Assembly (NCBI GenBank): GCA_964517495.1
Contig: CAZFER010000019.1
Span: forward strand, 19,835-83,834
DNA from: an uncultured bacterium
GTDB lineage: Bacteria; Hinthialibacterota; Hinthialibacteria; Hinthialibacterales; Hinthialibacteraceae
Length of the DNA: 64,000 bases
Direction: 5' to 3'
Shown: positions 1 through 64,000 of the stretch, piece by piece
Position numbering within the stretch: the stretch's first letter is position 1
How the letters are laid out: each line of letters opens with the position of its first letter
The notes under the pieces: model-generated
Seen by the model: the letters and a program-made list of their open reading frames with translations, nothing else
The model's database searches: none
What the model was told of the DNA's origin: nothing
Program-made: the position numbers and the translations under genes

Positions 1-113
1 CGATCAACATCCTGAATTGGTTGAAAAGATGAGACACATCATGGTATCAGCACGTGTACCTTCAGACCAATTCCCGTTTCCTGCTTTGGATAATATAGAA
101 GGATAATCAACAT

Positions 114-1157
114 ATGGACAGACGCCTATTTTTGAAAACGCTGGCCGCTATGACATCAAGTCTGGCGTTACCATCAAACAGTCATTCTCAAGAAAATCCA
201 ACCAATGACCAATGGGGCGACTTATTGCCCTTGCGTCGTTTGGGCAAAACCAACGAATGGGTAACCATGCTGGGATTGGGAGGGGCGCATATGAGCGCCC
301 AATTCGGTGAATCCTCCTCCCAAGAGCTGATCGAACTTGCCATTGAAAGCGGGATTCGCTTTTTTGATACAGCCACGCTTTACAGCAATGGCCTGAGTGA
401 AAAACGTTACGGCAAATACCTGACACCCAAATACCGGGATGATATCTTTTTAATGTCCAAATCACATGGCGGGCAGCACTCCGGCACCACTGCAAACACC
501 GCTCGCCAGCATTTGGAAGATTCACTGCGCAACATGAAAACCGATTACCTTGATCTTTGGACCATGCACCAGATCATGAGTCCAGCCGACGTTCAGACGC
601 GCATCGACAAAGGCATACTTGAGGTGATGCTCGAGGCCAAAGAACAAGGCAAGGTTCGCCACATCGGTTTTTCCGGCCATCGTACACCGGAAGCCCATCG
701 ATACCTGTTGGACCATACCGATATCTTCGAAACATGCCAGTTACCCATAAATTGCGCTGATCCCAGTTATGGAAGTTTCATCCGAAATATCGTCCCCACG
801 TTGGTGGATCGGGGAATGGGGATCATCGCCATGAAATCGCTGGCAGCGGGAGGTTTTTTTGGCGGCACTCAGTTTTTCAAACCGGGGAACCGCCCCAAAT
901 TATGCCCCGACCGCATCAGCGTGGAAGAAGCCATCCACTTCACCTTATCCATGCCCGTAAGTGTATTGGTAACCGGTGCGGATACGATGGATCAATTACG
1001 CGAAAAAGTAGAGTATGTACATTCATACATTGGCATGACCGAACAAAAGCAGGATGAATTAATCACCAAGGTCGCCGATTTAACCCCCAATAAAGGCGTG
1101 GAGTTCTATAAAGCCGAACAACTCGCCGTGGATGATTGGAATTTACATATTTTTTAA
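114..1157 (+). CDS. aldo/keto reductase family oxidoreductase, Tat-type signal peptide
   Basis: 347 aa ORF from an ATG start. The N-terminal RRLFLKTLAAMTSS motif is Tat-like. Aldo/keto reductase (AKR) motifs are present (GIRFFDTATLYSNG, GFSGH). Confidence 0.85.
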   Translation: MDRRLFLKTLAAMTSSLALPSNSHSQENPTNDQWGDLLPLRRLGKTNEWVTMLGLGGAHMSAQFGESSSQELIELAIESGIRFFDTATLYSNGLSEKRYGKYLTPKYRDDIFLMSKSHGGQHSGTTANTARQHLEDSLRNMKTDYLDLWTMHQIMSPADVQTRIDKGILEVMLEAKEQGKVRHIGFSGHRTPEAHRYLLDHTDIFETCQLPINCADPSYGSFIRNIVPTLVDRGMGIIAMKSLAAGGFFGGTQFFKPGNRPKLCPDRISVEEAIHFTLSMPVSVLVTGADTMDQLREKVEYVHSYIGMTEQKQDELITKVADLTPNKGVEFYKAEQLAVDDWNLHIF

Positions 1158-1172
1158 GAATCAGTTTATTCC

Positions 1173-1211
1173 GGTAGGCTCAAAATGCGATGTTTGCATT
1201 TTGAGCCTACC
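1173..1211. terminator. bidirectional rho-independent terminator hairpin between convergent genes
   Basis: Perfect 16 bp inverted repeat (ggtaggctcaaaatgc / gcattttgagcctacc) in the 70 nt gap between the + gene ending at 1157 and the - gene ending at 1228. Confidence 0.6.
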
Positions 1212-1227
1212 CTATAAGTTATAAAAC

Positions 1228-2397
1228 TTATTGAGAAACATGTACAAAGGCGTCATAAGCCTCTTTGGTTTTGCCTTCAACCGCACCATTTCGATGAATC
1301 CACAAACGGTAGTTCATCGTTACTCCATCATCATCCGGTGAGAGTTGATGGGTTTGCATACCCGGCCAGCAAACGCCAATAAAACCGTAATGGCGCAGCA
1401 ACCAAATGGATGGATAATCGATATTTTCTTCATCCTGAAAAACAGCAATCCCTGAAAAAGAATCCCGATCGTTAAACCGGGCTGATAAATCCGCCCAGGG
1501 AAAAGCGTCGTGCAACACATCACGTTTCTGCAAACCGGTTGAGGTTGTGATCTGGGTATCCTGGCGCTGCCCAAAACGAAGATTAAAACCACCATACCCT
1601 TTGTTCGGTTCACCTAGAATGGTAAGCGGCTGCCCCACCGCTTTCCACTGCACCTGCACATCCATTACCCGGCCTGTATCACCGGCGCGGTAGATGACGT
1701 AATGGGTAATCTCTTCCATCACTTTTTTCTCACCCACATAACAACCGCTTTGAGTGCCCAACATCGCACACACAGGACCGGTCTCTTTATACAGCCATTT
1801 TTCAAAACGATAGGACATTGTGGTCAATGACCAGTTATCATAAATTTTGTCACCAATTCGAATACGTGGCCACCCGCAATAAAGCCCGCGATGATGGTAA
1901 TGATCCCGTGGGTAATCATCTGTAAGAATCTCTCCATCCAACCCATAAATGGGATGAACAAAACAGCTATGATATCGCTCCTCACTGACATTGGGATTTG
2001 GAATCATGCCATGATTGTAAACAAAAACCGGTTTGCCATCTTCATATAATCCCAATCGCTTCTCGTCCTTTTCCTTAAAAGCAAAAGGTGAATCCACCGG
2101 TTTTTTATCGGATTCAATCAGCTTCATTTCAAAAGACTGGTTGGTTTTGGCAAGACTCGCAGGAAGAATAAAATGGATCCGCTTGGCAACATGATTGGAC
2201 CGTTGCACAGGAAGACGTTGTTTCAACCCATCCGTTTCAACTGATAGTTCGTATGAACCGTCGTCTGCCAATGAGGGTGATGATATGGCGTCAAAATCAC
2301 ATTGAACAGGAACATCAATCTCATAGTTCAAATCTTTCAGTTCGAAAGGAGCGGCTTGAAAAGTCAAAAGCGAAAGGAGCACAGCAAACGTATACAT
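1228..2397 (-). CDS. secreted hypothetical protein, possibly PmoA-like/DUF6807
   Basis: 389 aa ORF with an ATG start and an N-terminal signal peptide (MYTFAVLLSLLTFQAAPF). No motif I can assign with confidence. Confidence 0.55.
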   Translation of the reverse strand: MYTFAVLLSLLTFQAAPFELKDLNYEIDVPVQCDFDAISSPSLADDGSYELSVETDGLKQRLPVQRSNHVAKRIHFILPASLAKTNQSFEMKLIESDKKPVDSPFAFKEKDEKRLGLYEDGKPVFVYNHGMIPNPNVSEERYHSCFVHPIYGLDGEILTDDYPRDHYHHRGLYCGWPRIRIGDKIYDNWSLTTMSYRFEKWLYKETGPVCAMLGTQSGCYVGEKKVMEEITHYVIYRAGDTGRVMDVQVQWKAVGQPLTILGEPNKGYGGFNLRFGQRQDTQITTSTGLQKRDVLHDAFPWADLSARFNDRDSFSGIAVFQDEENIDYPSIWLLRHYGFIGVCWPGMQTHQLSPDDDGVTMNYRLWIHRNGAVEGKTKEAYDAFVHVSQ

Positions 2398-2447
2398 GGT
2401 CTTATCATCCTTTTATTTATTTTATTTCATATTATCCTACATTTTAC

Positions 2448-3437
2448 TTAATAAGGTCCGCGAATATGATCTTTTACCTTCTCCTCGTAAAACGGCTTTA
2501 ACTGGGCATGCAATTCCGGGCTCAAAGGCGGTAATTCACTGGCGCTGATATTCCCTAAAACCTGCTGCGGATTTCGTGCGCCCGGGATCACCACACTCAC
2601 CGCATCAAAATCAAGAATCCAGCGCAACGCCATTTGCACCAGGGTCATTCCTTCCGGCACCATGGTTTTCAATTCATCCGCCAATTCCACTCCCTTTTCG
2701 AACGGCAAACCGGCGAACGTTTCACCGACATTAAACAGTTGGCCATCACGATTAAAGTTACGATGGTCATTTTCAGCAAAGGTGGAATTCTTTGTTAATT
2801 TCCCCGCCAATAATCCACTCGCGAGCGGCAGTCGAATAATCAATGCGATTCCTTTTTGCTTGGCTTTATCAAAAAGCACATCGATAGGTTTTTGCCTAAA
2901 AATATTGAATATGATTTGCAGCGACGCCAATCCTTCCTGCTCCAGGCAAAAGAGCGCCTCCTCCATCGATTCCACACTTGCCCCAAATTGCTTGATTTTC
3001 CCTTCCTGTTTCAATGTCCGCAACCACTCAAACATGTCGCCCTTTTTCAGTTCATCAAATGGAAGGCAATGCAATTGGGTTAAATCCAATGCCTCAACAC
3101 CTAATCGCTGAAGTGACGCTTCGGTATGCTTGCGAAACCACTCAAAGGAAAAGTTCTGCGATCCTCCTGGGTCAGGAAATCGCCCTAACTTGGAAGCGAT
3201 AAAAATCCTATCCGATCGGCTCTTTAAAAATCCCCCAATTAATGTTTCACTTCGTCCCGCGCCATACACATCGGCCGTATCAAAAAACGTAATGCCATTA
3301 TCCGCCGCAGTTTCCAACGTTCGCAGCGCGTCCGCCTCACTGACATCCCCCCAATCAGCGCCGCCCAACTGCCAGGCGCCCAAACCAATTTCCGAGGTTT
3401 GCACACCAGTATTTCCAAATGTTCTGTGCTTCATCAT
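2448..3437 (-). CDS. aldo/keto reductase
   Basis: 329 aa. AKR N-terminal block (FGNTGVQTSEIGLGAWQLGG, ITFFDTADVYGAGRSE). Paralog of the gene at 114..1157. Confidence 0.85.
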   Translation of the reverse strand: MMKHRTFGNTGVQTSEIGLGAWQLGGADWGDVSEADALRTLETAADNGITFFDTADVYGAGRSETLIGGFLKSRSDRIFIASKLGRFPDPGGSQNFSFEWFRKHTEASLQRLGVEALDLTQLHCLPFDELKKGDMFEWLRTLKQEGKIKQFGASVESMEEALFCLEQEGLASLQIIFNIFRQKPIDVLFDKAKQKGIALIIRLPLASGLLAGKLTKNSTFAENDHRNFNRDGQLFNVGETFAGLPFEKGVELADELKTMVPEGMTLVQMALRWILDFDAVSVVIPGARNPQQVLGNISASELPPLSPELHAQLKPFYEEKVKDHIRGPY

Positions 3438-3618
3438 GTATGCTCCTAAGTTTGAATGTCTCTTCTATTGTGCGCGTCTTGTTTTCATTAATAAAGTGAT
3501 TGTTAATAAACTTTCCTGGTATATAATCCTTTACGATACGAAAACACCAGTCCAAGATATTCATTGATACAAAATGGACTCTTCAGACTTCAAATGATCT
3601 TGAAACAAAGGAATTATT

Positions 3619-5286
3619 ATGAATTTAACCTTCAATAGGCGCGAGGCCATCACTCTTATGTCCAGTTTTGTAAGCATGAATGTTTTGGCCACGGTGCCTA
3701 TCGATGACATCGTGAACCGTCATGATCAGCAACTTGACGACATCCTCAAGCGGCAAAATACGAATGCTCAGAGTCAATGGTGTGGTGCTTATCCCAATTC
3801 GTGGGGCCTGTATTCATGCGGTTCAGCAGGACGAATCGTCGAATTGGGTACGGCCTTGTACCTTCATCCCCAATCCCGTCATCACCACAATAAGAAAATA
3901 CTACAACGTATCAAATTGGCTGTTGATTTTTTGAAATGTGGTCAGTCATCCGATGGATTGATCGACCTGCTTACCACCAATTTTGATTCCCCACCTGACA
4001 CGGGATTTGTGGTTCATCATGTGGCCACCGCGGCGAAACTGGCCCGCATTCACAAGGCTAAATCCATCGAATCCATGATCAAGCCGTTTCTGATCGATGC
4101 CGGCCATGGGATGGCGGAGGGTGGAATCCACACACCCAACCATCGTTGGGTGGTCAGCGCGGCACTGGCTCAAATTCATGATCTTTATCCTGATCCCCGC
4201 TTCATCAAACGAATTGATCAATGGTTGGCGGAAGGAATCGACATCGACGCAGAGGGCCAATTTATCGAACGCAGCACCACGGTGTACAACGCTGTCAGCG
4301 ATAATTCCCTGGTCACCCTCGCTCATAAATTGAATCGCCCTGAACTATTGGAAACCGTTCGCCAAAACCTGAATGCCATGCTCTATTTACTACATCCAGG
4401 ATATGAAGTGGTGACCGAAATTTCCCGCCGGCAGGATATCAACACACAGGGAACCATGCGCCGTTACTGGTTCGCCTTGCGGTACATGGCCCATAAAGAT
4501 CAGAATGGACAATACGCGACTATCGTGCATCACCTCGAACCGGAACACATCAGCCTTCCCCTTTTGATGGAATATCAGGAATTGCAAAAACCTTTACCAC
4601 CGAAAAAAGCAATCCCAACGGATTATGTTAAATCGTATCCTCTCAGTGAAATTACCCGGATTCGGCACGGTAAAACCAGCGCCGTCATTATGCACAAACA
4701 CAACAACCGTTGGTTTTCGCTGCGCCGGGGTAAAGCCGTTATAAACGCCGTTCGCTTTGCTTCCGCCTTTTTTGGCAAAGGCCAATTCAATCCCGATCAC
4801 TTTGAAGAAAAAGAGGGTGTCTACTATTTTGAACAACATCTCCAAGGCCCTTACTATCAGCCGATTGATAACCCATCATTACTGCCTGTGACACGTGAAC
4901 ATTGGGGAGCCTACCGTGGCCAGCGTGAAAAGAGCAACATCTGCAGGATGACATACAAAACCACTATTCGTGAAATATCCAATGGATTCGAATTACACAT
5001 CCATGCTTATGGCACTGAGAATGTCCCCCTTGCCATCGAAATTAACCTCCGGGATGGAGGCAAAATCGAAGGTGTCAAACCAGCGCCCAATGTCTCGGAT
5101 GCGTTTCTTTTGCCAGAAGGTTATGTGATATATAAAATGGGAGAAGATATGATTCGCTTTGGCCCAGGACTCGCTAATCATGCCTATACCCAGGTCCGAG
5201 GGGCTGAAGCCAAATTAACCGGTCCCAGCATTTATTTAACCGCCTATACACCTTTTGAACACACGCTAACCTTTGAATTTGTTTAA
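3619..5286 (+). CDS. secreted hypothetical protein, possibly alpha/alpha-toroid polysaccharide-lyase-like
   Basis: 555 aa ORF with an ATG start. The N-terminus has an RREAITL Tat-like signal. No confident family assignment. Confidence 0.55.
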   Translation: MNLTFNRREAITLMSSFVSMNVLATVPIDDIVNRHDQQLDDILKRQNTNAQSQWCGAYPNSWGLYSCGSAGRIVELGTALYLHPQSRHHHNKKILQRIKLAVDFLKCGQSSDGLIDLLTTNFDSPPDTGFVVHHVATAAKLARIHKAKSIESMIKPFLIDAGHGMAEGGIHTPNHRWVVSAALAQIHDLYPDPRFIKRIDQWLAEGIDIDAEGQFIERSTTVYNAVSDNSLVTLAHKLNRPELLETVRQNLNAMLYLLHPGYEVVTEISRRQDINTQGTMRRYWFALRYMAHKDQNGQYATIVHHLEPEHISLPLLMEYQELQKPLPPKKAIPTDYVKSYPLSEITRIRHGKTSAVIMHKHNNRWFSLRRGKAVINAVRFASAFFGKGQFNPDHFEEKEGVYYFEQHLQGPYYQPIDNPSLLPVTREHWGAYRGQREKSNICRMTYKTTIREISNGFELHIHAYGTENVPLAIEINLRDGGKIEGVKPAPNVSDAFLLPEGYVIYKMGEDMIRFGPGLANHAYTQVRGAEAKLTGPSIYLTAYTPFEHTLTFEFV

Positions 5287-5420
5287 TCCATCACCACATA
5301 ACCGCCATCCATTGATTTCTGAAATTAAGAAGAAATCATTCTTTTTCCAGTTTTCCAATTATTATGCTAATATAATATGGTATATAATGATTAAGACATT
5401 CAAATCGAGTAAGTGGTCAG

Positions 5421-5540
5421 CCATTTGAAGCACTATTCCCTTCCCAAGACTTGGAGGGCCAGGGGAGGGTTGATAATTAATGCGGTGAGAAAATCCTTTA
5501 ACCCACTCCTGACCTCCCCCATTTCATTGGGGGAGAAATA
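5421..5540 (+). repeat. composite GC-rich palindromic intergenic repeat, family A copy 1
   Basis: gccatttgaagcaCtattccCttcccaagaCttggagggccaggggagggttga followed by cctcccccatttcattgggggag. A near-identical copy lies at 47552-47660. The second half recurs at 8466-8500 and inverted, mosaic copies lie at 62511-62640. Confidence 0.7.
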
Positions 5541-5624
5541 TAGGGGAACCCATTATCAGTTTTCACTCCCTTTCCACTTCATACAGCTGACTCGTTACTA
5601 AAATGATTCGAGGGGGCAATAAAC

Positions 5625-8453
5625 GTGTTTAAATTCTTCAAAAAACGATTTGTTCTTATATCACTTATCGTCCTTATTCTGTTGGTAGCCGTAATTGGCC
5701 TGGTGTTCATCAACCTGGGTGGCATCATTCGAAGTAACAAAGATGCCATTCTAGCCAAAGTTGAAGAATCCATCGGACGAAAAGTAACCATCGAAAAGAT
5801 GGACGTGTCAGTCTGGAGTGGGGTGGGAGTGCAATTAACGAATATCACAGTTGCCGAGGATCCCGATTTCTCTGAAGACCATTTCATTACCGCTAACGAA
5901 GCCGATCTCTATTTCAAACTCTTGCCCCTGCTTGGCAAGCGAATCGAAATCTCCCACTTAACCGTCCATAAACCGTCCATACAAATCATCAAAAACAAGG
6001 ATGGCCAGTATAATTTCACCAGCCTTTTGGCATCCAATTTAAACAGCACAACAGAAACAAGTGCAACAACCTCTGAAACATCAGCTATCTCACTAACTCT
6101 TTCCAATTTTGAATTGCTTGACGGACAAATCAAAGCAATCCAGCAATCAGACAACCAAACCTTGCAACTCACCGATGTGGATATGAATGTCCGTAATTTC
6201 TCTCTCGATAAAGCCTTTCCCCTTAAGGTATCCCTGGCGTGGGATAGCGAGAATCCCAACCTAACCTTGGATGGTGATATCGGACCATTAGCCGCAGAGG
6301 ATCAGCCGATATCCATAAATACAAATATCACCTTCGACCAACTTGCATTATCAAATGTGCAATCGATCATCCCGGCTGCGGTTTCGCTTCCCAAAGACCT
6401 TGAACTGAATGGTTCGATCTCCGGAAAAACACTTGTTAAAGGCAGCCTGGATCATCTTCAAATCAATGCCGATCTTGATGCCACCGAGAGTGGAATCAAA
6501 ATGAATCCCCAATTCAATAAACCCAAATCCACTCCCTTTAAAGTGAAATTTGATTCAAGTTTGGTCGATAAAAACCTGAGTGTACAGAATGTGAATGTAA
6601 CCCTTGATACGATTAACTTAAAAGGCGAAGGCAAAATCGTTTTACAAGAAACACCCTCTTTTGACCTGGATGTCAAAACAGATGGATTGGATATTTCCAA
6701 GATAAGTACTTATGTACCACAACTTCAATCAACACTCCCCAGGGACATCTCAGTTGATGGCGCTATAACCGGAAATGCTCTAATAAAGGGAACGCTGGCA
6801 GACCTTCAAATTCAAACAAAGTTGGATGGTTCAAATGCCGTCATTGAAATGAAAGATTTACTGGCCAAAGCGAAGAATGTACCTTTTCATCTTGACCTCA
6901 ATGCCCATAAAGCAGGTAACGCGATCGATATCAAAAAAAGCGTCATCAGGCTCGACAACGCTGAAGTGCAAGCCATTGGCAGGATGTCGATGGGTAAAAC
7001 GTCCTCCTATGATTTGGATGTTAATACCAATGATATAAAACTATCAAACCTTTCGTCACATGTTTCACTTTTAGAAGAGTATAAACCAACGGGTGATGTT
7101 CATTTCAACGGCCATATTGACTACGACGGCAAAACCCCCTTGATCGAGGGAACACTCTCTCTCAAAAATGTTGAAGTCACTGTCCAAAAAATTCCCAACC
7201 CTATTTCTGATCTTAATGGAGAGATCACCTTTGAATCGAAAACCGCAATAACAGAAAACCTCGGATTAAAACTGGGCCAATCCACCATCAAAGCCGATGC
7301 ACAAACTTCATCATTATCACCAATTGCTTTATCTTATACTATATTATCCCCCCAACTTCATGCCACCGATATTTTCGCCGCCCCGGAAGCCATGAAAAAG
7401 GATATCATGCAAAATGTCGAAATTTCCGGTAACGTGGAGATGAAAGAAACGTTGAACAGCAAGGGCACAATCAAGTCACAAAATGGCATTTTCTATGGCC
7501 TTCCCTACTCTGACCTGACAGGCACATATCAATTTGAAGACCAAATTCTCACATCAAATGATTTGACCTTGCAAACCATGAAAGGAACCGTCGTTGCTGA
7601 CCTGACCTACAACATGCAAGAAACTCCCTATGCCTTTGAAATCAATGCGGAAACTCAACAGGTCGATGTGATGGAATTGGTACGCACTCGTTTTTCGTAC
7701 ATCCCGCCGCTATTGGAAGGGCGCTTAAACACAAACCTAAACCTGTCGGGCAGTGGTACTGATTGGGAGAGCATTAAACCAAGTTTAAAAGGCAAAGGCT
7801 CTGTTCAAATTTTGGAAGGATTGCTACTGGATACCAATATCGTCAATAAAGTGCTTGATGGAATGACCGGCATGCCCGGTGTTTCCAATTTTATCTCCGC
7901 CAATTTCGGGCAGGATTATCCCCAAATCTTTAATTCAAAACATACCGCGTTTGATCAACTCAAGTTTGATGCCCTCATCCAGGATGGCAAAGTCGACATT
8001 CAAAACCTTCTTATTGACGCCACTGAATGGCTGGTGGGTGGCACGGGTTATGTTGATTTCAAGCAGAATCTCTATACCGATTCCACCCTGAAACTTTCAA
8101 AAGGTTTTTCTGACTACCTGATTGGTAAAGTCAACATATTTAAATACTTGACCAATCAAGAGGGTAGCATGATCATCCCCTTCCTGCTCAAAGGTCCGCT
8201 ATCCAGCCCAACCCCGCAGCCAAAAGTCGACCTGGTGCAGTCCCTGCTGCAAAAAGCGGTCATGGGCAAAATCGGCGAGCAACTACAGGACAAGGGAGCG
8301 CCCAATATGTTGCAGGGCGCTTTGGATTTGCTCAAGCAACCAAGTCAAAAGAAGGTGGAATCCGGAACGAAAACCGAAGAAAAGGAGTCCCCTAAAAGCC
8401 CATTGGATATATTCAATACGATCAAAAAGGGTATTGATAAGAAAAATGAATAA
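5625..8453 (+). CDS. AsmA family outer-membrane biogenesis protein
   Basis: 942 aa ORF with a GTG start after a GAGGGGG ribosome-binding site. It has an N-terminal transmembrane anchor and an AsmA-like N-domain (KVTIEKMDVSVWSGVGVQLTNI). The body is a long repetitive beta-rich region and the C-terminus is Lys/Glu-rich. Confidence 0.75.
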   Translation: MFKFFKKRFVLISLIVLILLVAVIGLVFINLGGIIRSNKDAILAKVEESIGRKVTIEKMDVSVWSGVGVQLTNITVAEDPDFSEDHFITANEADLYFKLLPLLGKRIEISHLTVHKPSIQIIKNKDGQYNFTSLLASNLNSTTETSATTSETSAISLTLSNFELLDGQIKAIQQSDNQTLQLTDVDMNVRNFSLDKAFPLKVSLAWDSENPNLTLDGDIGPLAAEDQPISINTNITFDQLALSNVQSIIPAAVSLPKDLELNGSISGKTLVKGSLDHLQINADLDATESGIKMNPQFNKPKSTPFKVKFDSSLVDKNLSVQNVNVTLDTINLKGEGKIVLQETPSFDLDVKTDGLDISKISTYVPQLQSTLPRDISVDGAITGNALIKGTLADLQIQTKLDGSNAVIEMKDLLAKAKNVPFHLDLNAHKAGNAIDIKKSVIRLDNAEVQAIGRMSMGKTSSYDLDVNTNDIKLSNLSSHVSLLEEYKPTGDVHFNGHIDYDGKTPLIEGTLSLKNVEVTVQKIPNPISDLNGEITFESKTAITENLGLKLGQSTIKADAQTSSLSPIALSYTILSPQLHATDIFAAPEAMKKDIMQNVEISGNVEMKETLNSKGTIKSQNGIFYGLPYSDLTGTYQFEDQILTSNDLTLQTMKGTVVADLTYNMQETPYAFEINAETQQVDVMELVRTRFSYIPPLLEGRLNTNLNLSGSGTDWESIKPSLKGKGSVQILEGLLLDTNIVNKVLDGMTGMPGVSNFISANFGQDYPQIFNSKHTAFDQLKFDALIQDGKVDIQNLLIDATEWLVGGTGYVDFKQNLYTDSTLKLSKGFSDYLIGKVNIFKYLTNQEGSMIIPFLLKGPLSSPTPQPKVDLVQSLLQKAVMGKIGEQLQDKGAPNMLQGALDLLKQPSQKKVESGTKTEEKESPKSPLDIFNTIKKGIDKKNE

Positions 8454-8465
8454 ATTGGCAAGACA

Positions 8466-8500
8466 ATAATCGTTCTCCTAACCTCCCCCATTTCATTGGG
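8466..8500. repeat. family A repeat, half copy (hairpin cctccccc-atttcatt-gggggagg), likely a bidirectional terminator
   Basis: Sits in the gap between the + gene ending at 8453 and the - gene ending at 8570. The same hairpin occurs at 5511-5537. Confidence 0.55.
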
Positions 8501-8569
8501 GGAGGAATAGAAAAACCACTACACATGTACTACTTCATAAAGCCGATATTTTACATTAATGTTTACCCT

Positions 8570-9631
8570 TTAATGCCCCATCCAATCAGCCTTCATACCT
8601 GAGGGCTTATCGATTGGATCATCCCTTCCATGCAATGGTCCGATATACTTTTTCGCCAAAACCACATCATCAAACCAGACCTTGATCCAATGTCCCGCTG
8701 GTTTTGAGGTATAGACATAAAGCCAGACATAATTCGCCTTGAGTGCTTCCACGCTGCGCCATGCGAAGCCCTCAAACGTATTATCCGTGTTTGTACTTGG
8801 GCTCCACCAGCCACCTGTCCAACGTCCTTTGGGAAAGCCAGGCCCGATATGGTTCACCACCTGTCCATCACGGCGATGGAGTTTCCCATCGATCCAAAAT
8901 GCCATCTCTCCATTGCTGGCATCCACGGGATCATTCATCTTCACCATGATTTCCACACAGATCCACTCACCTTTTTCCACCTTGGGTTTGCTTACTCCAT
9001 GCATAAATGGCGTACCCCAATAGTTACCATCCCCATGTACATGCATTCCCTGCCAGTAGGAATAAAAATCCCATGTCCAACTTGATCCATAGGGTTCCAC
9101 ACCAATTGTGAAGCGTTTATTCCCATCCGGACGCTCCCCCGCACCGCCTTGCGGCCAGGGCGTAGAGGGATTATATCCACCAATATGAGTGCCAAAATGA
9201 TGCAACTCCCCACACTCATGAGCAAATTTCACATAAAAGCGCGCAAACAAGGTGTCAACGCCCCATCCACCTGCCTCGTTTTTGATTCGCCGGTAAAGAT
9301 GAGCACCCGAGCCTTTAGTCCGTTCAATGATAAACGATTGCCTACCCGCGCTCTTGCCAGGAACATCCGTCCCAAACGCCATGTTTTCTCTATGGCTCAC
9401 ACTCTCCCAACGGTTCCACATCTGATTAAGGCTGTTCTCTTCAAAGTTTTCGACAAACAACACATCCGGATCATTTTCGATTCCTTCATCTCCGATATAC
9501 TCAGCCGCAATCCCCGCATGCCCTTCCGGAAGTTGGGCATCGACTTCATCATTTTGTCCAGATCCTATATGGGCATACCCAATTCCATTCATGACTAAAT
9601 ACATGATAAATAACAGTTTGAATATATTCAT
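8570..9631 (-). CDS. secreted hypothetical protein
   Basis: The ORF track extends to 9661. The internal ATG at 9631 gives a clean signal peptide (MNIFKLLFIMYLVMNGIGYA). No family recognised; Trp/Gly-rich. Confidence 0.5.
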   Translation of the reverse strand: MNIFKLLFIMYLVMNGIGYAHIGSGQNDEVDAQLPEGHAGIAAEYIGDEGIENDPDVLFVENFEENSLNQMWNRWESVSHRENMAFGTDVPGKSAGRQSFIIERTKGSGAHLYRRIKNEAGGWGVDTLFARFYVKFAHECGELHHFGTHIGGYNPSTPWPQGGAGERPDGNKRFTIGVEPYGSSWTWDFYSYWQGMHVHGDGNYWGTPFMHGVSKPKVEKGEWICVEIMVKMNDPVDASNGEMAFWIDGKLHRRDGQVVNHIGPGFPKGRWTGGWWSPSTNTDNTFEGFAWRSVEALKANYVWLYVYTSKPAGHWIKVWFDDVVLAKKYIGPLHGRDDPIDKPSGMKADWMGH

Positions 9632-10049
9632 GACTAAACACCTTCCCCAAAAATCGTTCATCTAATGACTGGTTATTATTCCAAATTCAATCCGCTTGGA
9701 CTTTTCATTATAGAAAAACCATGAAGTAAAAAAAGAAAACCAACCCTTGGTGCGTTCGAATTCACAGATTCTTCTTCCATAGATTAATCAATCCATATTT
9801 CTTGTGTAACTTAGATGATACTCAATTTGATTTTTCAAGCTACAAATTCACATTCTATCATGTACTCTTCCTTCAGTTGGGTTTTCTTGCATTTAAAGCA
9901 TTATACTTTGATATTTCATTACTTAGAAACAATCTCCCTTCCATGTCAATCATTTTTTATCCATTTCTCAAAACTGGTACTCAAATTGCTTAATATAGAG
10001 AACAATCAATGACCTTATCCGATAATAATTCAACTTAGGAGGAAATCGT

Positions 10050-10919
10050 ATGCAATTCCACAAACTCATTTCGCTTTTCATCATGGTTCTTTTTCTGGTT
10101 CCTGCAGCGTGGGCACAAAACAGCCCATTGGCTGGGAATTGGATTTTAACCGATGGTGGTGTTGAAGGAGGGGAATATAGCGTTTTCGAAATCGATAACC
10201 GGGGAAACACCACATTTTCCGCATCCTACCCTTATGTCATCGACAATCAGGAGTACATCTTCGATGTCAACCACCTGGGAAAAATGAACGTCAATGAAAA
10301 CGACCAGGTTATTTACGCCGGCTTGGCCAATGGTGAAGCTCAAGGAACGGATGGTGACATTACCGTTCGCTTAGAGGTTGGCGCCACCGGAATAGTCAGC
10401 ACCGATAACAACATGATCGCTGGCGTATGGGCGAACTCCGAACAATACACCACCCCTTCAGGCACCTTTCAGGATCAAAACTCACTTCCCTTTATCCTGG
10501 TACGTGAAGGCTTCGATCCCGGGACCCCCGGTGAAGCCCTCGCAGGAACGTGGGAAATATCCATCCAAGGCGAAAACCTGGGTTGGACCGGCCAGGTTAC
10601 TTTAAATCCCGATGGAAGCATGATCGGTGAATATGCTGACACCGGAAATGTTCCCAGCGTTCCCCTTGCTGGTTTTTTCTCCTATTCGGAAGACAAACAG
10701 TTTGATTTTTCATACTCCACCACCACCTCTTTGCCGGTGGTGGGTGAAACAACCTTTACGTTTTCAGGCGAAGGTGAAGGCAATGAAGATAACACCCACA
10801 TCGAAGGCGTGTGGTCCTTCACCGTCGAAGTTTCCGGCCTGGCATCCAAAACCTTCAACGGAACCTTTGAATTAACCAAAATCGAAGAAACGCGTATTCC
10901 AAACTGGCAGGTATTTTGA
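10050..10919 (+). CDS. secreted hypothetical protein
   Basis: 289 aa. An AGGAGG ribosome-binding site precedes the ATG. Signal peptide ending AAWAQ. Confidence 0.55.
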   Translation: MQFHKLISLFIMVLFLVPAAWAQNSPLAGNWILTDGGVEGGEYSVFEIDNRGNTTFSASYPYVIDNQEYIFDVNHLGKMNVNENDQVIYAGLANGEAQGTDGDITVRLEVGATGIVSTDNNMIAGVWANSEQYTTPSGTFQDQNSLPFILVREGFDPGTPGEALAGTWEISIQGENLGWTGQVTLNPDGSMIGEYADTGNVPSVPLAGFFSYSEDKQFDFSYSTTTSLPVVGETTFTFSGEGEGNEDNTHIEGVWSFTVEVSGLASKTFNGTFELTKIEETRIPNWQVF

Positions 10920-10933
10920 TCGAAATTTGTAAG

Positions 10934-10956
10934 GTGGGTCACGCTTTTCGACCCAT
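10934..10956. repeat. family D hairpin repeat (gtgggtcacgcttttcgacccat)
   Basis: Immediately after the stop of the gene at 10050..10919. A near-identical hairpin lies at 38361-38383 after the pseudopilin gene. Confidence 0.55.
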
Positions 10957-10987
10957 CGATGCACACTAACCCTACAATTCACATAAA

Positions 10988-11053
10988 AGGGAGGGCGAGG
11001 CTCCCGCCGAGCCGTTTTCAGGTACAACGGCTCATCAGAAGATTCGCCCTCCC
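10988..11053. repeat. family B repeat (gggagggcgaggctcccgccgagccg) forming a long hairpin with tcgccctcccc
   Basis: Lies between the convergent genes ending at 10919 and 11076. The 26-mer recurs at 37441-37466 with one mismatch and partially at 43397-43420. Confidence 0.55.
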
Positions 11054-11075
11054 CATTCCACAATCCAATATGCTT

Positions 11076-13898
11076 TTATCGTTGATGTAATTGCCGATAT
11101 TCACGCCGAGTGCTTATCACATAGTGCCCCCCGCCATTCAAATTCAGATTGCCATCTTGATCGATCTGATAACGTGTCTTCTTGGGATAATCAGCCAAAA
11201 ACCATCCTTTTCCAAGAGGAGCATCGAATTGAATCCCGGCAAAACTCGCTTGGGGCCTGAATGTAAGCCCATTCGGCATTTTTACAATCACCTTGGCTTT
11301 GTCCGGAACATCCAATTCCATGCGTTTATTTTGCGGTTCCCATTTTACATACACTTCACCCTTGGGTGTCATGGTATGGCCTGCCACATACGGCAATCCA
11401 TAATCATTGGGCGCGATGGTGATAATCCCACCTGCCCCTCCAGCATGATTCATCTCCCATGTAACCCCCAATAAACTGTCGTGAAACCACTGCAGGGCCA
11501 CGGCGTTCCACCCATGCGAACCGGTAGGATCACCCGGCTGAGCGGTGCACACTTCACCCACGGGTAATTCCATTTCCTGATGGGTGACAAAATACTCCGG
11601 CAATGGACCACCAAGCGGTCCTTGTAATTTCAAGGGAGTGGGGTTCATTGGCGAATCGGGAAGATAGTAACTCATGCGCCATTTTAAATGGGCCACAGCC
11701 CGTTCCCCCAAACCGTGATCCGAAAGCACCTTTAATGCGCGATAAAGATAGGTTGGATTATTCCATGGAGTAATCCCCTCTGGAGCCTGGCCATTGGGTG
11801 CGGGAAAGAAAGCATCCAAAATCTCGCGGCTTTGTTCATCGCTGAACAATCCCGCTAACATAGCCGAAATCTGCGCCGCCTGGCTTTTTCCTTCTGCGCG
11901 TTCTTTATCGTTGTAATAAACATCCGCCGCATAGGTTAATCCACTTTCACGTATGGTCAAATCACGATGAAATGCCTCGATCATTTTCTGCCGGACATCC
12001 AGCCATTTGTTTGCAGTGTTTTCTTCTTTCATCCCCTTGGCCAATTCTGCCGCTTGTTGAAGGCGTTCGATCAACCAACAATGCACAATCACGCTGACAT
12101 CCTCTGATGTTTGGGGATGTTCGCCGACTCGAATATCCGCAAAAACATTGTTGGTTCGAAACAAACCGTCATCCCCCACGTTCTCCAAGAGCAAAAACAC
12201 ATATTGTTTCAAGGCTCTATACAAATCCGTGAGAATATAACGTTGTAAGGTATGATAATCACGAATACCATTCCACTGCCATTCATCATATAACATGGCG
12301 ATCCACTGCATGCCCCAATCCCAGCCTGTAATATTCACAAACGATTGCGGTGCAAAACTAAGGAACCGGCCATCCACCCGACATTCCGCCGCATGCAGCA
12401 ACGTCAACTTGCGCAGATTATGATCGTTGCACCATGCTTCGGCAATCTTGGCGCGCAGCCTGATATCCTCCAGCCATTGGCCATCCTCACGACCAGGAGT
12501 ATCGACATAAGTATCACTCATGGTGATTTCCGCATGAATCTTCGAGAGTTTTTCAATCTGCTCGATAATGGGATCACCACACTCAAAATCACCTACCCAA
12601 TCCACTGGATATTGCGATTTGACGATCCCCAACGTATTCAAAGTCAAACGGCATTCCCCACCGGCTTCCTCGGGAAACGTCACATGCACCGTTATGTAAC
12701 GAGCCGTGCGTTCATCCGGGAATTCAATCTCTTCCACGCCTTCACCGGCTGTCAAATAACGGTCGCCATAGTGTTTTCCAACTACACCTTGCGTACGAAT
12801 TTTCCCTGTCTCAGGATCAATATGCAGCGTGCCATCATAAGGCGAGACATTCAATTCACCATACCCCAACGAAACCGCCGCCCCTTTCACATCCGTTTGG
12901 CACTCAAAATAAGGATACCCATGCACGGGCTGATGGAAATCAAAGGTTAGGTATACGCTTTCGCCCGGCATCCCCTTCAAGGTCACGGCTTCCCCTTTGG
13001 GGAACAGTTGACTGGCTTTGATTAATTGGGGATCAGGTTTGTAGTCAGCATTTTCCATCTTGCCGGCAAACGCCACATCATTTTTTAAAGCCTGCAGCGA
13101 GGCTGAAAAGTCATCGCCATGGTCAACTTGACCAGCGGCGATCAAGCGTTGTACTGGAAAGGCATACTCACGCTGGGGATGAATATCAAGATCGTATTCT
13201 CGAATTGTCCAAATCGGCTCTTCAATCTCAACCGCTTGTTTCCAATCCAGCTGTGGTCTTTCCTCATAATCAGCGCTGGTTGATCCATCAACGACTTTTC
13301 TCCCATCAATGATGATTGGAAAGCGAATGCGCAAATCACCGATGACACCAATGATCTGTTGTTCATGCTGGACAAATTGAGGCGCAATCGCGGTTTGCCA
13401 GCTGGAATCGGTACTCATATACTCATTTTTTTTATTGTCATATATGTATAATCCCGCCCGGCGTTTTTCCTGCCGTTGGAAGTTTTTGATGTCTCCCCAA
13501 TTATGATGAAGAACCAAAATGACATTCTTCCCTTCCCTTAAATAAGGGCCAACATTGACATTTTCCGGCCTGACAAAATCCGGATGGTAGCGTGTTACCT
13601 TGCGCCTCAATAATTGGCCATTCACCCACAAGCGGGCATTGGCGTCCGCGGCAAAATCCAATGAAATATATTCAATGTTCAGGTTTGGTGACCGATCAAC
13701 GTTTGGATCAAGTTCAAATTCCTTGCGAAAATAAACAAAGGAATTTGTGGCATGCGGATCGACATCCGGATGCCATATCCATTTGGCGGAATGATCCTCT
13801 CCAGCGTTTGAAGCAAATGCCTGATGCAATGAAAAAGAAATAAAGAATGTTAAGAAAATCGTAAGACAAATAGAATTATTACCATGCAAATATTTCAT
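11076..13898 (-). CDS. secreted glycoside hydrolase-like protein (six-hairpin / alpha-L-rhamnosidase-like, tentative)
   Basis: 940 aa with a signal peptide. The N-terminal AKWIWHPD block resembles the GH78 N-domain. The assignment is tentative. Confidence 0.5.
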   Translation of the reverse strand: MKYLHGNNSICLTIFLTFFISFSLHQAFASNAGEDHSAKWIWHPDVDPHATNSFVYFRKEFELDPNVDRSPNLNIEYISLDFAADANARLWVNGQLLRRKVTRYHPDFVRPENVNVGPYLREGKNVILVLHHNWGDIKNFQRQEKRRAGLYIYDNKKNEYMSTDSSWQTAIAPQFVQHEQQIIGVIGDLRIRFPIIIDGRKVVDGSTSADYEERPQLDWKQAVEIEEPIWTIREYDLDIHPQREYAFPVQRLIAAGQVDHGDDFSASLQALKNDVAFAGKMENADYKPDPQLIKASQLFPKGEAVTLKGMPGESVYLTFDFHQPVHGYPYFECQTDVKGAAVSLGYGELNVSPYDGTLHIDPETGKIRTQGVVGKHYGDRYLTAGEGVEEIEFPDERTARYITVHVTFPEEAGGECRLTLNTLGIVKSQYPVDWVGDFECGDPIIEQIEKLSKIHAEITMSDTYVDTPGREDGQWLEDIRLRAKIAEAWCNDHNLRKLTLLHAAECRVDGRFLSFAPQSFVNITGWDWGMQWIAMLYDEWQWNGIRDYHTLQRYILTDLYRALKQYVFLLLENVGDDGLFRTNNVFADIRVGEHPQTSEDVSVIVHCWLIERLQQAAELAKGMKEENTANKWLDVRQKMIEAFHRDLTIRESGLTYAADVYYNDKERAEGKSQAAQISAMLAGLFSDEQSREILDAFFPAPNGQAPEGITPWNNPTYLYRALKVLSDHGLGERAVAHLKWRMSYYLPDSPMNPTPLKLQGPLGGPLPEYFVTHQEMELPVGEVCTAQPGDPTGSHGWNAVALQWFHDSLLGVTWEMNHAGGAGGIITIAPNDYGLPYVAGHTMTPKGEVYVKWEPQNKRMELDVPDKAKVIVKMPNGLTFRPQASFAGIQFDAPLGKGWFLADYPKKTRYQIDQDGNLNLNGGGHYVISTRREYRQLHQR

Positions 13899-13916
13899 TA
13901 TTATTTACTCCACCGT

Positions 13917-14237
13917 TCATTCTTCTTCCCGCACCCGTACGGCGGCTAAATATGGGAATTCCTGAAGATCATGCAGGCGAAACAGCAGATAACCTTCAGG
14001 AACGATCACCTTCTCTCTATCGGTCTCGTTATACAAAATAACATTGCATTCAATTTGGGCTAACGTCAGGCTTTTTTCTGACAGTGCACGTCCCCATATA
14101 TAAAGCCCTTTCACCAGCAGGTTACGCCCAAACAACTGAGGGTCCAGCGATAAATCCCGTTTTAGCCCAAGATCAATTCTGGGTTGATTCAGGCTTTTTA
14201 AAAACGCCACTTTTTCGTCAAAATCCGCAATCACCAT
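13917..14237 (-). CDS. hypothetical protein
   Basis: 106 aa ORF packed between two same-strand genes with 5 nt and 18 nt gaps. Confidence 0.35.
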   Translation of the reverse strand: MVIADFDEKVAFLKSLNQPRIDLGLKRDLSLDPQLFGRNLLVKGLYIWGRALSEKSLTLAQIECNVILYNETDREKVIVPEGYLLFRLHDLQEFPYLAAVRVREEE

Positions 14238-14241
14238 GTAG

Positions 14242-15846
14242 TCATTGATCCACCACGGTTAATTTGCTGATCGACACATCCCGAATGGCCATCCAGCCCC
14301 CCGCAACCGCAAAACGGAAATCAGATCCACCGTTTTCTCGATTGACAAAACGAGCATCCGGCAATGTCACTTTCTTCTTCATCCACTGGCCTTTATTCGT
14401 ACATGAAACCATTTCAGAATCTTTGTAGGCACCGCTTAAGGTGGCGTTTCGGTCGTGGGAATCGTATTGCAGGCGATGCCAATTGAAGCCCTCATCCCAG
14501 TAGGTATACTCCACTTCCAATTTTATTTCCTCGTCGAAATAATAGGGATCAGCCACTTTGAAGTAAATATACGTCATTGATAAATCAGGCGTTCGAATGC
14601 AGTTTTCTTCTCCCAAGCGGCCATTGATAACCGGCCCATCGGGCTGGCCCTTCACCAGCCAAATACCTTCAGATTCACCTTGATGGCCAAGCCTTACACG
14701 CACGGTCTGGGCGTCTTTGTATTCTTTTCCCTCATCGCTTGAGGGACGTGGCAATGGATCGGGATGTTCCAATTCGATGTTATCCACGCCACGTTCACCA
14801 CGCTTGAATTTATCCACATACTCGCCGGTTAATTCAATGTATTGCCGGCCATATTCCGTTGATTCACAAATCTCTGTGCCTTCATGCATTTCATTCCATG
14901 TTTCCAGCAACACAATGCGGGTACTGCTGTTCAACACTTTATTCCAACTGTAACGGTAATAATTCCCCTCTTCACGGTCACGAATCGGGGTGGTCCGCCC
15001 TGGCACCGCTGAATCGTTGTACCCCGGCCCAATCTGAGCCACTCGGCCAAACAGATGCGGTTTACCTAATGCCGCACCCCACTGGGTGGTGGCATCCGCC
15101 CTTGCCCTCCATGAGTTATCCTTAATGATAAAAGGCTCCACCCCATGGAAATCCTCTTTGAAATGCTCATACACATAATCAAAGGTGCTCTGATCATGGT
15201 CTTTGGCGAATCCACTTCCATAAAGCACGACCAATGGCTTGCCATCGATAGCCGCCCAATGCTTTGGATGAATCTGGTAAAAGAAATCGCGGATAGTGCG
15301 ATAAAACAGATCTTTGCCCGCAGCCGTGCGTAAATCCGGCTTGTCATTATTGCCTATCACACCGCGAATGCCGGGCAATAGCGTGGAGGTATCGTAAAAC
15401 ATGCCAATCTTTGGCGAGGGCTTTCCTTCCCGTTCACGCCGCTCAATAGCGGTTTGCAGCGGCCCAAGGCCACGAATGCTAAACACGACACCCTGCCGAA
15501 AATAATTATCCAAGGTCCCCCAATACACCGGCAAGACAAAATCAATCCCCGCTTCAGCACAATCCGCCATCTGCTTTTCATGCCATTCCACTGAATTGTA
15601 ACTCACTGTTTCGGGATTGGGAAAATGATCCTGCAGCGCGTCATCCGTATGTTCCCCATTATCATAGAAATGCTGATTGGGGTAATCATACCAATAAAAA
15701 TAATGGGTTCCCACAATCTTTTGATCTTCATCATATGAGTCAATCTCATTCAAATTCCCCTGGTGCCACACAGGGTGAAAATCCTGCGTATAGCCATTTA
15801 TTGTCAAAGCCATTGAGAGAATGAAAAAACAATTCCACCGTTTCAT
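14242..15846 (-). CDS. secreted hypothetical protein, possible TIM-barrel glycoside hydrolase
   Basis: 534 aa with a signal peptide. Contains an HYFYWYD motif reminiscent of GH99/GH71-type enzymes. Low certainty. Confidence 0.5.
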   Translation of the reverse strand: MKRWNCFFILSMALTINGYTQDFHPVWHQGNLNEIDSYDEDQKIVGTHYFYWYDYPNQHFYDNGEHTDDALQDHFPNPETVSYNSVEWHEKQMADCAEAGIDFVLPVYWGTLDNYFRQGVVFSIRGLGPLQTAIERREREGKPSPKIGMFYDTSTLLPGIRGVIGNNDKPDLRTAAGKDLFYRTIRDFFYQIHPKHWAAIDGKPLVVLYGSGFAKDHDQSTFDYVYEHFKEDFHGVEPFIIKDNSWRARADATTQWGAALGKPHLFGRVAQIGPGYNDSAVPGRTTPIRDREEGNYYRYSWNKVLNSSTRIVLLETWNEMHEGTEICESTEYGRQYIELTGEYVDKFKRGERGVDNIELEHPDPLPRPSSDEGKEYKDAQTVRVRLGHQGESEGIWLVKGQPDGPVINGRLGEENCIRTPDLSMTYIYFKVADPYYFDEEIKLEVEYTYWDEGFNWHRLQYDSHDRNATLSGAYKDSEMVSCTNKGQWMKKKVTLPDARFVNRENGGSDFRFAVAGGWMAIRDVSISKLTVVDQ

Positions 15847-15873
15847 TGGAGAAAATACCTCCTTTTTGGATAT

Positions 15874-16113
15874 CTATAGATTCATATTCCGCTTCATCCC
15901 TGAATAAATCAACAGCAATCCCACAATCGCCATCGCGATAAGATAAACCCAATCGATCCAGGGCAATGCTTCAAACATCGAATTTGAGGTCCGCACAACA
16001 TTAGAGGTTGAATGATCGCTGACCGCGATAAAAAGCAGCGTATGATGCAGGAAGGGAATCAACATCCCCAAAAACCAGGCAGCCAGGCCTAATCCAATAC
16101 GAGTGTGGTTCAT
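15874..16113 (-). CDS. small membrane protein (two predicted TM helices)
   Basis: 79 aa with hydrophobic segments. It is intergenic between two minus-strand genes. Confidence 0.3.
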   Translation of the reverse strand: MNHTRIGLGLAAWFLGMLIPFLHHTLLFIAVSDHSTSNVVRTSNSMFEALPWIDWVYLIAMAIVGLLLIYSGMKRNMNL

Positions 16114-16170
16114 GATAAGGTTCCTTTATTGTGTGATAAAATATATGAACCAATGATAATGAATTTCCTA

Positions 16171-17559
16171 TCACAAATCCACATACTCACCCCGTGTGGG
16201 AACCTTTACTGAATTTATCCCTTTGGAATACAGCCTCCGGGCCATTGCCTCGCTCTGGTCGGTTTCACCGTGAACCAGGAAGAGGTTCTTCAACGTGTTT
16301 TTTGAAGCCAAGGCATATGCATCCAAATCATTCATATCGGCATGCCCACTGTAGGCATTGATAATCCGCACTTCAGCGTCCAGGGAATGCTCAAGCCCAA
16401 AAATACGCACCGTGGGATGGCGTTCAACAATCTTACGTCCCAATGTATGCTGCGCCTGAAAACCAACGATCAAAACAATGTTATCAGGCTCCCCGATGTT
16501 ATTGCGCAAATGATGAAGAATTCGCCCCCCCTCGCACATGCCGGATGCGGAAATAATCACCATCGGCCCTTCCTGATCATTGAGCGCCTGTGAATCTTCC
16601 TTCGTGCGAGTCAATTCCAAACTGGGAAACTCAAACGGATCCTCACGCTGTTCATACAATGCCTGGATTTCCTCATCAAAACATTCGGGATGCAAGCGGA
16701 AAATCTCGGTGATTTTAATGGTCAATGGGCTGTCAATAATCACCTGGATGGGTGGGATTTTGTTCTGCTTCAGCAATTTGCCAAGGCTATATACTATTTC
16801 CTGCGATCGCTCAAGCGCAAACGACGGGATAATCAGTTTGCTTTTGCGCTCCACCACCACATTAATCGCTTCTGCCATATGCGCATCGGCCACCTCGATA
16901 GGATCATGAGTGCGATTCCCATAAGTGCTTTCCATGATCATAAACTCCGCATCATCAACAACAACTGGATCACGCAGAATAGGCAAATGCTTACGCCCAA
17001 GATCACCCGTAAAAACCAGGCGTTTTTTCTCACCATTTTCGTTGACATCCAACACAACCACCGCCGAGCCAAGCACATGGCCCGCATCATAAAAGGTAAG
17101 CGTGACTCCCCCCGTTAAACGATAGGCTCGCTCATAATTGATGGCGATGAACTGTTTGAGCGATTTTTCCACATCATCAAACGTATAGATCGGTGAGATA
17201 AATTGCTCCGGTTTGGAAGCGATCTTTTTATTGTAAAATTCAGCATCTTTTTGCTGGATATGAGCACTGTCCATCAGCATCACTGCACAAAGGTCACGAG
17301 TGGCGAGTGTACAAATAATGTCACCATCATACCCTTTACACAATGAAGGGATATTACCACTATGGTCAATGTGGGCATGAGATAACACCATCACATCCAC
17401 ATTTTGGGGCGCAAATGGCAGGTTGCGATTCAAACGGTTGGATTCCTCGCGCCGCCCTTGATAAAGTCCACAATCAAGCAGAATCCGCTTCCCATTGACT
17501 TCGATCAAATGCATTGAACCGGTTACCCCGCCAGCGGCCCCTAAAAAATGTATTCTCAT
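16171..17559 (-). CDS. MBL-fold metallo-hydrolase, beta-CASP RNA-processing ribonuclease
   Basis: 462 aa. HAHIDHSGNIP metallo-beta-lactamase motif plus a beta-CASP C-terminal region. Confidence 0.8.
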   Translation of the reverse strand: MRIHFLGAAGGVTGSMHLIEVNGKRILLDCGLYQGRREESNRLNRNLPFAPQNVDVMVLSHAHIDHSGNIPSLCKGYDGDIICTLATRDLCAVMLMDSAHIQQKDAEFYNKKIASKPEQFISPIYTFDDVEKSLKQFIAINYERAYRLTGGVTLTFYDAGHVLGSAVVVLDVNENGEKKRLVFTGDLGRKHLPILRDPVVVDDAEFMIMESTYGNRTHDPIEVADAHMAEAINVVVERKSKLIIPSFALERSQEIVYSLGKLLKQNKIPPIQVIIDSPLTIKITEIFRLHPECFDEEIQALYEQREDPFEFPSLELTRTKEDSQALNDQEGPMVIISASGMCEGGRILHHLRNNIGEPDNIVLIVGFQAQHTLGRKIVERHPTVRIFGLEHSLDAEVRIINAYSGHADMNDLDAYALASKNTLKNLFLVHGETDQSEAMARRLYSKGINSVKVPTRGEYVDL

Positions 17560-17599
17560 GCTGTTCTCCTGTTTTTTGTTATTGATTTCAATGAGGGAT

Positions 17600-18205
17600 T
17601 TATGCTAACACGCAGAGCGCCGATTCCGCCAGCAAATTGGGCATAATTTTGACGATTCGCCCTTTGGTCATAAATATTTTCTGCACAATTTGATGATTCT
17701 CTTTGTCGCAGAAACGATAAAAATCCTTTATGGAAAGAAATTGGATGTTCGGGCCATCATACCAATCAAAGGGCAAGGCCTCTGTTATAGGCGCTCTTCC
17801 AAAGAAAAACAATTGGCAGCGTGATTTCCAATACCCAAAATTGGGAAAACTGACTATCCCCCTGCGCCCTACACGCAACATCTCTGCTATGACCAACTTG
17901 GGTTTACGCACTTCCTGCAGTGTTTCGCTTAGAATTACATAATCGAAGGTTTTATCGGGAAAGTCTTCCAGACCTTCATCAATATCGCCATGATAGGCGG
18001 TCAGGCCTTTGCTGATACATTCATAGACTTTGTCGTCTGATACTTCGACTCCTGTGCATTGGGCTTTCTTGCGTTCCTGTAACTTCTTTAACAGATCCCC
18101 TTCCCCACATCCTAAATCCAGTACTTTACTCCCCTCTTCCACTATTTGACAAATAAGCTCATGTTCCAGGTGTTCGCTTTGGGATGGAGAAGCATTAGAT
18201 GGCAT
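17600..18205 (-). CDS. metW: methionine biosynthesis protein MetW
   Basis: The ORF track extends to 18334 into metX. The internal ATG ([12 protein letters not shown]...) overlaps the metX stop by ~11 nt. MetW methyltransferase-like block present ([15 protein letters not shown] ... [11 protein letters not shown]). Confidence 0.8.
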
Positions 18206-19397
18206 ATGACAACGGTTCCTCCGAAAGATTGGCCAGGAAATCCCGAATAATACGAGTCTGTTGCTCGTTTTCCAATAAAAACGAATCATGGCCATAGTCA
18301 GACTGCAACTCGCAGTAACTGACTGTTTTTCCATTCTGTTTCAATGCTTTTACTATTTCACGGGACTGATAGGGGGCATATAACCAATCACTGCTAAATG
18401 CAATGACTAAATATTTGGCTTTCACGTGCTTTAGTGCCTGGGTGAGTGAATTGTGCCCCTCTGACAAGTCAAAGTAATCAAGAGCCTTGGAAATATAAAG
18501 ATAACTGTTGGCATCAAACCGCTGAGTAAACGCAGCTCCCTGATATTGCAGATAACTTTCCACTTGAAAATCGGTCAAAAGGTTAAAACTGACTTTCTTC
18601 CGATCCTGCAACCGCCTTCCAAATTTTTCATGCATGGCATGGTCACTTAGATAACTGATATGTCCAATCATGCGGGCAACCGCCAATCCGCGCGATGGAG
18701 GCTCTGAATCGTAATAATCACCATTGTTCCAATTGGGATCAGCAATAATCGCCTGGCGCCCGGCTTCATTCAACGCAATGTTTTGGGCAGAATGAATAGC
18801 CGTCGTGGCAATGGGCAAAGCGGAAACCACCGATTCAGGATAGGAAACCGTCCACTGCAGCGCCTGCATCCCCCCCATCGAACCACCAGCCACACATAGC
18901 AAACGCTTGATGCCTAAATAATCGATCAATCCCTTTTGCGCATTCACCATATCCCGAATGGTTATAAACGGAAAATCCAGTCCATACGGTTTTTTTGTAT
19001 CCGGATTGATGGATGAAGGTCCTGTCGAACCACGGCAGCCCCCAATACAGTTTGAACAGATTACAAAATAACGGTTGGTATCAAATGCTTTTCCCGGGCC
19101 GATGAAGTTGTCCCACCAGCCCGGTTTTTTATCATTTGGAGTGTAATAGCCTGCTGCATGATGATCTCCCGACAGGGCATGCAGAATTAAAATGGCATTA
19201 TCTTTCTCTGGCGAAAGCGTGCCATATGTTTCATACGCCAACCGAACAGGCCCCAACTTACGCCCACAATCCAATTGCAATTCATTGGGCGGCACAAACA
19301 ATGTGACGAATTGCTCTGAAACAATACCGACAGAGCCTTTTTCAGAATTCTGCTTACTAACTTTTTTATCAAGTTCGTCCGTTTTTTCCATAATCAC
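18195..19397 (-). CDS. metX: homoserine O-acetyltransferase MetX
   Basis: 400 aa alpha/beta hydrolase with MetX motifs ([43 protein letters not shown]). Confidence 0.9.
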
Positions 19398-19400
19398 TCA

Positions 19401-20720
<1,320 letters not shown>

Positions 20721-20951
20721 CTAAATAATTTAGGATCGTCGCGCATCGACTGCAGCCATCAGCAAAGGCGTTGTGGAAGATAGAAAATAGTTGATTTTTC
20801 GAGGTTAGAAAAGGTCTGAGCCAAGCTTCCCACAAGATATCTACATTTTATATAGATATTGCGAATCAAGGAAGCTCAACAAACAGGGGGAGAATTATAT
20901 TTAAGCTAAACAACTTTTTTTCTTTAAATACGGTGCTAAGTTCTTTTATGT

Positions 20952-21140
20952 CTAAAATCTTATTTTAAGCCCTGCTTGTTTACAAATTTCATTAACTGTT
21001 ATTCGGTCAAAAAGCTTGTAACGTTTCACTGGAAGAATCATTTTCCCATTGGAATAAAATGAATGATTCCCTCCTTCACGCAACAAATAAAAACCATTCT
21101 TTTCCAAATGTTTGACAAGTTCTCGGCGCTTTACAGACAA
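20952..21140 (-). CDS. hicA: type II toxin-antitoxin system HicA family toxin
   Basis: 62 aa with a TTG start. KHLEKNGFYLLREGGNHSFYSNGKM...ICKQAGL matches the HicA mRNA-interferase fold. Confidence 0.7.
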   Translation of the reverse strand: MSVKRRELVKHLEKNGFYLLREGGNHSFYSNGKMILPVKRYKLFDRITVNEICKQAGLKIRF

Positions 21141-21145
21141 GTTTT

Positions 21146-21371
21146 CTAATCCTCAAGTATTACAGGAATTGGTTCATATAACGATCCACCTGGAGGTATT
21201 TCTTTTCCAATATCCCTATAAGCAAGTATCATTTCATGAAGCGCATCTTGCACCCCGGCATTCTTCCAACGAGGAACCTTCCGTTATGACCTCTGGCCAT
21301 TCAACGAGTTGTCCCATGTATCCCCTGGAAATTTTCGTATATTTAGCCGTATACGTGTAAGATCGATCCAT
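21146..21371 (-). pseudogene. hicB: HicB family antitoxin, disrupted by a single-nucleotide frameshift in a C4/G4 run
   Basis: Frame 1 reads MDRSYTYTAKYTKISRGYMGQLVEWPEVITEGSSLEECRG and then stops. Frame 2 continues QDALHEMILAYRDIGKEIPPGGSLYEPIPVILED*. Together they give a ~74 aa HicB-like protein. The shift is at about 21253-21256. The gene ends 5 nt before hicA. Confidence 0.5.
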
Positions 21372-21746
21372 AAGTACACCTTGTATCCTGTCTTTTATCA
21401 CCATAAATCGCCCTTGATTACAAAAGAAAGGAAATATATCTGAATTTTTAGTTTATTTGAAAGACAAGTTATTACACCATATAATATTATTTCCAGAGTA
21501 TAGGAATAAAAGTGGATAACATGATTAAGCAGAAACAATCTAAATTAAGGAAGAGATGTGATCAATGGTTTGATGAAACCAGCAAGGTAGAGGTTTTCTG
21601 GACACATTTGAAGTGATTGCCTTAATCAATAAATCAGAACACTCCCACTAAGGTACACTTCCAACATCACACAAATCCCTATAAATTGAAAGAATCACTA
21701 AATGATAATAGTCTATTAGAATATCTAACAGAAAGAGGAATATAAA

Positions 21747-23816
21747 ATGATTCGATTCTTTATGCTGACAACGTTATTACTATTATCCTCAAATGCATTC
21801 GTCCTCGCACAACCGGTTTATCTGGACCTTACCTCATTCCTTGATATCGATGCAATACTGGAACCCGGCGGAACAGGCTTGGGCGAACCTCTTCACGAGG
21901 ATGTCCAATGGATCGATGCAAACTCGCTTCCCGCCGGCTATCAGGATAATACCGTGTACGAAACTCCGGATGGACGAACCACATTTCAATTTGAACCCTT
22001 TTTTCAGGAATCCTATGACTCTTTTCTCCTCGATGGCCAACTAATCGATGTACCCGACGGGCAATATGACTCACTTGATTTAGCCTTATTATCAGAACCA
22101 GATAGTTTTATTAACCCATTTGACACGATAGAATTCCGCTATAGCGATGGCTCTAGCGGCTTCGCTCGCTTGGGACCCATCTCAGGCGTACTCTCTCCAC
22201 CCGCTGCGTTCGATAATACATTCTTCCGCTATACTGATGACAGCGGCGTCAATACCATTTTTTCGATTGACACCGATTTTGGTGAAGACGATACCTATTA
22301 TCTTTTGCAAGAACAAGGCAATGGCAATGCAGGCGGCAACCGTTTTATTGATGGCACCGGCTATGCCTTGTACCTATTTGATGAACTCCAAGGGGTCGAA
22401 GAAGGCACCCTTGGCGTAACCGTCGGGAATAATTTCGTCATTTCCATCGCCACCGAATATTGGGATCCAAATGCTTCCACCACAGAAGGCTATACCGTCC
22501 TCGCCAATTCAATGGAACTTTATGATGGATTCGAACATCGTTCCCTTGGCAATCTGAAGCAATACACCTTTGATGTCACACCATACCTGCAAGAAAACAC
22601 CGGCGAACTATGGGTACTATTCACAGATGCAACCCCTTCAAATGGCTGGGGGCCCTATTTGCAAAATATCACATTATTTACGGGGGAAACTCGCGTTTTC
22701 GAAAAAACCCTTGACGTATCAGTCGATTCATCCAACGCTGACGTATACGCCATGTTCCAAACCGATGGAAATGAAGAAGAAGCGAACTATCTGTATGATA
22801 ACAGTGCCTCAGGTCCATCCAATCGTGGACATCGTTTTGCTGATGGTAACGGCTCATTAACCTACCAATTCGATCTTCCCGATGATGTGCAAGAAGCAAA
22901 ATTAACCGTCGATATGGCCAATAATTTCGTTGTTTCGCTCTCCGGTCCTTCTGATGTGATCCGTTATGACAGCATGACTGTAGGTACCGCCGATGAAAAT
23001 GACTACCTCATCGATGAGGGAGGAAGCATCCCTGGTAGCGATTTCCGCTTTGCGGATGGAAACAATTACATGGTCTATCAGTTTGATCTCCCCAATGATA
23101 TATCAACCGCTTTAGCCAATATCCACGTCGGTAACCAGTTTGTAATCGAAGTCGCTTCCGGTGAAAATGGCGAGTTCCAGGTCAAAAAGGATTGGGTGGC
23201 CGAATCGGGTGAAGAAACCACCGACAATAGCAATCTTGATTTTTACCTCATCAACATTTCCTCTTATCTCAGCAACAATCCGGAAAACATTGTGCGTATA
23301 CGCCTCTCTGATGGAATCCCCACCAATGGATGGGGACCATACTTAAAGAGCATTGTTATTGTGAATAAAGAAGAATCAGGGGAAAACACGTTTGAAGAAG
23401 TGCTCAATTCCATGGATATGTTTGGCGAAGACATCCATAACGAATCCAACAAAGACTATTACACCATCGATCTATCATCCCAACTGGAAAATAACCCAGG
23501 CAACGAAGTCTTCGTCCAATTTACCGATGCCAGCACCGGCGATGGTTGGGGACCCGGCGTATTTTGGATGGCTGTCTATTCCGGCGAACTCGAAATCCTG
23601 ACTGATCGCAACGTATTCGAAAACCTTAAAACCGTGGAGGGACTACCAGAAAATGGTGGATTAACTCTACTGAATCGCCGCTATGCCCTTGATACAGAGA
23701 AAACCCTATCCGAAATCGCTCTCCCCTCACCTGAATCGGATAATAACGTCATTATATTCGCTGCAACCTTGAACAGCGCTGAAACATCCGTACCCAACTG
23801 GATGATTTATGAATAA
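21747..23816 (+). CDS. secreted internal-repeat protein of unknown function
   Basis: 689 aa with a GAGGAA ribosome-binding site and a signal peptide. It has three repeated modules containing FxDGxGxxYQFDLPxD...NxFVxxxxxG and xxDxxxxNGWGPY. Confidence 0.6.
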   Translation: MIRFFMLTTLLLLSSNAFVLAQPVYLDLTSFLDIDAILEPGGTGLGEPLHEDVQWIDANSLPAGYQDNTVYETPDGRTTFQFEPFFQESYDSFLLDGQLIDVPDGQYDSLDLALLSEPDSFINPFDTIEFRYSDGSSGFARLGPISGVLSPPAAFDNTFFRYTDDSGVNTIFSIDTDFGEDDTYYLLQEQGNGNAGGNRFIDGTGYALYLFDELQGVEEGTLGVTVGNNFVISIATEYWDPNASTTEGYTVLANSMELYDGFEHRSLGNLKQYTFDVTPYLQENTGELWVLFTDATPSNGWGPYLQNITLFTGETRVFEKTLDVSVDSSNADVYAMFQTDGNEEEANYLYDNSASGPSNRGHRFADGNGSLTYQFDLPDDVQEAKLTVDMANNFVVSLSGPSDVIRYDSMTVGTADENDYLIDEGGSIPGSDFRFADGNNYMVYQFDLPNDISTALANIHVGNQFVIEVASGENGEFQVKKDWVAESGEETTDNSNLDFYLINISSYLSNNPENIVRIRLSDGIPTNGWGPYLKSIVIVNKEESGENTFEEVLNSMDMFGEDIHNESNKDYYTIDLSSQLENNPGNEVFVQFTDASTGDGWGPGVFWMAVYSGELEILTDRNVFENLKTVEGLPENGGLTLLNRRYALDTEKTLSEIALPSPESDNNVIIFAATLNSAETSVPNWMIYE

Positions 23817-24363
23817 GAATAAAGCCTTTACGCTTATTGAATTGTTGATTGTCGTCGCCATTATTGGAATCCTGGCCGCCATTGCGGTGCCTAACTTTAT
23901 GAACGCCCAGATTCGAGCCAAAGTAACTCGCGTCGAGGCGGACTTCAAAACGTTAGCCACCGCTTTGGAGGCCTATCATATTACCAATGGCAACTACCCC
24001 GTGGCTCACTTGCTCGATCAGCAAATAGCCTCTGGGACCGCCTTGAGCCGGTTTTCTGCTCTAACCACACCGATCGCATTCATTTCATTTTACCCTTCCG
24101 ATCCTTTTGGAAAAAAGAAGGAGGGACCCAATTTCCATACCGAGACCTACGATTACTATGACTGGACCTCAGCCAAACTCGCCAATAACTACCCCGCTTC
24201 CACGCGGGGTGCCTATTGGCGAATCGCCAGCGCTGGCCCGGATAAAATCCAACGCGTCGGTTTCAGTGTCGATTACGATCCCAGCAACGGAATCCTCAGC
24301 CTGGGCGACATCGTCCGCCTCGGCCCTCAATGGAAACCATTCGACAAGAGCCGATTACAATGA
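23809..24363 (+). CDS. prepilin-type N-terminal cleavage/methylation domain protein (pseudopilin-like, DUF1559-type N-terminus)
   Basis: 184 aa. KAFTLIELLIVVAIIGILAAIAVPNF is a class III signal. It overlaps the upstream gene by 8 nt. Confidence 0.75.
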   Translation: MNKNKAFTLIELLIVVAIIGILAAIAVPNFMNAQIRAKVTRVEADFKTLATALEAYHITNGNYPVAHLLDQQIASGTALSRFSALTTPIAFISFYPSDPFGKKKEGPNFHTETYDYYDWTSAKLANNYPASTRGAYWRIASAGPDKIQRVGFSVDYDPSNGILSLGDIVRLGPQWKPFDKSRLQ

Positions 24364-24385
24364 ACCTTGTATTATATGGATGATA

Positions 24386-24892
24386 TCACCTTTTCCAATT
24401 CGTACGAAAATCTAAAAGATGTCCAAACTGAAAAGCATTGAATGATTGGATTCCAAACTGCGCACATACGTCCGGAATCCTGCGATTATGACGTTGGCTT
24501 CTGGGTTTGGAACTTTCGGTTGTGACAACCGACCGGCTTGTAGGATCAACTAAAGCGTAAGCAATTAAAAACGGATCACGACCAATTGCCTCTAGCTCTA
24601 TATCATTAAGGTCAGGGGCATATCCCTCATTTGTAACCTTTCGAACGAGATATATATCCACCTCTTCTTCGAAGCATAATGCGCTTTGTGTTGTGCTCTG
24701 TTTTGCCCATTCTGCTAGAGTATCTTTTCCCTTTTTCCCTTCCTTTATTTCTTCATAAATCTCAATAGGGATTTTAACCCTGCCCTGCTCTCCTTGATAA
24801 ATGAGCCATGTCCAATACTCGTCAACACGTCCAATTGGATAGTAGTCCCGGTTGGCATCGATTAGAACGTTTGCATCTCGAAGATAAAGCAA
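24386..24892 (-). CDS. DUF4411 family PIN-like nuclease
   Basis: 168 aa with a TTG start 10 nt after the upstream stop. LYLRDANVLIDANRDYYP N-terminus with conserved acidic residues, typical of DUF4411. Confidence 0.6.
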   Translation of the reverse strand: MLYLRDANVLIDANRDYYPIGRVDEYWTWLIYQGEQGRVKIPIEIYEEIKEGKKGKDTLAEWAKQSTTQSALCFEEEVDIYLVRKVTNEGYAPDLNDIELEAIGRDPFLIAYALVDPTSRSVVTTESSKPRSQRHNRRIPDVCAQFGIQSFNAFQFGHLLDFRTNWKR

Positions 24893-24902
24893 TAATAATC
24901 TC

Positions 24903-26111
24903 CTATATTACATGTACAGGTCGAGCAGCTTCAATGACTCCCTGAACATTTTTGGCCTTTACTCCTAGAACAATTCCAGCCTTTGTTGTGCTCAAAGCAC
25001 CACTATACATCATTCGGTCAACGAGATGAACAAGGGCTTCACCAACTTTACGTTTCTGAAGATTATAATAACTCGGTCCCACGTTTTTTTCTTGTTCACG
25101 ACGCTTGGCGCGCTCACAAGCTTTACTATCAAGAAAGTCCTGTCGGAAAGTTTTTCGTAATTTTTCATAATGGTCATAGTCAAAACGCCCTATACGATAA
25201 AGTTTATACGCTACCATGGTGCTGCTCACATTGTGTGTTCTCCCCAAAACACTGATTTGTTCTTTAGCATCTGCAATATCTGTTTGCTTATCTAATTCAA
25301 TATCCTTTAATACCACCTCCGGAAGCAGGAACTCGCTTGCCACGTCATTACAAAATTTTTCAATGCTTTTTACAGCAAATTCACCGCTGACGCCTGAAGC
25401 GCCAAGCCACAAATGAGCCAGTTCATGAATCAAAGTGAAGCACAATGCACCTTTGGAGTCGTTCGCATTGATGGCGATGAAGGGCGCAATATCGTCAGCG
25501 AGAGCAAATCCTCGAAATGCATCAACATTAATTGTCGTGTAATAGTTCCCAAGATTATCAACCAGTATTACGAAAATACCAGCCTTTTCTGCTTGTCCCC
25601 GAAGATAAGAAAAAGCGCCCTCAATTCCTGCTTTGTGGCGGTATTCTTCAAGATCGAAAGACATATGTTTACGAATTGAATGTACGACAGTTTTTACACC
25701 CTCTTTCATTTCACTAGAACCGATAAAAGTCAAAGGCTTGGCTTCATCTTCTTCAATCAACATAGCGCGCACGAGAGACTGACGCGCATAAATTTTTCTA
25801 ATGACAATATCTACAAGAACATTATCGGAATGATCGATGGTTTCCGGGAGTTTACGGTAATCCCTGCCTCTGTCTCCTATTCGTGGCCGATCACTGAGAT
25901 AGAAGGTTAGAAGGGGACGTCGATAGTGTTTCGCCATCTTGACCAACATAGATCGTGTCGGAATTTTTTTTCCTTCTTCTAAATCTTTAAGCCGCTCAAT
26001 TGGAGATACACCGCCCACCTCGTTAATATTTAGTCTTTTTACGGCCTCTTCAGGTGTAATACCTGCTGTTTCACGTGCCCATCGTAGTATGTTTGGATTC
26101 ACCTTTGGCAT
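24903..26111 (-). CDS. XRE-family HTH regulator fused to an ImmA/IrrE family metallo-endopeptidase
   Basis: 402 aa. N-terminal HTH region (ILRWARETAGITPEEAVKRLNI). HEXXH zinc-peptidase motif (FTLIHELAHLWLG) in the C-terminal domain. Confidence 0.8.
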   Translation of the reverse strand: MPKVNPNILRWARETAGITPEEAVKRLNINEVGGVSPIERLKDLEEGKKIPTRSMLVKMAKHYRRPLLTFYLSDRPRIGDRGRDYRKLPETIDHSDNVLVDIVIRKIYARQSLVRAMLIEEDEAKPLTFIGSSEMKEGVKTVVHSIRKHMSFDLEEYRHKAGIEGAFSYLRGQAEKAGIFVILVDNLGNYYTTINVDAFRGFALADDIAPFIAINANDSKGALCFTLIHELAHLWLGASGVSGEFAVKSIEKFCNDVASEFLLPEVVLKDIELDKQTDIADAKEQISVLGRTHNVSSTMVAYKLYRIGRFDYDHYEKLRKTFRQDFLDSKACERAKRREQEKNVGPSYYNLQKRKVGEALVHLVDRMMYSGALSTTKAGIVLGVKAKNVQGVIEAARPVHVI

Positions 26112-26422
26112 GGCTCATTCTCGCTCAACTTCTGAGGATTTAGCAATAGTTTGCAGATATCGCCTTATAGCGACTAAATCAACTTTCACCTCATATTAAT
26201 ATATAATCACATTTTCCTTTTTTATAGAGCGAATTATCATTCATTTTGGCAAAGTTACCCCAGTACCCGACATCCGTTTATACACTAACGGCAAAACAAA
26301 CATTCCCATAATGATTGCCACCTGATATCCAGTGCACTGATATCTTTTCTCTATTCCCATTTTGGATATAGAGAAAAACGATTCACCATTCTATTGTCTT
26401 GAATTCAAACAGGAGGAACATC

Positions 26423-26896
26423 ATGAACAAAAATAACGCATTAATTCTTATCATCGGGGCCATGCTGGTTCTGGTCATTTCCCTGCCACTCGAATGGATG
26501 TCCATCCAAAACGCCAGTGCCAATTTTAGTGGCCCTTTCCAGGAATTGGGGAATAGGATGACTCAAACGTTAGGAAAAGTATCCATGTCCGTTACCGGCT
26601 TGAACGGCCATGTCACCTTTCTTTTCAAAATGCCCATATGGCTGATTGTCGTGATTGGGCTGATAGGCGCATTATTATCCATGCTAAACACTCTAAAAGT
26701 AACCTCCATGCCTCAGCCAGTACCTCTCATTCTTTTAGGTTTTTCCATATTGTATATGATTATCGCCCTCTTGATCGCCATTGGCAGTGGTAATGCATCG
26801 GTTGGAATTGGCGTGTTCGTTGGCCTCTTGGGGAACGGCCTGGCCATTATACATGTCCTCGCAGGTCAGTCCCCTGAACAGGAAAATATACTGTAA
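26423..26896 (+). CDS. hypothetical polytopic membrane protein
   Basis: An AGGAGG ribosome-binding site lies 7 nt before the internal ATG (MNKNNALIL...). The ORF track starts 8 codons earlier at a TTG. Three or four hydrophobic helices. Confidence 0.5.
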   Translation: MNKNNALILIIGAMLVLVISLPLEWMSIQNASANFSGPFQELGNRMTQTLGKVSMSVTGLNGHVTFLFKMPIWLIVVIGLIGALLSMLNTLKVTSMPQPVPLILLGFSILYMIIALLIAIGSGNASVGIGVFVGLLGNGLAIIHVLAGQSPEQENIL

Positions 26897-26957
26897 TACC
26901 TATCATTTTTATCATCTTAATATTTTTTTCCCATCATACTGGCAAAAGGAGGAAAAA

Positions 26958-27164
26958 ATGCAAGAAAAGTGGACCTGTCCCAAATGCAAAAACACCGAAT
27001 TTGATGTCGGCCAGTTTCAGGCAACCGGTGGAGGATTTGCAAAATTATTTGATATTCAAAACAAAAAATTCTCTACCGTCACCTGTACGCGATGTTTATA
27101 TACGGAAATTTACCGAACCGATACCAGCAACTTGAGTAACGTCTTCGATTTCTTCACTCAATAG
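26958..27164 (+). CDS. zinc-ribbon domain protein
   Basis: 68 aa after an AGGAGG ribosome-binding site. Two CxxC pairs (CPKC...CTRC). The ORF track's longer 127 aa version is an upstream extension. Confidence 0.55.
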   Translation: MQEKWTCPKCKNTEFDVGQFQATGGGFAKLFDIQNKKFSTVTCTRCLYTEIYRTDTSNLSNVFDFFTQ

Positions 27165-27184
27165 CTGCTTCCACTCCACAAACC

Positions 27185-27222
27185 TCACAAGCGGCGGGAC
27201 TCCCGCCGCTTGTGGATTTATG
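27185..27222. terminator. bidirectional rho-independent terminator
   Basis: cacaagcggcggga-ctc-cccgccgcttgtg perfect stem followed by a T-rich run. Lies between convergent genes ending at 27164 (+) and 27254 (-). Confidence 0.65.
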
Positions 27223-27253
27223 AAACACGTCTTTCCAGCATAAATGAGCCGGT

Positions 27254-28930
27254 TTAATAACCATGTACCTTTTTCGCCAGAAATTCCTTTATATCATCAG
27301 GCGTATCACATCCCGTGGCGATTGAAACCACGATATTCGCGATGATTGCCAGCGGTGCACCTAACCAGGCGAAATACCAGGCATCCAAATAATAGGTTAT
27401 TGTTTCATGCGCCGGTAATGTCACTCCATATTTACCACACACAAAATAAACCAAAGCAATAAGGGAAACCGCACTGCCCGTAATCAAACCAGCCCAGGCT
27501 CCCGCCCGGTTTGATCCACTCCACCAAATCCCAAGTAAAAACAAGGGGAAGATCGTACAACCCGCCAACGAAAAAGCCACCGCCACCAACTGAGCAATCA
27601 ATCCAAGTTTCAACAAGGCAACAACTGTCACCGCAATCGCCATCAACACCGTTCCCACACGGGCCATGATCATCTGAGTATGCTCAGATGCCTGAGGATT
27701 GATAACCCTGAAATAAAGGTCATGGGAAAACGCGGATGCTCCCGCCACCAAAAGCCCGGAAACTGTCGAAAAGGCCGCTGACACGGCCCCGGCAGCCAAA
27801 AAGCCCACAATCAACGAGAACACATTCCCTAACTGGGCGGTATAGACAACAATCGCGTCTTTATTCAATTTCCCAATTTCCGGATGGGCAGAAAGGATTT
27901 TTCCAAATGCGGAATAAACCGGAGCGCTCCAGTAAAGCAGGCAAATAAAGAACAAACCCCATACCACCGACCAACGCGCATCCTTCGCGCGTGGAACAAC
28001 ATAAAACCGTTGGATAACATGCGGCAATCCCGCCGTACCAATCATTAATGAAAAACATATCGCCATCCATTGAAATGCAGTCATGCCTGTCGCTGGATCC
28101 CACGGCATCGCAAATTCAGGTGAAGGTAAAATGCCAAAATCATTTCCAATCGAATTCACACCCTTCCCAGGCTCCAAACCACTTACGATATCCGATACCA
28201 CAGAGCCATATCCAACTTGAGGAAGTAAAAAGAAATAACCATACATATAGCAAAGAATAAACAAGGGTATCATAAACGAAATAATGATGATGACATATTG
28301 AATCTGCATATTTTTGGTGACACCCAGCATCCCCGATATCAGGGTATAAGCAAGCACCACCGAACTCCCAATAATGACCGCATAGGCATAATCGATCCCC
28401 ATAATCCACTTGAACATCAAGCCGATTCCCGCGAATTGGCCTACGCAATAGGTGAAGGAAATAAAGATCGCCAAGCAGGCTCCAAACGCACGAAGCCCTC
28501 GCGAATAATACCTGTCACCAATAAAATCGGATGCCGTGTACTTTCCAAAACGGCGAATCTGCCCCGCCATCAAAATCAACAATAAAACATACCCACCGGT
28601 CCAACCCACCACATAAGACAGGCCGTGATAACCGGAACCATACATGATGGCAGCCATACCCAAAAAGGAAGCCGCACTCATCCAGTTCGACGCAATCGCC
28701 ATTCCGGCGCCCACAGGTGAAATCTTTCGTCCCGCCGCCCAATAGGACGATGTATCTTTCGCCCGGTGAAAAAGCCCCACCATAATAAATGTCACCAGCA
28801 AAGCAATCATAATGAGCGCTGGACCAACTTTGAACGTGCCCTCCAACTGGGTGGCGCTTTGTGCAAATGCCGAATGACCGGCAAGTAAAACGAATAATGT
28901 TATTAAAAACGATCGGTTCAATCGAAACAT
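27254..28930 (-). CDS. sodium:solute symporter (SSS) family transporter, ActP-like cation/acetate symporter
   Basis: 558 aa with about 13 TM segments. SSS signature region (GRKISPVGAGMAIASNWMSAASFLG). Confidence 0.85.
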   Translation of the reverse strand: MFRLNRSFLITLFVLLAGHSAFAQSATQLEGTFKVGPALIMIALLVTFIMVGLFHRAKDTSSYWAAGRKISPVGAGMAIASNWMSAASFLGMAAIMYGSGYHGLSYVVGWTGGYVLLLILMAGQIRRFGKYTASDFIGDRYYSRGLRAFGACLAIFISFTYCVGQFAGIGLMFKWIMGIDYAYAVIIGSSVVLAYTLISGMLGVTKNMQIQYVIIIISFMIPLFILCYMYGYFFLLPQVGYGSVVSDIVSGLEPGKGVNSIGNDFGILPSPEFAMPWDPATGMTAFQWMAICFSLMIGTAGLPHVIQRFYVVPRAKDARWSVVWGLFFICLLYWSAPVYSAFGKILSAHPEIGKLNKDAIVVYTAQLGNVFSLIVGFLAAGAVSAAFSTVSGLLVAGASAFSHDLYFRVINPQASEHTQMIMARVGTVLMAIAVTVVALLKLGLIAQLVAVAFSLAGCTIFPLFLLGIWWSGSNRAGAWAGLITGSAVSLIALVYFVCGKYGVTLPAHETITYYLDAWYFAWLGAPLAIIANIVVSIATGCDTPDDIKEFLAKKVHGY

Positions 28931-28959
28931 GTCAAATCTCCTATGTGTCTAAGATGTGT

Positions 28960-29691
28960 TTATTCATCCGGGAAGTTATATTGTTTGTTGGAACGGTCCG
29001 TCTGGAACGCATATATCCAACACAAACCGACAAACAAAATCAACAAAAACTGCGCCGTATACCAGTAATGGAAAGGAAATCCTAAAAATCGCATATCGGT
29101 CAGGAAACTTTGGTTATGAACCAAATACAATTCCATAATGACTGGCAACTCATCACTGTATTCTTCTGATGGATTCGAAATCATTGAATACGATAACAAA
29201 TCTCCACGCAGTTTATCAAAACCACTCACTTGAAGGCCAATCACATCCTTGGCGAGTGTAACAGCGGCCTGCGTATCTTCTCCCGTGATTGTTGACTGTT
29301 GTTCGCTTGAAACCAATCCTAATATGGTTTGCGTTAATGAGTCTTTCAATACTGTCTTTTGATCATCCGTTAAAACAATATTCTTGCCTAACACGTTTAA
29401 ACATACTCTGGCGAATTCCTGTTTCTCCTGCACACTTGCACTTCCATCTTTTACCTTCGGCCATACCGACTCAAACGTCGTATAACCCTCCTCGGGTGTT
29501 GGTTGATTAAACACCATAAGCAACACCTGAAATCCAAATACGGCCAGAACCCAAACCAAAACCATCGATATGATCATTTTCATATTGGCCCGCGAATGGG
29601 CTGTCTTTGGTTTAAAAAAGTTCACATTGTAGTCTGATGATTCCGAGTTGGTTGATGGTCGATCCACCACGCCTAAAGGTTGTTCAGACAT
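28960..29691 (-). CDS. DUF4212-type sodium:solute symporter small subunit with an inserted soluble domain
   Basis: 243 aa. N-terminal NFFKPKT...TM helix and C-terminal GFPFHYWYTAQFLLILFVGLCWIYA match DUF4212. These two parts are separated by a ~120 aa non-membrane insert. Confidence 0.55.
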   Translation of the reverse strand: MSEQPLGVVDRPSTNSESSDYNVNFFKPKTAHSRANMKMIISMVLVWVLAVFGFQVLLMVFNQPTPEEGYTTFESVWPKVKDGSASVQEKQEFARVCLNVLGKNIVLTDDQKTVLKDSLTQTILGLVSSEQQSTITGEDTQAAVTLAKDVIGLQVSGFDKLRGDLLSYSMISNPSEEYSDELPVIMELYLVHNQSFLTDMRFLGFPFHYWYTAQFLLILFVGLCWIYAFQTDRSNKQYNFPDE

Positions 29692-29980
29692 ACCATTTCC
29701 TCCACTGAGATATAGATTTATATACGCTTAATCCCTACCTTCTCACACGATAGAGAATTGACGCCAACCACAAAATATAATTTGGTTTTGAAAAGAGAGT
29801 TTATTTTTAATGCTTGCTGGTACTAAAAGAGATTCTCTCTCTCCCTCACAAATAAACTCATAACAATACATCTTTCGCTTCAGTCGAATTTAATTTTTAT
29901 AATCCCCGCCATCATGAAAATAAGACTTAAATTGCCTGATATTACCACAGGTGATCTTCGAATTTAATCCATCCGATGCA

Positions 29981-30020
29981 AAAAAATAAAAAAAGCCGAT
30001 TTACGGGTAAATCGGCTTTT
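29981..30020 (-). terminator. rho-independent terminator of the nucleoside hydrolase gene
   Basis: On the minus strand: aaaagccgattta-cccg-taaatcggctttt followed by T7 and T6 runs. Confidence 0.6.
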
Positions 30021-30053
30021 AATCTATATTTATGAAGTGGTTAAGTAATTAAT

Positions 30054-30971
30054 TCATTCTTTTATTGAAGCTCGAATCACATCCCAATAATCCTTCTGCA
30101 TTTTCTCTGGATCGATCTTTGTATAAACCCAAATTTTATGCCCCTGATTGTTACCCTCTGGAGGTTTCACCTGTTTTTCTGTCGCAAAATCTGGATACAA
30201 AACGGCTTCCACGGCGGCAATATCCCACATAATCCATGAATCGGTGCTGGAGCCCGGTTTCCAGGGCGGATCAAAGTTCAACCAATAATCAAGTATAAAC
30301 TCATACACACCGCCTTTGCCTTTCAATTCCTTCACCGCTTTCTGCTTCTTATAAACCAGCACACGAGAAGCCGTTGCCGTCATCACATGCCATTCCAGCC
30401 CTTCCGCATCAAATAAGCAATTAATGGCATTCAAATCATTTTGGGCGTTAAATTCATTCATCCCCCATTTGCCATCCTCATATTTTAGCCCCATCGTATA
30501 ACACCGTATTTTTTGCCTTATACTTGGATCAATCAAAATAGCCGATGCCACATTTGTAACTCCCCCCGTGGTTATAACCGTCAGTTTTTCCCCATTTTGG
30601 GTCTCATGCGCCTTTTTAATGATCAAGCGTGCAGCAGAAGAATCTTGCGGCGATGTAGGACTCTCCATGGCTTCATTCGCCCCCATCGGGTGAGGAATAT
30701 CCGTACGATCCATAAGTTCCAGGATTTTCTCGTTCAATGCCTGACTTTTTCCAACCGTGTTCTTGGGAGCATTCGGTTGAGTGTGCCATTGCGAGGATGT
30801 TAATCCCACCACCTCAAACTTCGGTTCCACCAATACTCGAACAATCGCATATAAATCATCAATCTCATTTGCCGTATCACAATCGAGCAAAACCCTTATT
30901 TTCCCTGATTCCGTGTTTCCCACTGAGCACAACAATAACATACCAATAAATAGTACTCCTGTGTTTTTCAT
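30054..30971 (-). CDS. inosine-uridine preferring nucleoside hydrolase family protein, secreted
   Basis: 305 aa with a signal peptide. DCDTANEIDDLYAI aspartate cluster typical of IU-nucleoside hydrolases. Confidence 0.75.
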   Translation of the reverse strand: MKNTGVLFIGMLLLCSVGNTESGKIRVLLDCDTANEIDDLYAIVRVLVEPKFEVVGLTSSQWHTQPNAPKNTVGKSQALNEKILELMDRTDIPHPMGANEAMESPTSPQDSSAARLIIKKAHETQNGEKLTVITTGGVTNVASAILIDPSIRQKIRCYTMGLKYEDGKWGMNEFNAQNDLNAINCLFDAEGLEWHVMTATASRVLVYKKQKAVKELKGKGGVYEFILDYWLNFDPPWKPGSSTDSWIMWDIAAVEAVLYPDFATEKQVKPPEGNNQGHKIWVYTKIDPEKMQKDYWDVIRASIKE

Positions 30972-30989
30972 GATGTTTTCCTTTCCTGG

Positions 30990-32418
30990 CTAGTTGTTTC
31001 TTGGACCATAATGCGGTGTGGGATGCCCCACTTCATAAGCCCCCATGTCGGGAGCCTTCCCGGTATAATTATCGTTAATCCCTGGTAGTTTGTCACCTGC
31101 ATCAACCACCGGTGCATCTTTCCTTAAATGCAGATTAACTTCACTCGGTTGGTAAAGGCGTCCCTCGTTATTGGGTGCATGTTCCGGTTCAACGGCCTCA
31201 CGGAATAATTCCTCATAAGTATTCACTTCGATACCATGCAGTTCCCGCCCGGTTTCTTTCTCCATCGCTTGCAATGAAGGAAAGGCTTCACCACCGATTA
31301 CAAAGGGATTCTCAATGGGAAGCCCTACCCGATGGGCATTGTAATCCAATATTCACCGCATAGCCCGCCTTTGTCCTTCCCCACGCTCCCCCACTATCCG
31401 GATTAAACCGATCGGCAGGATTCCGCCCTATTATCACATTATCAGCAATATAAAAATCGGTGGAACGTCCATCCTGGGCCAACACCCCATACTGCACCTG
31501 CTCAATCCGACAATGCTTAACCGTCAATCCTTTGCAGCCCATCACTCCCTGAAATCCACCATGAAAAGCAATCCGCGCATTACGCAAGATCAAGCCTTCA
31601 AAATGTAGATAATCAGCCGCCATGATGTTAAACAGCACATCACTATCATCCCCGTCAATAATCACATCACCATCACCAGCAGCAACAATTGCTATGGGTT
31701 TATCCGGTAAACCATCCGCCACAAGCGTACGCGTTCCATGCAGCCATAATCCAACATTATCTCGATAATTGCTCCGATCCGCTTTGTAGGTCCCGGCATG
31801 AAGTTTGATAATGGTACCCGGTTCGGCTCTATTTGGATGGACGGTCTGATAATTATCACACCAGGTATGAAAACCATTCACCGCATGCATGATCCCTTTA
31901 TAAGCCGGTTCTTCTTTTGGCCCCTTCCAATCTGGCGGATACACATGTCTTTCTTCACCCCCATTAAAAGGCACAGGCTCACAACGCGTTGTACGTGTCA
32001 ATTCCTTCACCGCTTCACCCATTACTCCGTCAGGATCGTGAAGTTCCAGGCGAACTTCATACGTGGTGGCAGGCTCAAGATCCATAATACTCCCAGAAAA
32101 TCCCTCAGGAATCCGATACATGGGTTGATGGTTGGGATCGCCAAAATTCCCATATCCAGGTGGCACTTCCCGGCCTTTCCCAACTCGATAGAGAGGTGGA
32201 TATTCATGCCAACTCGTATCCCCTGCCTGACGATACTGCACCGCTACCGATGCATTTCGGTTCTCATCACCTTTTATTCGCCACTCAAATCCAAGACAAA
32301 TAAGCGTCGGCCGTTCTACAATCAATTCCCCTGATTCCACTAAATCTTTAGTATCGACAAAATACGCTGATGCAAGCGTAGAATATATAATGATTACGGT
32401 GGGCAATAAAGGTATCAT
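30990..32418 (-). pseudogene. right-handed beta-helix (pectate-lyase-fold) secreted protein split by a frameshift
   Basis: The 368 aa piece (31312..32418) ends ...KAGYAVNIGLQCPSGRASH*. The 119 aa piece (30990..31349) has no ATG and overlaps it by 38 nt. It carries the usual C-terminal DAGDKLPGINDNYTGKAPDMGAYE motif. Fused reading gives ...AGYAVNI(G)LDYNAHRVGLPIENP... Confidence 0.5.
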
Positions 32419-32450
32419 ATATAATTTCCTTTCCCTTCCCTTCCCTTCCC

Positions 32451-32891
32451 CTAAAAAAAACGATCTAAAATCAAATGGCTGACATAACCCAATAACGCAG
32501 CAATAAAATAGGGTAATAAAGCCATCGGCGATAGGCCACTATATTGAATCGCTGCAATATACAACCCACCCGTAACCAATAGCATCCCCCCCACACTATG
32601 GGTCCAGCCACGATGACGCCCAACAATGGGTAGGACAATGATTAAACCAAGGTATGCAGCCTTTTCATATTCATGACGCAGGATCAAAACGGTATCCAAA
32701 ATCACAAACCCGATAAGAAACACCGTCTGCCCTTTGCTCTTAATATCCACATCAGGCCACAAACCAAAAAAAACCGCAAGCGCCACACACCCTGCCTTTT
32801 CCCAAATTGACATCGGCAGCCAAAAGGGAAACAAATAAAGCAATCCACAAAAAAACAACGCGGCAGTAATGTGAGATTTATAACCAGGCAT
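32451..32891 (-). CDS. membrane-bound metal-dependent hydrolase (YdjM/DUF457-like)
   Basis: 146 aa with four hydrophobic helices. His-containing motifs (GHRGWTHS, SHLILD). Confidence 0.55.
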   Translation of the reverse strand: MPGYKSHITAALFFCGLLYLFPFWLPMSIWEKAGCVALAVFFGLWPDVDIKSKGQTVFLIGFVILDTVLILRHEYEKAAYLGLIIVLPIVGRHRGWTHSVGGMLLVTGGLYIAAIQYSGLSPMALLPYFIAALLGYVSHLILDRFF

Positions 32892-33328
32892 AGGATTTAA
32901 TCAGGTTTTTTAGTATTTTTTCATTCTTTTTCTAAAATCGTGCAATGATTGTTTATAATAATATGAATCAATCACTCCAGACAGGCGGGTGTTTGCCTGA
33001 ATGCAAAGATGGGAGAAATTATGCAAAACATCCGATGCTTCTTGAATAAACGCTGGCTATTCTACACAACAATTTGTATCACATTTATCCTCATCGTTAT
33101 GGTTTAAAATCCTGAGTTTAAAGGAAATATCACGGAAGAATAGTCAAATATCCTGAAAAACTTGAAAGTCCGCCTGCAAAAAGCCATTACCCGCTCTAAT
33201 AAAAACTGGCTGCGAAAAATTATGGAATATATAGGGATTTGAAAATACACCAAATCAAAAGAATTGATTTTTATTCTCAATAAATATTATAATTACCACA
33301 TTAAAACTATGAATTTGAGGTCAAGAAG

Positions 33329-33604
33329 ATGGTTGATATAAAAGAAGCCGTAAAATATGGGGTGCATTTTTTGAAAGAAATGTATGAGGATAAAGAAATT
33401 TCCGATATCACATTAGAGGAAATAGAAATGTCCGAAGATTCCAATCACTGGTTGGTAACCATGAGTTTCATCAGACCAAAAGCCACCGAAAATATCCATG
33501 ATGTATTCAGCCCAAAAGAATATGAACGTACCTACAAAATTTTAAAAGTTTCCAGAGATGATGGCTGTGTCATCTCCATGATGGATCGAATGATAAATGT
33601 TTAA
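33329..33604 (+). CDS. small hypothetical protein, candidate antitoxin/partner of the downstream PIN protein
   Basis: 91 aa with a GAGG ribosome-binding site. It overlaps the downstream ATG by 8 nt (ATGTTTAA). Lies in a ~30% GC islet. Confidence 0.4.
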   Translation: MVDIKEAVKYGVHFLKEMYEDKEISDITLEEIEMSEDSNHWLVTMSFIRPKATENIHDVFSPKEYERTYKILKVSRDDGCVISMMDRMINV

Positions 33605-34097
33605 TAACATTCAAATTCAATTTGAACGATATTATAGCAGTGGAATCATCGTTGATACCAATATCCTACTGCTTTATTTCATAGGAGAATACGACATAAA
33701 TTTTATTCCACGTTTCAAAAGAACCATTCAATTCACAATTGAGGATTATGAACTGCTGACATTAATTTTAAGACGTTTTAAAAGGATTCTTACTACCCCC
33801 AACATATTGACTGAAGTTTCAAGCCTTGCAAATTCACTAAAAATGAATATCAAACCACATTTTTTCGATTCGTTTTCAAAAAATATATCTATGTTGGATG
33901 AAACATATCTGGATAGTAAATCATTGTCAAAACAAGATGAATTTATAAAATTTGGATTGACAGATATTGGAATTCATCAATTGGCAAACAAAAAATATCT
34001 TGTTCTTACAGATGATTTCACATTAGCGCAATATCTTAAAAAGCATGATGTTCCCGTCGTGAATTTTAACCACATTAGAACATACGCTTGGAAATGA
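33597..34097 (+). CDS. PIN domain nuclease-like protein
   Basis: 166 aa. GIIVDTNILLLYF N-terminal Asp motif. Central TEV glutamate. C-terminal LVLTDDFTLAQYL acidic motif. AT-rich codon usage. Confidence 0.55.
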   Translation: MFNNIQIQFERYYSSGIIVDTNILLLYFIGEYDINFIPRFKRTIQFTIEDYELLTLILRRFKRILTTPNILTEVSSLANSLKMNIKPHFFDSFSKNISMLDETYLDSKSLSKQDEFIKFGLTDIGIHQLANKKYLVLTDDFTLAQYLKKHDVPVVNFNHIRTYAWK

Positions 34098-34153
34098 ATA
34101 CAATTCCTAAACAACCAAATTTCCTGAGATTTGGAATGAATTCTTTAATGTAA

Positions 34154-37100
34154 TTAGTCAGCTTTGATCAGCGCCTCTTCACACCGTTCAATATACTCCC
34201 TCTGCCTTTGAGAACGCTTCGGCCCATCAGCACCAATTTGCCAGGCCTCTTTCGCTTCATCCTCCCGATCCAAAGCCGCCAAGGCCTTCCCCTTCCAATA
34301 ATAGGCTTCCGCCTCCTGCGGTTCAGCAGGACGGCCAACCCCCAAATGCTTGGGATACGTCAGGGCTTTGGTAAAATCATCAAGAGCCAGTTCATATTTT
34401 TCCTGTTCCATATACAATTTCCCACGTTCAATATGAGCGCGTACAAATACGTTCCTTGAAACAGTCCGGTTTTCCCAGTTGGAAAAGAAAGCATTATCCA
34501 ACAACGCAATGGCATCGCTAAAACGCTCTTCATCCACATACGCCTGCGCCAACACCTCAATAATATCAGTGCGCCGTTCCTCTGGCTGAGGCATGGATTC
34601 AAGTAACGCAATGGCTTGAGGACGCTGCCCATCGCTGATTAAAATTTGCGCCAGGTCGTAATACAACGTCTGATCTTCCGGCCGTGCGGCAATCGCCTTG
34701 CGATAATAATCAGCCGCATTTCGAAGATCGTTCTCTTCCTTCCATGCATACAAACCAAGATTTCGCTGAGCCACACTTAATGACGGTTTAAGCTCAACCG
34801 CTTTGCGCCACTCTTCAACCGCCTCATCCAAACGACCCAATCCACCATACAGATTGCCCAAATAAAGCCGGGCATGAGCATCATCTGGATTCTGCTCCAA
34901 TGCATTGGCTAATACATCGATACTCTCAGGCCGTGAGGGAAACACATAATCCGTGGGCAGCGAGGCAGCCAGTTTCAACGCTTCATCCGCTTTTTCACGA
35001 TGGTCTAAATGCCCCGCAATATAGGCGAACAGATAATGTGGCATGGGTTTTTCCGCAACATCTGGCATATGTTCCATACACGCGGTAAGAATGGCTTCCG
35101 CTTCTGACCACAGCCCCAACTCCAACCATCGATAAATCAACTCCTCTGTTTCAAACGCATCTTCACCTAAAAATTCACGGCTTCCCCGGGCAAATCGTTC
35201 AAGCGCATTCGCATTCATCAACGCCAATACCGAATGGGGTAACAAATCTGTAGGATACTGCTTGGCCAATGTTTCAGCCGCTTCAAAAGTCCCGCCTAAC
35301 ATGCCGAAATCATGGTACTGCGCATAAGCAAAACGCGCCAATAAAAGATGATTTCGAGCACGTTTATCCGGTGGATTCAACACCGACGCTCGCTCAAATG
35401 CTTCAACGGCCTCCCTATAGTTTCGCTCCCGCATATAAACACGGCCCGCCAGCTCATATCCCAAACCGGAATTGGGCATAATCTTGACCGCCTGATAAGC
35501 CGATTCAAGCGCCTGTTCCAACTTATCCTGTTTGAATTGAACCGCACCCAAATAAAACCACGCCATGCCATCATCCATATCACGTTCCACCGCCCTTTTC
35601 AAACGCTCTTCCGCCTTTTGATAAAGCCCCACTTCCAAATCCAACACCGCCAAATTCCTCAATGCCGGTGAATAATTCGCGTCCTCGTTCAAGGCCTTTT
35701 GATACCATTCCCTGGCGGCTTCTCGATTGGTTTGTTTGTCGAATAGCAGGCCTTTCAAGTAACATTCTTCCGCCGTCATGGCTTCCTCATTCTTTGTATC
35801 AAGCCACGAAGGTTCAGGCGGCGTTTTCTCGGGAATATCCAAGGGTGAGCTATATGACACTAATATTTTACCAGATTGAGTCCGCACCTCAATTCGAATT
35901 GGAACCGTTGGGGCGGGTTTCAAGGTCAACTTCACGGATTCTTCCGGTGATAAATTCACCGTCTTTCGCAGCCACACATCATCCCCCACCGTAAGTGTAC
36001 ACTCCGCTCTGTCATAACGAGCAGTTGAAATCATGCTGACATCCAGCCTGGGCACGCCCTCTTCCCGGCTTCGATGCGTTTGAATGGCAAGATCACGAGT
36101 CGCATATTCAAAACCATCTCCCAAACCATGTACCGGATACCACCATTCACGCCAGGCCACCCTTTCACGTGGATACAACAAACCATAATCCGCCTGAGTT
36201 AAAAGCGGACCACTTTGTACTTCGATATACTGCTCATCCCCTTCATGCAAGTTCGCCTGGCTGACTAATCCATCATCCGATTGTCCCCACGTCCAGGCCT
36301 TTTTCCCGATTAAAATATTATGATCAGCGTATTGCACTATCCCCCGGTCCAGGTCCACATCATAAGCCCCAAAGAAATCAAACTCACAATCATAAGCAAA
36401 CACCGAACTGGGCCGATCATAATTTTTCAGCCAACTTAAGTCTTTTCCTTCATGAATCGGCCATGAATAATAGTAATCCCCGCTATGGTTGGTGCCCAGC
36501 GTCATAGGATAGATAAAACGGGTGCCTGGTAAACAGGGAAAAGCAGTGCAATTCCAGAAGTAGTATGGATGGATACCATCCTGTGGATTATACAAACTAA
36601 TCCGCTCATCAAGATAGGCCTTCCCGGGATGCAACGTCAATCGTACAGTCCAACGGGTGCGGAAAATCTGTTCCGTATTCGATATCAGCAAGGATGCCGA
36701 ACCATCACGATTTTTGATGATTCGAACATTAACCGGCGAAACCACCGTCACCGTATGCCCATGCGGCCCTGTGTTCCATTCAATCCCCCCTGATATCCAG
36801 GCCCCTCGCATGGCAATCAAACCAGGCTTGATCACATCATTGCGGTGAAACATCTCCTCACCCGAACTTTTGTCAAACACCGAATGAATACGCCCACCCA
36901 GCTCCGGCAGGCAGGTGACTCTCAAATATTCGTTTTCCAAATGGAACGCCTTGTATTCCACATCCACCTTCTCAGTCGAAAGGTTATCCTGCATGGTATA
37001 CGGATAAATAATCGAACCTTCAAGCGCATAATACGCAGGATTAATATCATCCGGCCCCCACGTATAAGTAGGAATGCTGATCGTACCCTCCCACGCCTTT

Positions 37101-37189
37101 ACCGAGGCTTGGGCCGTGTTCGTTATCGCTCCACTCAATACCATCAACGCAGCTAATAATAGAATCCGAAACGTTTGAAAATATCTCAT
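34154..37189 (-). CDS. secreted TPR-repeat protein with a large N-terminal beta-rich domain (possibly DUF5107-like)
   Basis: 1011 aa with a signal peptide. The C-terminal ~550 aa carry multiple TPR-like helical repeats (AWFYLGAVQFKQDKLEQALESAYQAVKIMP etc). Confidence 0.65.
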   Translation of the reverse strand: MRYFQTFRILLLAALMVLSGAITNTAQASVKAWEGTISIPTYTWGPDDINPAYYALEGSIIYPYTMQDNLSTEKVDVEYKAFHLENEYLRVTCLPELGGRIHSVFDKSSGEEMFHRNDVIKPGLIAMRGAWISGGIEWNTGPHGHTVTVVSPVNVRIIKNRDGSASLLISNTEQIFRTRWTVRLTLHPGKAYLDERISLYNPQDGIHPYYFWNCTAFPCLPGTRFIYPMTLGTNHSGDYYYSWPIHEGKDLSWLKNYDRPSSVFAYDCEFDFFGAYDVDLDRGIVQYADHNILIGKKAWTWGQSDDGLVSQANLHEGDEQYIEVQSGPLLTQADYGLLYPRERVAWREWWYPVHGLGDGFEYATRDLAIQTHRSREEGVPRLDVSMISTARYDRAECTLTVGDDVWLRKTVNLSPEESVKLTLKPAPTVPIRIEVRTQSGKILVSYSSPLDIPEKTPPEPSWLDTKNEEAMTAEECYLKGLLFDKQTNREAAREWYQKALNEDANYSPALRNLAVLDLEVGLYQKAEERLKRAVERDMDDGMAWFYLGAVQFKQDKLEQALESAYQAVKIMPNSGLGYELAGRVYMRERNYREAVEAFERASVLNPPDKRARNHLLLARFAYAQYHDFGMLGGTFEAAETLAKQYPTDLLPHSVLALMNANALERFARGSREFLGEDAFETEELIYRWLELGLWSEAEAILTACMEHMPDVAEKPMPHYLFAYIAGHLDHREKADEALKLAASLPTDYVFPSRPESIDVLANALEQNPDDAHARLYLGNLYGGLGRLDEAVEEWRKAVELKPSLSVAQRNLGLYAWKEENDLRNAADYYRKAIAARPEDQTLYYDLAQILISDGQRPQAIALLESMPQPEERRTDIIEVLAQAYVDEERFSDAIALLDNAFFSNWENRTVSRNVFVRAHIERGKLYMEQEKYELALDDFTKALTYPKHLGVGRPAEPQEAEAYYWKGKALAALDREDEAKEAWQIGADGPKRSQRQREYIERCEEALIKAD

Positions 37190-37440
37190 GCTTTCCTCCT
37201 GAATAACTAGATTAACTAAATTTGTTATTTGTAATTCACATTCGCTAAATAATTAAAATATCTTTCATAGTGCGCCACCCTTGCGCCCCCAATGAAATGA
37301 GGGCGCTTAGGAGGGGGTTAAAAAGATTATACTCTAAGTTTTATTATTCCATGCTTATAACCCCAACGGGGTAACATAAGATAGCCAGCGGGCAACACCC
37401 CTGGAAATGAATAAAAACCACTCTCACCTTTCACCACCCA

Positions 37441-37466
37441 GGGAGGGCGTGGCTCCCGCCGAGCCG
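37441..37466. repeat. family B repeat copy (gggagggcgtggctcccgccgagccg)
   Basis: One mismatch from the copy at 10988-11013. Lies in the divergent intergenic region upstream of the pseudopilin gene. Confidence 0.55.
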
Positions 37467-37570
37467 AAGTGTCCGATCAAGGTACATTTAAATATTAAAC
37501 TTCCAATGCAGGATAATGTGAATATACCTCTTTCGTTTGGTTTTCGTATAACCGACTCCGCGGGTGCCAA

Positions 37571-37608
37571 GGGCTTGACGACGAAGGAGTCAGCCCTTGA
37601 GTCCTACC
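37571..37608. repeat. family C hairpin repeat (gggtgccaagggcttgac...gtcagcccttg)
   Basis: A ggtgccaaggg-N-cccttg hairpin is also found at 43414-43450 and 55119-55154. Confidence 0.5.
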
Positions 37609-37757
37609 CTCCTATCCCTTACCTTCCACAAACCAACATGATAACTATTGTTACTATCCAATTGATGGTAGCATGGTTGATGATACATAATTTCTTGATC
37701 ATCATGTATTATGTGATTTCAGGATAAAATGAATTTATTTTCTTTGGGGAGGAAAAA

Positions 37758-38351
37758 ATGATGAAAGACCGTACGACCAAACAAACTGAATCCATTGCAG
37801 GTTTCACACTCATTGAATTACTCATCGTCGTCGCCATTATTGGGATCCTGGCCGCCATCGCGGTGCCCAATTTTATTAACGCCCAAATTCGTGCCAAACT
37901 GGCCAGAGTACAAGCCGATATTGACGCAATCGAAACCGCCCTCGGTCAATACAGGCTGGAAAACAACAAATACCCCCCTTCACACAATGGATCATCCTAC
38001 ATCGATCCACACATAAAACGCTTCGTCTATTTAACCACGCCCGTGGCATTTATGTCAACAGTCCCCATGGACGTATTTGCCAAGGAATTAGCCCCTGACA
38101 CCGGAGGATACAATAGCATCGGTGGTAAATATGTGGGAGATCCCTATCGTTACCTGGAATCCCAATTTCACCCAACCATACACCAATTCAGCAAAACCGA
38201 TGAACACAAACGGTATGTGTATCTATTATCCGGCCGTGGCCCCGATCACCTGATGAATTGGCAAATGACCCCTCGTTTGCCAGACGCGCTCGATTACTCA
38301 CCCACCAACGGCCTCAACAGCCTGGGTGACATAAACATATTCGGCCCCTAA
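37758..38351 (+). CDS. prepilin-type N-terminal cleavage/methylation domain protein (pseudopilin-like)
   Basis: 197 aa. FTLIELLIVVAIIGILAAIAVPNFINAQIRAK is nearly identical to the N-terminus of 23809..24363. Confidence 0.75.
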   Translation: MMKDRTTKQTESIAGFTLIELLIVVAIIGILAAIAVPNFINAQIRAKLARVQADIDAIETALGQYRLENNKYPPSHNGSSYIDPHIKRFVYLTTPVAFMSTVPMDVFAKELAPDTGGYNSIGGKYVGDPYRYLESQFHPTIHQFSKTDEHKRYVYLLSGRGPDHLMNWQMTPRLPDALDYSPTNGLNSLGDINIFGP

Positions 38352-38360
38352 AATCGTGGA

Positions 38361-38383
38361 ATGGGTCACGTTTTTCGACCCAT
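38361..38383. repeat. family D hairpin (atgggtcacgtttttcgacccat), likely a terminator
   Basis: Lies 10 nt after the pseudopilin stop. It is followed by a family E-like hairpin at 38461-38487. Confidence 0.5.
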
Positions 38384-38494
38384 CCAGGAACACCCAATGG
38401 GTTAAACAACGCAACCCATTTTACTTACCGGGTTGAAACATATCTCATTCCCCTAAACGTTGTAGGGGCAAACCCATGTGTGCGCCCTTCCAAT

Positions 38495-39979
38495 TCAAGC
38501 AATCAATTTATCAACCACATTCCCCGCCACATCAGTCAAACGAAAATCACGGCCTTGGAAACGATAGGTCAGCTTTTCATGATTCATGCCAAACAGCTGT
38601 AAAATAGTGGCATGCAAATCATTGATATGAATGGGATCTTGCAGAATGTTCCAGCCAATTTCATCGGTCTCTCCAATAACCTGCCCACCTTTGATTCCTC
38701 CACCGGCCATCCACACACTGAAAGCAAATGGATGGTGATCACGCCCCGTATTGGCTTCACGCCCCACACGGTTTTCTCCCAATGGCGTACGCCCGAATTC
38801 AGACCCCCATACCACCAGTGTTTCATCCAAGAGGCCACGCTGTTTTAAATCCTTCAGCAAGGCAGCCACCGGCTGGTCGGCCATCATGCAGTTGAATTTC
38901 AATCCCTGGTCAATATTGGCATGATGATCCCAAGTGGCGTGATAAATATTGATAAATCGCACTCCCCGCTCAACCATGCGGCGAGCCAAGAGGCAATTGG
39001 TGGAAAAACTATCAAACTCGCCTTTCCCTCCCCCTTGATAATTCTTAATCGGCTCTTCTCTCCCTACACCATACATTTCAAGTATTTCCGGCGATTCATC
39101 GGAAAAATCAATCAATTCAGGCGCCGAGGCCTGCATCCGATACGCCAGTTCATACGACGCAATCCGGCTGTTAATCTCAGGATCGCGCACCTGCTCGTAA
39201 TGGTGTTGATTCAAATCCCGCAACGTATCCAAACTCATGCGCTGCACATCTTTCGACATCCCGCCAGGATTGCTCAAATTCAACACCGGATCGCCATGAC
39301 TGCGGAAGAGCACACCCTCATAGGTCGATGGAAGAAAACCACTCGTCCAATTCTGCGTCCCCGCACTGGTTCCACGTCCCGTGGTTAACACCACATAACC
39401 GGGCAAGTTCTGCGATTCACTCCCCAAGCCATAATTCAACCATGATCCCAAACTGGGCCGCCCAAAAAGCGGAAAACCAGTGTTCATCATCAACTGCCCG
39501 GGATGGTGATTGAATTGATCCGTGTGCATCGAACGAACCAAGGCAATATCATCCGCACATGAGCCAATATGGGGCAACAAATCTGAAAACTCCGTTCCAC
39601 TTTCACCATGCTTCTTGAATTTTCGCGGCGTCCCCATCACCGTAGCCGAATCTTTTTGAATAAATGCAAAACGGACATTTTCCGTTAACGACTCCGGCAG
39701 TTTTTCCCCATGCAACTCATTCAATTTGGGCTTTGGATCAAACAAATCCAACTGGCTGGGCGCGCCAGCCATGAAAATAAATATGCAATTTTTGGCTTTG
39801 GGGGCAAAATGCGGTTTCTTGGGGGCTAATGGATTGATGAGCGAATCCGATTGCACATCAGCCGCCAACGCCCCATCCTGTTGCAATAAAGACAACAACG
39901 CCAATGAGCCAATCCCGCTGGCTGTCGTGGCTAAAAAATCGCGTCGTGATTGTTGGATAAAGTCTTTAATCGGGTCCAT
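38495..39979 (-). CDS. DUF1501 domain protein (sulfatase-like fold), Tat signal
   Basis: 494 aa. RRDFLATTASGIGSLALLS Tat motif. Classic PVC-group partner of DUF1553 proteins. Confidence 0.85.
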   Translation of the reverse strand: MDPIKDFIQQSRRDFLATTASGIGSLALLSLLQQDGALAADVQSDSLINPLAPKKPHFAPKAKNCIFIFMAGAPSQLDLFDPKPKLNELHGEKLPESLTENVRFAFIQKDSATVMGTPRKFKKHGESGTEFSDLLPHIGSCADDIALVRSMHTDQFNHHPGQLMMNTGFPLFGRPSLGSWLNYGLGSESQNLPGYVVLTTGRGTSAGTQNWTSGFLPSTYEGVLFRSHGDPVLNLSNPGGMSKDVQRMSLDTLRDLNQHHYEQVRDPEINSRIASYELAYRMQASAPELIDFSDESPEILEMYGVGREEPIKNYQGGGKGEFDSFSTNCLLARRMVERGVRFINIYHATWDHHANIDQGLKFNCMMADQPVAALLKDLKQRGLLDETLVVWGSEFGRTPLGENRVGREANTGRDHHPFAFSVWMAGGGIKGGQVIGETDEIGWNILQDPIHINDLHATILQLFGMNHEKLTYRFQGRDFRLTDVAGNVVDKLIA

Positions 39980-39983
39980 AAAT

Positions 39984-42900
39984 TCACTCCCTCGTCATAA
40001 ATTCGTCTAGATTGATTAAGGTTCTCCCCAGCGCAATCCAGGCAGCGGTCTGTTTCGCATCCGCCTGTTCGGGAACATTTCCACCGCTGATAGAGCGGGC
40101 TTCCTCTGGATTTTTTTCAAAATGCTGCGTCAACTCTGCATAAAGTTGTATCAAACGTGCTCTCTCAATGGTACTCGGCTCACGGCCCAAGCACAGTCGA
40201 AACGCATAATCGATCCGTCGTTCCAAACCACCCTCAACGTTTTCCACAATCCGTTTACCCAACCACTGTGCACAATCAAAGAAAACCGGATCATTCAATA
40301 ATGCAAGCGATTGAAGCGGCGTGTTGGATCGTTCCCGCCGGGTACAGGTAACATTGGCATCCGGCGAGTCAAACGTCATCAACATCGGGTACGGAACCGT
40401 TCGCTGGAAGAAAATATAAAGTCCACGCCGATACCGGTCCGGTGCAGGGCTTTCAGACCAACGCACACTATTGGCATATCCCAAATCAGCGACCCCCTCA
40501 GGCAAGGGCGGCCGAATACTGGGACCACCCAGCTTATCGTATAACAACCCACTAACTGCCAGGCTATTATCACGAATTATTTCAGCCGGCAATCGAAAAC
40601 GGCTCTGACGCGCCAAGTATAAATTTTGTGGATCAATCTCCTGCAGTTTGGAATTGGATTCCGACGATTGCCGGTAAGTGGCCGACATCACAATCAATTT
40701 AATCAGCGCTTTCCGGCTCCAATCCAATTCAATGTATCGATTAGCCAACCAATCCAGCAACAAGGGATGCGAAGGCGGTTTACTTCGTGTCCCAAAATCA
40801 TTGGGCGATTCAACAATCCCACGACCAAACAAATGCTGCCACACCCGATTGGCCGCCACCCGCGCCGTTAATGGATGCTCAGGATCAAGTATCCAGCTCG
40901 CCAGATCCAACCGGTCAACCTCATCACCTTCTGGCTCAAGCGGTGGAAGAAATTCAGGCGTATGCGGTTTAACAACCTTACCCTTGCGCAAAAAATCTCC
41001 ACGAATATGAATATGCGATGTTGGCGGCTCAGGATTCTTCGCCATCGCCATGATATAGGAATCCGGCTTGGCAGGTTGACGTTTAGCGTGTTCATCCACA
41101 CTACGCTTGTACAATGCTAATTCGGGATCAATATGAGAATAAAACGCCGCAAGTTCCTTCTGCTCTTTATCCGTGCGTTTATCTCTCTTTGTTTCTATGA
41201 TGTTTGCAATATGAAAAGGTACCCCATCCGACTTAACCGGCCGTTCTGCATCTGTGGCTAATAACCGAAACCGTTCCAGCGTATGCTCCTTGCCATATTG
41301 CTGTGAAAGTTTGATGGTTAACGTCACATCTCCGTATAAGTCCGAAAATGGTTTCGTTTCAAAAACAGCCACATGGGGACGCTCCGTCTCACCACTGATA
41401 GCCCAGCCAGTTTTTAAATCGCCATCGATAGCATCCTTGATCGGATATTTATCCTGCGCATAATCCACCGTTGGATTATGAAATTCAACCTTCTGCGACG
41501 CAATATCAAACCCATCAAACCTTAACCATGCGCTAAATTCCGACAACACAAAATTACCATGCCCAGCCCGCCCCGGCCCCGAATCTTCATCCACAGGAAG
41601 CACTTCCAGCCGCAGCGCAGTCAAATCACTCAAATTCGTTTTCACCGATAAGATATAAACATCCGCATCAGGTTTTGATCCCTCGGCCTGAATGGAACCA
41701 TCCTCATGCAACTTTAACGCGACACCATTCTCTGTTTGTAATTTAAATGGCTTCAGCACCTGCCATTTCACATTTGAGGGTTTCCACTTGCGTTCCCATT
41801 CACGCTGCCGTTCAGGTAATTCAACTTCTTTGTAGGCTTCCAGCGCTTCCTCGAATTTATCGTGAACCTGATCAAACCGTTCCTTGGCAGCCAGATATCG
41901 CTTCTCTTCACCCGCCAGTGGAACCTTGACGTCTTTTTCCTCCGCTTTATTAAAAAAAGCAAAAAGCCCGTAATATTCCTCCTGGGTAATCGGATCATAT
42001 TTATGGGTATGACATTCCGCACAGCCAACCGTTATACCCATCCAAACCGTACCGGTTGTGTTAACCCGATCCTTGACCGCCTTGATTCGAAACTCCTCCT
42101 GATCCACCCCACCTTCCTTGTTGGTAAGTGTATTTCGATGAAACCCAGTCGCCAGAAGATCCGAATCATCCGCCTCAGGAAGCAAGTCACCTGCCAACTG
42201 CTTGATGGTAAACTCATCATAAGGCATATCCTCATTTATGGCGTTTATCACCCAATCACGATAACGCCAGGCATAGGGCCTTGGAGTGTCCTTTTCATAA
42301 CCATCACTGTCAGCATAACGGGCCAAATCCAACCAATGCCGCCCCCAGCGCTCACCAAAATGAGGCGAAGCCAACAACCGGTCAACCAAATTCTCATATG
42401 CATCCTCGCTGTTATCATTGACAAACACTTCAATCTCATCCGGCGTAGGTGGCAACCCCAACAGATCCAAATGCAAGCGCCGTATCAATGTCTGCTTATC
42501 CGCAGGCTTGGATGGCTTCAATCCTTTCTCTTCCAACTTCGCCAACACAAAAGCATCTATCTCATTCCGAATCCAACTGGCCTGTTTCACCTCAGGAACC
42601 TCTGGATCCTTACGCGGCGAAAACGCCCAATGAACACCACCACTCGTTTTCGTCTCTTTATCCTCAGGTGCCTCTACATCCTCAGTTTCTTCTTCAGTGG
42701 TTTCCTTATTTGTACTCTCCTCTTTAACTTTGGGCTCAGACTCACTCCATTTTGCCCCCTGATCAATCCAGGCTCGCAACAATCCAATCTGCTCATCAGA
42801 CAACGGCTCCCCATCCATCGGCATCGGCGCAATATTCTCCGCCACCCCAGACACCACTTGGATCAACAGACTGTCTGCACTTTTCCCTGGAATTATGGCA

Positions 42901-43160
42901 GGCCCCGAAACACCCCCCTCCTTCAATCGGGATTCCTCATCCAAACGCAAACTGGACATCTGTAACGTTGAACCATGACAGCTTACGCAGTTTTGCGCAA
43001 AGATCGGCTGGATATCCTGCTCAAAATCAACGGTCCGATCAACCACCGGAGGAATCTTTGAACCATCTTGAGCCGCTTGTGCACATACACTCAAGGAATT
43101 CAAAACTAAAACAACGGTAAAGATCGACCCTATCCATTTAAATAATTGCTGACTCTTCAT
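39984..43160 (-). CDS. PSCyt1/DUF1549/DUF1553 domain protein (Planctomycete cytochrome-c-domain family)
   Basis: The ORF track extends to 43319. The internal ATG at 43160 gives the signal peptide MKSQQLFKWIGSIFTVVLVLNSLSVCAQA. CVSCHG heme-binding motif. Lies 4 nt upstream of the DUF1501 gene. Confidence 0.85.
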   Translation of the reverse strand: MKSQQLFKWIGSIFTVVLVLNSLSVCAQAAQDGSKIPPVVDRTVDFEQDIQPIFAQNCVSCHGSTLQMSSLRLDEESRLKEGGVSGPAIIPGKSADSLLIQVVSGVAENIAPMPMDGEPLSDEQIGLLRAWIDQGAKWSESEPKVKEESTNKETTEEETEDVEAPEDKETKTSGGVHWAFSPRKDPEVPEVKQASWIRNEIDAFVLAKLEEKGLKPSKPADKQTLIRRLHLDLLGLPPTPDEIEVFVNDNSEDAYENLVDRLLASPHFGERWGRHWLDLARYADSDGYEKDTPRPYAWRYRDWVINAINEDMPYDEFTIKQLAGDLLPEADDSDLLATGFHRNTLTNKEGGVDQEEFRIKAVKDRVNTTGTVWMGITVGCAECHTHKYDPITQEEYYGLFAFFNKAEEKDVKVPLAGEEKRYLAAKERFDQVHDKFEEALEAYKEVELPERQREWERKWKPSNVKWQVLKPFKLQTENGVALKLHEDGSIQAEGSKPDADVYILSVKTNLSDLTALRLEVLPVDEDSGPGRAGHGNFVLSEFSAWLRFDGFDIASQKVEFHNPTVDYAQDKYPIKDAIDGDLKTGWAISGETERPHVAVFETKPFSDLYGDVTLTIKLSQQYGKEHTLERFRLLATDAERPVKSDGVPFHIANIIETKRDKRTDKEQKELAAFYSHIDPELALYKRSVDEHAKRQPAKPDSYIMAMAKNPEPPTSHIHIRGDFLRKGKVVKPHTPEFLPPLEPEGDEVDRLDLASWILDPEHPLTARVAANRVWQHLFGRGIVESPNDFGTRSKPPSHPLLLDWLANRYIELDWSRKALIKLIVMSATYRQSSESNSKLQEIDPQNLYLARQSRFRLPAEIIRDNSLAVSGLLYDKLGGPSIRPPLPEGVADLGYANSVRWSESPAPDRYRRGLYIFFQRTVPYPMLMTFDSPDANVTCTRRERSNTPLQSLALLNDPVFFDCAQWLGKRIVENVEGGLERRIDYAFRLCLGREPSTIERARLIQLYAELTQHFEKNPEEARSISGGNVPEQADAKQTAAWIALGRTLINLDEFMTRE

Positions 43161-43396
43161 ACTGCTCCCCATAGTAACATTATAAAATTTATCTATTTTG
43201 TCCATATTAAAGCATAATTTTATCGTCCAGTACATGGATAATTCAATAAATTGAAATACATGTGAGTTCATAAAAAACTCTTCTTTTTCATAAATCCAGG
43301 TTACTTCAACAAATACCAAACGTACTAATAGGCGTAGGAAAACCGGTTCTCTTCACCCCACACTGCATAGAGATATGGAGAAACGAATATTCCTCC

Positions 43397-43450
43397 AGGG
43401 AGGGCGACGCAGCCGCCGGGTGCCAAGGGTCAGCCTTGTTGGCTACCCTT
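43397..43450. repeat. fused family B/C repeat (gggagggcgacgcagccgccgggtgccaagggtcagccttgttggctacccttg)
   Basis: Lies in the divergent region between 43160 and 43531. Shares its cores with elements at 10988, 37441, 37571 and 55119. Confidence 0.5.
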
Positions 43451-43608
43451 GAATCCATACCGTTATTATAAGGTGGGCTTTAAAAATGCGTTGTGTGCAT
43501 TCTTAGCCCACCAAATTACACCCCAATCCTATGCTTCAGGTTTGTTTTGTGATACGTTCTTTCGCAGCCAATATGCAAATCAATGACGAATTAAAGGATG
43601 AAACAATC

Positions 43609-44211
43609 ATGGACGAATGGTGGAATTCACTCTCAACTGAACTTAAGTTTTTTTACGGAATTGGCATTATTTCCACCTTCACACTGATCGTGCAGGCGGT
43701 CCTCATGATGATCGGCGGCGATGGTGGAGATGGTGCCGACGTGGATGTTGATACCCCCGATACGGATGGTTTGGGAGAACATCCCAGTGACCTGAATGTC
43801 TTATCCGTCAAAACCATCATCGCTTTTTTCATGGGCTTTGGCTGGATGGGCGTTATTTGCCTTGAAAACAACTACTCACTTGAACTGACCATTCTACTCT
43901 CCAGCACGGTAGGCCTCATTTTTCTGAGCATGATCTATTACTTGATGAAGTCACTCTACGGGCTTCGAGACAGCGGAAACATTCATTACAAAAACGCCAT
44001 CGGCCATATCGCCAATGTTTATATCCCCATCCCTCCCAATCGCTCTGGAGCCGGGCAAGTGGAATTAATGGTCCAGGGACGCGTTCGCTTTGTTTCCGCA
44101 TTTACCCCATCAACCCAAAAGATTAACAGCAACACCCGCGTAAAAGTTGTTGATATTATTGATCCCGCCACTTTATTGGTGGAACCCATCGACAAAATAG
44201 AGGAGAACTAA
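43609..44211 (+). CDS. NfeD-like membrane protein (flotillin-associated, C-terminal OB-fold)
   Basis: The internal ATG start follows an AAGGATG ribosome-binding site. The GGDGGDGADVDVDTPDTDG acidic linker is unusual. It has TM helices and a C-terminal beta domain (GQVELMVQGRVRFVSA). Located 3 nt upstream of the flotillin gene. Confidence 0.6.
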   Translation: MDEWWNSLSTELKFFYGIGIISTFTLIVQAVLMMIGGDGGDGADVDVDTPDTDGLGEHPSDLNVLSVKTIIAFFMGFGWMGVICLENNYSLELTILLSSTVGLIFLSMIYYLMKSLYGLRDSGNIHYKNAIGHIANVYIPIPPNRSGAGQVELMVQGRVRFVSAFTPSTQKINSNTRVKVVDIIDPATLLVEPIDKIEEN

Positions 44212-44214
44212 ATC

Positions 44215-45942
44215 ATGGAATATTTAGCGCTTATCGGCAGTGGTATACTCTTAATTTTTGTGGTCGTATTCACCCTGGCCTCACGCTATAAACGATGCCC
44301 ATCCGACAAGATTCTTGTCGTGTATGGAAAAATCAGCGGTGAAGCCGGCTTGGAAGGCAAAGGCCTGTCCGCCCGCTGTTACCACGGGGGTGGAGCGTTT
44401 ATCTGGCCAATCATCCAGGACTTCGAATACCTCGATCTAACCCCCCTCCCCATCGATATCAAACTGGAAGGGGCACTATCACAACAAAATATCCGAATTA
44501 ACACACCATCAACCTTTACCGTCGGAATCTCCACTGAACCGGGGATCATGGAAAATGCCGCCGAACGCCTGCTCGGCTTGACCATGAACGAAGTCAAAGA
44601 CCTGGCCAAGGATATTATCTTCGGACAGTTACGTGTCGTTATCGCCACCATGCCCATCGAGGAAATCAACGCGGACCGCGAAAAACTGATCGAAAATATC
44701 TATAGCGGCGTCGAAGTTGAACTAAAAAAAATCGGCCTGCGGCTCATTAACGTGAATATTCAGGATATTACCGATGAGTCAGGCTACATTGACGCACTGG
44801 GGAAAGAAGCCGCCGCCCGTGCCATCAACGAAGCCAAAATCAAAGTCGCCGAACAGGAACGCGACGGCGAAACCGGTAAAGCAGGCGCCGAACGCGATCA
44901 GCGTATCAACGTGGCAAGCGCCCACGCTACGGCTGTGGAAGGCGAAAACCTTTCAGCTGTGAAAATAGCGCAGTCCAGCGCTGAACGGCGTGAAAAAGAA
45001 GCCGAAGCCGAACGCTTGGCTGCCGCCGCCGAAAAAGTCAAAGCCGCCCAGGCATTGGAAGAAGCCTACCGCGCTGAAATGAAAGCCGAACAAGAACGCG
45101 CCTCCCGCGAAGAAGCCACCCAGAACGCCAACATCGTGGTACCGGCCACTATCGAAAAACGGCGCATCGAAACCCTCGCCGAAGCCGAAGCCGAAAAAAT
45201 TCGACGCATGAAAAAAGGCGAGGCGGATGGTGTGCTCGCCATGATGGAAGCCGAAGCCGATGGCTTAAAAGCCGTGCTGACTCGCAAAGCCGAAGGGTTC
45301 GCCGATATCGTTCGCGCCTGCGGTGGCACCCCCGAATTAGCCGCCTTGATGCTGATTACCGAACAGATGCCCAAACTGGTCGAAGAACAGGTTAAAGCCA
45401 TTTCCAACCTCAAAATCGATTCTGTCACCGTCTGGGACAGCGGCAAATCAGATGATGGCAAAACCCGAACCGCTGATTTTGTCTCCGGCCTCGTCGGCTC
45501 CCTCCCTCCCCTCCATGACTTAACCAAAAACGTCGGAATTAAACTTCCTGAATACCTCGGCAAACTCAATCAAGCGCCCGAGCCACAAACGCCTTCAAAA
45601 CCAAGCCAGCCGATTCATGCTCAGAATAAAAAACATGATCAACTTCATGGCTTAATCGAACAAAACCTCGAAGCCATTAACACCCATCGAAAAAACAATG
45701 ACGTCGAAGTGGATCACTCCCATGTCCAGGAACTTAAAAACACCGCTCTCCATTGGGCGGAAAAAAGCAAAGAGGAAGGTGCCCCCTGGTATTACGCCAA
45801 AGCAAAAACCATCTCCGGCCCCCACACCTGGCAGGAAGTTATCGATGGCGTAAAAAACCAATCCAACCCCTTCATCCAATTGGAAGGCGCCAAAATCTGG
45901 CTCCCCCTCGATATCGTTCTATTAGCCATGGAAATCGTTTAA
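44215..45942 (+). CDS. flotillin/SPFH (band 7) family protein
   Basis: 575 aa. It has an N-terminal TM segment, an SPFH domain and a long Ala/Glu-rich coiled coil (EAEAERLAAAAEKVKAAQALEEAYRAEMKAEQE). Confidence 0.85.
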   Translation: MEYLALIGSGILLIFVVVFTLASRYKRCPSDKILVVYGKISGEAGLEGKGLSARCYHGGGAFIWPIIQDFEYLDLTPLPIDIKLEGALSQQNIRINTPSTFTVGISTEPGIMENAAERLLGLTMNEVKDLAKDIIFGQLRVVIATMPIEEINADREKLIENIYSGVEVELKKIGLRLINVNIQDITDESGYIDALGKEAAARAINEAKIKVAEQERDGETGKAGAERDQRINVASAHATAVEGENLSAVKIAQSSAERREKEAEAERLAAAAEKVKAAQALEEAYRAEMKAEQERASREEATQNANIVVPATIEKRRIETLAEAEAEKIRRMKKGEADGVLAMMEAEADGLKAVLTRKAEGFADIVRACGGTPELAALMLITEQMPKLVEEQVKAISNLKIDSVTVWDSGKSDDGKTRTADFVSGLVGSLPPLHDLTKNVGIKLPEYLGKLNQAPEPQTPSKPSQPIHAQNKKHDQLHGLIEQNLEAINTHRKNNDVEVDHSHVQELKNTALHWAEKSKEEGAPWYYAKAKTISGPHTWQEVIDGVKNQSNPFIQLEGAKIWLPLDIVLLAMEIV

Positions 45943-45975
45943 CGACCAAATCCCCAGAAATGCTCTACGTATGTA

Positions 45976-45999
45976 GGGGCGAACCTATGTGTTCGCCCC
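45976..45999. terminator. bidirectional terminator hairpin, family E repeat (ggggcgaac-ctatgtg-ttcgcccc)
   Basis: Lies between convergent genes ending at 45942 (+) and 46027 (-). A related copy is at 38461-38487. Confidence 0.6.
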
Positions 46000-46026
46000 A
46001 TTTCATCGTGTTCGCCCCCTGTTGTT

Positions 46027-47502
46027 TCAACTCCCCCTCTCAATCGCCTTCCTCTCCGCCTCCGGATCATAATCCGGATTTTCCCTTTGCGGCACAGGCG
46101 CATGAACCTCTTTCCGCCAATTCTTCATAATCGCATGAAGCTCTTTAACCTGCTCCGGTTTTTCCTCAACAAGATTGTTCCGTTCACCAATATCCTCTTT
46201 CAGGTTATATAACTCCAGCCGCCCATCTTCAAAATACTCATGCAACTTCCAATCTCCCCGGCGAACAACCGTGCCCGGCCGTGTACGAAAAAGCGGATCA
46301 GGCGTATCCACATTTCCATTTTGCAAATAGATGGGAAAATGCCAAAACAAAGCCCTCTCCGGCAGGCTCCCCGTTTGAGTTATTTCCGGCATCAAACTTA
46401 AACCGTCAAGAACCTTATCTTCCGGTTTCTCAATCCCCGCAATATCCAAAAATGTCGGGAAAAAATCAATATTGGAAACCGGCGTGTCATTTCGGCTGCC
46501 CGCTTTTACCTTTCCAGGCCAACGCACAATCATCGGCTCACGAATCCCCCCTTCGTAATACGCCCCTTTCCCCGCACGTAACGGCCACTGCCGCGTAACT
46601 CGAAACACCCCACCATTATCAGACGTAAACAAAACGACTGTATTTTCCGCCAGCCCCAGTTCATCCAGCGATTTCAACAGCCGCCCGATATTGGTATCCA
46701 ACGTCTCAATCATGGCCGCGTAAACAGCATTCGAATGCGCCTTGTTTCCCTCACCTTTTTTATAGTCTTCTATGATATCCTTCTTGGCCTGCAAGGGAGT
46801 ATGAACAGCATAATAAGCCATATGCAAAAAGAAGGGCCGATCCTTATTGGCCTCCATAAAACCAATCGCGTCACCAGTCAAACGATCCGTCAAATATTCC
46901 CCTTCAGGCCCATCCTCCAATTTGCTGTTTTTGTAAGGACTAAAATAACTTTGGGGATGCCCGTAATGGCTGCCGCCAATATTGACATCAAAACCCTGCG
47001 TTCTTGGGTCTTCCCCCAAATGCCATTTCCCTGCATGGCACGTTCTGTAGCCCGCCTGCTGCAATAGTTCAGCAATCGTGATTTTCTCATCCGGCAGCAC
47101 CGTTCTATTCTCCGTCGGGATTAACTTCCTAAACTTCGATCTTCCACGTTCAGATGAACCCACCGTATAGATACCATGCCGGGGCGAATACTGCCCCGTC
47201 ATACTACAGGCACGGCTGGGAGCACAATTCGCCGCCGATGCATACGCATTGGTAAACACCATCCCCTGCGATGCCAACCGGTCGATGTTCGGCGTGCGGT
47301 AAAACTCACTCCCCATAAATCCCGTATCCGTCCACCCCATATCATCGATATTGATATAAACAATATTGGGCTTCTCATCCGCATTCACACGATTCGCATG
47401 TATCAAATTGCTCGATATAAAAGTTCCCCCACCCACAAATGCCATCGTCTTTTTCAAAAATGAACGACGGGTATTTCGCGTGTTTTCCAAATCAAATTTC
47501 AT
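46027..47502 (-). CDS. sulfatase (formylglycine-dependent arylsulfatase family), Tat signal
   Basis: CAPSRACSMTG C-x-P-x-R formylglycine motif. Tat motif (TRRSFLKKTMAFVGGG) from the internal ATG (MKFDLEN...). The ORF track extends the start to 47535. Confidence 0.85.
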   Translation of the reverse strand: MKFDLENTRNTRRSFLKKTMAFVGGGTFISSNLIHANRVNADEKPNIVYINIDDMGWTDTGFMGSEFYRTPNIDRLASQGMVFTNAYASAANCAPSRACSMTGQYSPRHGIYTVGSSERGRSKFRKLIPTENRTVLPDEKITIAELLQQAGYRTCHAGKWHLGEDPRTQGFDVNIGGSHYGHPQSYFSPYKNSKLEDGPEGEYLTDRLTGDAIGFMEANKDRPFFLHMAYYAVHTPLQAKKDIIEDYKKGEGNKAHSNAVYAAMIETLDTNIGRLLKSLDELGLAENTVVLFTSDNGGVFRVTRQWPLRAGKGAYYEGGIREPMIVRWPGKVKAGSRNDTPVSNIDFFPTFLDIAGIEKPEDKVLDGLSLMPEITQTGSLPERALFWHFPIYLQNGNVDTPDPLFRTRPGTVVRRGDWKLHEYFEDGRLELYNLKEDIGERNNLVEEKPEQVKELHAIMKNWRKEVHAPVPQRENPDYDPEAERKAIERGS

Positions 47503-47551
47503 AATAACCTCCCAAAATTTATTCATCCCTTCCAACCTAAGTATAGGCTAA

Positions 47552-47660
47552 GCCATTTGAAGCACCATTCCCCTCCCAAGCCTGGGAGGGGCCAGGGGAG
47601 GGTTGAGAAGTAAATGGTGAGCCAATTCCTTTAGCCCCTCCTAACCTCCCCCCTTTCATT
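47552..47660 (+). repeat. family A composite repeat, copy 2
   Basis: gccatttgaagcaccattcccctcccaagcctgggaggggccaggggagggttga...cctaacctcccccctttcatt, near-identical to 5421-5540. Palindromic core cccctcccaag/cctgggagggg. Confidence 0.7.
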
Positions 47661-48062
47661 CTGATCTTTACCCAATAGTTTAATAAATCCATGCTTTTAC
47701 CCCAACCGGGTTACATAAGATAGCCAGAAATGAAAATAAATAACACCAAAGCCCTGAAAATAAAAACAATCGGTGACCATAAAATCATCCTGACCAGAAA
47801 TACGATTGGGAAAGGATTAATGTTCTCCGGTCTCTTCTCCCCTGCAACCCTTTAGTCCCAAAAGGCGTTTCGCAGCAGTTCAACGAATTCTACCATTGAT
47901 CAACCGTCAATCCACCGATAAAATCAATTTCCGCCTTGAAGATTTAACGAGCAGATTAAACCTAAGGCTGGTTATGTTGAAAAATTCCTTATAAAAAACA
48001 AATGATTTACTTTTACATCATACTGATTATATAATATAATCATTCACGGAGAACTTTCACCA

Positions 48063-48890
48063 ATGAATCAACCAGCAATTATATTTTGCAACTGTGAGTA
48101 TGAAGGATCGCTTCCTGACACTGTCAAACAACCCGTTTTGGATGCATTAACGAAATCATCTATCGATTTTAATTTCGTTTGTGATCTTTGTGGTTTAGCG
48201 GCCCAAAAAGATCAATGGTTCAGCGGGCTTGAACACGATCAAAACTATACGATCATCGCTTGCGCTCCACGCGCGCTTAAATGGTTATTTCACCTGGCCG
48301 GATCAAAAATCCCTGTCAACACGGCTGTCTTAAACATGCATGAGATGAATTCAGATGCTATCCTCCAATCCTTAAACATAGAAAAACCATGCTGCTCAAA
48401 CACACAAAATCATACAGACTGTCAACCCCATGCTGATGATAACTGGATTCCCTGGTTCCCGATCATTGATTACGATCGTTGCACAAACTGTAAACAGTGC
48501 TTGAATTTCTGCCTGTTTAATGTCTATGAACTGGATGATACGAATAAAGTCAGTGTAAGTCATCCAGCCAGTTGTAAAACCAACTGCCCCGCTTGCGCTA
48601 GAGTTTGCCCTGAACAAGCCATCATCTTTCCAAAACACCAATCACCCCATATCAATGGAAGCCTTATCCAACAAGAAGAATCAAAACAAAACGCCAACCT
48701 GAACAATCTTCTTCAGGGTGATTTGCAAGATATTTTGCGAAAACGCAACGCCGGCGCTAAAGGCAATTTCCCTACAATTCAAGATATTACCCTTGCTCAA
48801 GAGGAACGAAAAAAATGCGGTTGCGAATCAGATCCACCTCTTCAAATTGGCCTTATGTCTAACATCAATAAACAAAAGAATCTCAAGTGA
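48063..48890 (+). CDS. 4Fe-4S dicluster (ferredoxin-like) domain protein with an N-terminal Cys-rich domain
   Basis: 275 aa. Cys motifs CTNCKQCLNFC and CKTNCPACARVCP, plus N-terminal CNC...CDLC cysteines. Confidence 0.65.
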   Translation: MNQPAIIFCNCEYEGSLPDTVKQPVLDALTKSSIDFNFVCDLCGLAAQKDQWFSGLEHDQNYTIIACAPRALKWLFHLAGSKIPVNTAVLNMHEMNSDAILQSLNIEKPCCSNTQNHTDCQPHADDNWIPWFPIIDYDRCTNCKQCLNFCLFNVYELDDTNKVSVSHPASCKTNCPACARVCPEQAIIFPKHQSPHINGSLIQQEESKQNANLNNLLQGDLQDILRKRNAGAKGNFPTIQDITLAQEERKKCGCESDPPLQIGLMSNINKQKNLK

Positions 48891-48914
48891 ATAAAGAAGG
48901 GAAAAATATCAAAA

Positions 48915-50435
48915 GTGACTAATTCTTCGTTGAAACCTTCTGTTATACTTGTGGCCGACCGCACACTTTCCAGCAATTACCAAATCCTTTTTGAGGGTAT
49001 TTTTGCCACCATGCAAACCACAAAAGTGCCCGAACTGGCCATGAAACTCCTGGTTTCACCCAAAATGCCCGTAGACCGACAAGGGCGCGCAAAAGCTGTA
49101 CCCCTGGGCCTGCGGCGTTTGGAAGCGGCTCTCATCGAACAAGGCGTTGTGAATGAAAACGATATCGTTTGCACGACTCCCGATGCCTTGGACTCAATTC
49201 TTGGTCCATGGGTAAAAATTGTCGGTGTCAGCTCCAGCGATCCTCTCGGACGGGGAATGAGTAACACCACCACCGTGAAATTTTGGAGTGGAGAACTATA
49301 CACAAAAGTCTGGACCGCCAGAATGATGACCAAACTCAAAAAGGCCAAGGATAAATATCATTTCAAAATGATCGGAGGTGGAGCTGGTGCATGGCAATGG
49401 CAAAACGATCCACAGGAATGCCAAAACCATGGTATCGACTATCTCTTTCTAGGCTACAGTGAATCAAAAGGCGTTCTTTTAATCCGTGATCTGCTCAATG
49501 ACAACGATGCGGCTTTCACAACCGTGGAAAAAGGCAACGCGGCCAGTCACATTCCTAAAATCCGCAACGCTTCTCTCCTTGGTATTATTGAACTTTCTCG
49601 GGGCTGCGGAAAAGGATGCCGCTTCTGCACACTAGCAAAACACCCCATGGTGCATCTCCCCCAAGACACTATCCTATCCGATATTGAAACCAATGTCGCT
49701 CGAGGATTAACCTCCGTTGTAAGCGGTAGCGAAGATTTTTTCCGCTATGGCGCAAACGGCTCCAAAATCAACTTCGATTCACTCCATAAATTATTGACTG
49801 AAATGAAAAATATTAACGGTCTCTCTTTCATGCAGATCGACCACGCCAACATCTCTTCTGTCTTGCAAATGAGTGATCACCAACTCAAAGAAATTCGCAC
49901 CCTTCTCCAATGGAAGAAAAATAGCAATTACCTTTGGATTAACATGGGTGTCGAAAGCGCCAATGGAAATTTAGTCGCTGCCAACAGTGCGGGCAAAATC
50001 CATCCCTTCGATCCATCAAACTGGGAGGATATGGTCAAAGACGCCGTCGCCCGCTTAAGCAGAACAGGTTACTTTCCTGTGCTTAGTATTATCCTTGGTC
50101 TCCCCGGCGAAACAGAAAATGATGTGGACAGAACCATTCAACTTGTTAAAGATATTTCACGCCAATCCGCAGTCGTTTTCCCCATTTTCTATGAACCCGT
50201 GCTCCCCAATGAACCACGCTTCACGCTGGAATGCATGTCTGCCAAACACTTGGAACTTTACACCATGTGTTATGAAATCAATTTCTCACACGTTCCAAAA
50301 ATGTATTGGGACAACCAACGTGCGGGAGGTGTTCCATGGCTCCAACGCGCCTTAGTTCGGCTTTTGGGAAAAACAGAAGTCCGCGCTTGGCGAAAAAAGT
50401 TTAAACAACTGGAATCAACCCTCGCTGTCCAATAA
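48915..50435 (+). CDS. B12-binding domain radical SAM protein (class B rSAM, HpnP/HpnR/HpnJ-like)
   Basis: 506 aa with a GTG start. N-terminal cobalamin-binding-like region (SVILVADRT...KIVGVSSSDPLG). Radical SAM CxxxCxxC motif (IELSRGCGKGCRFCTLAK). Confidence 0.8.
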   Translation: MTNSSLKPSVILVADRTLSSNYQILFEGIFATMQTTKVPELAMKLLVSPKMPVDRQGRAKAVPLGLRRLEAALIEQGVVNENDIVCTTPDALDSILGPWVKIVGVSSSDPLGRGMSNTTTVKFWSGELYTKVWTARMMTKLKKAKDKYHFKMIGGGAGAWQWQNDPQECQNHGIDYLFLGYSESKGVLLIRDLLNDNDAAFTTVEKGNAASHIPKIRNASLLGIIELSRGCGKGCRFCTLAKHPMVHLPQDTILSDIETNVARGLTSVVSGSEDFFRYGANGSKINFDSLHKLLTEMKNINGLSFMQIDHANISSVLQMSDHQLKEIRTLLQWKKNSNYLWINMGVESANGNLVAANSAGKIHPFDPSNWEDMVKDAVARLSRTGYFPVLSIILGLPGETENDVDRTIQLVKDISRQSAVVFPIFYEPVLPNEPRFTLECMSAKHLELYTMCYEINFSHVPKMYWDNQRAGGVPWLQRALVRLLGKTEVRAWRKKFKQLESTLAVQ

Positions 50436-50490
50436 AATAAATTTTCTATTCTATGGCGATTTCTGGTTTAATGGCTTTAAGGAACTATCA

Positions 50491-52176
50491 ATGCAAGAAA
50501 AGTACGAAAATAAATTGGACGCAACCATCACAAATCATTTTCTGCCCATTCAAGAAAATATTTGTCAATCCAAACCGGAGAGAGATAAACTCCGTTCCGT
50601 CATCCAGGAATACGTCAACCACGATAACCTGATCGCTCCTCTTTCCTTATATGAACTATCCTATCATGCCCGTGAAGTGTTAAACATTGCCCATTTAAAC
50701 ACCAAATTCCAAGACTATGCCTCCGTCTTGCTCCATAATGAACTCTGGAGCCAACGAGTCAGCCAAATCCCTTATGACCGTCGACTCTTGCTCCTCCCTC
50801 GTTGCTTGCGGCATAAAGAACACTGTCTTGCACAAGAAGACACATGGGGGCTCATTTGCGCTCATTGTGGAAACTGCCCAATCCACGACCTGCAAACTGA
50901 AGCCCAACAACTGGGTTACATGGTGATGATCGCCGAAGGTTCACCAATCGTTATGGCACTCATCGAGTCGGGGAAAATAGAAACGGTTATTGGCGTTAGC
51001 TGTCTTTCTGTTTTGGAAAAAGTCTTTCCCTACATGGAAGCCGCCGCCGTCCCTGGAATCGCCATTCCTCTACTCCGCGATGGTTGTACGGATACATATG
51101 CTGACATGGATTGGATTTGGGAAGCCATCTACCTCAATAACGATAATCCCATCCCCCGCTTGGATCTAAACGCACTAAAATTGGAAGTACAAGATTGTTT
51201 TGATCCCAATGCGTTAGCACCATACATGGGTTCACCTCATAACCATACCGAAAAAATTGCCCTCCAATGGCTGGCAAAATCCGGTAAACGATGGCGTCCT
51301 TTCCTCGCGGCATGTGTCTATCAATCTCTACGCAACGATCCGTCTGCCCCATTGCCAGACTCAATACGTAAACTTTTAATAGCAATTGAATGCTTCCATA
51401 AAGCATCCCTTATCCATGATGATATCGAAGACAACGATAACCTGCGCTATGGAGAACAAACACTCCATGTTCAATACGGTGTTCCCATCGCTCTCAACAT
51501 TGGCGACATACTCGTTGGTGATGGCTATCGCTTAATTGCAGAATTGGATATCCCCAGTGAGAGAAAGGCAAAAATGCTACACATTGCCGCTATTGGCCAT
51601 CGAACTCTTTGCCAGGGCCAAGGGGCGGAATTATGCTGGCAACAAAGCCGCACACCTCTAACCGTGAATGAAATCCTCGATATTTATAAACAAAAAACCG
51701 CACCGGCCTTTGAAGTCGCTTTAAGGCTGGGAGCCATCTATTCCAATAGGGATGATCACTTGGGCGATTTGCTTCAACAATATAGCACCGCATTAGGGAT
51801 CGCCTATCAGATTAAAGATGATTTCAGTGATAGCGGCCTGGAAGAGGGACCGAATTTGAAGATTCAGAATTCAATGGACATTTCATTACTCATGGCCCTG
51901 ACCTATGAAAAAGCCAATCATGAAGACCAGCAAATATTGAAAGCATTCTGGTATTCAACTTCGGATAAAGACTATCATAACCGGATCAATCAGATCATTC
52001 TAATACATAACATAGTACAGGATATGCAGGCACTTTTCCAACAATACAAAAACCACGCATTCTCCGTTCTATCCGCTATTGATAATCCAAATTTAAAATG
52101 TGTGCTTCACCGGGTTATCGGAAAGATTTTTGGAGATTTAACAAAAATGGGTTGTTGCAATGACAATCAGAAGTGA
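50491..52176 (+). CDS. trans-isoprenyl (polyprenyl) diphosphate synthase fused to an N-terminal Cys-rich domain of unknown function
   Basis: 561 aa. The C-terminal half has both Asp-rich motifs (LIHDDIEDNDNLRYG and YQIKDDFSD). The N-terminal ~260 aa carries PRCLRHKEHC...CAHCGNC cysteines and has no prenyl-synthase similarity. Confidence 0.8.
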   Translation: MQEKYENKLDATITNHFLPIQENICQSKPERDKLRSVIQEYVNHDNLIAPLSLYELSYHAREVLNIAHLNTKFQDYASVLLHNELWSQRVSQIPYDRRLLLLPRCLRHKEHCLAQEDTWGLICAHCGNCPIHDLQTEAQQLGYMVMIAEGSPIVMALIESGKIETVIGVSCLSVLEKVFPYMEAAAVPGIAIPLLRDGCTDTYADMDWIWEAIYLNNDNPIPRLDLNALKLEVQDCFDPNALAPYMGSPHNHTEKIALQWLAKSGKRWRPFLAACVYQSLRNDPSAPLPDSIRKLLIAIECFHKASLIHDDIEDNDNLRYGEQTLHVQYGVPIALNIGDILVGDGYRLIAELDIPSERKAKMLHIAAIGHRTLCQGQGAELCWQQSRTPLTVNEILDIYKQKTAPAFEVALRLGAIYSNRDDHLGDLLQQYSTALGIAYQIKDDFSDSGLEEGPNLKIQNSMDISLLMALTYEKANHEDQQILKAFWYSTSDKDYHNRINQIILIHNIVQDMQALFQQYKNHAFSVLSAIDNPNLKCVLHRVIGKIFGDLTKMGCCNDNQK

Positions 52177-53050
52177 TATGCTCCAAACCGCCAAACTTGG
52201 CGCATCCAGTTTAAATTCAACCATCGCCAGCCAAATATTGTATTACGTAAATAGTATTTCCAATCCCGACGGTGGCTATCGAGGCCGAAGCACAACAAGC
52301 GATTTGTACTACACGGTCTTCGCCATGAAAATTCTTCTGGCTTTTAATGCGGATTTACCCATAGAAAAAATGGAAGCCTATTTAAATTCCTTCGACTCTG
52401 GCCAATCTCTCGATCTTGTTCACCTATCCTGCCTGGCTCGATGCTGGGCAAATCTGCCGGGAAAAAAACCTTCTCCCAAAACAAGTAAATCAATTATAAG
52501 ACGAGTCAATGAATGCCGGACAGGCCCCATGGGATTCGCCAACCAGCCTGATCAGCGGAAATGCTCAATCTACAGCACATTCATGGCTTTGAGTGCCTAT
52601 CAGGATTTGGAGGAAAACATGCCCGATCAAGACGCGATTATCGAATGGATGTTTACCAATCAAGCGGCTGACGAAGGTTTCGCCTTTAAAACCGGCGCCA
52701 AGGGTTTGGTTCCCATCACCGCCGGCGCAATCATCTTGCTCAACTTTTTGAATGTCTCCGTACCTGACGAAAGTATACAATGGCTGATCGATAGACACAA
52801 TCCGGAAGGTGGTTTTCACGCAGCACCACTGCTCCCTTTTCCAGACTTACTATCCACCGCCACTGCACTTCATGCGCTCAAAACAGTAAATTGTTCATTG
52901 GATGATATTCGTGAACCATGCATTAACTTTATCAACAGCGTGTGGCGTGAATACGGCTTTTGTGGGATGACCGTTGATGACACCGTCGATGGCGAATACA
53001 CCTTCTATGGTTTACTCGCTTTAGGCAACATGCTGAATGGAAGAGAATAA
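52160..53050 (+). CDS. prenyltransferase/squalene-oxidase repeat (alpha/alpha-toroid) protein
   Basis: 296 aa. Repeats of the PDGGYRGR / NPEGGFHA type. Overlaps the upstream gene by 17 nt and the downstream gene by 14 nt. Confidence 0.6.
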   Translation: MTIRSDMLQTAKLGASSLNSTIASQILYYVNSISNPDGGYRGRSTTSDLYYTVFAMKILLAFNADLPIEKMEAYLNSFDSGQSLDLVHLSCLARCWANLPGKKPSPKTSKSIIRRVNECRTGPMGFANQPDQRKCSIYSTFMALSAYQDLEENMPDQDAIIEWMFTNQAADEGFAFKTGAKGLVPITAGAIILLNFLNVSVPDESIQWLIDRHNPEGGFHAAPLLPFPDLLSTATALHALKTVNCSLDDIREPCINFINSVWREYGFCGMTVDDTVDGEYTFYGLLALGNMLNGRE

Positions 53051-54968
53051 TGGAATGAACGTTACTCGCTATGATCTTTCAACATCATTGGCCAATGCCC
53101 GAACGTGCCTGCTACAAGAACGCAACCCGCATGGTCATTGGGACGGTGAACTATCCAGTAGTGCTCTTTCAACTGCAACCGCCGTTGTTGCTCTCTCACT
53201 GACGGATCCACAAAAATATCAACAACACATCCATCAAGGTCTTCAATGGTTGAACCAATATCAAAACAAGGACGGTGGGTGGGGAGATAGTATCCTGAGC
53301 CCAAGCAATATAAGCACAACCACGCTTGCCTGGGCGGCATATGCGGTCGCGGAAGATGAATCGATTTACACCAATACAATAAAAAAAGCCGAGCAATGGA
53401 TCAAAAAAAGATCAGGTCAACTGGATATCGAAACACTCGCTGACGCGATTACGGCCTGCTATGGCGAAGACCGTACTTTCTCCGTCCCCATCTTAACTCA
53501 CTGCGTTCTGAGCGGGAAATTCGGTTCTGACCCTAAAACATGGTCTTTCATTAAACCGCTCCCCTTCGAACTCGCTCTCGCGCCCTTCTGCTGCTTGAAA
53601 TGGTTGCGCATCACTGTAGTCAGCTATGCACTTCCCGCCCTTATCGCTATTGGCCAGGTAAGACATCATTACGCACCACCCAAAAATCCCTTCGTGCGCT
53701 TCATTCGCAATATCGCCCGTCCCGGAACGTTAAACCTCCTGCGCACCATTCAACCCGACAGCGGAGGTTTCCTTGAAGCCACTCCCCTGACCAGCTTCGT
53801 GACGATGTCACTGGTTTCATCCGGTCACAAAGATCATCTCGTTGTCAAAAAAGCCACCGAATTTTTAACACGTTCACAAAGAAACGATGGAAGTTGGCCT
53901 ATTGATTCAAATTTAACAACGTGGGGAACAACCCTAAGCGTAAATGCACTCGCTATGAACAAAGAATTCAAACATCTCCTTTCAGAAAAGGAACGTGCCT
54001 CTATCACATCCTGGCTATTGAATCAACAAAACCGTGGAATCCATCCCTACACCCGCGCAGGTGCTGGTGGATGGGCCTGGACGGATTTGCCTGGCGGTGT
54101 CCCCGACGCGGACGATACCGCGGGAGCGCTTATTGCGTTGTATAATCTGGGCATTGAAAAAGAAGCCATAAAAGAAGCCGTTCAACCAGGCATTCAGTGG
54201 TTCTTGCAGTTGCAAAATAACGATGGTGGAATCCCCACGTTCTGCCGGGGCTGGGGGAAACTCCCTTTCGACCGTAGTGCCCCGGATCTAACCGCTCATT
54301 TCATTTCAGCATTGTCCATCTGGTCTCAAACAAACCAGTTGCCAGAACCGCTCAATCTACAAATCAAAAAATCGATCAGGAAAAGCCTGCATTTTCTAAA
54401 AACCTCGCAACAAGACAATGGGTCCTGGATTCCTCTGTGGTTTGGTAATCCCCATGCCCCCAACGAAGAAAACCCTGTTTATGGTACATCTTTGGTTACT
54501 ACATCGCTCGTTAATCTAACCAATATTCCAGACGTCACCCTGATTGACATGGTATCAAACGGTCACAAATACATCCTGGAAACGCAAAACACCGATCAAG
54601 GCTGGGGAGGTTCTTGCAATACCCCCTCGAGCATTGAAGAAACCGCCTTGGCCATTTGTGCTCTATCTCAAGTCCTGGCATGGTCCAAAACGCATGAAAT
54701 GATTTCAAAAAGATTCAATGAACAACAGATCATAAATTCAATTAAACAAGGCACTGCGTGGCTTCTTGAAAAAACACACCTCGGTACAGAATTTCCAGCT
54801 TCACCAATAGGCCTCTATTTTGCCCGCTTATGGTATTTCGAAAAATTATACCCCATCATCTTTACAACCAGAGCGCTTGAACTAGTGAATCGTATGATTC
54901 CTCTTCTTTTTGAACATAGCCTTTTCCAACATCAAGATAAACAAAATGTCAAAGGAACCACACGGTAA
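53037..54968 (+). CDS. squalene-hopene cyclase-type class II terpene cyclase
   Basis: 643 aa. Multiple QW motifs (QNKDGGWGDS, RNDGSWPID, QNNDGGIPT, QQDNGSWIPLWFGN, QNTDQGWGGS). Catalytic DxDDTA motif (GVPDADDTAGAL). Confidence 0.8.
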   Translation: MEENNGMNVTRYDLSTSLANARTCLLQERNPHGHWDGELSSSALSTATAVVALSLTDPQKYQQHIHQGLQWLNQYQNKDGGWGDSILSPSNISTTTLAWAAYAVAEDESIYTNTIKKAEQWIKKRSGQLDIETLADAITACYGEDRTFSVPILTHCVLSGKFGSDPKTWSFIKPLPFELALAPFCCLKWLRITVVSYALPALIAIGQVRHHYAPPKNPFVRFIRNIARPGTLNLLRTIQPDSGGFLEATPLTSFVTMSLVSSGHKDHLVVKKATEFLTRSQRNDGSWPIDSNLTTWGTTLSVNALAMNKEFKHLLSEKERASITSWLLNQQNRGIHPYTRAGAGGWAWTDLPGGVPDADDTAGALIALYNLGIEKEAIKEAVQPGIQWFLQLQNNDGGIPTFCRGWGKLPFDRSAPDLTAHFISALSIWSQTNQLPEPLNLQIKKSIRKSLHFLKTSQQDNGSWIPLWFGNPHAPNEENPVYGTSLVTTSLVNLTNIPDVTLIDMVSNGHKYILETQNTDQGWGGSCNTPSSIEETALAICALSQVLAWSKTHEMISKRFNEQQIINSIKQGTAWLLEKTHLGTEFPASPIGLYFARLWYFEKLYPIIFTTRALELVNRMIPLLFEHSLFQHQDKQNVKGTTR

Positions 54969-55122
54969 AATAGACGCTAAAAAAGGAATATTTTACCCCA
55001 TATTTTATGGAATACGTATATATAGAACTTAACCCGCACGTCTGGTCTTTTCAACCCGCCTCTAAACAACAATTATTTTCATAAGCCCGAATACAACGTT
55101 CATCCACCATAGCCTGCAGGTG

Positions 55123-55154
55123 CCAAGGGTAAAACGTTGTTTTTTTACCCTTGG
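55123..55154. terminator. bidirectional rho-independent terminator, family C repeat (ccaagggtaaaa-acgttgt-ttttttacccttgg)
   Basis: 13 bp stem with T/A runs on both sides. Lies between the cyclase gene (+, ends 54968) and the sucrose synthase gene (-, ends 55321). Confidence 0.65.
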
Positions 55155-55320
55155 GGTCACACCCTCATACGCTAATACTCCCAATAACTCAAAGGCAATC
55201 CCCTAAGAGGATTCATGCGCGACCTACCGCATAGTATGGTAGGGTGGACTCAAAGCCAAGCGTAGCCAACCCGTCATACGCACCTTTATTTTACGCTTTC
55301 CAATACACTGATGCATGCCC

Positions 55321-57711
55321 TCAGGAATTCAAAATCATATCCGCGCGTTGTTTGTACATTAGTCCATAAAACATCTGCAAATAACGCTGGGTTTCTTTCC
55401 GTTGAAGGTTGGTGGCGTGTTTCCAGAAGCCATAGATTCGCGAGAGCGACATGAGCCGTTCGGCGTAGAGTTTCCAGTTATAACGGCTCTTGATTCGCTG
55501 AATGGCACCATTGGAGATGGTATCCCATTCCGACATATCACGTTGGCAACGCTCGATAAAATCGGCCATCTTGTTTGCCGATTCCAACCCGTGGTTTGGA
55601 TCGATGTGATACCCTGAATACCCCTCAAGGATAATCTCCTGTGGACCGCCATAACTGGTGGCAAAGGTCGGCAGGCCGGAACTCATGGCTTCGATCACCG
55701 TCAGCCCAAACGCCTCAAACAAAGCCGGTTGAACAAAGGCTCCCTTTAAATCGGCAATATAACGATATAACTCACCTACAAAGTTCTTTTGCAATTGCGC
55801 GCCAATCCAACGGATTTTATCATCCAAGTGGTAATGAGTCATCAAGTCATGCATGCGGTGAATCTGTTCCTGTTCCTCATAATCCGACGAGCGGTTCGCA
55901 TCAGTGTACCCCCCCACAATCACCAAATTCGCCAGCTCTTGCAAGCGCTCGCATTGGCCATACCATTCCACCAGACCGGTTAAATTCTTGATGCGGTCCA
56001 TTCGAGATAAGCTAAAGAGGATGGTTTTTTCACCTTTTTGAATCAATCCACGACAATCAGGATAATCTTCCGAAAAAAGCATGCGATGAATCTCTTCATG
56101 TAAATTACTCAAGCGGTGGTCATTTTCCCAATAGGGAAAAAACACATCAGGATCAGCGCCCGGTGAGACGATATTGAATTTTGGATCAAACACATTGATC
56201 CCGTTTTTTACCCGATACAATCCCGGCATGGTAAAGGTGGAATAACTTTCGTACTGCCCCACCACATCCGAGTTGCCAACAATCTCTTGATACGTACTGG
56301 TTATAATAAAATCTGCGGTATTCATCGAAATAAGATCCGCGGTAAATTGGCAGGAAAAGTGATACTGATCTTCCAGATTCATCCAATAAAGATCAGAGTA
56401 CAGATACTTGGTCTTTTCCAACGCATGGGCGATATTACATTGTGATACATTCAACCGTTCAGCAAGCAAAGTTGCCACTAAATTCCCGTCAGAATAATTT
56501 CCAATAATCAAGTCTGGCCGTGTTCCCAATTGCGCGAGTATTTCACGTTCCGCGTCAATTGAAAATTGCTCCAAATAGGGCCATATACGAAAACGTGATA
56601 TCCACTGGGGAATGATATCGCCGTTTTCATTCCGAAAAGGAATTCGGACAATCGTAGCATTTTGGGTTCCGGATATGGGTTCCAGTGGTTCATCACACGA
56701 TGTTCCATCCGATTCCGGAATAAGCCGGGTCATCACGATAATTTTGGATTCCATGTCGATGCCTTGTTCCCACAAGCGCTCATTCATCTCATTTTCAAGC
56801 GCTTTGACCTGATCCAATATATAAATCACCTGCCCCCCGGTATCTGGCTTGCCCAGTACATTGGTTTGCCCAAAATAACCATGAGGCGATAGTATCACCA
56901 CGTTAAAGATCATGGGAATTCGACTCAGAAATTCGCTTAAACGATTATGGTCCGGGGCTTCCCAAATGTCAGACAATAAATAAAGCGTGTCAAGCATTCG
57001 TCTTACAGTTCGTCCCCACCCCAATTCAAATCCCATCTCCTGCATGGTATGGGCGACCATATCCCACTCGGTATCTCCAGAAAATTGGGATAAATAGTCT
57101 TGTGCCCGGGTCAAGGCCTGCTGCAACTGAGAAATATTTTGGATACGATCGTTCAGCATCAGGGGTTGCCCCTGACATTCATGAACCCGTAAAAAATTGA
57201 ACAACAACTTCCCATCCTTCGCAGGATCGCTGAATAAGTTATTGCTCAAATGGCGGTTTAAAAATTCCACCCCGCGCCCAATGGATCGCGCTTCCTTTAA
57301 TTTGGGAAACTCCCGGTTGAATGGTTGGAGGTCTATTTCAAGGACCCAATCATCCGCACCAGCCTGAGGATTGACCAATCGCTCCTTGATATGCAGAAAT
57401 TCTGAAGCACTCATTTCATCGCAATGCATACTTTCCATATGAAAACGAATATAAATCCACACCCCAATCCGGGGACGATAGGCAAAACTGATCCACGGCG
57501 ATTGTATAACCGCTTCCTGTGAATGATGCATCAAATGGCCAAACGCAGTTGATTTAATCATGCGGTTTGAATCGTCTTCACAAAATTGCTTAAATTCGTC
57601 ATAAATATCTGACCGAAGAAGAAAGGGCCGTTCCAACCCAGTCAACTGTCGCAGAAAAACATAGATTACATTGCGATGTTCATTGATAGCGTTCTGTATT
57701 TCCTGAATCAT
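55321..57711 (-). CDS. sucrose synthase (GT4)
   Basis: 796 aa. Sucrose synthase N-domain blocks (WVLEIDLQPFNREFP, SIGRGVEFLNRHLS). C-terminal GT-B glycosyltransferase. Confidence 0.85.
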   Translation of the reverse strand: MIQEIQNAINEHRNVIYVFLRQLTGLERPFLLRSDIYDEFKQFCEDDSNRMIKSTAFGHLMHHSQEAVIQSPWISFAYRPRIGVWIYIRFHMESMHCDEMSASEFLHIKERLVNPQAGADDWVLEIDLQPFNREFPKLKEARSIGRGVEFLNRHLSNNLFSDPAKDGKLLFNFLRVHECQGQPLMLNDRIQNISQLQQALTRAQDYLSQFSGDTEWDMVAHTMQEMGFELGWGRTVRRMLDTLYLLSDIWEAPDHNRLSEFLSRIPMIFNVVILSPHGYFGQTNVLGKPDTGGQVIYILDQVKALENEMNERLWEQGIDMESKIIVMTRLIPESDGTSCDEPLEPISGTQNATIVRIPFRNENGDIIPQWISRFRIWPYLEQFSIDAEREILAQLGTRPDLIIGNYSDGNLVATLLAERLNVSQCNIAHALEKTKYLYSDLYWMNLEDQYHFSCQFTADLISMNTADFIITSTYQEIVGNSDVVGQYESYSTFTMPGLYRVKNGINVFDPKFNIVSPGADPDVFFPYWENDHRLSNLHEEIHRMLFSEDYPDCRGLIQKGEKTILFSLSRMDRIKNLTGLVEWYGQCERLQELANLVIVGGYTDANRSSDYEEQEQIHRMHDLMTHYHLDDKIRWIGAQLQKNFVGELYRYIADLKGAFVQPALFEAFGLTVIEAMSSGLPTFATSYGGPQEIILEGYSGYHIDPNHGLESANKMADFIERCQRDMSEWDTISNGAIQRIKSRYNWKLYAERLMSLSRIYGFWKHATNLQRKETQRYLQMFYGLMYKQRADMILNS

Positions 57712-59888
57712 ACATCCTCCATTTTGGGGTTCTTGACGTTGCCTAAGAAGTCAAAGTATTCGATTCCTTCCAAAATACCAGCTGCAGAGTGGGCTTCAGC
57801 GAAATAAACGGTGGGGTTCTTTTTTAAGTTTTTCAACTCCTTGCTGTAATTCCCCACCACAATGGATAACGAGTGCCCTTTCAGCATATCTTCATCGTTT
57901 CCTGATCCCCCGGCAGTCAATATCCGTTCCATGGGAATACCCCAGCGGCTGGCCAAATACCAAATAGCCAAACCTTTGGAAGCGCGCAAGGGTATAAAAT
58001 CCAGATATTGCTGCAGCGAATAAATCACTTTAACCACAAACTGATTTTCTCTCATCATGCGTATTATTTCACGCCGTTTGGGGGCTATGCTCGGATCGAT
58101 ATAATAACTGATTTTATGATCACTCTGATTTTCCGGCGGTTGTAATTCTATCCCAGGCAGAGTGGAAACAAAATCTTTGAGTTGCTCTGGTTTCCATTTA
58201 TAGTTTAAATGTTTTTCCCATCCCCGATCCAGTTTTAAGTCGTCACCATAATTGATTTCTGTACCGACAGATGTAATCAATAAATCAGGGCGTGGAACAT
58301 TGATTTCTTCAAGAATACCCGTAGCACTTTCCAGGGTGCGGCCGGTCGCGATCCCAAAGCCAACATTATCCTTGCTTTCCTCAATCCTTTTAACCAGCTC
58401 GTCCAAAGCCTCCTGGTCACCCAACAATGTGTTGTCGATGTCAGTAATTAACAACCGGTCCGCATTTAACAACCGCTTTCCTGTGGAAACCCAGAATGGT
58501 GAAACCAATTGTTCCTGCGTATGTTTTTTGATTTGTTCCAAATAGGTTTCGGTATGACTCTCCCACGAATAATGCTTCTTGACACCCGCGAGGCCACTTT
58601 GAGCAAATTGCTGCCATTTTCGCGGATCGGTAATAATCGAATGGATAGCTTCCGCAATCTCTTGGGGGTTGAGTGGATCAATGAGAATTCCATTCTGACA
58701 ATGCCTCACAATATCACGCGGCCCTCCATCGTTGGTGGCTACAATGGGAACCCCACTGGCTGCTGCTTCAATAAGGGTCAGGCCAAAAGGTTCCGTCAAG
58801 GCGGGATTAACAAACACTCCCCCTGTTTTGGCGCACATACAGTATAAATTCGGAACATCCTCGGATTGATGGGTTTTTGGATAGGCCACCCGGCCATATA
58901 AATCATACTTATCAATTAGATAAAATATATTCCTGATAACGCCTCGCGCTCCTGTGTCCAGGTGTTTTAAATCATCCCGGTTTCCTGCCACGATAACAAG
59001 ATTGGCCTTCTCCTTCAAATCCGGATGTTGCGCATAGGCCTGAATCAGTGAGGCGATGTTTTTGCGTTCATCCGCTCTGGAGATGGCGAGAACCATCGGT
59101 TTTTCCGGTTCTCTCAAGAATTTTTTCAACCGTTCAAAATAAGAGTAATATTCCAGCGGCTGCTTTGATGGACTGAATCGGGATAAATCCGTCCCTGGCG
59201 GAATGACATCCATCTTTATCGGTTGATAGCGTTGATAGACTTTATACTGCTCTTCCACTTCCTGGTTGGTGCTGGCAACCACCATGGAGGCGGATTCCAA
59301 GGCCAGTTCTTCTGCCTCTATACGTTCTGTAATGTGATATTGCTCTTCGATGCGTTTTTCAGACATCCCATGGTCAATAAGGCGTTTCCGCTTTGTCCGC
59401 CCCAATGAATGGCCGGTGAATACCAAGGGAATCCCCAATAGATGAGAAAGTTTGGAACCCACATACCCGGCATCCGCATAATGGGCATGAATGATGTCGG
59501 GCATACGCTTGATTTTACGAAAATACTTTAATATCTCATTGGCGAATTCATCCAAATACGGCCAAAGCACTTCTTTACGCAAATAGCGTTTGGGGCCACA
59601 GGGTTTTCGAATAATTTGAGCACCCGATCCTAAATCTTCCACCTCTTCTTCATAATCAGAATCGACTTTTTTATCGAAGATTTGCCGAGTGATCAAGTCA
59701 ACTTTATCCACGTCTTCTTGTTGAGATAGCGTTTTTGCCAACTCAACAACATACAACACTTGCCCGCCGGTATCTGCATCACGGCCTAATTCAATTTTTT
59801 TACCCCGAACCAACCCATGTACACTGATCATCGCAATATACAACGTGTCATTTGACAGAGTTGCATAATTGTTCATATTCGTTTTCAT
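57708..59888 (-). CDS. sucrose-phosphate synthase with a C-terminal sucrose-phosphatase-like HAD domain
   Basis: 726 aa. GT4 SPS blocks (ISVHGLVRGKKIELGRDADTGGQVLYVVELA). C-terminal LLITDIDNTLLGD HAD motif. 4 nt ATGA overlap with the sucrose synthase gene. Confidence 0.85.
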   Translation of the reverse strand: MKTNMNNYATLSNDTLYIAMISVHGLVRGKKIELGRDADTGGQVLYVVELAKTLSQQEDVDKVDLITRQIFDKKVDSDYEEEVEDLGSGAQIIRKPCGPKRYLRKEVLWPYLDEFANEILKYFRKIKRMPDIIHAHYADAGYVGSKLSHLLGIPLVFTGHSLGRTKRKRLIDHGMSEKRIEEQYHITERIEAEELALESASMVVASTNQEVEEQYKVYQRYQPIKMDVIPPGTDLSRFSPSKQPLEYYSYFERLKKFLREPEKPMVLAISRADERKNIASLIQAYAQHPDLKEKANLVIVAGNRDDLKHLDTGARGVIRNIFYLIDKYDLYGRVAYPKTHQSEDVPNLYCMCAKTGGVFVNPALTEPFGLTLIEAAASGVPIVATNDGGPRDIVRHCQNGILIDPLNPQEIAEAIHSIITDPRKWQQFAQSGLAGVKKHYSWESHTETYLEQIKKHTQEQLVSPFWVSTGKRLLNADRLLITDIDNTLLGDQEALDELVKRIEESKDNVGFGIATGRTLESATGILEEINVPRPDLLITSVGTEINYGDDLKLDRGWEKHLNYKWKPEQLKDFVSTLPGIELQPPENQSDHKISYYIDPSIAPKRREIIRMMRENQFVVKVIYSLQQYLDFIPLRASKGLAIWYLASRWGIPMERILTAGGSGNDEDMLKGHSLSIVVGNYSKELKNLKKNPTVYFAEAHSAAGILEGIEYFDFLGNVKNPKMEDV

Positions 59889-60295
59889 TCGAAATTATTC
59901 CTTTCGAAAGTCATATTAATCAACAACTTAGAACCAGTAGTATTCACTCTTTGGGAAAGAGAATACAATTCCATCTCATAAAAAGTATAATGTTACAAAT
60001 CCGTACCTCAATAGTTTGAACTTCAATCAATGAAAACCAATTTTTTGTGTTTAAATCAGTTAGGTGATTAAGTAATATGTCGAAAATGTTTCAATTTACG
60101 TCATGTGGTCGATTATGTTCCTTGAAAGATTGGAATTATATCCAAATAAAATTAATAAACTTTTCTTCAACTTTCAACTTGTAATGTTTTGTAATGTATT
60201 CTATAATGAATGCTAAAATATGTTTCAATATATATATTAATAAAATAGGGTCTCGTTGAGGGATATAATTCATCTTGAAGACAGAGGATATTAAG

Positions 60296-60865
60296 ATGCC
60301 AGTTCAAAAACAAACTCAACGAAAACATCTGCAATGTGTGGTTTGTGGCCAGGGATTCATGTCCACCTTTGATGAAAAGTTGGGTGTTTATCCGGTTTAT
60401 CATTCCAAATCCAAGACAGAGTTTTTGTCATGTGAATCACAATTTTTCGAAATGTTGCTCAAATTGTACAAATGTTTACATTCTTCTGAAACCAGCAAAC
60501 AGATGAATGAGCTAATGAATGATGCCGATTGGGGCATTATTCTGCTCAAACGTGAATTCCTCATGTGGTGTTTGACCTGTGGATATTTAACATTGGACAA
60601 TTTGAAGCGAATTATTGTTCCTCCCGCGATTGACGATTTTACCAAAGATTTGCTGAGTACTCATAAGTTAAACGATCCGAACTATATACCTCAAGCGATG
60701 GATTATCTGAAATCGGCTTTTCACCATTTGAAGGATGAATTGCACCCCACCAATGTGAATGAATTTGATAATTTGAACCCCCAAAAAGAACTCGCTCCAG
60801 AAGCCCACAAATCAGTAAGAATGCACACGGTTGACCTGATTGGGATTTCTCAAAGGAACTCATAA
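60296..60865 (+). CDS. hypothetical Cys-containing protein
   Basis: The internal ATG follows a GAGGAT ribosome-binding site (the ORF track starts at 60275). Lies adjacent to a ~30% GC intergenic region at 59890-60290. No family recognised. Confidence 0.45.
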   Translation: MPVQKQTQRKHLQCVVCGQGFMSTFDEKLGVYPVYHSKSKTEFLSCESQFFEMLLKLYKCLHSSETSKQMNELMNDADWGIILLKREFLMWCLTCGYLTLDNLKRIIVPPAIDDFTKDLLSTHKLNDPNYIPQAMDYLKSAFHHLKDELHPTNVNEFDNLNPQKELAPEAHKSVRMHTVDLIGISQRNS

Positions 60866-60935
60866 TATTAAGGATAGGTTCATTCTCATCATTGAAAATA
60901 AACAGATGGGTTTTTATTGTTTATCAAAATGGTCA

Positions 60936-62444
60936 TCATAATTCCCAACCTTTCCGGTATTTGCGGTACATCAACTCATTGGCTTTGGATGAGTTGGTGA
61001 ATTCGCGTTGTTTTGCGTTCCAATACAGCTTTTCATTGACCCGCAAGGCAATATTTCCAAGTGCGATAGTTTGGCTAAAGTCTTTGGCATCATTAAAGTT
61101 AGCGCCGGAGGGTTTACCTCCTTTACACGCTCGAAGCCATTGATCCAGTTCATCGATGGGGCGAGGCAAGTATGGATCAGGTGGATTAAAGGCCTCCATC
61201 TTCTTTTTGGGAATCAATCGCGGATCGCCTCCACTGAAATCAGCCAGGATTTTGCCTTCATCACCGATGAATAAGAGTCCCTCATTGGGCATAGATTCAC
61301 CATCTTCTACCAATTCTTTTGGCATGGGTGGGCGCAAGCCGCCGTCATACCAATAGAGGGAGAGTTCCGGCATATCCTCGCGGGCGGGGAATTCCCAGTG
61401 GATGGTTGATGCGCGGGGATAGGAAATCATGTTATCTTGTTTTTCCCACAAGTGACTGACAATTTCCCAATATTGGCTACGGCTGGCTTCGATTGATTTG
61501 GGTGATCCTAACTTCATGATTTTAAAGATTTGATAGAAGCTATAGTGTCCCATATCACCCAAAGCACCTGCCCCGAAATCATACCAGCCGCGAAAGACGG
61601 CGTGGGTCAATGTGGGATGGTAGGGGCGATGGGGTACGGGTCCCAGCCATAAATCCCAATCCAACCCTTCGGGGATGGGTGGTGTTTCAGACGGATATTG
61701 GGTCATCCCTTGTGGCCAGAAGGGGCGTGATGACCAGTTATGAACTTCACGAACAGGGCCAATGGCTCCATTCCAGATCCATTCGCATATGGTGGCCGTG
61801 CTTTTATTCGAGGCCGCGCAGAAGAGGTGGGTGGCAAGACCGGTTTCTTTGGCTTTATCGGCTGCCAGATGAATTTCGTTAAGCACATTGGAGATCGGTT
61901 TATGGGTGATGGCGTGCTTGCCTTTGTTGATGGCCGCCAGCGCGACAGTTGCGTGGAGGTGATCGGGAGTCATGATATATACAGCATCGATATCCTCTTC
62001 ATTTTCAAGCACTTCACGAAAATCCCGATAGGCCTTGCATCCGCTATATTGGCCAGACGGTTTGTTTTTGGCGTAATAGCCCTCGACAATTTCCTGTCCC
62101 ACTTTGCGGCCACAACGGCATCCTTTGATCCCTTCACCCCATTTGGGTTCACCGAGGAAATCGCGTACTTTATTGCGAATTTCATTGCGGGACCATTCGA
62201 TGTAATCGTTGCTATCCTCATTGGGATCACACACGCAGGCGATGTGTACATCGGGATTGGGCAGCGCTCGCATGAGTTGACGAACGCCTTGGGTTCCGGT
62301 TCCGATATAGGCAATGTTAACTTTATCGTTTGGTGAGACGAGTTTTTCACCTCCTAAAACAGAACGTGGAATGATGCTTAGTGCGGTGATCGGCGCAGAT
62401 GCTTTTAAAAATTGGCGGCGAGTTGGTTTTGAGTATTTTCCCAT
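60936..62444 (-). CDS. Gfo/Idh/MocA family oxidoreductase, Tat signal
   Basis: 502 aa. RRQFLKASAPITALS Tat motif. Rossmann block (VNIAYIGTGTQGVRQLMRAL). Confidence 0.85.
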   Translation of the reverse strand: MGKYSKPTRRQFLKASAPITALSIIPRSVLGGEKLVSPNDKVNIAYIGTGTQGVRQLMRALPNPDVHIACVCDPNEDSNDYIEWSRNEIRNKVRDFLGEPKWGEGIKGCRCGRKVGQEIVEGYYAKNKPSGQYSGCKAYRDFREVLENEEDIDAVYIMTPDHLHATVALAAINKGKHAITHKPISNVLNEIHLAADKAKETGLATHLFCAASNKSTATICEWIWNGAIGPVREVHNWSSRPFWPQGMTQYPSETPPIPEGLDWDLWLGPVPHRPYHPTLTHAVFRGWYDFGAGALGDMGHYSFYQIFKIMKLGSPKSIEASRSQYWEIVSHLWEKQDNMISYPRASTIHWEFPAREDMPELSLYWYDGGLRPPMPKELVEDGESMPNEGLLFIGDEGKILADFSGGDPRLIPKKKMEAFNPPDPYLPRPIDELDQWLRACKGGKPSGANFNDAKDFSQTIALGNIALRVNEKLYWNAKQREFTNSSKANELMYRKYRKGWEL

Positions 62445-62510
62445 TGAATCTTCTCCCCTTTTGGATTTATGTTCAATTTTTCCTTCAAGTTTTTACATCA
62501 ATTGCAATTT

Positions 62511-62640
62511 TACACTACTCCTTCAACCCTCCCCTAACCCCTCACAGACTTGGGCTGATCTTTTCCCAATAGTATATGAATCAATCAAGATTGTGTGTTA
62601 ATCCTTCAACCCTCCCCTAACCCCTCCCAGGCTTGGGAGG
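62511..62640 (-). repeat. family A repeat, two tandem inverted/mosaic copies
   Basis: tccttcaaccctcccctaacccctcacagacttgggctga ... tccttcaaccctcccctaacccctcccaggcttgggaggggaatgg. This is the reverse complement of the family A core. The motif ctgatcttttcccaatag is also shared with 47655-47680. Confidence 0.6.
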
Positions 62641-62994
62641 GGAATGGTTTCTATACCTGTTTAGCGATTTTTAAATCTCCTGTGATCCCTCTTCGTTATC
62701 GGCCAACCCACTTCTTCCCCAAGCCTGTTGGAGATACAGATGGGGTTGATCATCGGCCCCACAACTTCTGGGTAATGCGCAACACTCTTATTGGCTTATA
62801 TTATCATATATTATGGTCTTTTTGATGGTCCCATTAAAAACTAAAATGGGGTGACATTTTGTTATACACTGATGTTAATAGGTTGAGCATTTGACCCCCT
62901 AAGTCCTCCCGTCAACGGGGGGACTTTGTGGGATTTACAAAGATTATTTTGCTGACATAAAGTTTATACGGATTTTATCAGGTTAAGGAAAAAT

Positions 62995-63846
62995 ATGTCT
63001 GAGAATTCTGCATCTCCTTCTTCGATGGTATATCTAGCTAGTTTTGATCAAATTACGTTTATTCAAGATGTTACGTTTGATCAGCGGGTTGATGAACTTC
63101 CTCCACAATTGGTCATTTCACCAGGTTGTTATGGTTTTAACGGGAAAACTTATGAGTTAAAAGAAGAAGGTCTTTACCGATTTGTGTTTCCATATGAGCA
63201 AAACCAGCAACGGATTGTTTACCATTGCAATGTTGAGCGCTTGTTGTCTTCACTTGCCTGGTTGGTTGCTCATGGTACGGCAGATAATGTCAAATCGATG
63301 GATGAAAAAATCGCAAAGGCGCTTCAACATAAACTATCAATGACTTGCACACCTATTTCCCGTATTGTGAATATCATTCTCCAATCGTTGAATATTGAGT
63401 CTCGTGTTGTGCAGGGTTTTACACCGTTCGAAAAAAATGGCCATACGGCCAATGAAATCTATTTTGACCAGCATCAAAAATGGGTATTTTATGATATTGA
63501 TTTTAAATGTTATCTCACTCGTCTTGGCCAACCTCTTTCATTCAGGGAACTTATCCATTTAGCGCCCAGTGGGGATTATTCGATCCATTCAATTTCCAAT
63601 GGTGCGAAAGTGGATATTTCGCAATTTGTTTACAAGGGTTATGATTGCACATTTTTATATGAGAGCACCCAATCTGACCTTGCTTTAAAATCGTTTTACC
63701 GGCGCATGATGGTAATGCCTTTGATTGAACAGCAGAGCCGGTTCTATTTTTGTGATGACAAATTTCGCCATGATGCCGAAAGTTATTCTAAACATTATAT
63801 TTATATCTCCAAAGATGAGTTTGTAGATAAGTTTTACAGTGCGTAA
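62995..63846 (+). CDS. hypothetical protein, possibly transglutaminase-like cysteine peptidase superfamily
   Basis: 283 aa. Cys...His...Asp spacing (MTCTPISR...GHTANEIYFDQHQKWVFYDID) resembles the transglutaminase-like core. Tentative. Confidence 0.45.
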   Translation: MSENSASPSSMVYLASFDQITFIQDVTFDQRVDELPPQLVISPGCYGFNGKTYELKEEGLYRFVFPYEQNQQRIVYHCNVERLLSSLAWLVAHGTADNVKSMDEKIAKALQHKLSMTCTPISRIVNIILQSLNIESRVVQGFTPFEKNGHTANEIYFDQHQKWVFYDIDFKCYLTRLGQPLSFRELIHLAPSGDYSIHSISNGAKVDISQFVYKGYDCTFLYESTQSDLALKSFYRRMMVMPLIEQQSRFYFCDDKFRHDAESYSKHYIYISKDEFVDKFYSA

Positions 63847-64000
63847 TTATTTGAGATACCAATGGACCTGTATCACAAAGCATCAAATTTGGCCACCCTG
63901 ACGTTTATTAATAAAATTGAGAATACATTTAATAATGGCCTTTATAAAAATTTTCGTTTGGGGACGAATTCCATGATGAAGGGGGTGGGGGGTGTTGGGG

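What the first reader, a model, noticed from the sequence alone, without database searches (positions are those of the whole stretch)
50491..52176. Polyprenyl diphosphate synthase with a ~260 aa Cys-rich N-terminal extension
Standard trans-prenyl synthases are 300-350 aa. Here the recognisable synthase fold (DDIED...KDDFSD) occupies only the C-terminal half. The N-terminal half has a CxxxxxxxC...CxxCxxC pattern (PRCLRHKEHC...CAHCGNC) and no prenyl-synthase similarity. A fusion like this suggests a regulatory, metal-binding or second catalytic module coupled to chain elongation.
Basis: seen in the sequence. Interest (0 to 1): 0.6.

Follow-up and report, generated by a model that had tools for sequence, protein, structure and literature searches.

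The report
Iron-sulfur-type domain fused to prenyl synthase
This is a real single gene that joins a cysteine-rich domain of unknown function (DUF116, probably metal-binding) to an intact prenyl-chain-building enzyme; the fusion is already catalogued and widespread, but nobody knows what it does, and it sits in a conserved gene cluster with a terpene-cyclase-like gene whose substrate is an open question.

Summary
ORF 50491..52176 (+) encodes 561 aa with one stop. Residues 63-213 are Pfam DUF116 (E=1e-32) and residues 254-487 are a trans-polyprenyl diphosphate synthase (E=3e-40).

It is not a gene-call merge. All 120 listed homologues and 84 of 84 divergent cluster representatives carry both domains, and 594 matching loci turned up in a collection holding one genome per species, mostly Planctomycetota, Verrucomicrobiota, Lentisphaerota and Acidobacteriota. 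AlphaFold gives one rigid two-domain model (pLDDT 92.8, pTM 0.90).

Seven cysteines in the DUF116 half are invariant in 125 fusions (33-75% identity). All synthase catalytic motifs are kept. Ala replaces the chain-limiting aromatic residue, so a product longer than C20 is likely.

The gene lies in a conserved operon: ferredoxin-like protein, radical SAM enzyme, the fusion, a small alpha/alpha-toroid protein and an SHC-like cyclase with DxDDT.

Makarova et al. (2015) already noted the fusion, so this is a new member of a known but uncharacterised family. The likeliest role is an Fe-S redox module tied to synthesis of a cyclised non-squalene polyprenoid; this is inferred, not shown.

The parts
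48012..48040 (+). Promoter-like site (TTTACA-17-TATAAT, 11/12) in the 527-nt gap before the first operon gene
   Evidence: It is the best consensus match in the region, but the number of such sites is not above shuffles, so the evidence is weak.
48063..48890 (+). Ferredoxin-like protein (275 aa): a Cys-containing N-terminal domain (aa 1-130) that is a separate 'unk140' gene in other genomes, followed by a 2x[4Fe-4S] dicluster domain (aa 131-190)
   Evidence: Pfam Fer4_7/Fer4_10. The N-terminal domain matches the separate 140-aa gene of L040. A homologue lies upstream of the fusion in 47 of 59 loci with enough flank.
48915..50435 (+). Radical SAM enzyme (506 aa) with CxxxCxxC at aa 231-238; distantly related to MiaB/RimO and to B12-binding radical SAM proteins
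   Evidence: PF04055 E=1.6e-11. NCBIfam TIGR04013 and TIGR00089 hit below cut-off. The motif is shown. This type occurs in 10 of 59 loci and a different 396-aa SPASM-like radical SAM in 33 of 59.
50491..52176 (+). DUF116-polyprenyl diphosphate synthase fusion (561 aa): the finding
50677..51129 (+). DUF116 domain (aa 63-213): a four-stranded parallel alpha/beta core preceded by three helices (aa 28-91)
50803..50877 (+). Cys-rich loop C105-x6-C112-x10-C123-x2-C126-x2-C129; the other two invariant Cys are C171 (51001-51003) and C199 (51085-51087)
   Evidence: All seven Cys are invariant in 125 of 125 fusions.
51130..51249 (+). Inter-domain linker (aa 214-253), predicted as ordered helices, not a floppy tether
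   Evidence: pLDDT blocks of 89-97 across residues 201-250 and pTM 0.90 for the whole chain
51250..52128 (+). Complete trans-isoprenyl diphosphate synthase fold (aa 254-546)
51388..51432 (+). Chain-length region plus first Asp-rich motif: ECFHKASLIHDDIED (F302 at -8, A305 at -5, S306 at -4, DDIED 310-314)
   Evidence: 1wy0 has AIELIHNYSLVHDDIMD, with Tyr at -5.
51817..51831 (+). Second Asp-rich motif DDFSD (aa 443-447)
   Evidence: D443 and D444 are conserved in 124 of 125, D447 in 118 of 125
52147..52173 (+). C-terminal tail MGCCNDNQK with Cys555/556; specific to one subclade and disordered in the model
   Evidence: Cys556 is invariant in the 42 close homologues but present in only 57 of 125 overall. 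pLDDT is below 50 for residues 556-561.
52160..53050 (+). Small alpha/alpha-toroid protein (296 aa); its start overlaps the fusion's stop by 17 nt; conserved C-terminal motif GF.G.W.DD..D.EYT[FY]YGLL
   Evidence: PF00432 E=2.3e-15. The overlap is shown. A homologue lies downstream in 49 of 65 loci. The motif is shown.
53037..54968 (+). SHC-like class II terpene cyclase homologue (643 aa) with VPDADDTA at aa 355-362 (54099-54122); it overlaps the toroid gene by 14 nt
   Evidence: PF13243 and PF13249 hit. It scores 91 bits against the 431-bit cut-off of the hopene cyclase model. The D[AGV]DDT motif is kept in 40 of 40 loci. A homologue lies downstream in 37 of 65 loci.

Best explanation
The gene encodes one soluble two-domain enzyme.

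Shown or directly read from sequence and model:
- The C-terminal half is a complete, catalytically competent trans-isoprenyl diphosphate synthase.
- The N-terminal half is a DUF116 alpha/beta domain with seven invariant cysteines, rigidly packed against the synthase.
- The gene is translationally coupled into a conserved operon with a dicluster ferredoxin-like protein, a radical SAM enzyme, a small alpha/alpha-toroid protein and an SHC-like cyclase that keeps its DxDDT acid.

Inferred:
- The seven Cys (including CxxCxxC) bind Fe-S, most simply one four-Cys cluster plus a three-Cys site.
- The synthase makes an all-trans prenyl diphosphate longer than C20, because Ala replaces the aromatic floor residue at -5 and Phe sits one helical turn deeper at -8.
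- The DUF116 module takes electrons from the operon's ferredoxin-like protein. It then either performs reductive chemistry on the allylic diphosphate held by the synthase or relays electrons to the radical SAM partner.
- The tailored regular (head-to-tail) polyprenoid is then cyclised by the SHC-like enzyme into a non-hopanoid, non-sterol polycyclic lipid, without any need for O2.
For: - Domain calls: PF01976 1e-32 and PF00348 3e-40.
- Fusion conservation: all 120 listed homologues have both domains, as do 84 of 84 divergent 50%-cluster representatives. There are 594 matching loci in the species-representative genome set, and all 80 that were fetched span both halves unless cut by a contig end.
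- A split form with adjacent separate genes exists in L085.
- Model: pLDDT 92.8, pTM 0.90, ordered linker.
- Catalytic residues are conserved in at least 118 of 125 sequences: GKRxRP, DDIED, R319, GQ, KT, F407, YQ, DDxxD.
- Seven Cys are invariant in 125 of 125.
- Chain-length region: A305 in 124 of 125 and F302 in 121 of 125, against Tyr at -5 in 1wy0 and 5ayp.
- Operon census: Fer4 47/59, any radical SAM 43/59, toroid 49/65, SHC-like 37/65. Gene overlaps in the window are -17 and -14 nt.
- The SHC-like D[AGV]DDT motif is kept in 40 of 40 loci.
- Literature: DUF116 was predicted to be flavodoxin-like and to act in electron transfer, and the fusion was noted (PMC5898192). Planctomycete SHC-like proteins keep catalytic residues, and their context suggests precursors other than squalene (PMC7306690). 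The SHC-like clade is sister to epoxy-polyprenyl cyclases and its substrate is unknown (PMC12324236). A Bipolaricaulota terpenoid cluster carries a stand-alone DUF116 beside IspH, SHC, HpnH and a polyprenyl synthetase.
Against: - No experiment or solved structure shows that any DUF116 binds metal. PDB sequence searches found nothing significant and fold searches gave only generic alpha/beta hits.
- Prenyl chain elongation needs no redox chemistry, so the point of the fusion is not explained by the known mechanism.
- The operon already has its own ferredoxin, which makes a pure relay role redundant.
- About a dozen Verrucomicrobiales loci have the fusion with no partner genes within 8 kb.
- Two unrelated radical SAM types fill the same operon slot, so that step is not defined.
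- The chain-length inference rests on rules from other subfamilies.
- No product is known.
Confidence: 0.45

Rival explanations
1. DUF116 is a redox, iron or oxygen sensor that switches the fused synthase on or off (a regulatory Fe-S domain), rather than taking part in the chemistry.
For: The core fold is flavodoxin/receiver-like. The interface with the synthase is predicted to be rigid. The fusion also occurs alone, without redox partners, in some Verrucomicrobiales loci.
Against: Seven invariant Cys is more than typical one-cluster sensors need. Ferredoxin-like and radical SAM genes are co-operonic in 73-80% of loci, which points to electron flow rather than sensing. Stand-alone archaeal DUF116 proteins are linked to redox enzymes.
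Confidence: 0.15
2. DUF116 is a structural metal (Zn or Fe-S) scaffold. It docks the synthase to the toroid protein, the SHC-like cyclase or the radical SAM enzyme so that the hydrophobic product is channelled, with no redox role of its own.
For: The gene order fusion-toroid-SHC-like is conserved and the genes overlap. In the 2025 preprint, the stem of the SHC-like clade shows unusual substitution density at its dimer-contact surface.
Against: CxxCxxC plus four more invariant Cys at strand ends of an alpha/beta fold looks more like cluster ligation than a zinc knuckle. No complex modelling could be run.
Confidence: 0.15
3. The enzyme is the organism's housekeeping medium- or long-chain prenyl diphosphate synthase (for example for the menaquinone side chain), and its place beside the cyclase genes is secondary.
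For: Small residues at -5 and -4, as in long-chain synthases. Solitary copies exist in some genomes. No other prenyl synthase lies in the 64-kb window.
Against: The chain-length region FHKAS is nearly invariant across phyla, whereas, from my own knowledge, their menaquinone chain lengths differ. Linkage to the toroid gene is 49/65 and to the SHC-like gene 37/65 across phyla. No quinone biosynthesis genes are in the operon.
Confidence: 0.1
4. Artefact: two adjacent genes were merged by a sequencing error or a gene-calling error.
For: One metagenome contig (L085) has DUF116 and the synthase as separate adjacent genes.
Against: The frame is continuous with a single stop, and there is no SD-like internal start. 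The same architecture appears in every homologue examined and in 594 genome loci. The linker is modelled with high confidence.
Confidence: 0.01

Closest known systems
DUF116-polyprenyl synthetase fusions such as Psta_0175 of Pirellula staleyi (Makarova et al. 2015, PMC5898192)
   Same: The architecture is identical: PF01976 then PF00348 in one protein of about 480-650 aa. The host group (PVC bacteria) and the seven-Cys pattern are the same.
   Different: Nothing structural differs. The window protein is simply another member, at most 75% identical to its nearest relative. No member has been characterised.
Stand-alone DUF116 / arCOG02078 / COG1852 proteins (e.g. MMP0162 of Methanococcus maripaludis)
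   Same: It matches the Pfam model over 150 of 155 positions, with CxxCxxC plus further conserved Cys and a predicted flavodoxin-like fold.
   Different: The archaeal proteins have two N-terminal transmembrane helices and sit next to sulfite/nitrite reductase or ArsA-like genes. The window domain is soluble (maximum 19-residue hydropathy 1.44), has three amphipathic helices instead, and is fused to a synthase.
Short-chain trans-prenyl diphosphate synthases: P. horikoshii GGPPS (1wy0) and the GGPPS of PDB 6kd7
   Different: Ala replaces the chain-terminating Tyr/Phe at -5, and Phe sits at -8. It falls far below every NCBIfam equivalog cut-off. It carries a 250-aa N-terminal Fe-S-type domain.
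Bacillus sesquarterpene pathway (HepS/HepT heptaprenyl-PP synthase, YtpB, SqhC)
   Same: The logic is the same: a prenyl synthase supplies a regular, non-squalene polyprenoid to an SHC homologue (background in PMC7306690).
   Different: No YtpB-type class I synthase is in the operon. Instead there are Fe-S and radical SAM proteins and a small toroid protein. The cyclase belongs to a different clade and the host phyla differ.
Hopanoid clusters with SHC + HpnH (radical SAM) + polyprenyl synthase, including the Bipolaricaulota J31 cluster that also has a stand-alone DUF116 (bioRxiv 10.1101/2025.11.21.689855)
   Same: The same four functional types sit together: a cyclase, a radical SAM enzyme, a prenyl synthase and DUF116.
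   Different: Here DUF116 is fused to the synthase, and the cyclase is far below the hopene-cyclase threshold. The window's radical SAM did not match HpnH at E<=0.01; for the 396-aa type only the best 25 of 44 NCBIfam hits were listed, none of them HpnH. No squalene synthase genes are in the operon.
IspH / IspG ([4Fe-4S] enzymes acting on allylic diphosphates)
   Same: The only resemblance is conceptual: a Cys-ligated cluster next to an allylic diphosphate binding site.
   Different: No sequence or fold similarity was detected. This is a lead recalled from chemistry, not a relationship.

Membership tests
trans-isoprenyl diphosphate synthase (PF00348, head-to-tail) | Pfam model above the gathering score | tested here: met
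   138.6 bits against a cut-off of 27, residues 254-487
trans-isoprenyl diphosphate synthase (PF00348, head-to-tail) | Two Asp-rich motifs (FARM DDxxD, SARM DDxxD) plus the IPP/diphosphate-binding residues (GKRxRP, Arg after FARM, GQ, KT, FQ/YQ) | tested here: met
   DDIED 310-314, R319, Q377, K402, T403, Q440 and DDFSD 443-447 are each conserved in at least 118 of 125 homologues
trans-isoprenyl diphosphate synthase (PF00348, head-to-tail) | All-alpha isoprenoid synthase fold | tested here: met
trans-isoprenyl diphosphate synthase (PF00348, head-to-tail) | Condensation of IPP with an allylic diphosphate, and a defined product chain length | not testable with these tools
   Only an inference is available, from A305/S306 at -5/-4 and F302 at -8
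Named synthase equivalogs (GGPP_syn NF041003, IdsA, FPPsyn, HepT, IspB and others) | Score above the NCBIfam curated cut-off | tested here: not met
   The best scores are 105 bits or lower against cut-offs of 275-600
DUF116 (PF01976 / COG1852 / arCOG02078) | Pfam model above the gathering score, nearly full length | tested here: met
   113 bits against a cut-off of 25, profile positions 6-155 of 155. 84 of 84 divergent fusion representatives also match.
DUF116 (PF01976 / COG1852 / arCOG02078) | At least six conserved Cys, including CxxCxxC | tested here: met
   C105, C112, C123, C126, C129, C171 and C199 are invariant in 125 of 125. The feature is as described in PMC5898192.
DUF116 (PF01976 / COG1852 / arCOG02078) | Two N-terminal transmembrane helices (typical archaeal members) | tested here: not met
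   Maximum Kyte-Doolittle 19-residue mean is 1.44, and the N-terminus is modelled as amphipathic helices
DUF116 (PF01976 / COG1852 / arCOG02078) | Flavodoxin-like alpha/beta fold | tested here: met
DUF116 (PF01976 / COG1852 / arCOG02078) | Binds Fe-S or another metal | not testable with these tools
   No solved structure or biochemical report was found
DUF116-polyprenyl synthase fusion family (Psta_0175 type) | Both domains in one polypeptide, DUF116 N-terminal, about 480-650 aa | tested here: met
Squalene-hopene cyclase (neighbouring gene 53037-54968) | Score above the TIGR01507 hopene cyclase cut-off | tested here: not met
   91.4 bits against 431.1
Class II (protonation-initiated) terpene cyclases (neighbouring gene) | DxDD(T) catalytic acid in a beta-gamma alpha/alpha-toroid protein | tested here: met
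   VPDADDTA at aa 355-362, D[AGV]DDT in 40 of 40 loci. PF13243 and PF13249 hit.
'SHC-like' clade of unknown function (Santana-Molina 2020; PMC12324236) | Placement in that clade on a cyclase tree | not tested
   No tree was built. The host range (PVC and Acidobacteriota), the length of 617-643 aa and the retained catalytic motif fit the published description.
IspH/IspG-type allylic diphosphate reductases | Sequence or fold homology to LytB/GcpE | tested here: not met

The most novel reading that the evidence does not exclude
The fusion is the committed enzyme of an oxygen-independent pathway, widespread in PVC bacteria and Acidobacteriota. In that pathway a C25-C35 regular polyprenyl diphosphate is made and then reductively or radically tailored at Fe-S centres, with DUF116 acting as an IspH-like catalytic cluster on the allylic diphosphate. 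The SHC-like enzyme then cyclises it. The products could be cyclised regular polyprenoids of the tricyclopolyprenol type. That would give the 'SHC-like' cyclase clade a substrate. It would also offer a biological source for orphan biomarkers such as the tricyclic terpanes, whose sources are described as unknown (PMC9247107; PMC12324236).
Probability: 0.1. Interest if true: 0.85.

Novelty: new member of a known kind. Interest (0 to 1): 0.45.

Why it matters
The fused architecture is already catalogued, so the finding is not a discovery in itself. Three things still make it useful.

First, DUF116 has no known function or structure. Its rigid fusion to an enzyme with well-understood chemistry is a Rosetta-stone clue to what it does.

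Second, the fusion marks a conserved operon containing an SHC-like cyclase. Recent literature explicitly calls the substrate of that clade unknown.

Third, the operon supplies a concrete, testable candidate set of genes for a non-squalene, O2-independent route to polycyclic isoprenoid lipids. These genes occur in abundant soil, sediment and aquatic bacteria.

Tried and rejected
- Gene-call merge: rejected (single stop, no SD-like internal start, universal co-occurrence of both domains).
- Membrane anchoring, as in archaeal DUF116: rejected, no hydrophobic segment.
- afdb50 fold search: the library is not installed.
- Genome scan with a DUF116-only alignment (A3) failed for lack of a conserved 7-10-column stretch; alignment A1 was used instead.
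- Pfam at E<=10 on the N-terminal 70 aa, the linker and the 'unk140' domain found nothing.
- Neighbours of the solitary Verrucomicrobiales copies are unrelated genes (queuosine, DNA repair, sigma-54 regulator and others) and uninformative.
- Supplementary Fig. S10 of Santana-Molina 2020, which shows the SHC-like genomic context, is not held.
- Literature searches for DUF116, COG1852, PF01976, Psta_0175, IPR002829 and MMP0162, and for the operon's gene combination, found no functional study.
- Stand-alone archaeal DUF116 contexts could not be sampled, because every search ranked the fusion family first.
- Model coordinates are not exposed, so Cys-Cys distances and the domain interface could not be measured.
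Full report
OBSERVATION. The ORF is exactly as reported: 50491..52176 on the + strand, ATG start, 561 codons and one terminal stop. An AAGGA motif lies 9 nt upstream of the start. The quoted motifs are all there.

DOMAIN IDENTITY. Pfam splits the protein cleanly. DUF116 (PF01976) covers residues 63-213 (E=1.1e-32, 150 of 155 profile positions). Polyprenyl synthetase (PF00348) covers residues 254-487 (E=2.7e-40). NCBIfam recognises the C-terminal half as a prenyl diphosphate synthase. Every named equivalog (GGPP, FPP, hexa-, hepta-, octaprenyl and others) scores far below its cut-off, at 105 bits or lower against 275-600.

THE FUSION IS REAL AND COMMON.
- All 120 best homologues (49-75% identity, 554-605 aa) carry both Pfam domains. 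Source names include Sedimentisphaerales, Acidobacteria and Planctomycetota.
- A search of 1.84 billion cluster representatives with the DUF116 half alone found 785 clusters (205 at E<1e-30). Of the best 150, 93 are at least 480 aa long, and nearly all of those have DDxxD motifs at fixed distances from CxxCxxC.
- All 84 such divergent representatives that were scanned match both Pfam models.
The 80 that were fetched span both halves and come mostly from Planctomycetota (including the cultured strain SH248), Verrucomicrobiota, Lentisphaerota and Vicinamibacterales.
- There is no SD-like internal start at codons 215-275 and no hydrophobic segment.
- One metagenome contig (L085) carries a split form. 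A 240-aa DUF116 ends in a stop, and 17 nt later a separate gene starts for the same synthase subfamily (...IECFHKASLAHDDIADED...). So the two modules can work as separate polypeptides but stay adjacent.
- Makarova et al. (2015) already noted that DUF116 is fused to polyprenyl synthetase in some bacteria, citing Psta_0175.

SYNTHASE HALF. GKRWRP, DDIED, R319, GQG, KT, F407, YQ and DDFSD are each conserved in at least 118 of 125 fusions. The enzyme is therefore expected to condense IPP with allylic diphosphates. In the alignment to P. horikoshii GGPPS (AIELIHNYSLVHDDIMD) and to an FPP synthase (AIEMIHTYSLIHDDL), the chain-terminating Tyr at -5 is Ala305 here (ECFHKASLIHDDIED), and a nearly invariant Phe302 lies at -8. 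By the established chain-length rules for this enzyme family (my own knowledge), this predicts a product longer than C20. The actual length is not determined.

DUF116 HALF. Seven cysteines (105, 112, 123, 126, 129, 171, 199) are invariant in all 125 fusions at 33-75% identity. C105, C171 and C199 sit just after beta-strands of the alpha/beta core and the other four lie in the loop that follows the first strand; strand ends are where cofactors bind in such folds (my own knowledge). Other near-invariant polar residues are N83, W86, R98, D117, E149, T202 and D205. Seven Cys fit one four-Cys cluster plus a three-Cys site, but this is numerology until the geometry or the metal content is measured. 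In about 46% of fusions, including this one, a disordered C-terminal tail carries a further conserved Cys (MGCCxD or KGWCxE). Its role is unexplained.

OPERON. In the window the gene sits in a same-strand block with gaps of 24 and 55 nt and overlaps of 17 and 14 nt. The block is:
- a ferredoxin-like protein (48063-48890);
- a radical SAM enzyme (48915-50435);
- the fusion;
- a 296-aa alpha/alpha-toroid protein (52160-53050);
- a 643-aa SHC-like protein (53037-54968).
Unrelated genes flank the block: a sulfatase upstream and sucrose synthase downstream, both on the other strand.

The same order recurs at 75% and at about 50% identity, including in an Acidobacteria MAG. I took a tblastn census of the fetched loci:
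- Among the 59 loci with at least 3 kb upstream, 47 have the ferredoxin-like gene and 43 have a radical SAM gene.
- Among the 65 loci with at least 3.2 kb downstream, 49 have the toroid gene and 37 have the SHC-like gene.

The radical SAM slot is filled by two unrelated types. The window's 506-aa MiaB/B12-like type is in 10 loci, and a 396-aa SPASM/NirJ-like type is in 33. Many loci also add a GcvH-like gene, a CobW GTPase and a NifS/DndA-like cysteine desulfurase. The N-terminal domain of the window's ferredoxin-like protein is a separate 140-aa gene elsewhere. The SHC-like protein scores 91 bits against the 431-bit cut-off of the hopene cyclase model but keeps D[AGV]DDT in 40 of 40 loci. About a dozen Verrucomicrobiales loci have the fusion alone, among unrelated genes.

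LITERATURE. No functional study of DUF116 or of this operon was found. Santana-Molina et al. (2020) describe planctomycete 'SHC-like' proteins that keep catalytic residues. They state that the genomic context suggests precursors other than squalene. [quoted passage not shown] It states that the function and substrate of the clade are unknown. A Bipolaricaulota terpenoid cluster has a stand-alone DUF116 next to IspH, SHC, HpnH and a polyprenyl synthetase.

INTERPRETATION. Three things are solid: a genuine, ancient, widespread bifunctional architecture; an intact synthase; and a conserved operon rich in Fe-S and radical SAM proteins that ends in a class II cyclase homologue. The rest is inferred. 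DUF116 probably binds Fe-S and brings redox chemistry to the synthase, either acting on the bound allylic diphosphate or passing electrons to the radical SAM partner. The pathway would then yield a cyclised regular polyprenoid without oxygen. I put about 0.45 on this overall reading. The rivals are a redox sensor (0.15), a structural docking domain (0.15), a housekeeping long-chain synthase (0.10) and an artefact (0.01). The resemblance to IspH/IspG is purely chemical, and membership was tested and not met.

NOVELTY AND SCORE. The fusion is in Pfam and was noted in 2015. The linkage of the SHC-like gene to non-squalene precursors was noted in 2020. This is therefore a new member of a known, uncharacterised family, not a new kind of system. 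Its value is as an entry point to two open questions: what DUF116 does, and what the SHC-like clade cyclises. Interest is 0.45. The most novel reading not excluded is an O2-independent route to tricyclopolyprenol-type lipids, a possible source of orphan tricyclic terpanes. It gets probability about 0.1.

Noticed in passing
window 48915-50435; L040 6693-7883: Two unrelated radical SAM enzymes occupy the same operon position next to the fusion in different lineages. One is the 506-aa MiaB/B12-like type and the other a 396-aa SPASM/NirJ/AhbD-like type. This is an apparent non-orthologous replacement.
   Followed up: partly
window 48063-48470; L040 5383-5805: The Cys-containing N-terminal domain (about 130 aa) of the window's ferredoxin-like protein is a separate 140-aa gene in other genomes. 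It has no Pfam or NCBIfam match even at E<=10.
   Followed up: partly
window 52147-52173: There is a C-terminal tail MGCCNDNQK after the synthase fold. A Cys at this position is invariant in the close clade (as MGCCxD or KGWCxE) but present in only 57 of 125 fusions, and the tail is disordered in the model. It could be an extra cluster ligand or a modification site.
   Followed up: partly
window 52952-53029 (toroid protein aa 265-290): The small alpha/alpha-toroid protein has a conserved motif GF.G.W.DD..D.EYT[FY]YGLL. From my own recollection, not tested here, it resembles the repeat of the protein prenyltransferase beta subunit that carries the zinc ligands, but with Glu where those enzymes have the zinc-binding Cys.
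   Followed up: partly
L040 3770-5343 and 12354-13496; also L002, L003, L050, L055-L057: A GcvH-like gene, a CobW-type GTPase and a DndA/IscS/NifS-like cysteine desulfurase join the operon in many Planctomycetota, Verrucomicrobiota and Acidobacteriota loci (GcvH 22/49, CobW 25/49, desulfurase 15/61). The window's operon lacks them.
   Followed up: partly
L085 2747-3761: A split form of the fusion. A stand-alone 240-aa DUF116 gene is followed 17 nt later by a separate synthase gene of the same subfamily, with CobW and a radical-SAM-like gene upstream. It is a single metagenome contig, so a sequencing error cannot be excluded.
   Followed up: partly
L006, L014, L029, L046, L047, L051, L052, L054, L058, L060, L081: Verrucomicrobiales-type loci carry the fusion gene alone, with none of the operon partners within 8 kb. 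The neighbours are unrelated (queuosine genes, DNA repair, a sigma-54 regulator).
   Followed up: partly
window 55321-59888 (- strand): A sucrose synthase (796 aa) overlaps by 4 nt a fused sucrose-phosphate synthase/phosphatase (726 aa). This is a complete sucrose module in what looks like a planctomycete genome.
   Followed up: no
window 38495-43319 (- strand): A planctomycete signature pair is present: a PSCyt1/PSCyt2/PSD1 protein (1111 aa) followed by DUF1501 (494 aa). Together with the sulfatase at 46027-47535, it supports a Planctomycetota origin for the window.
   Followed up: no
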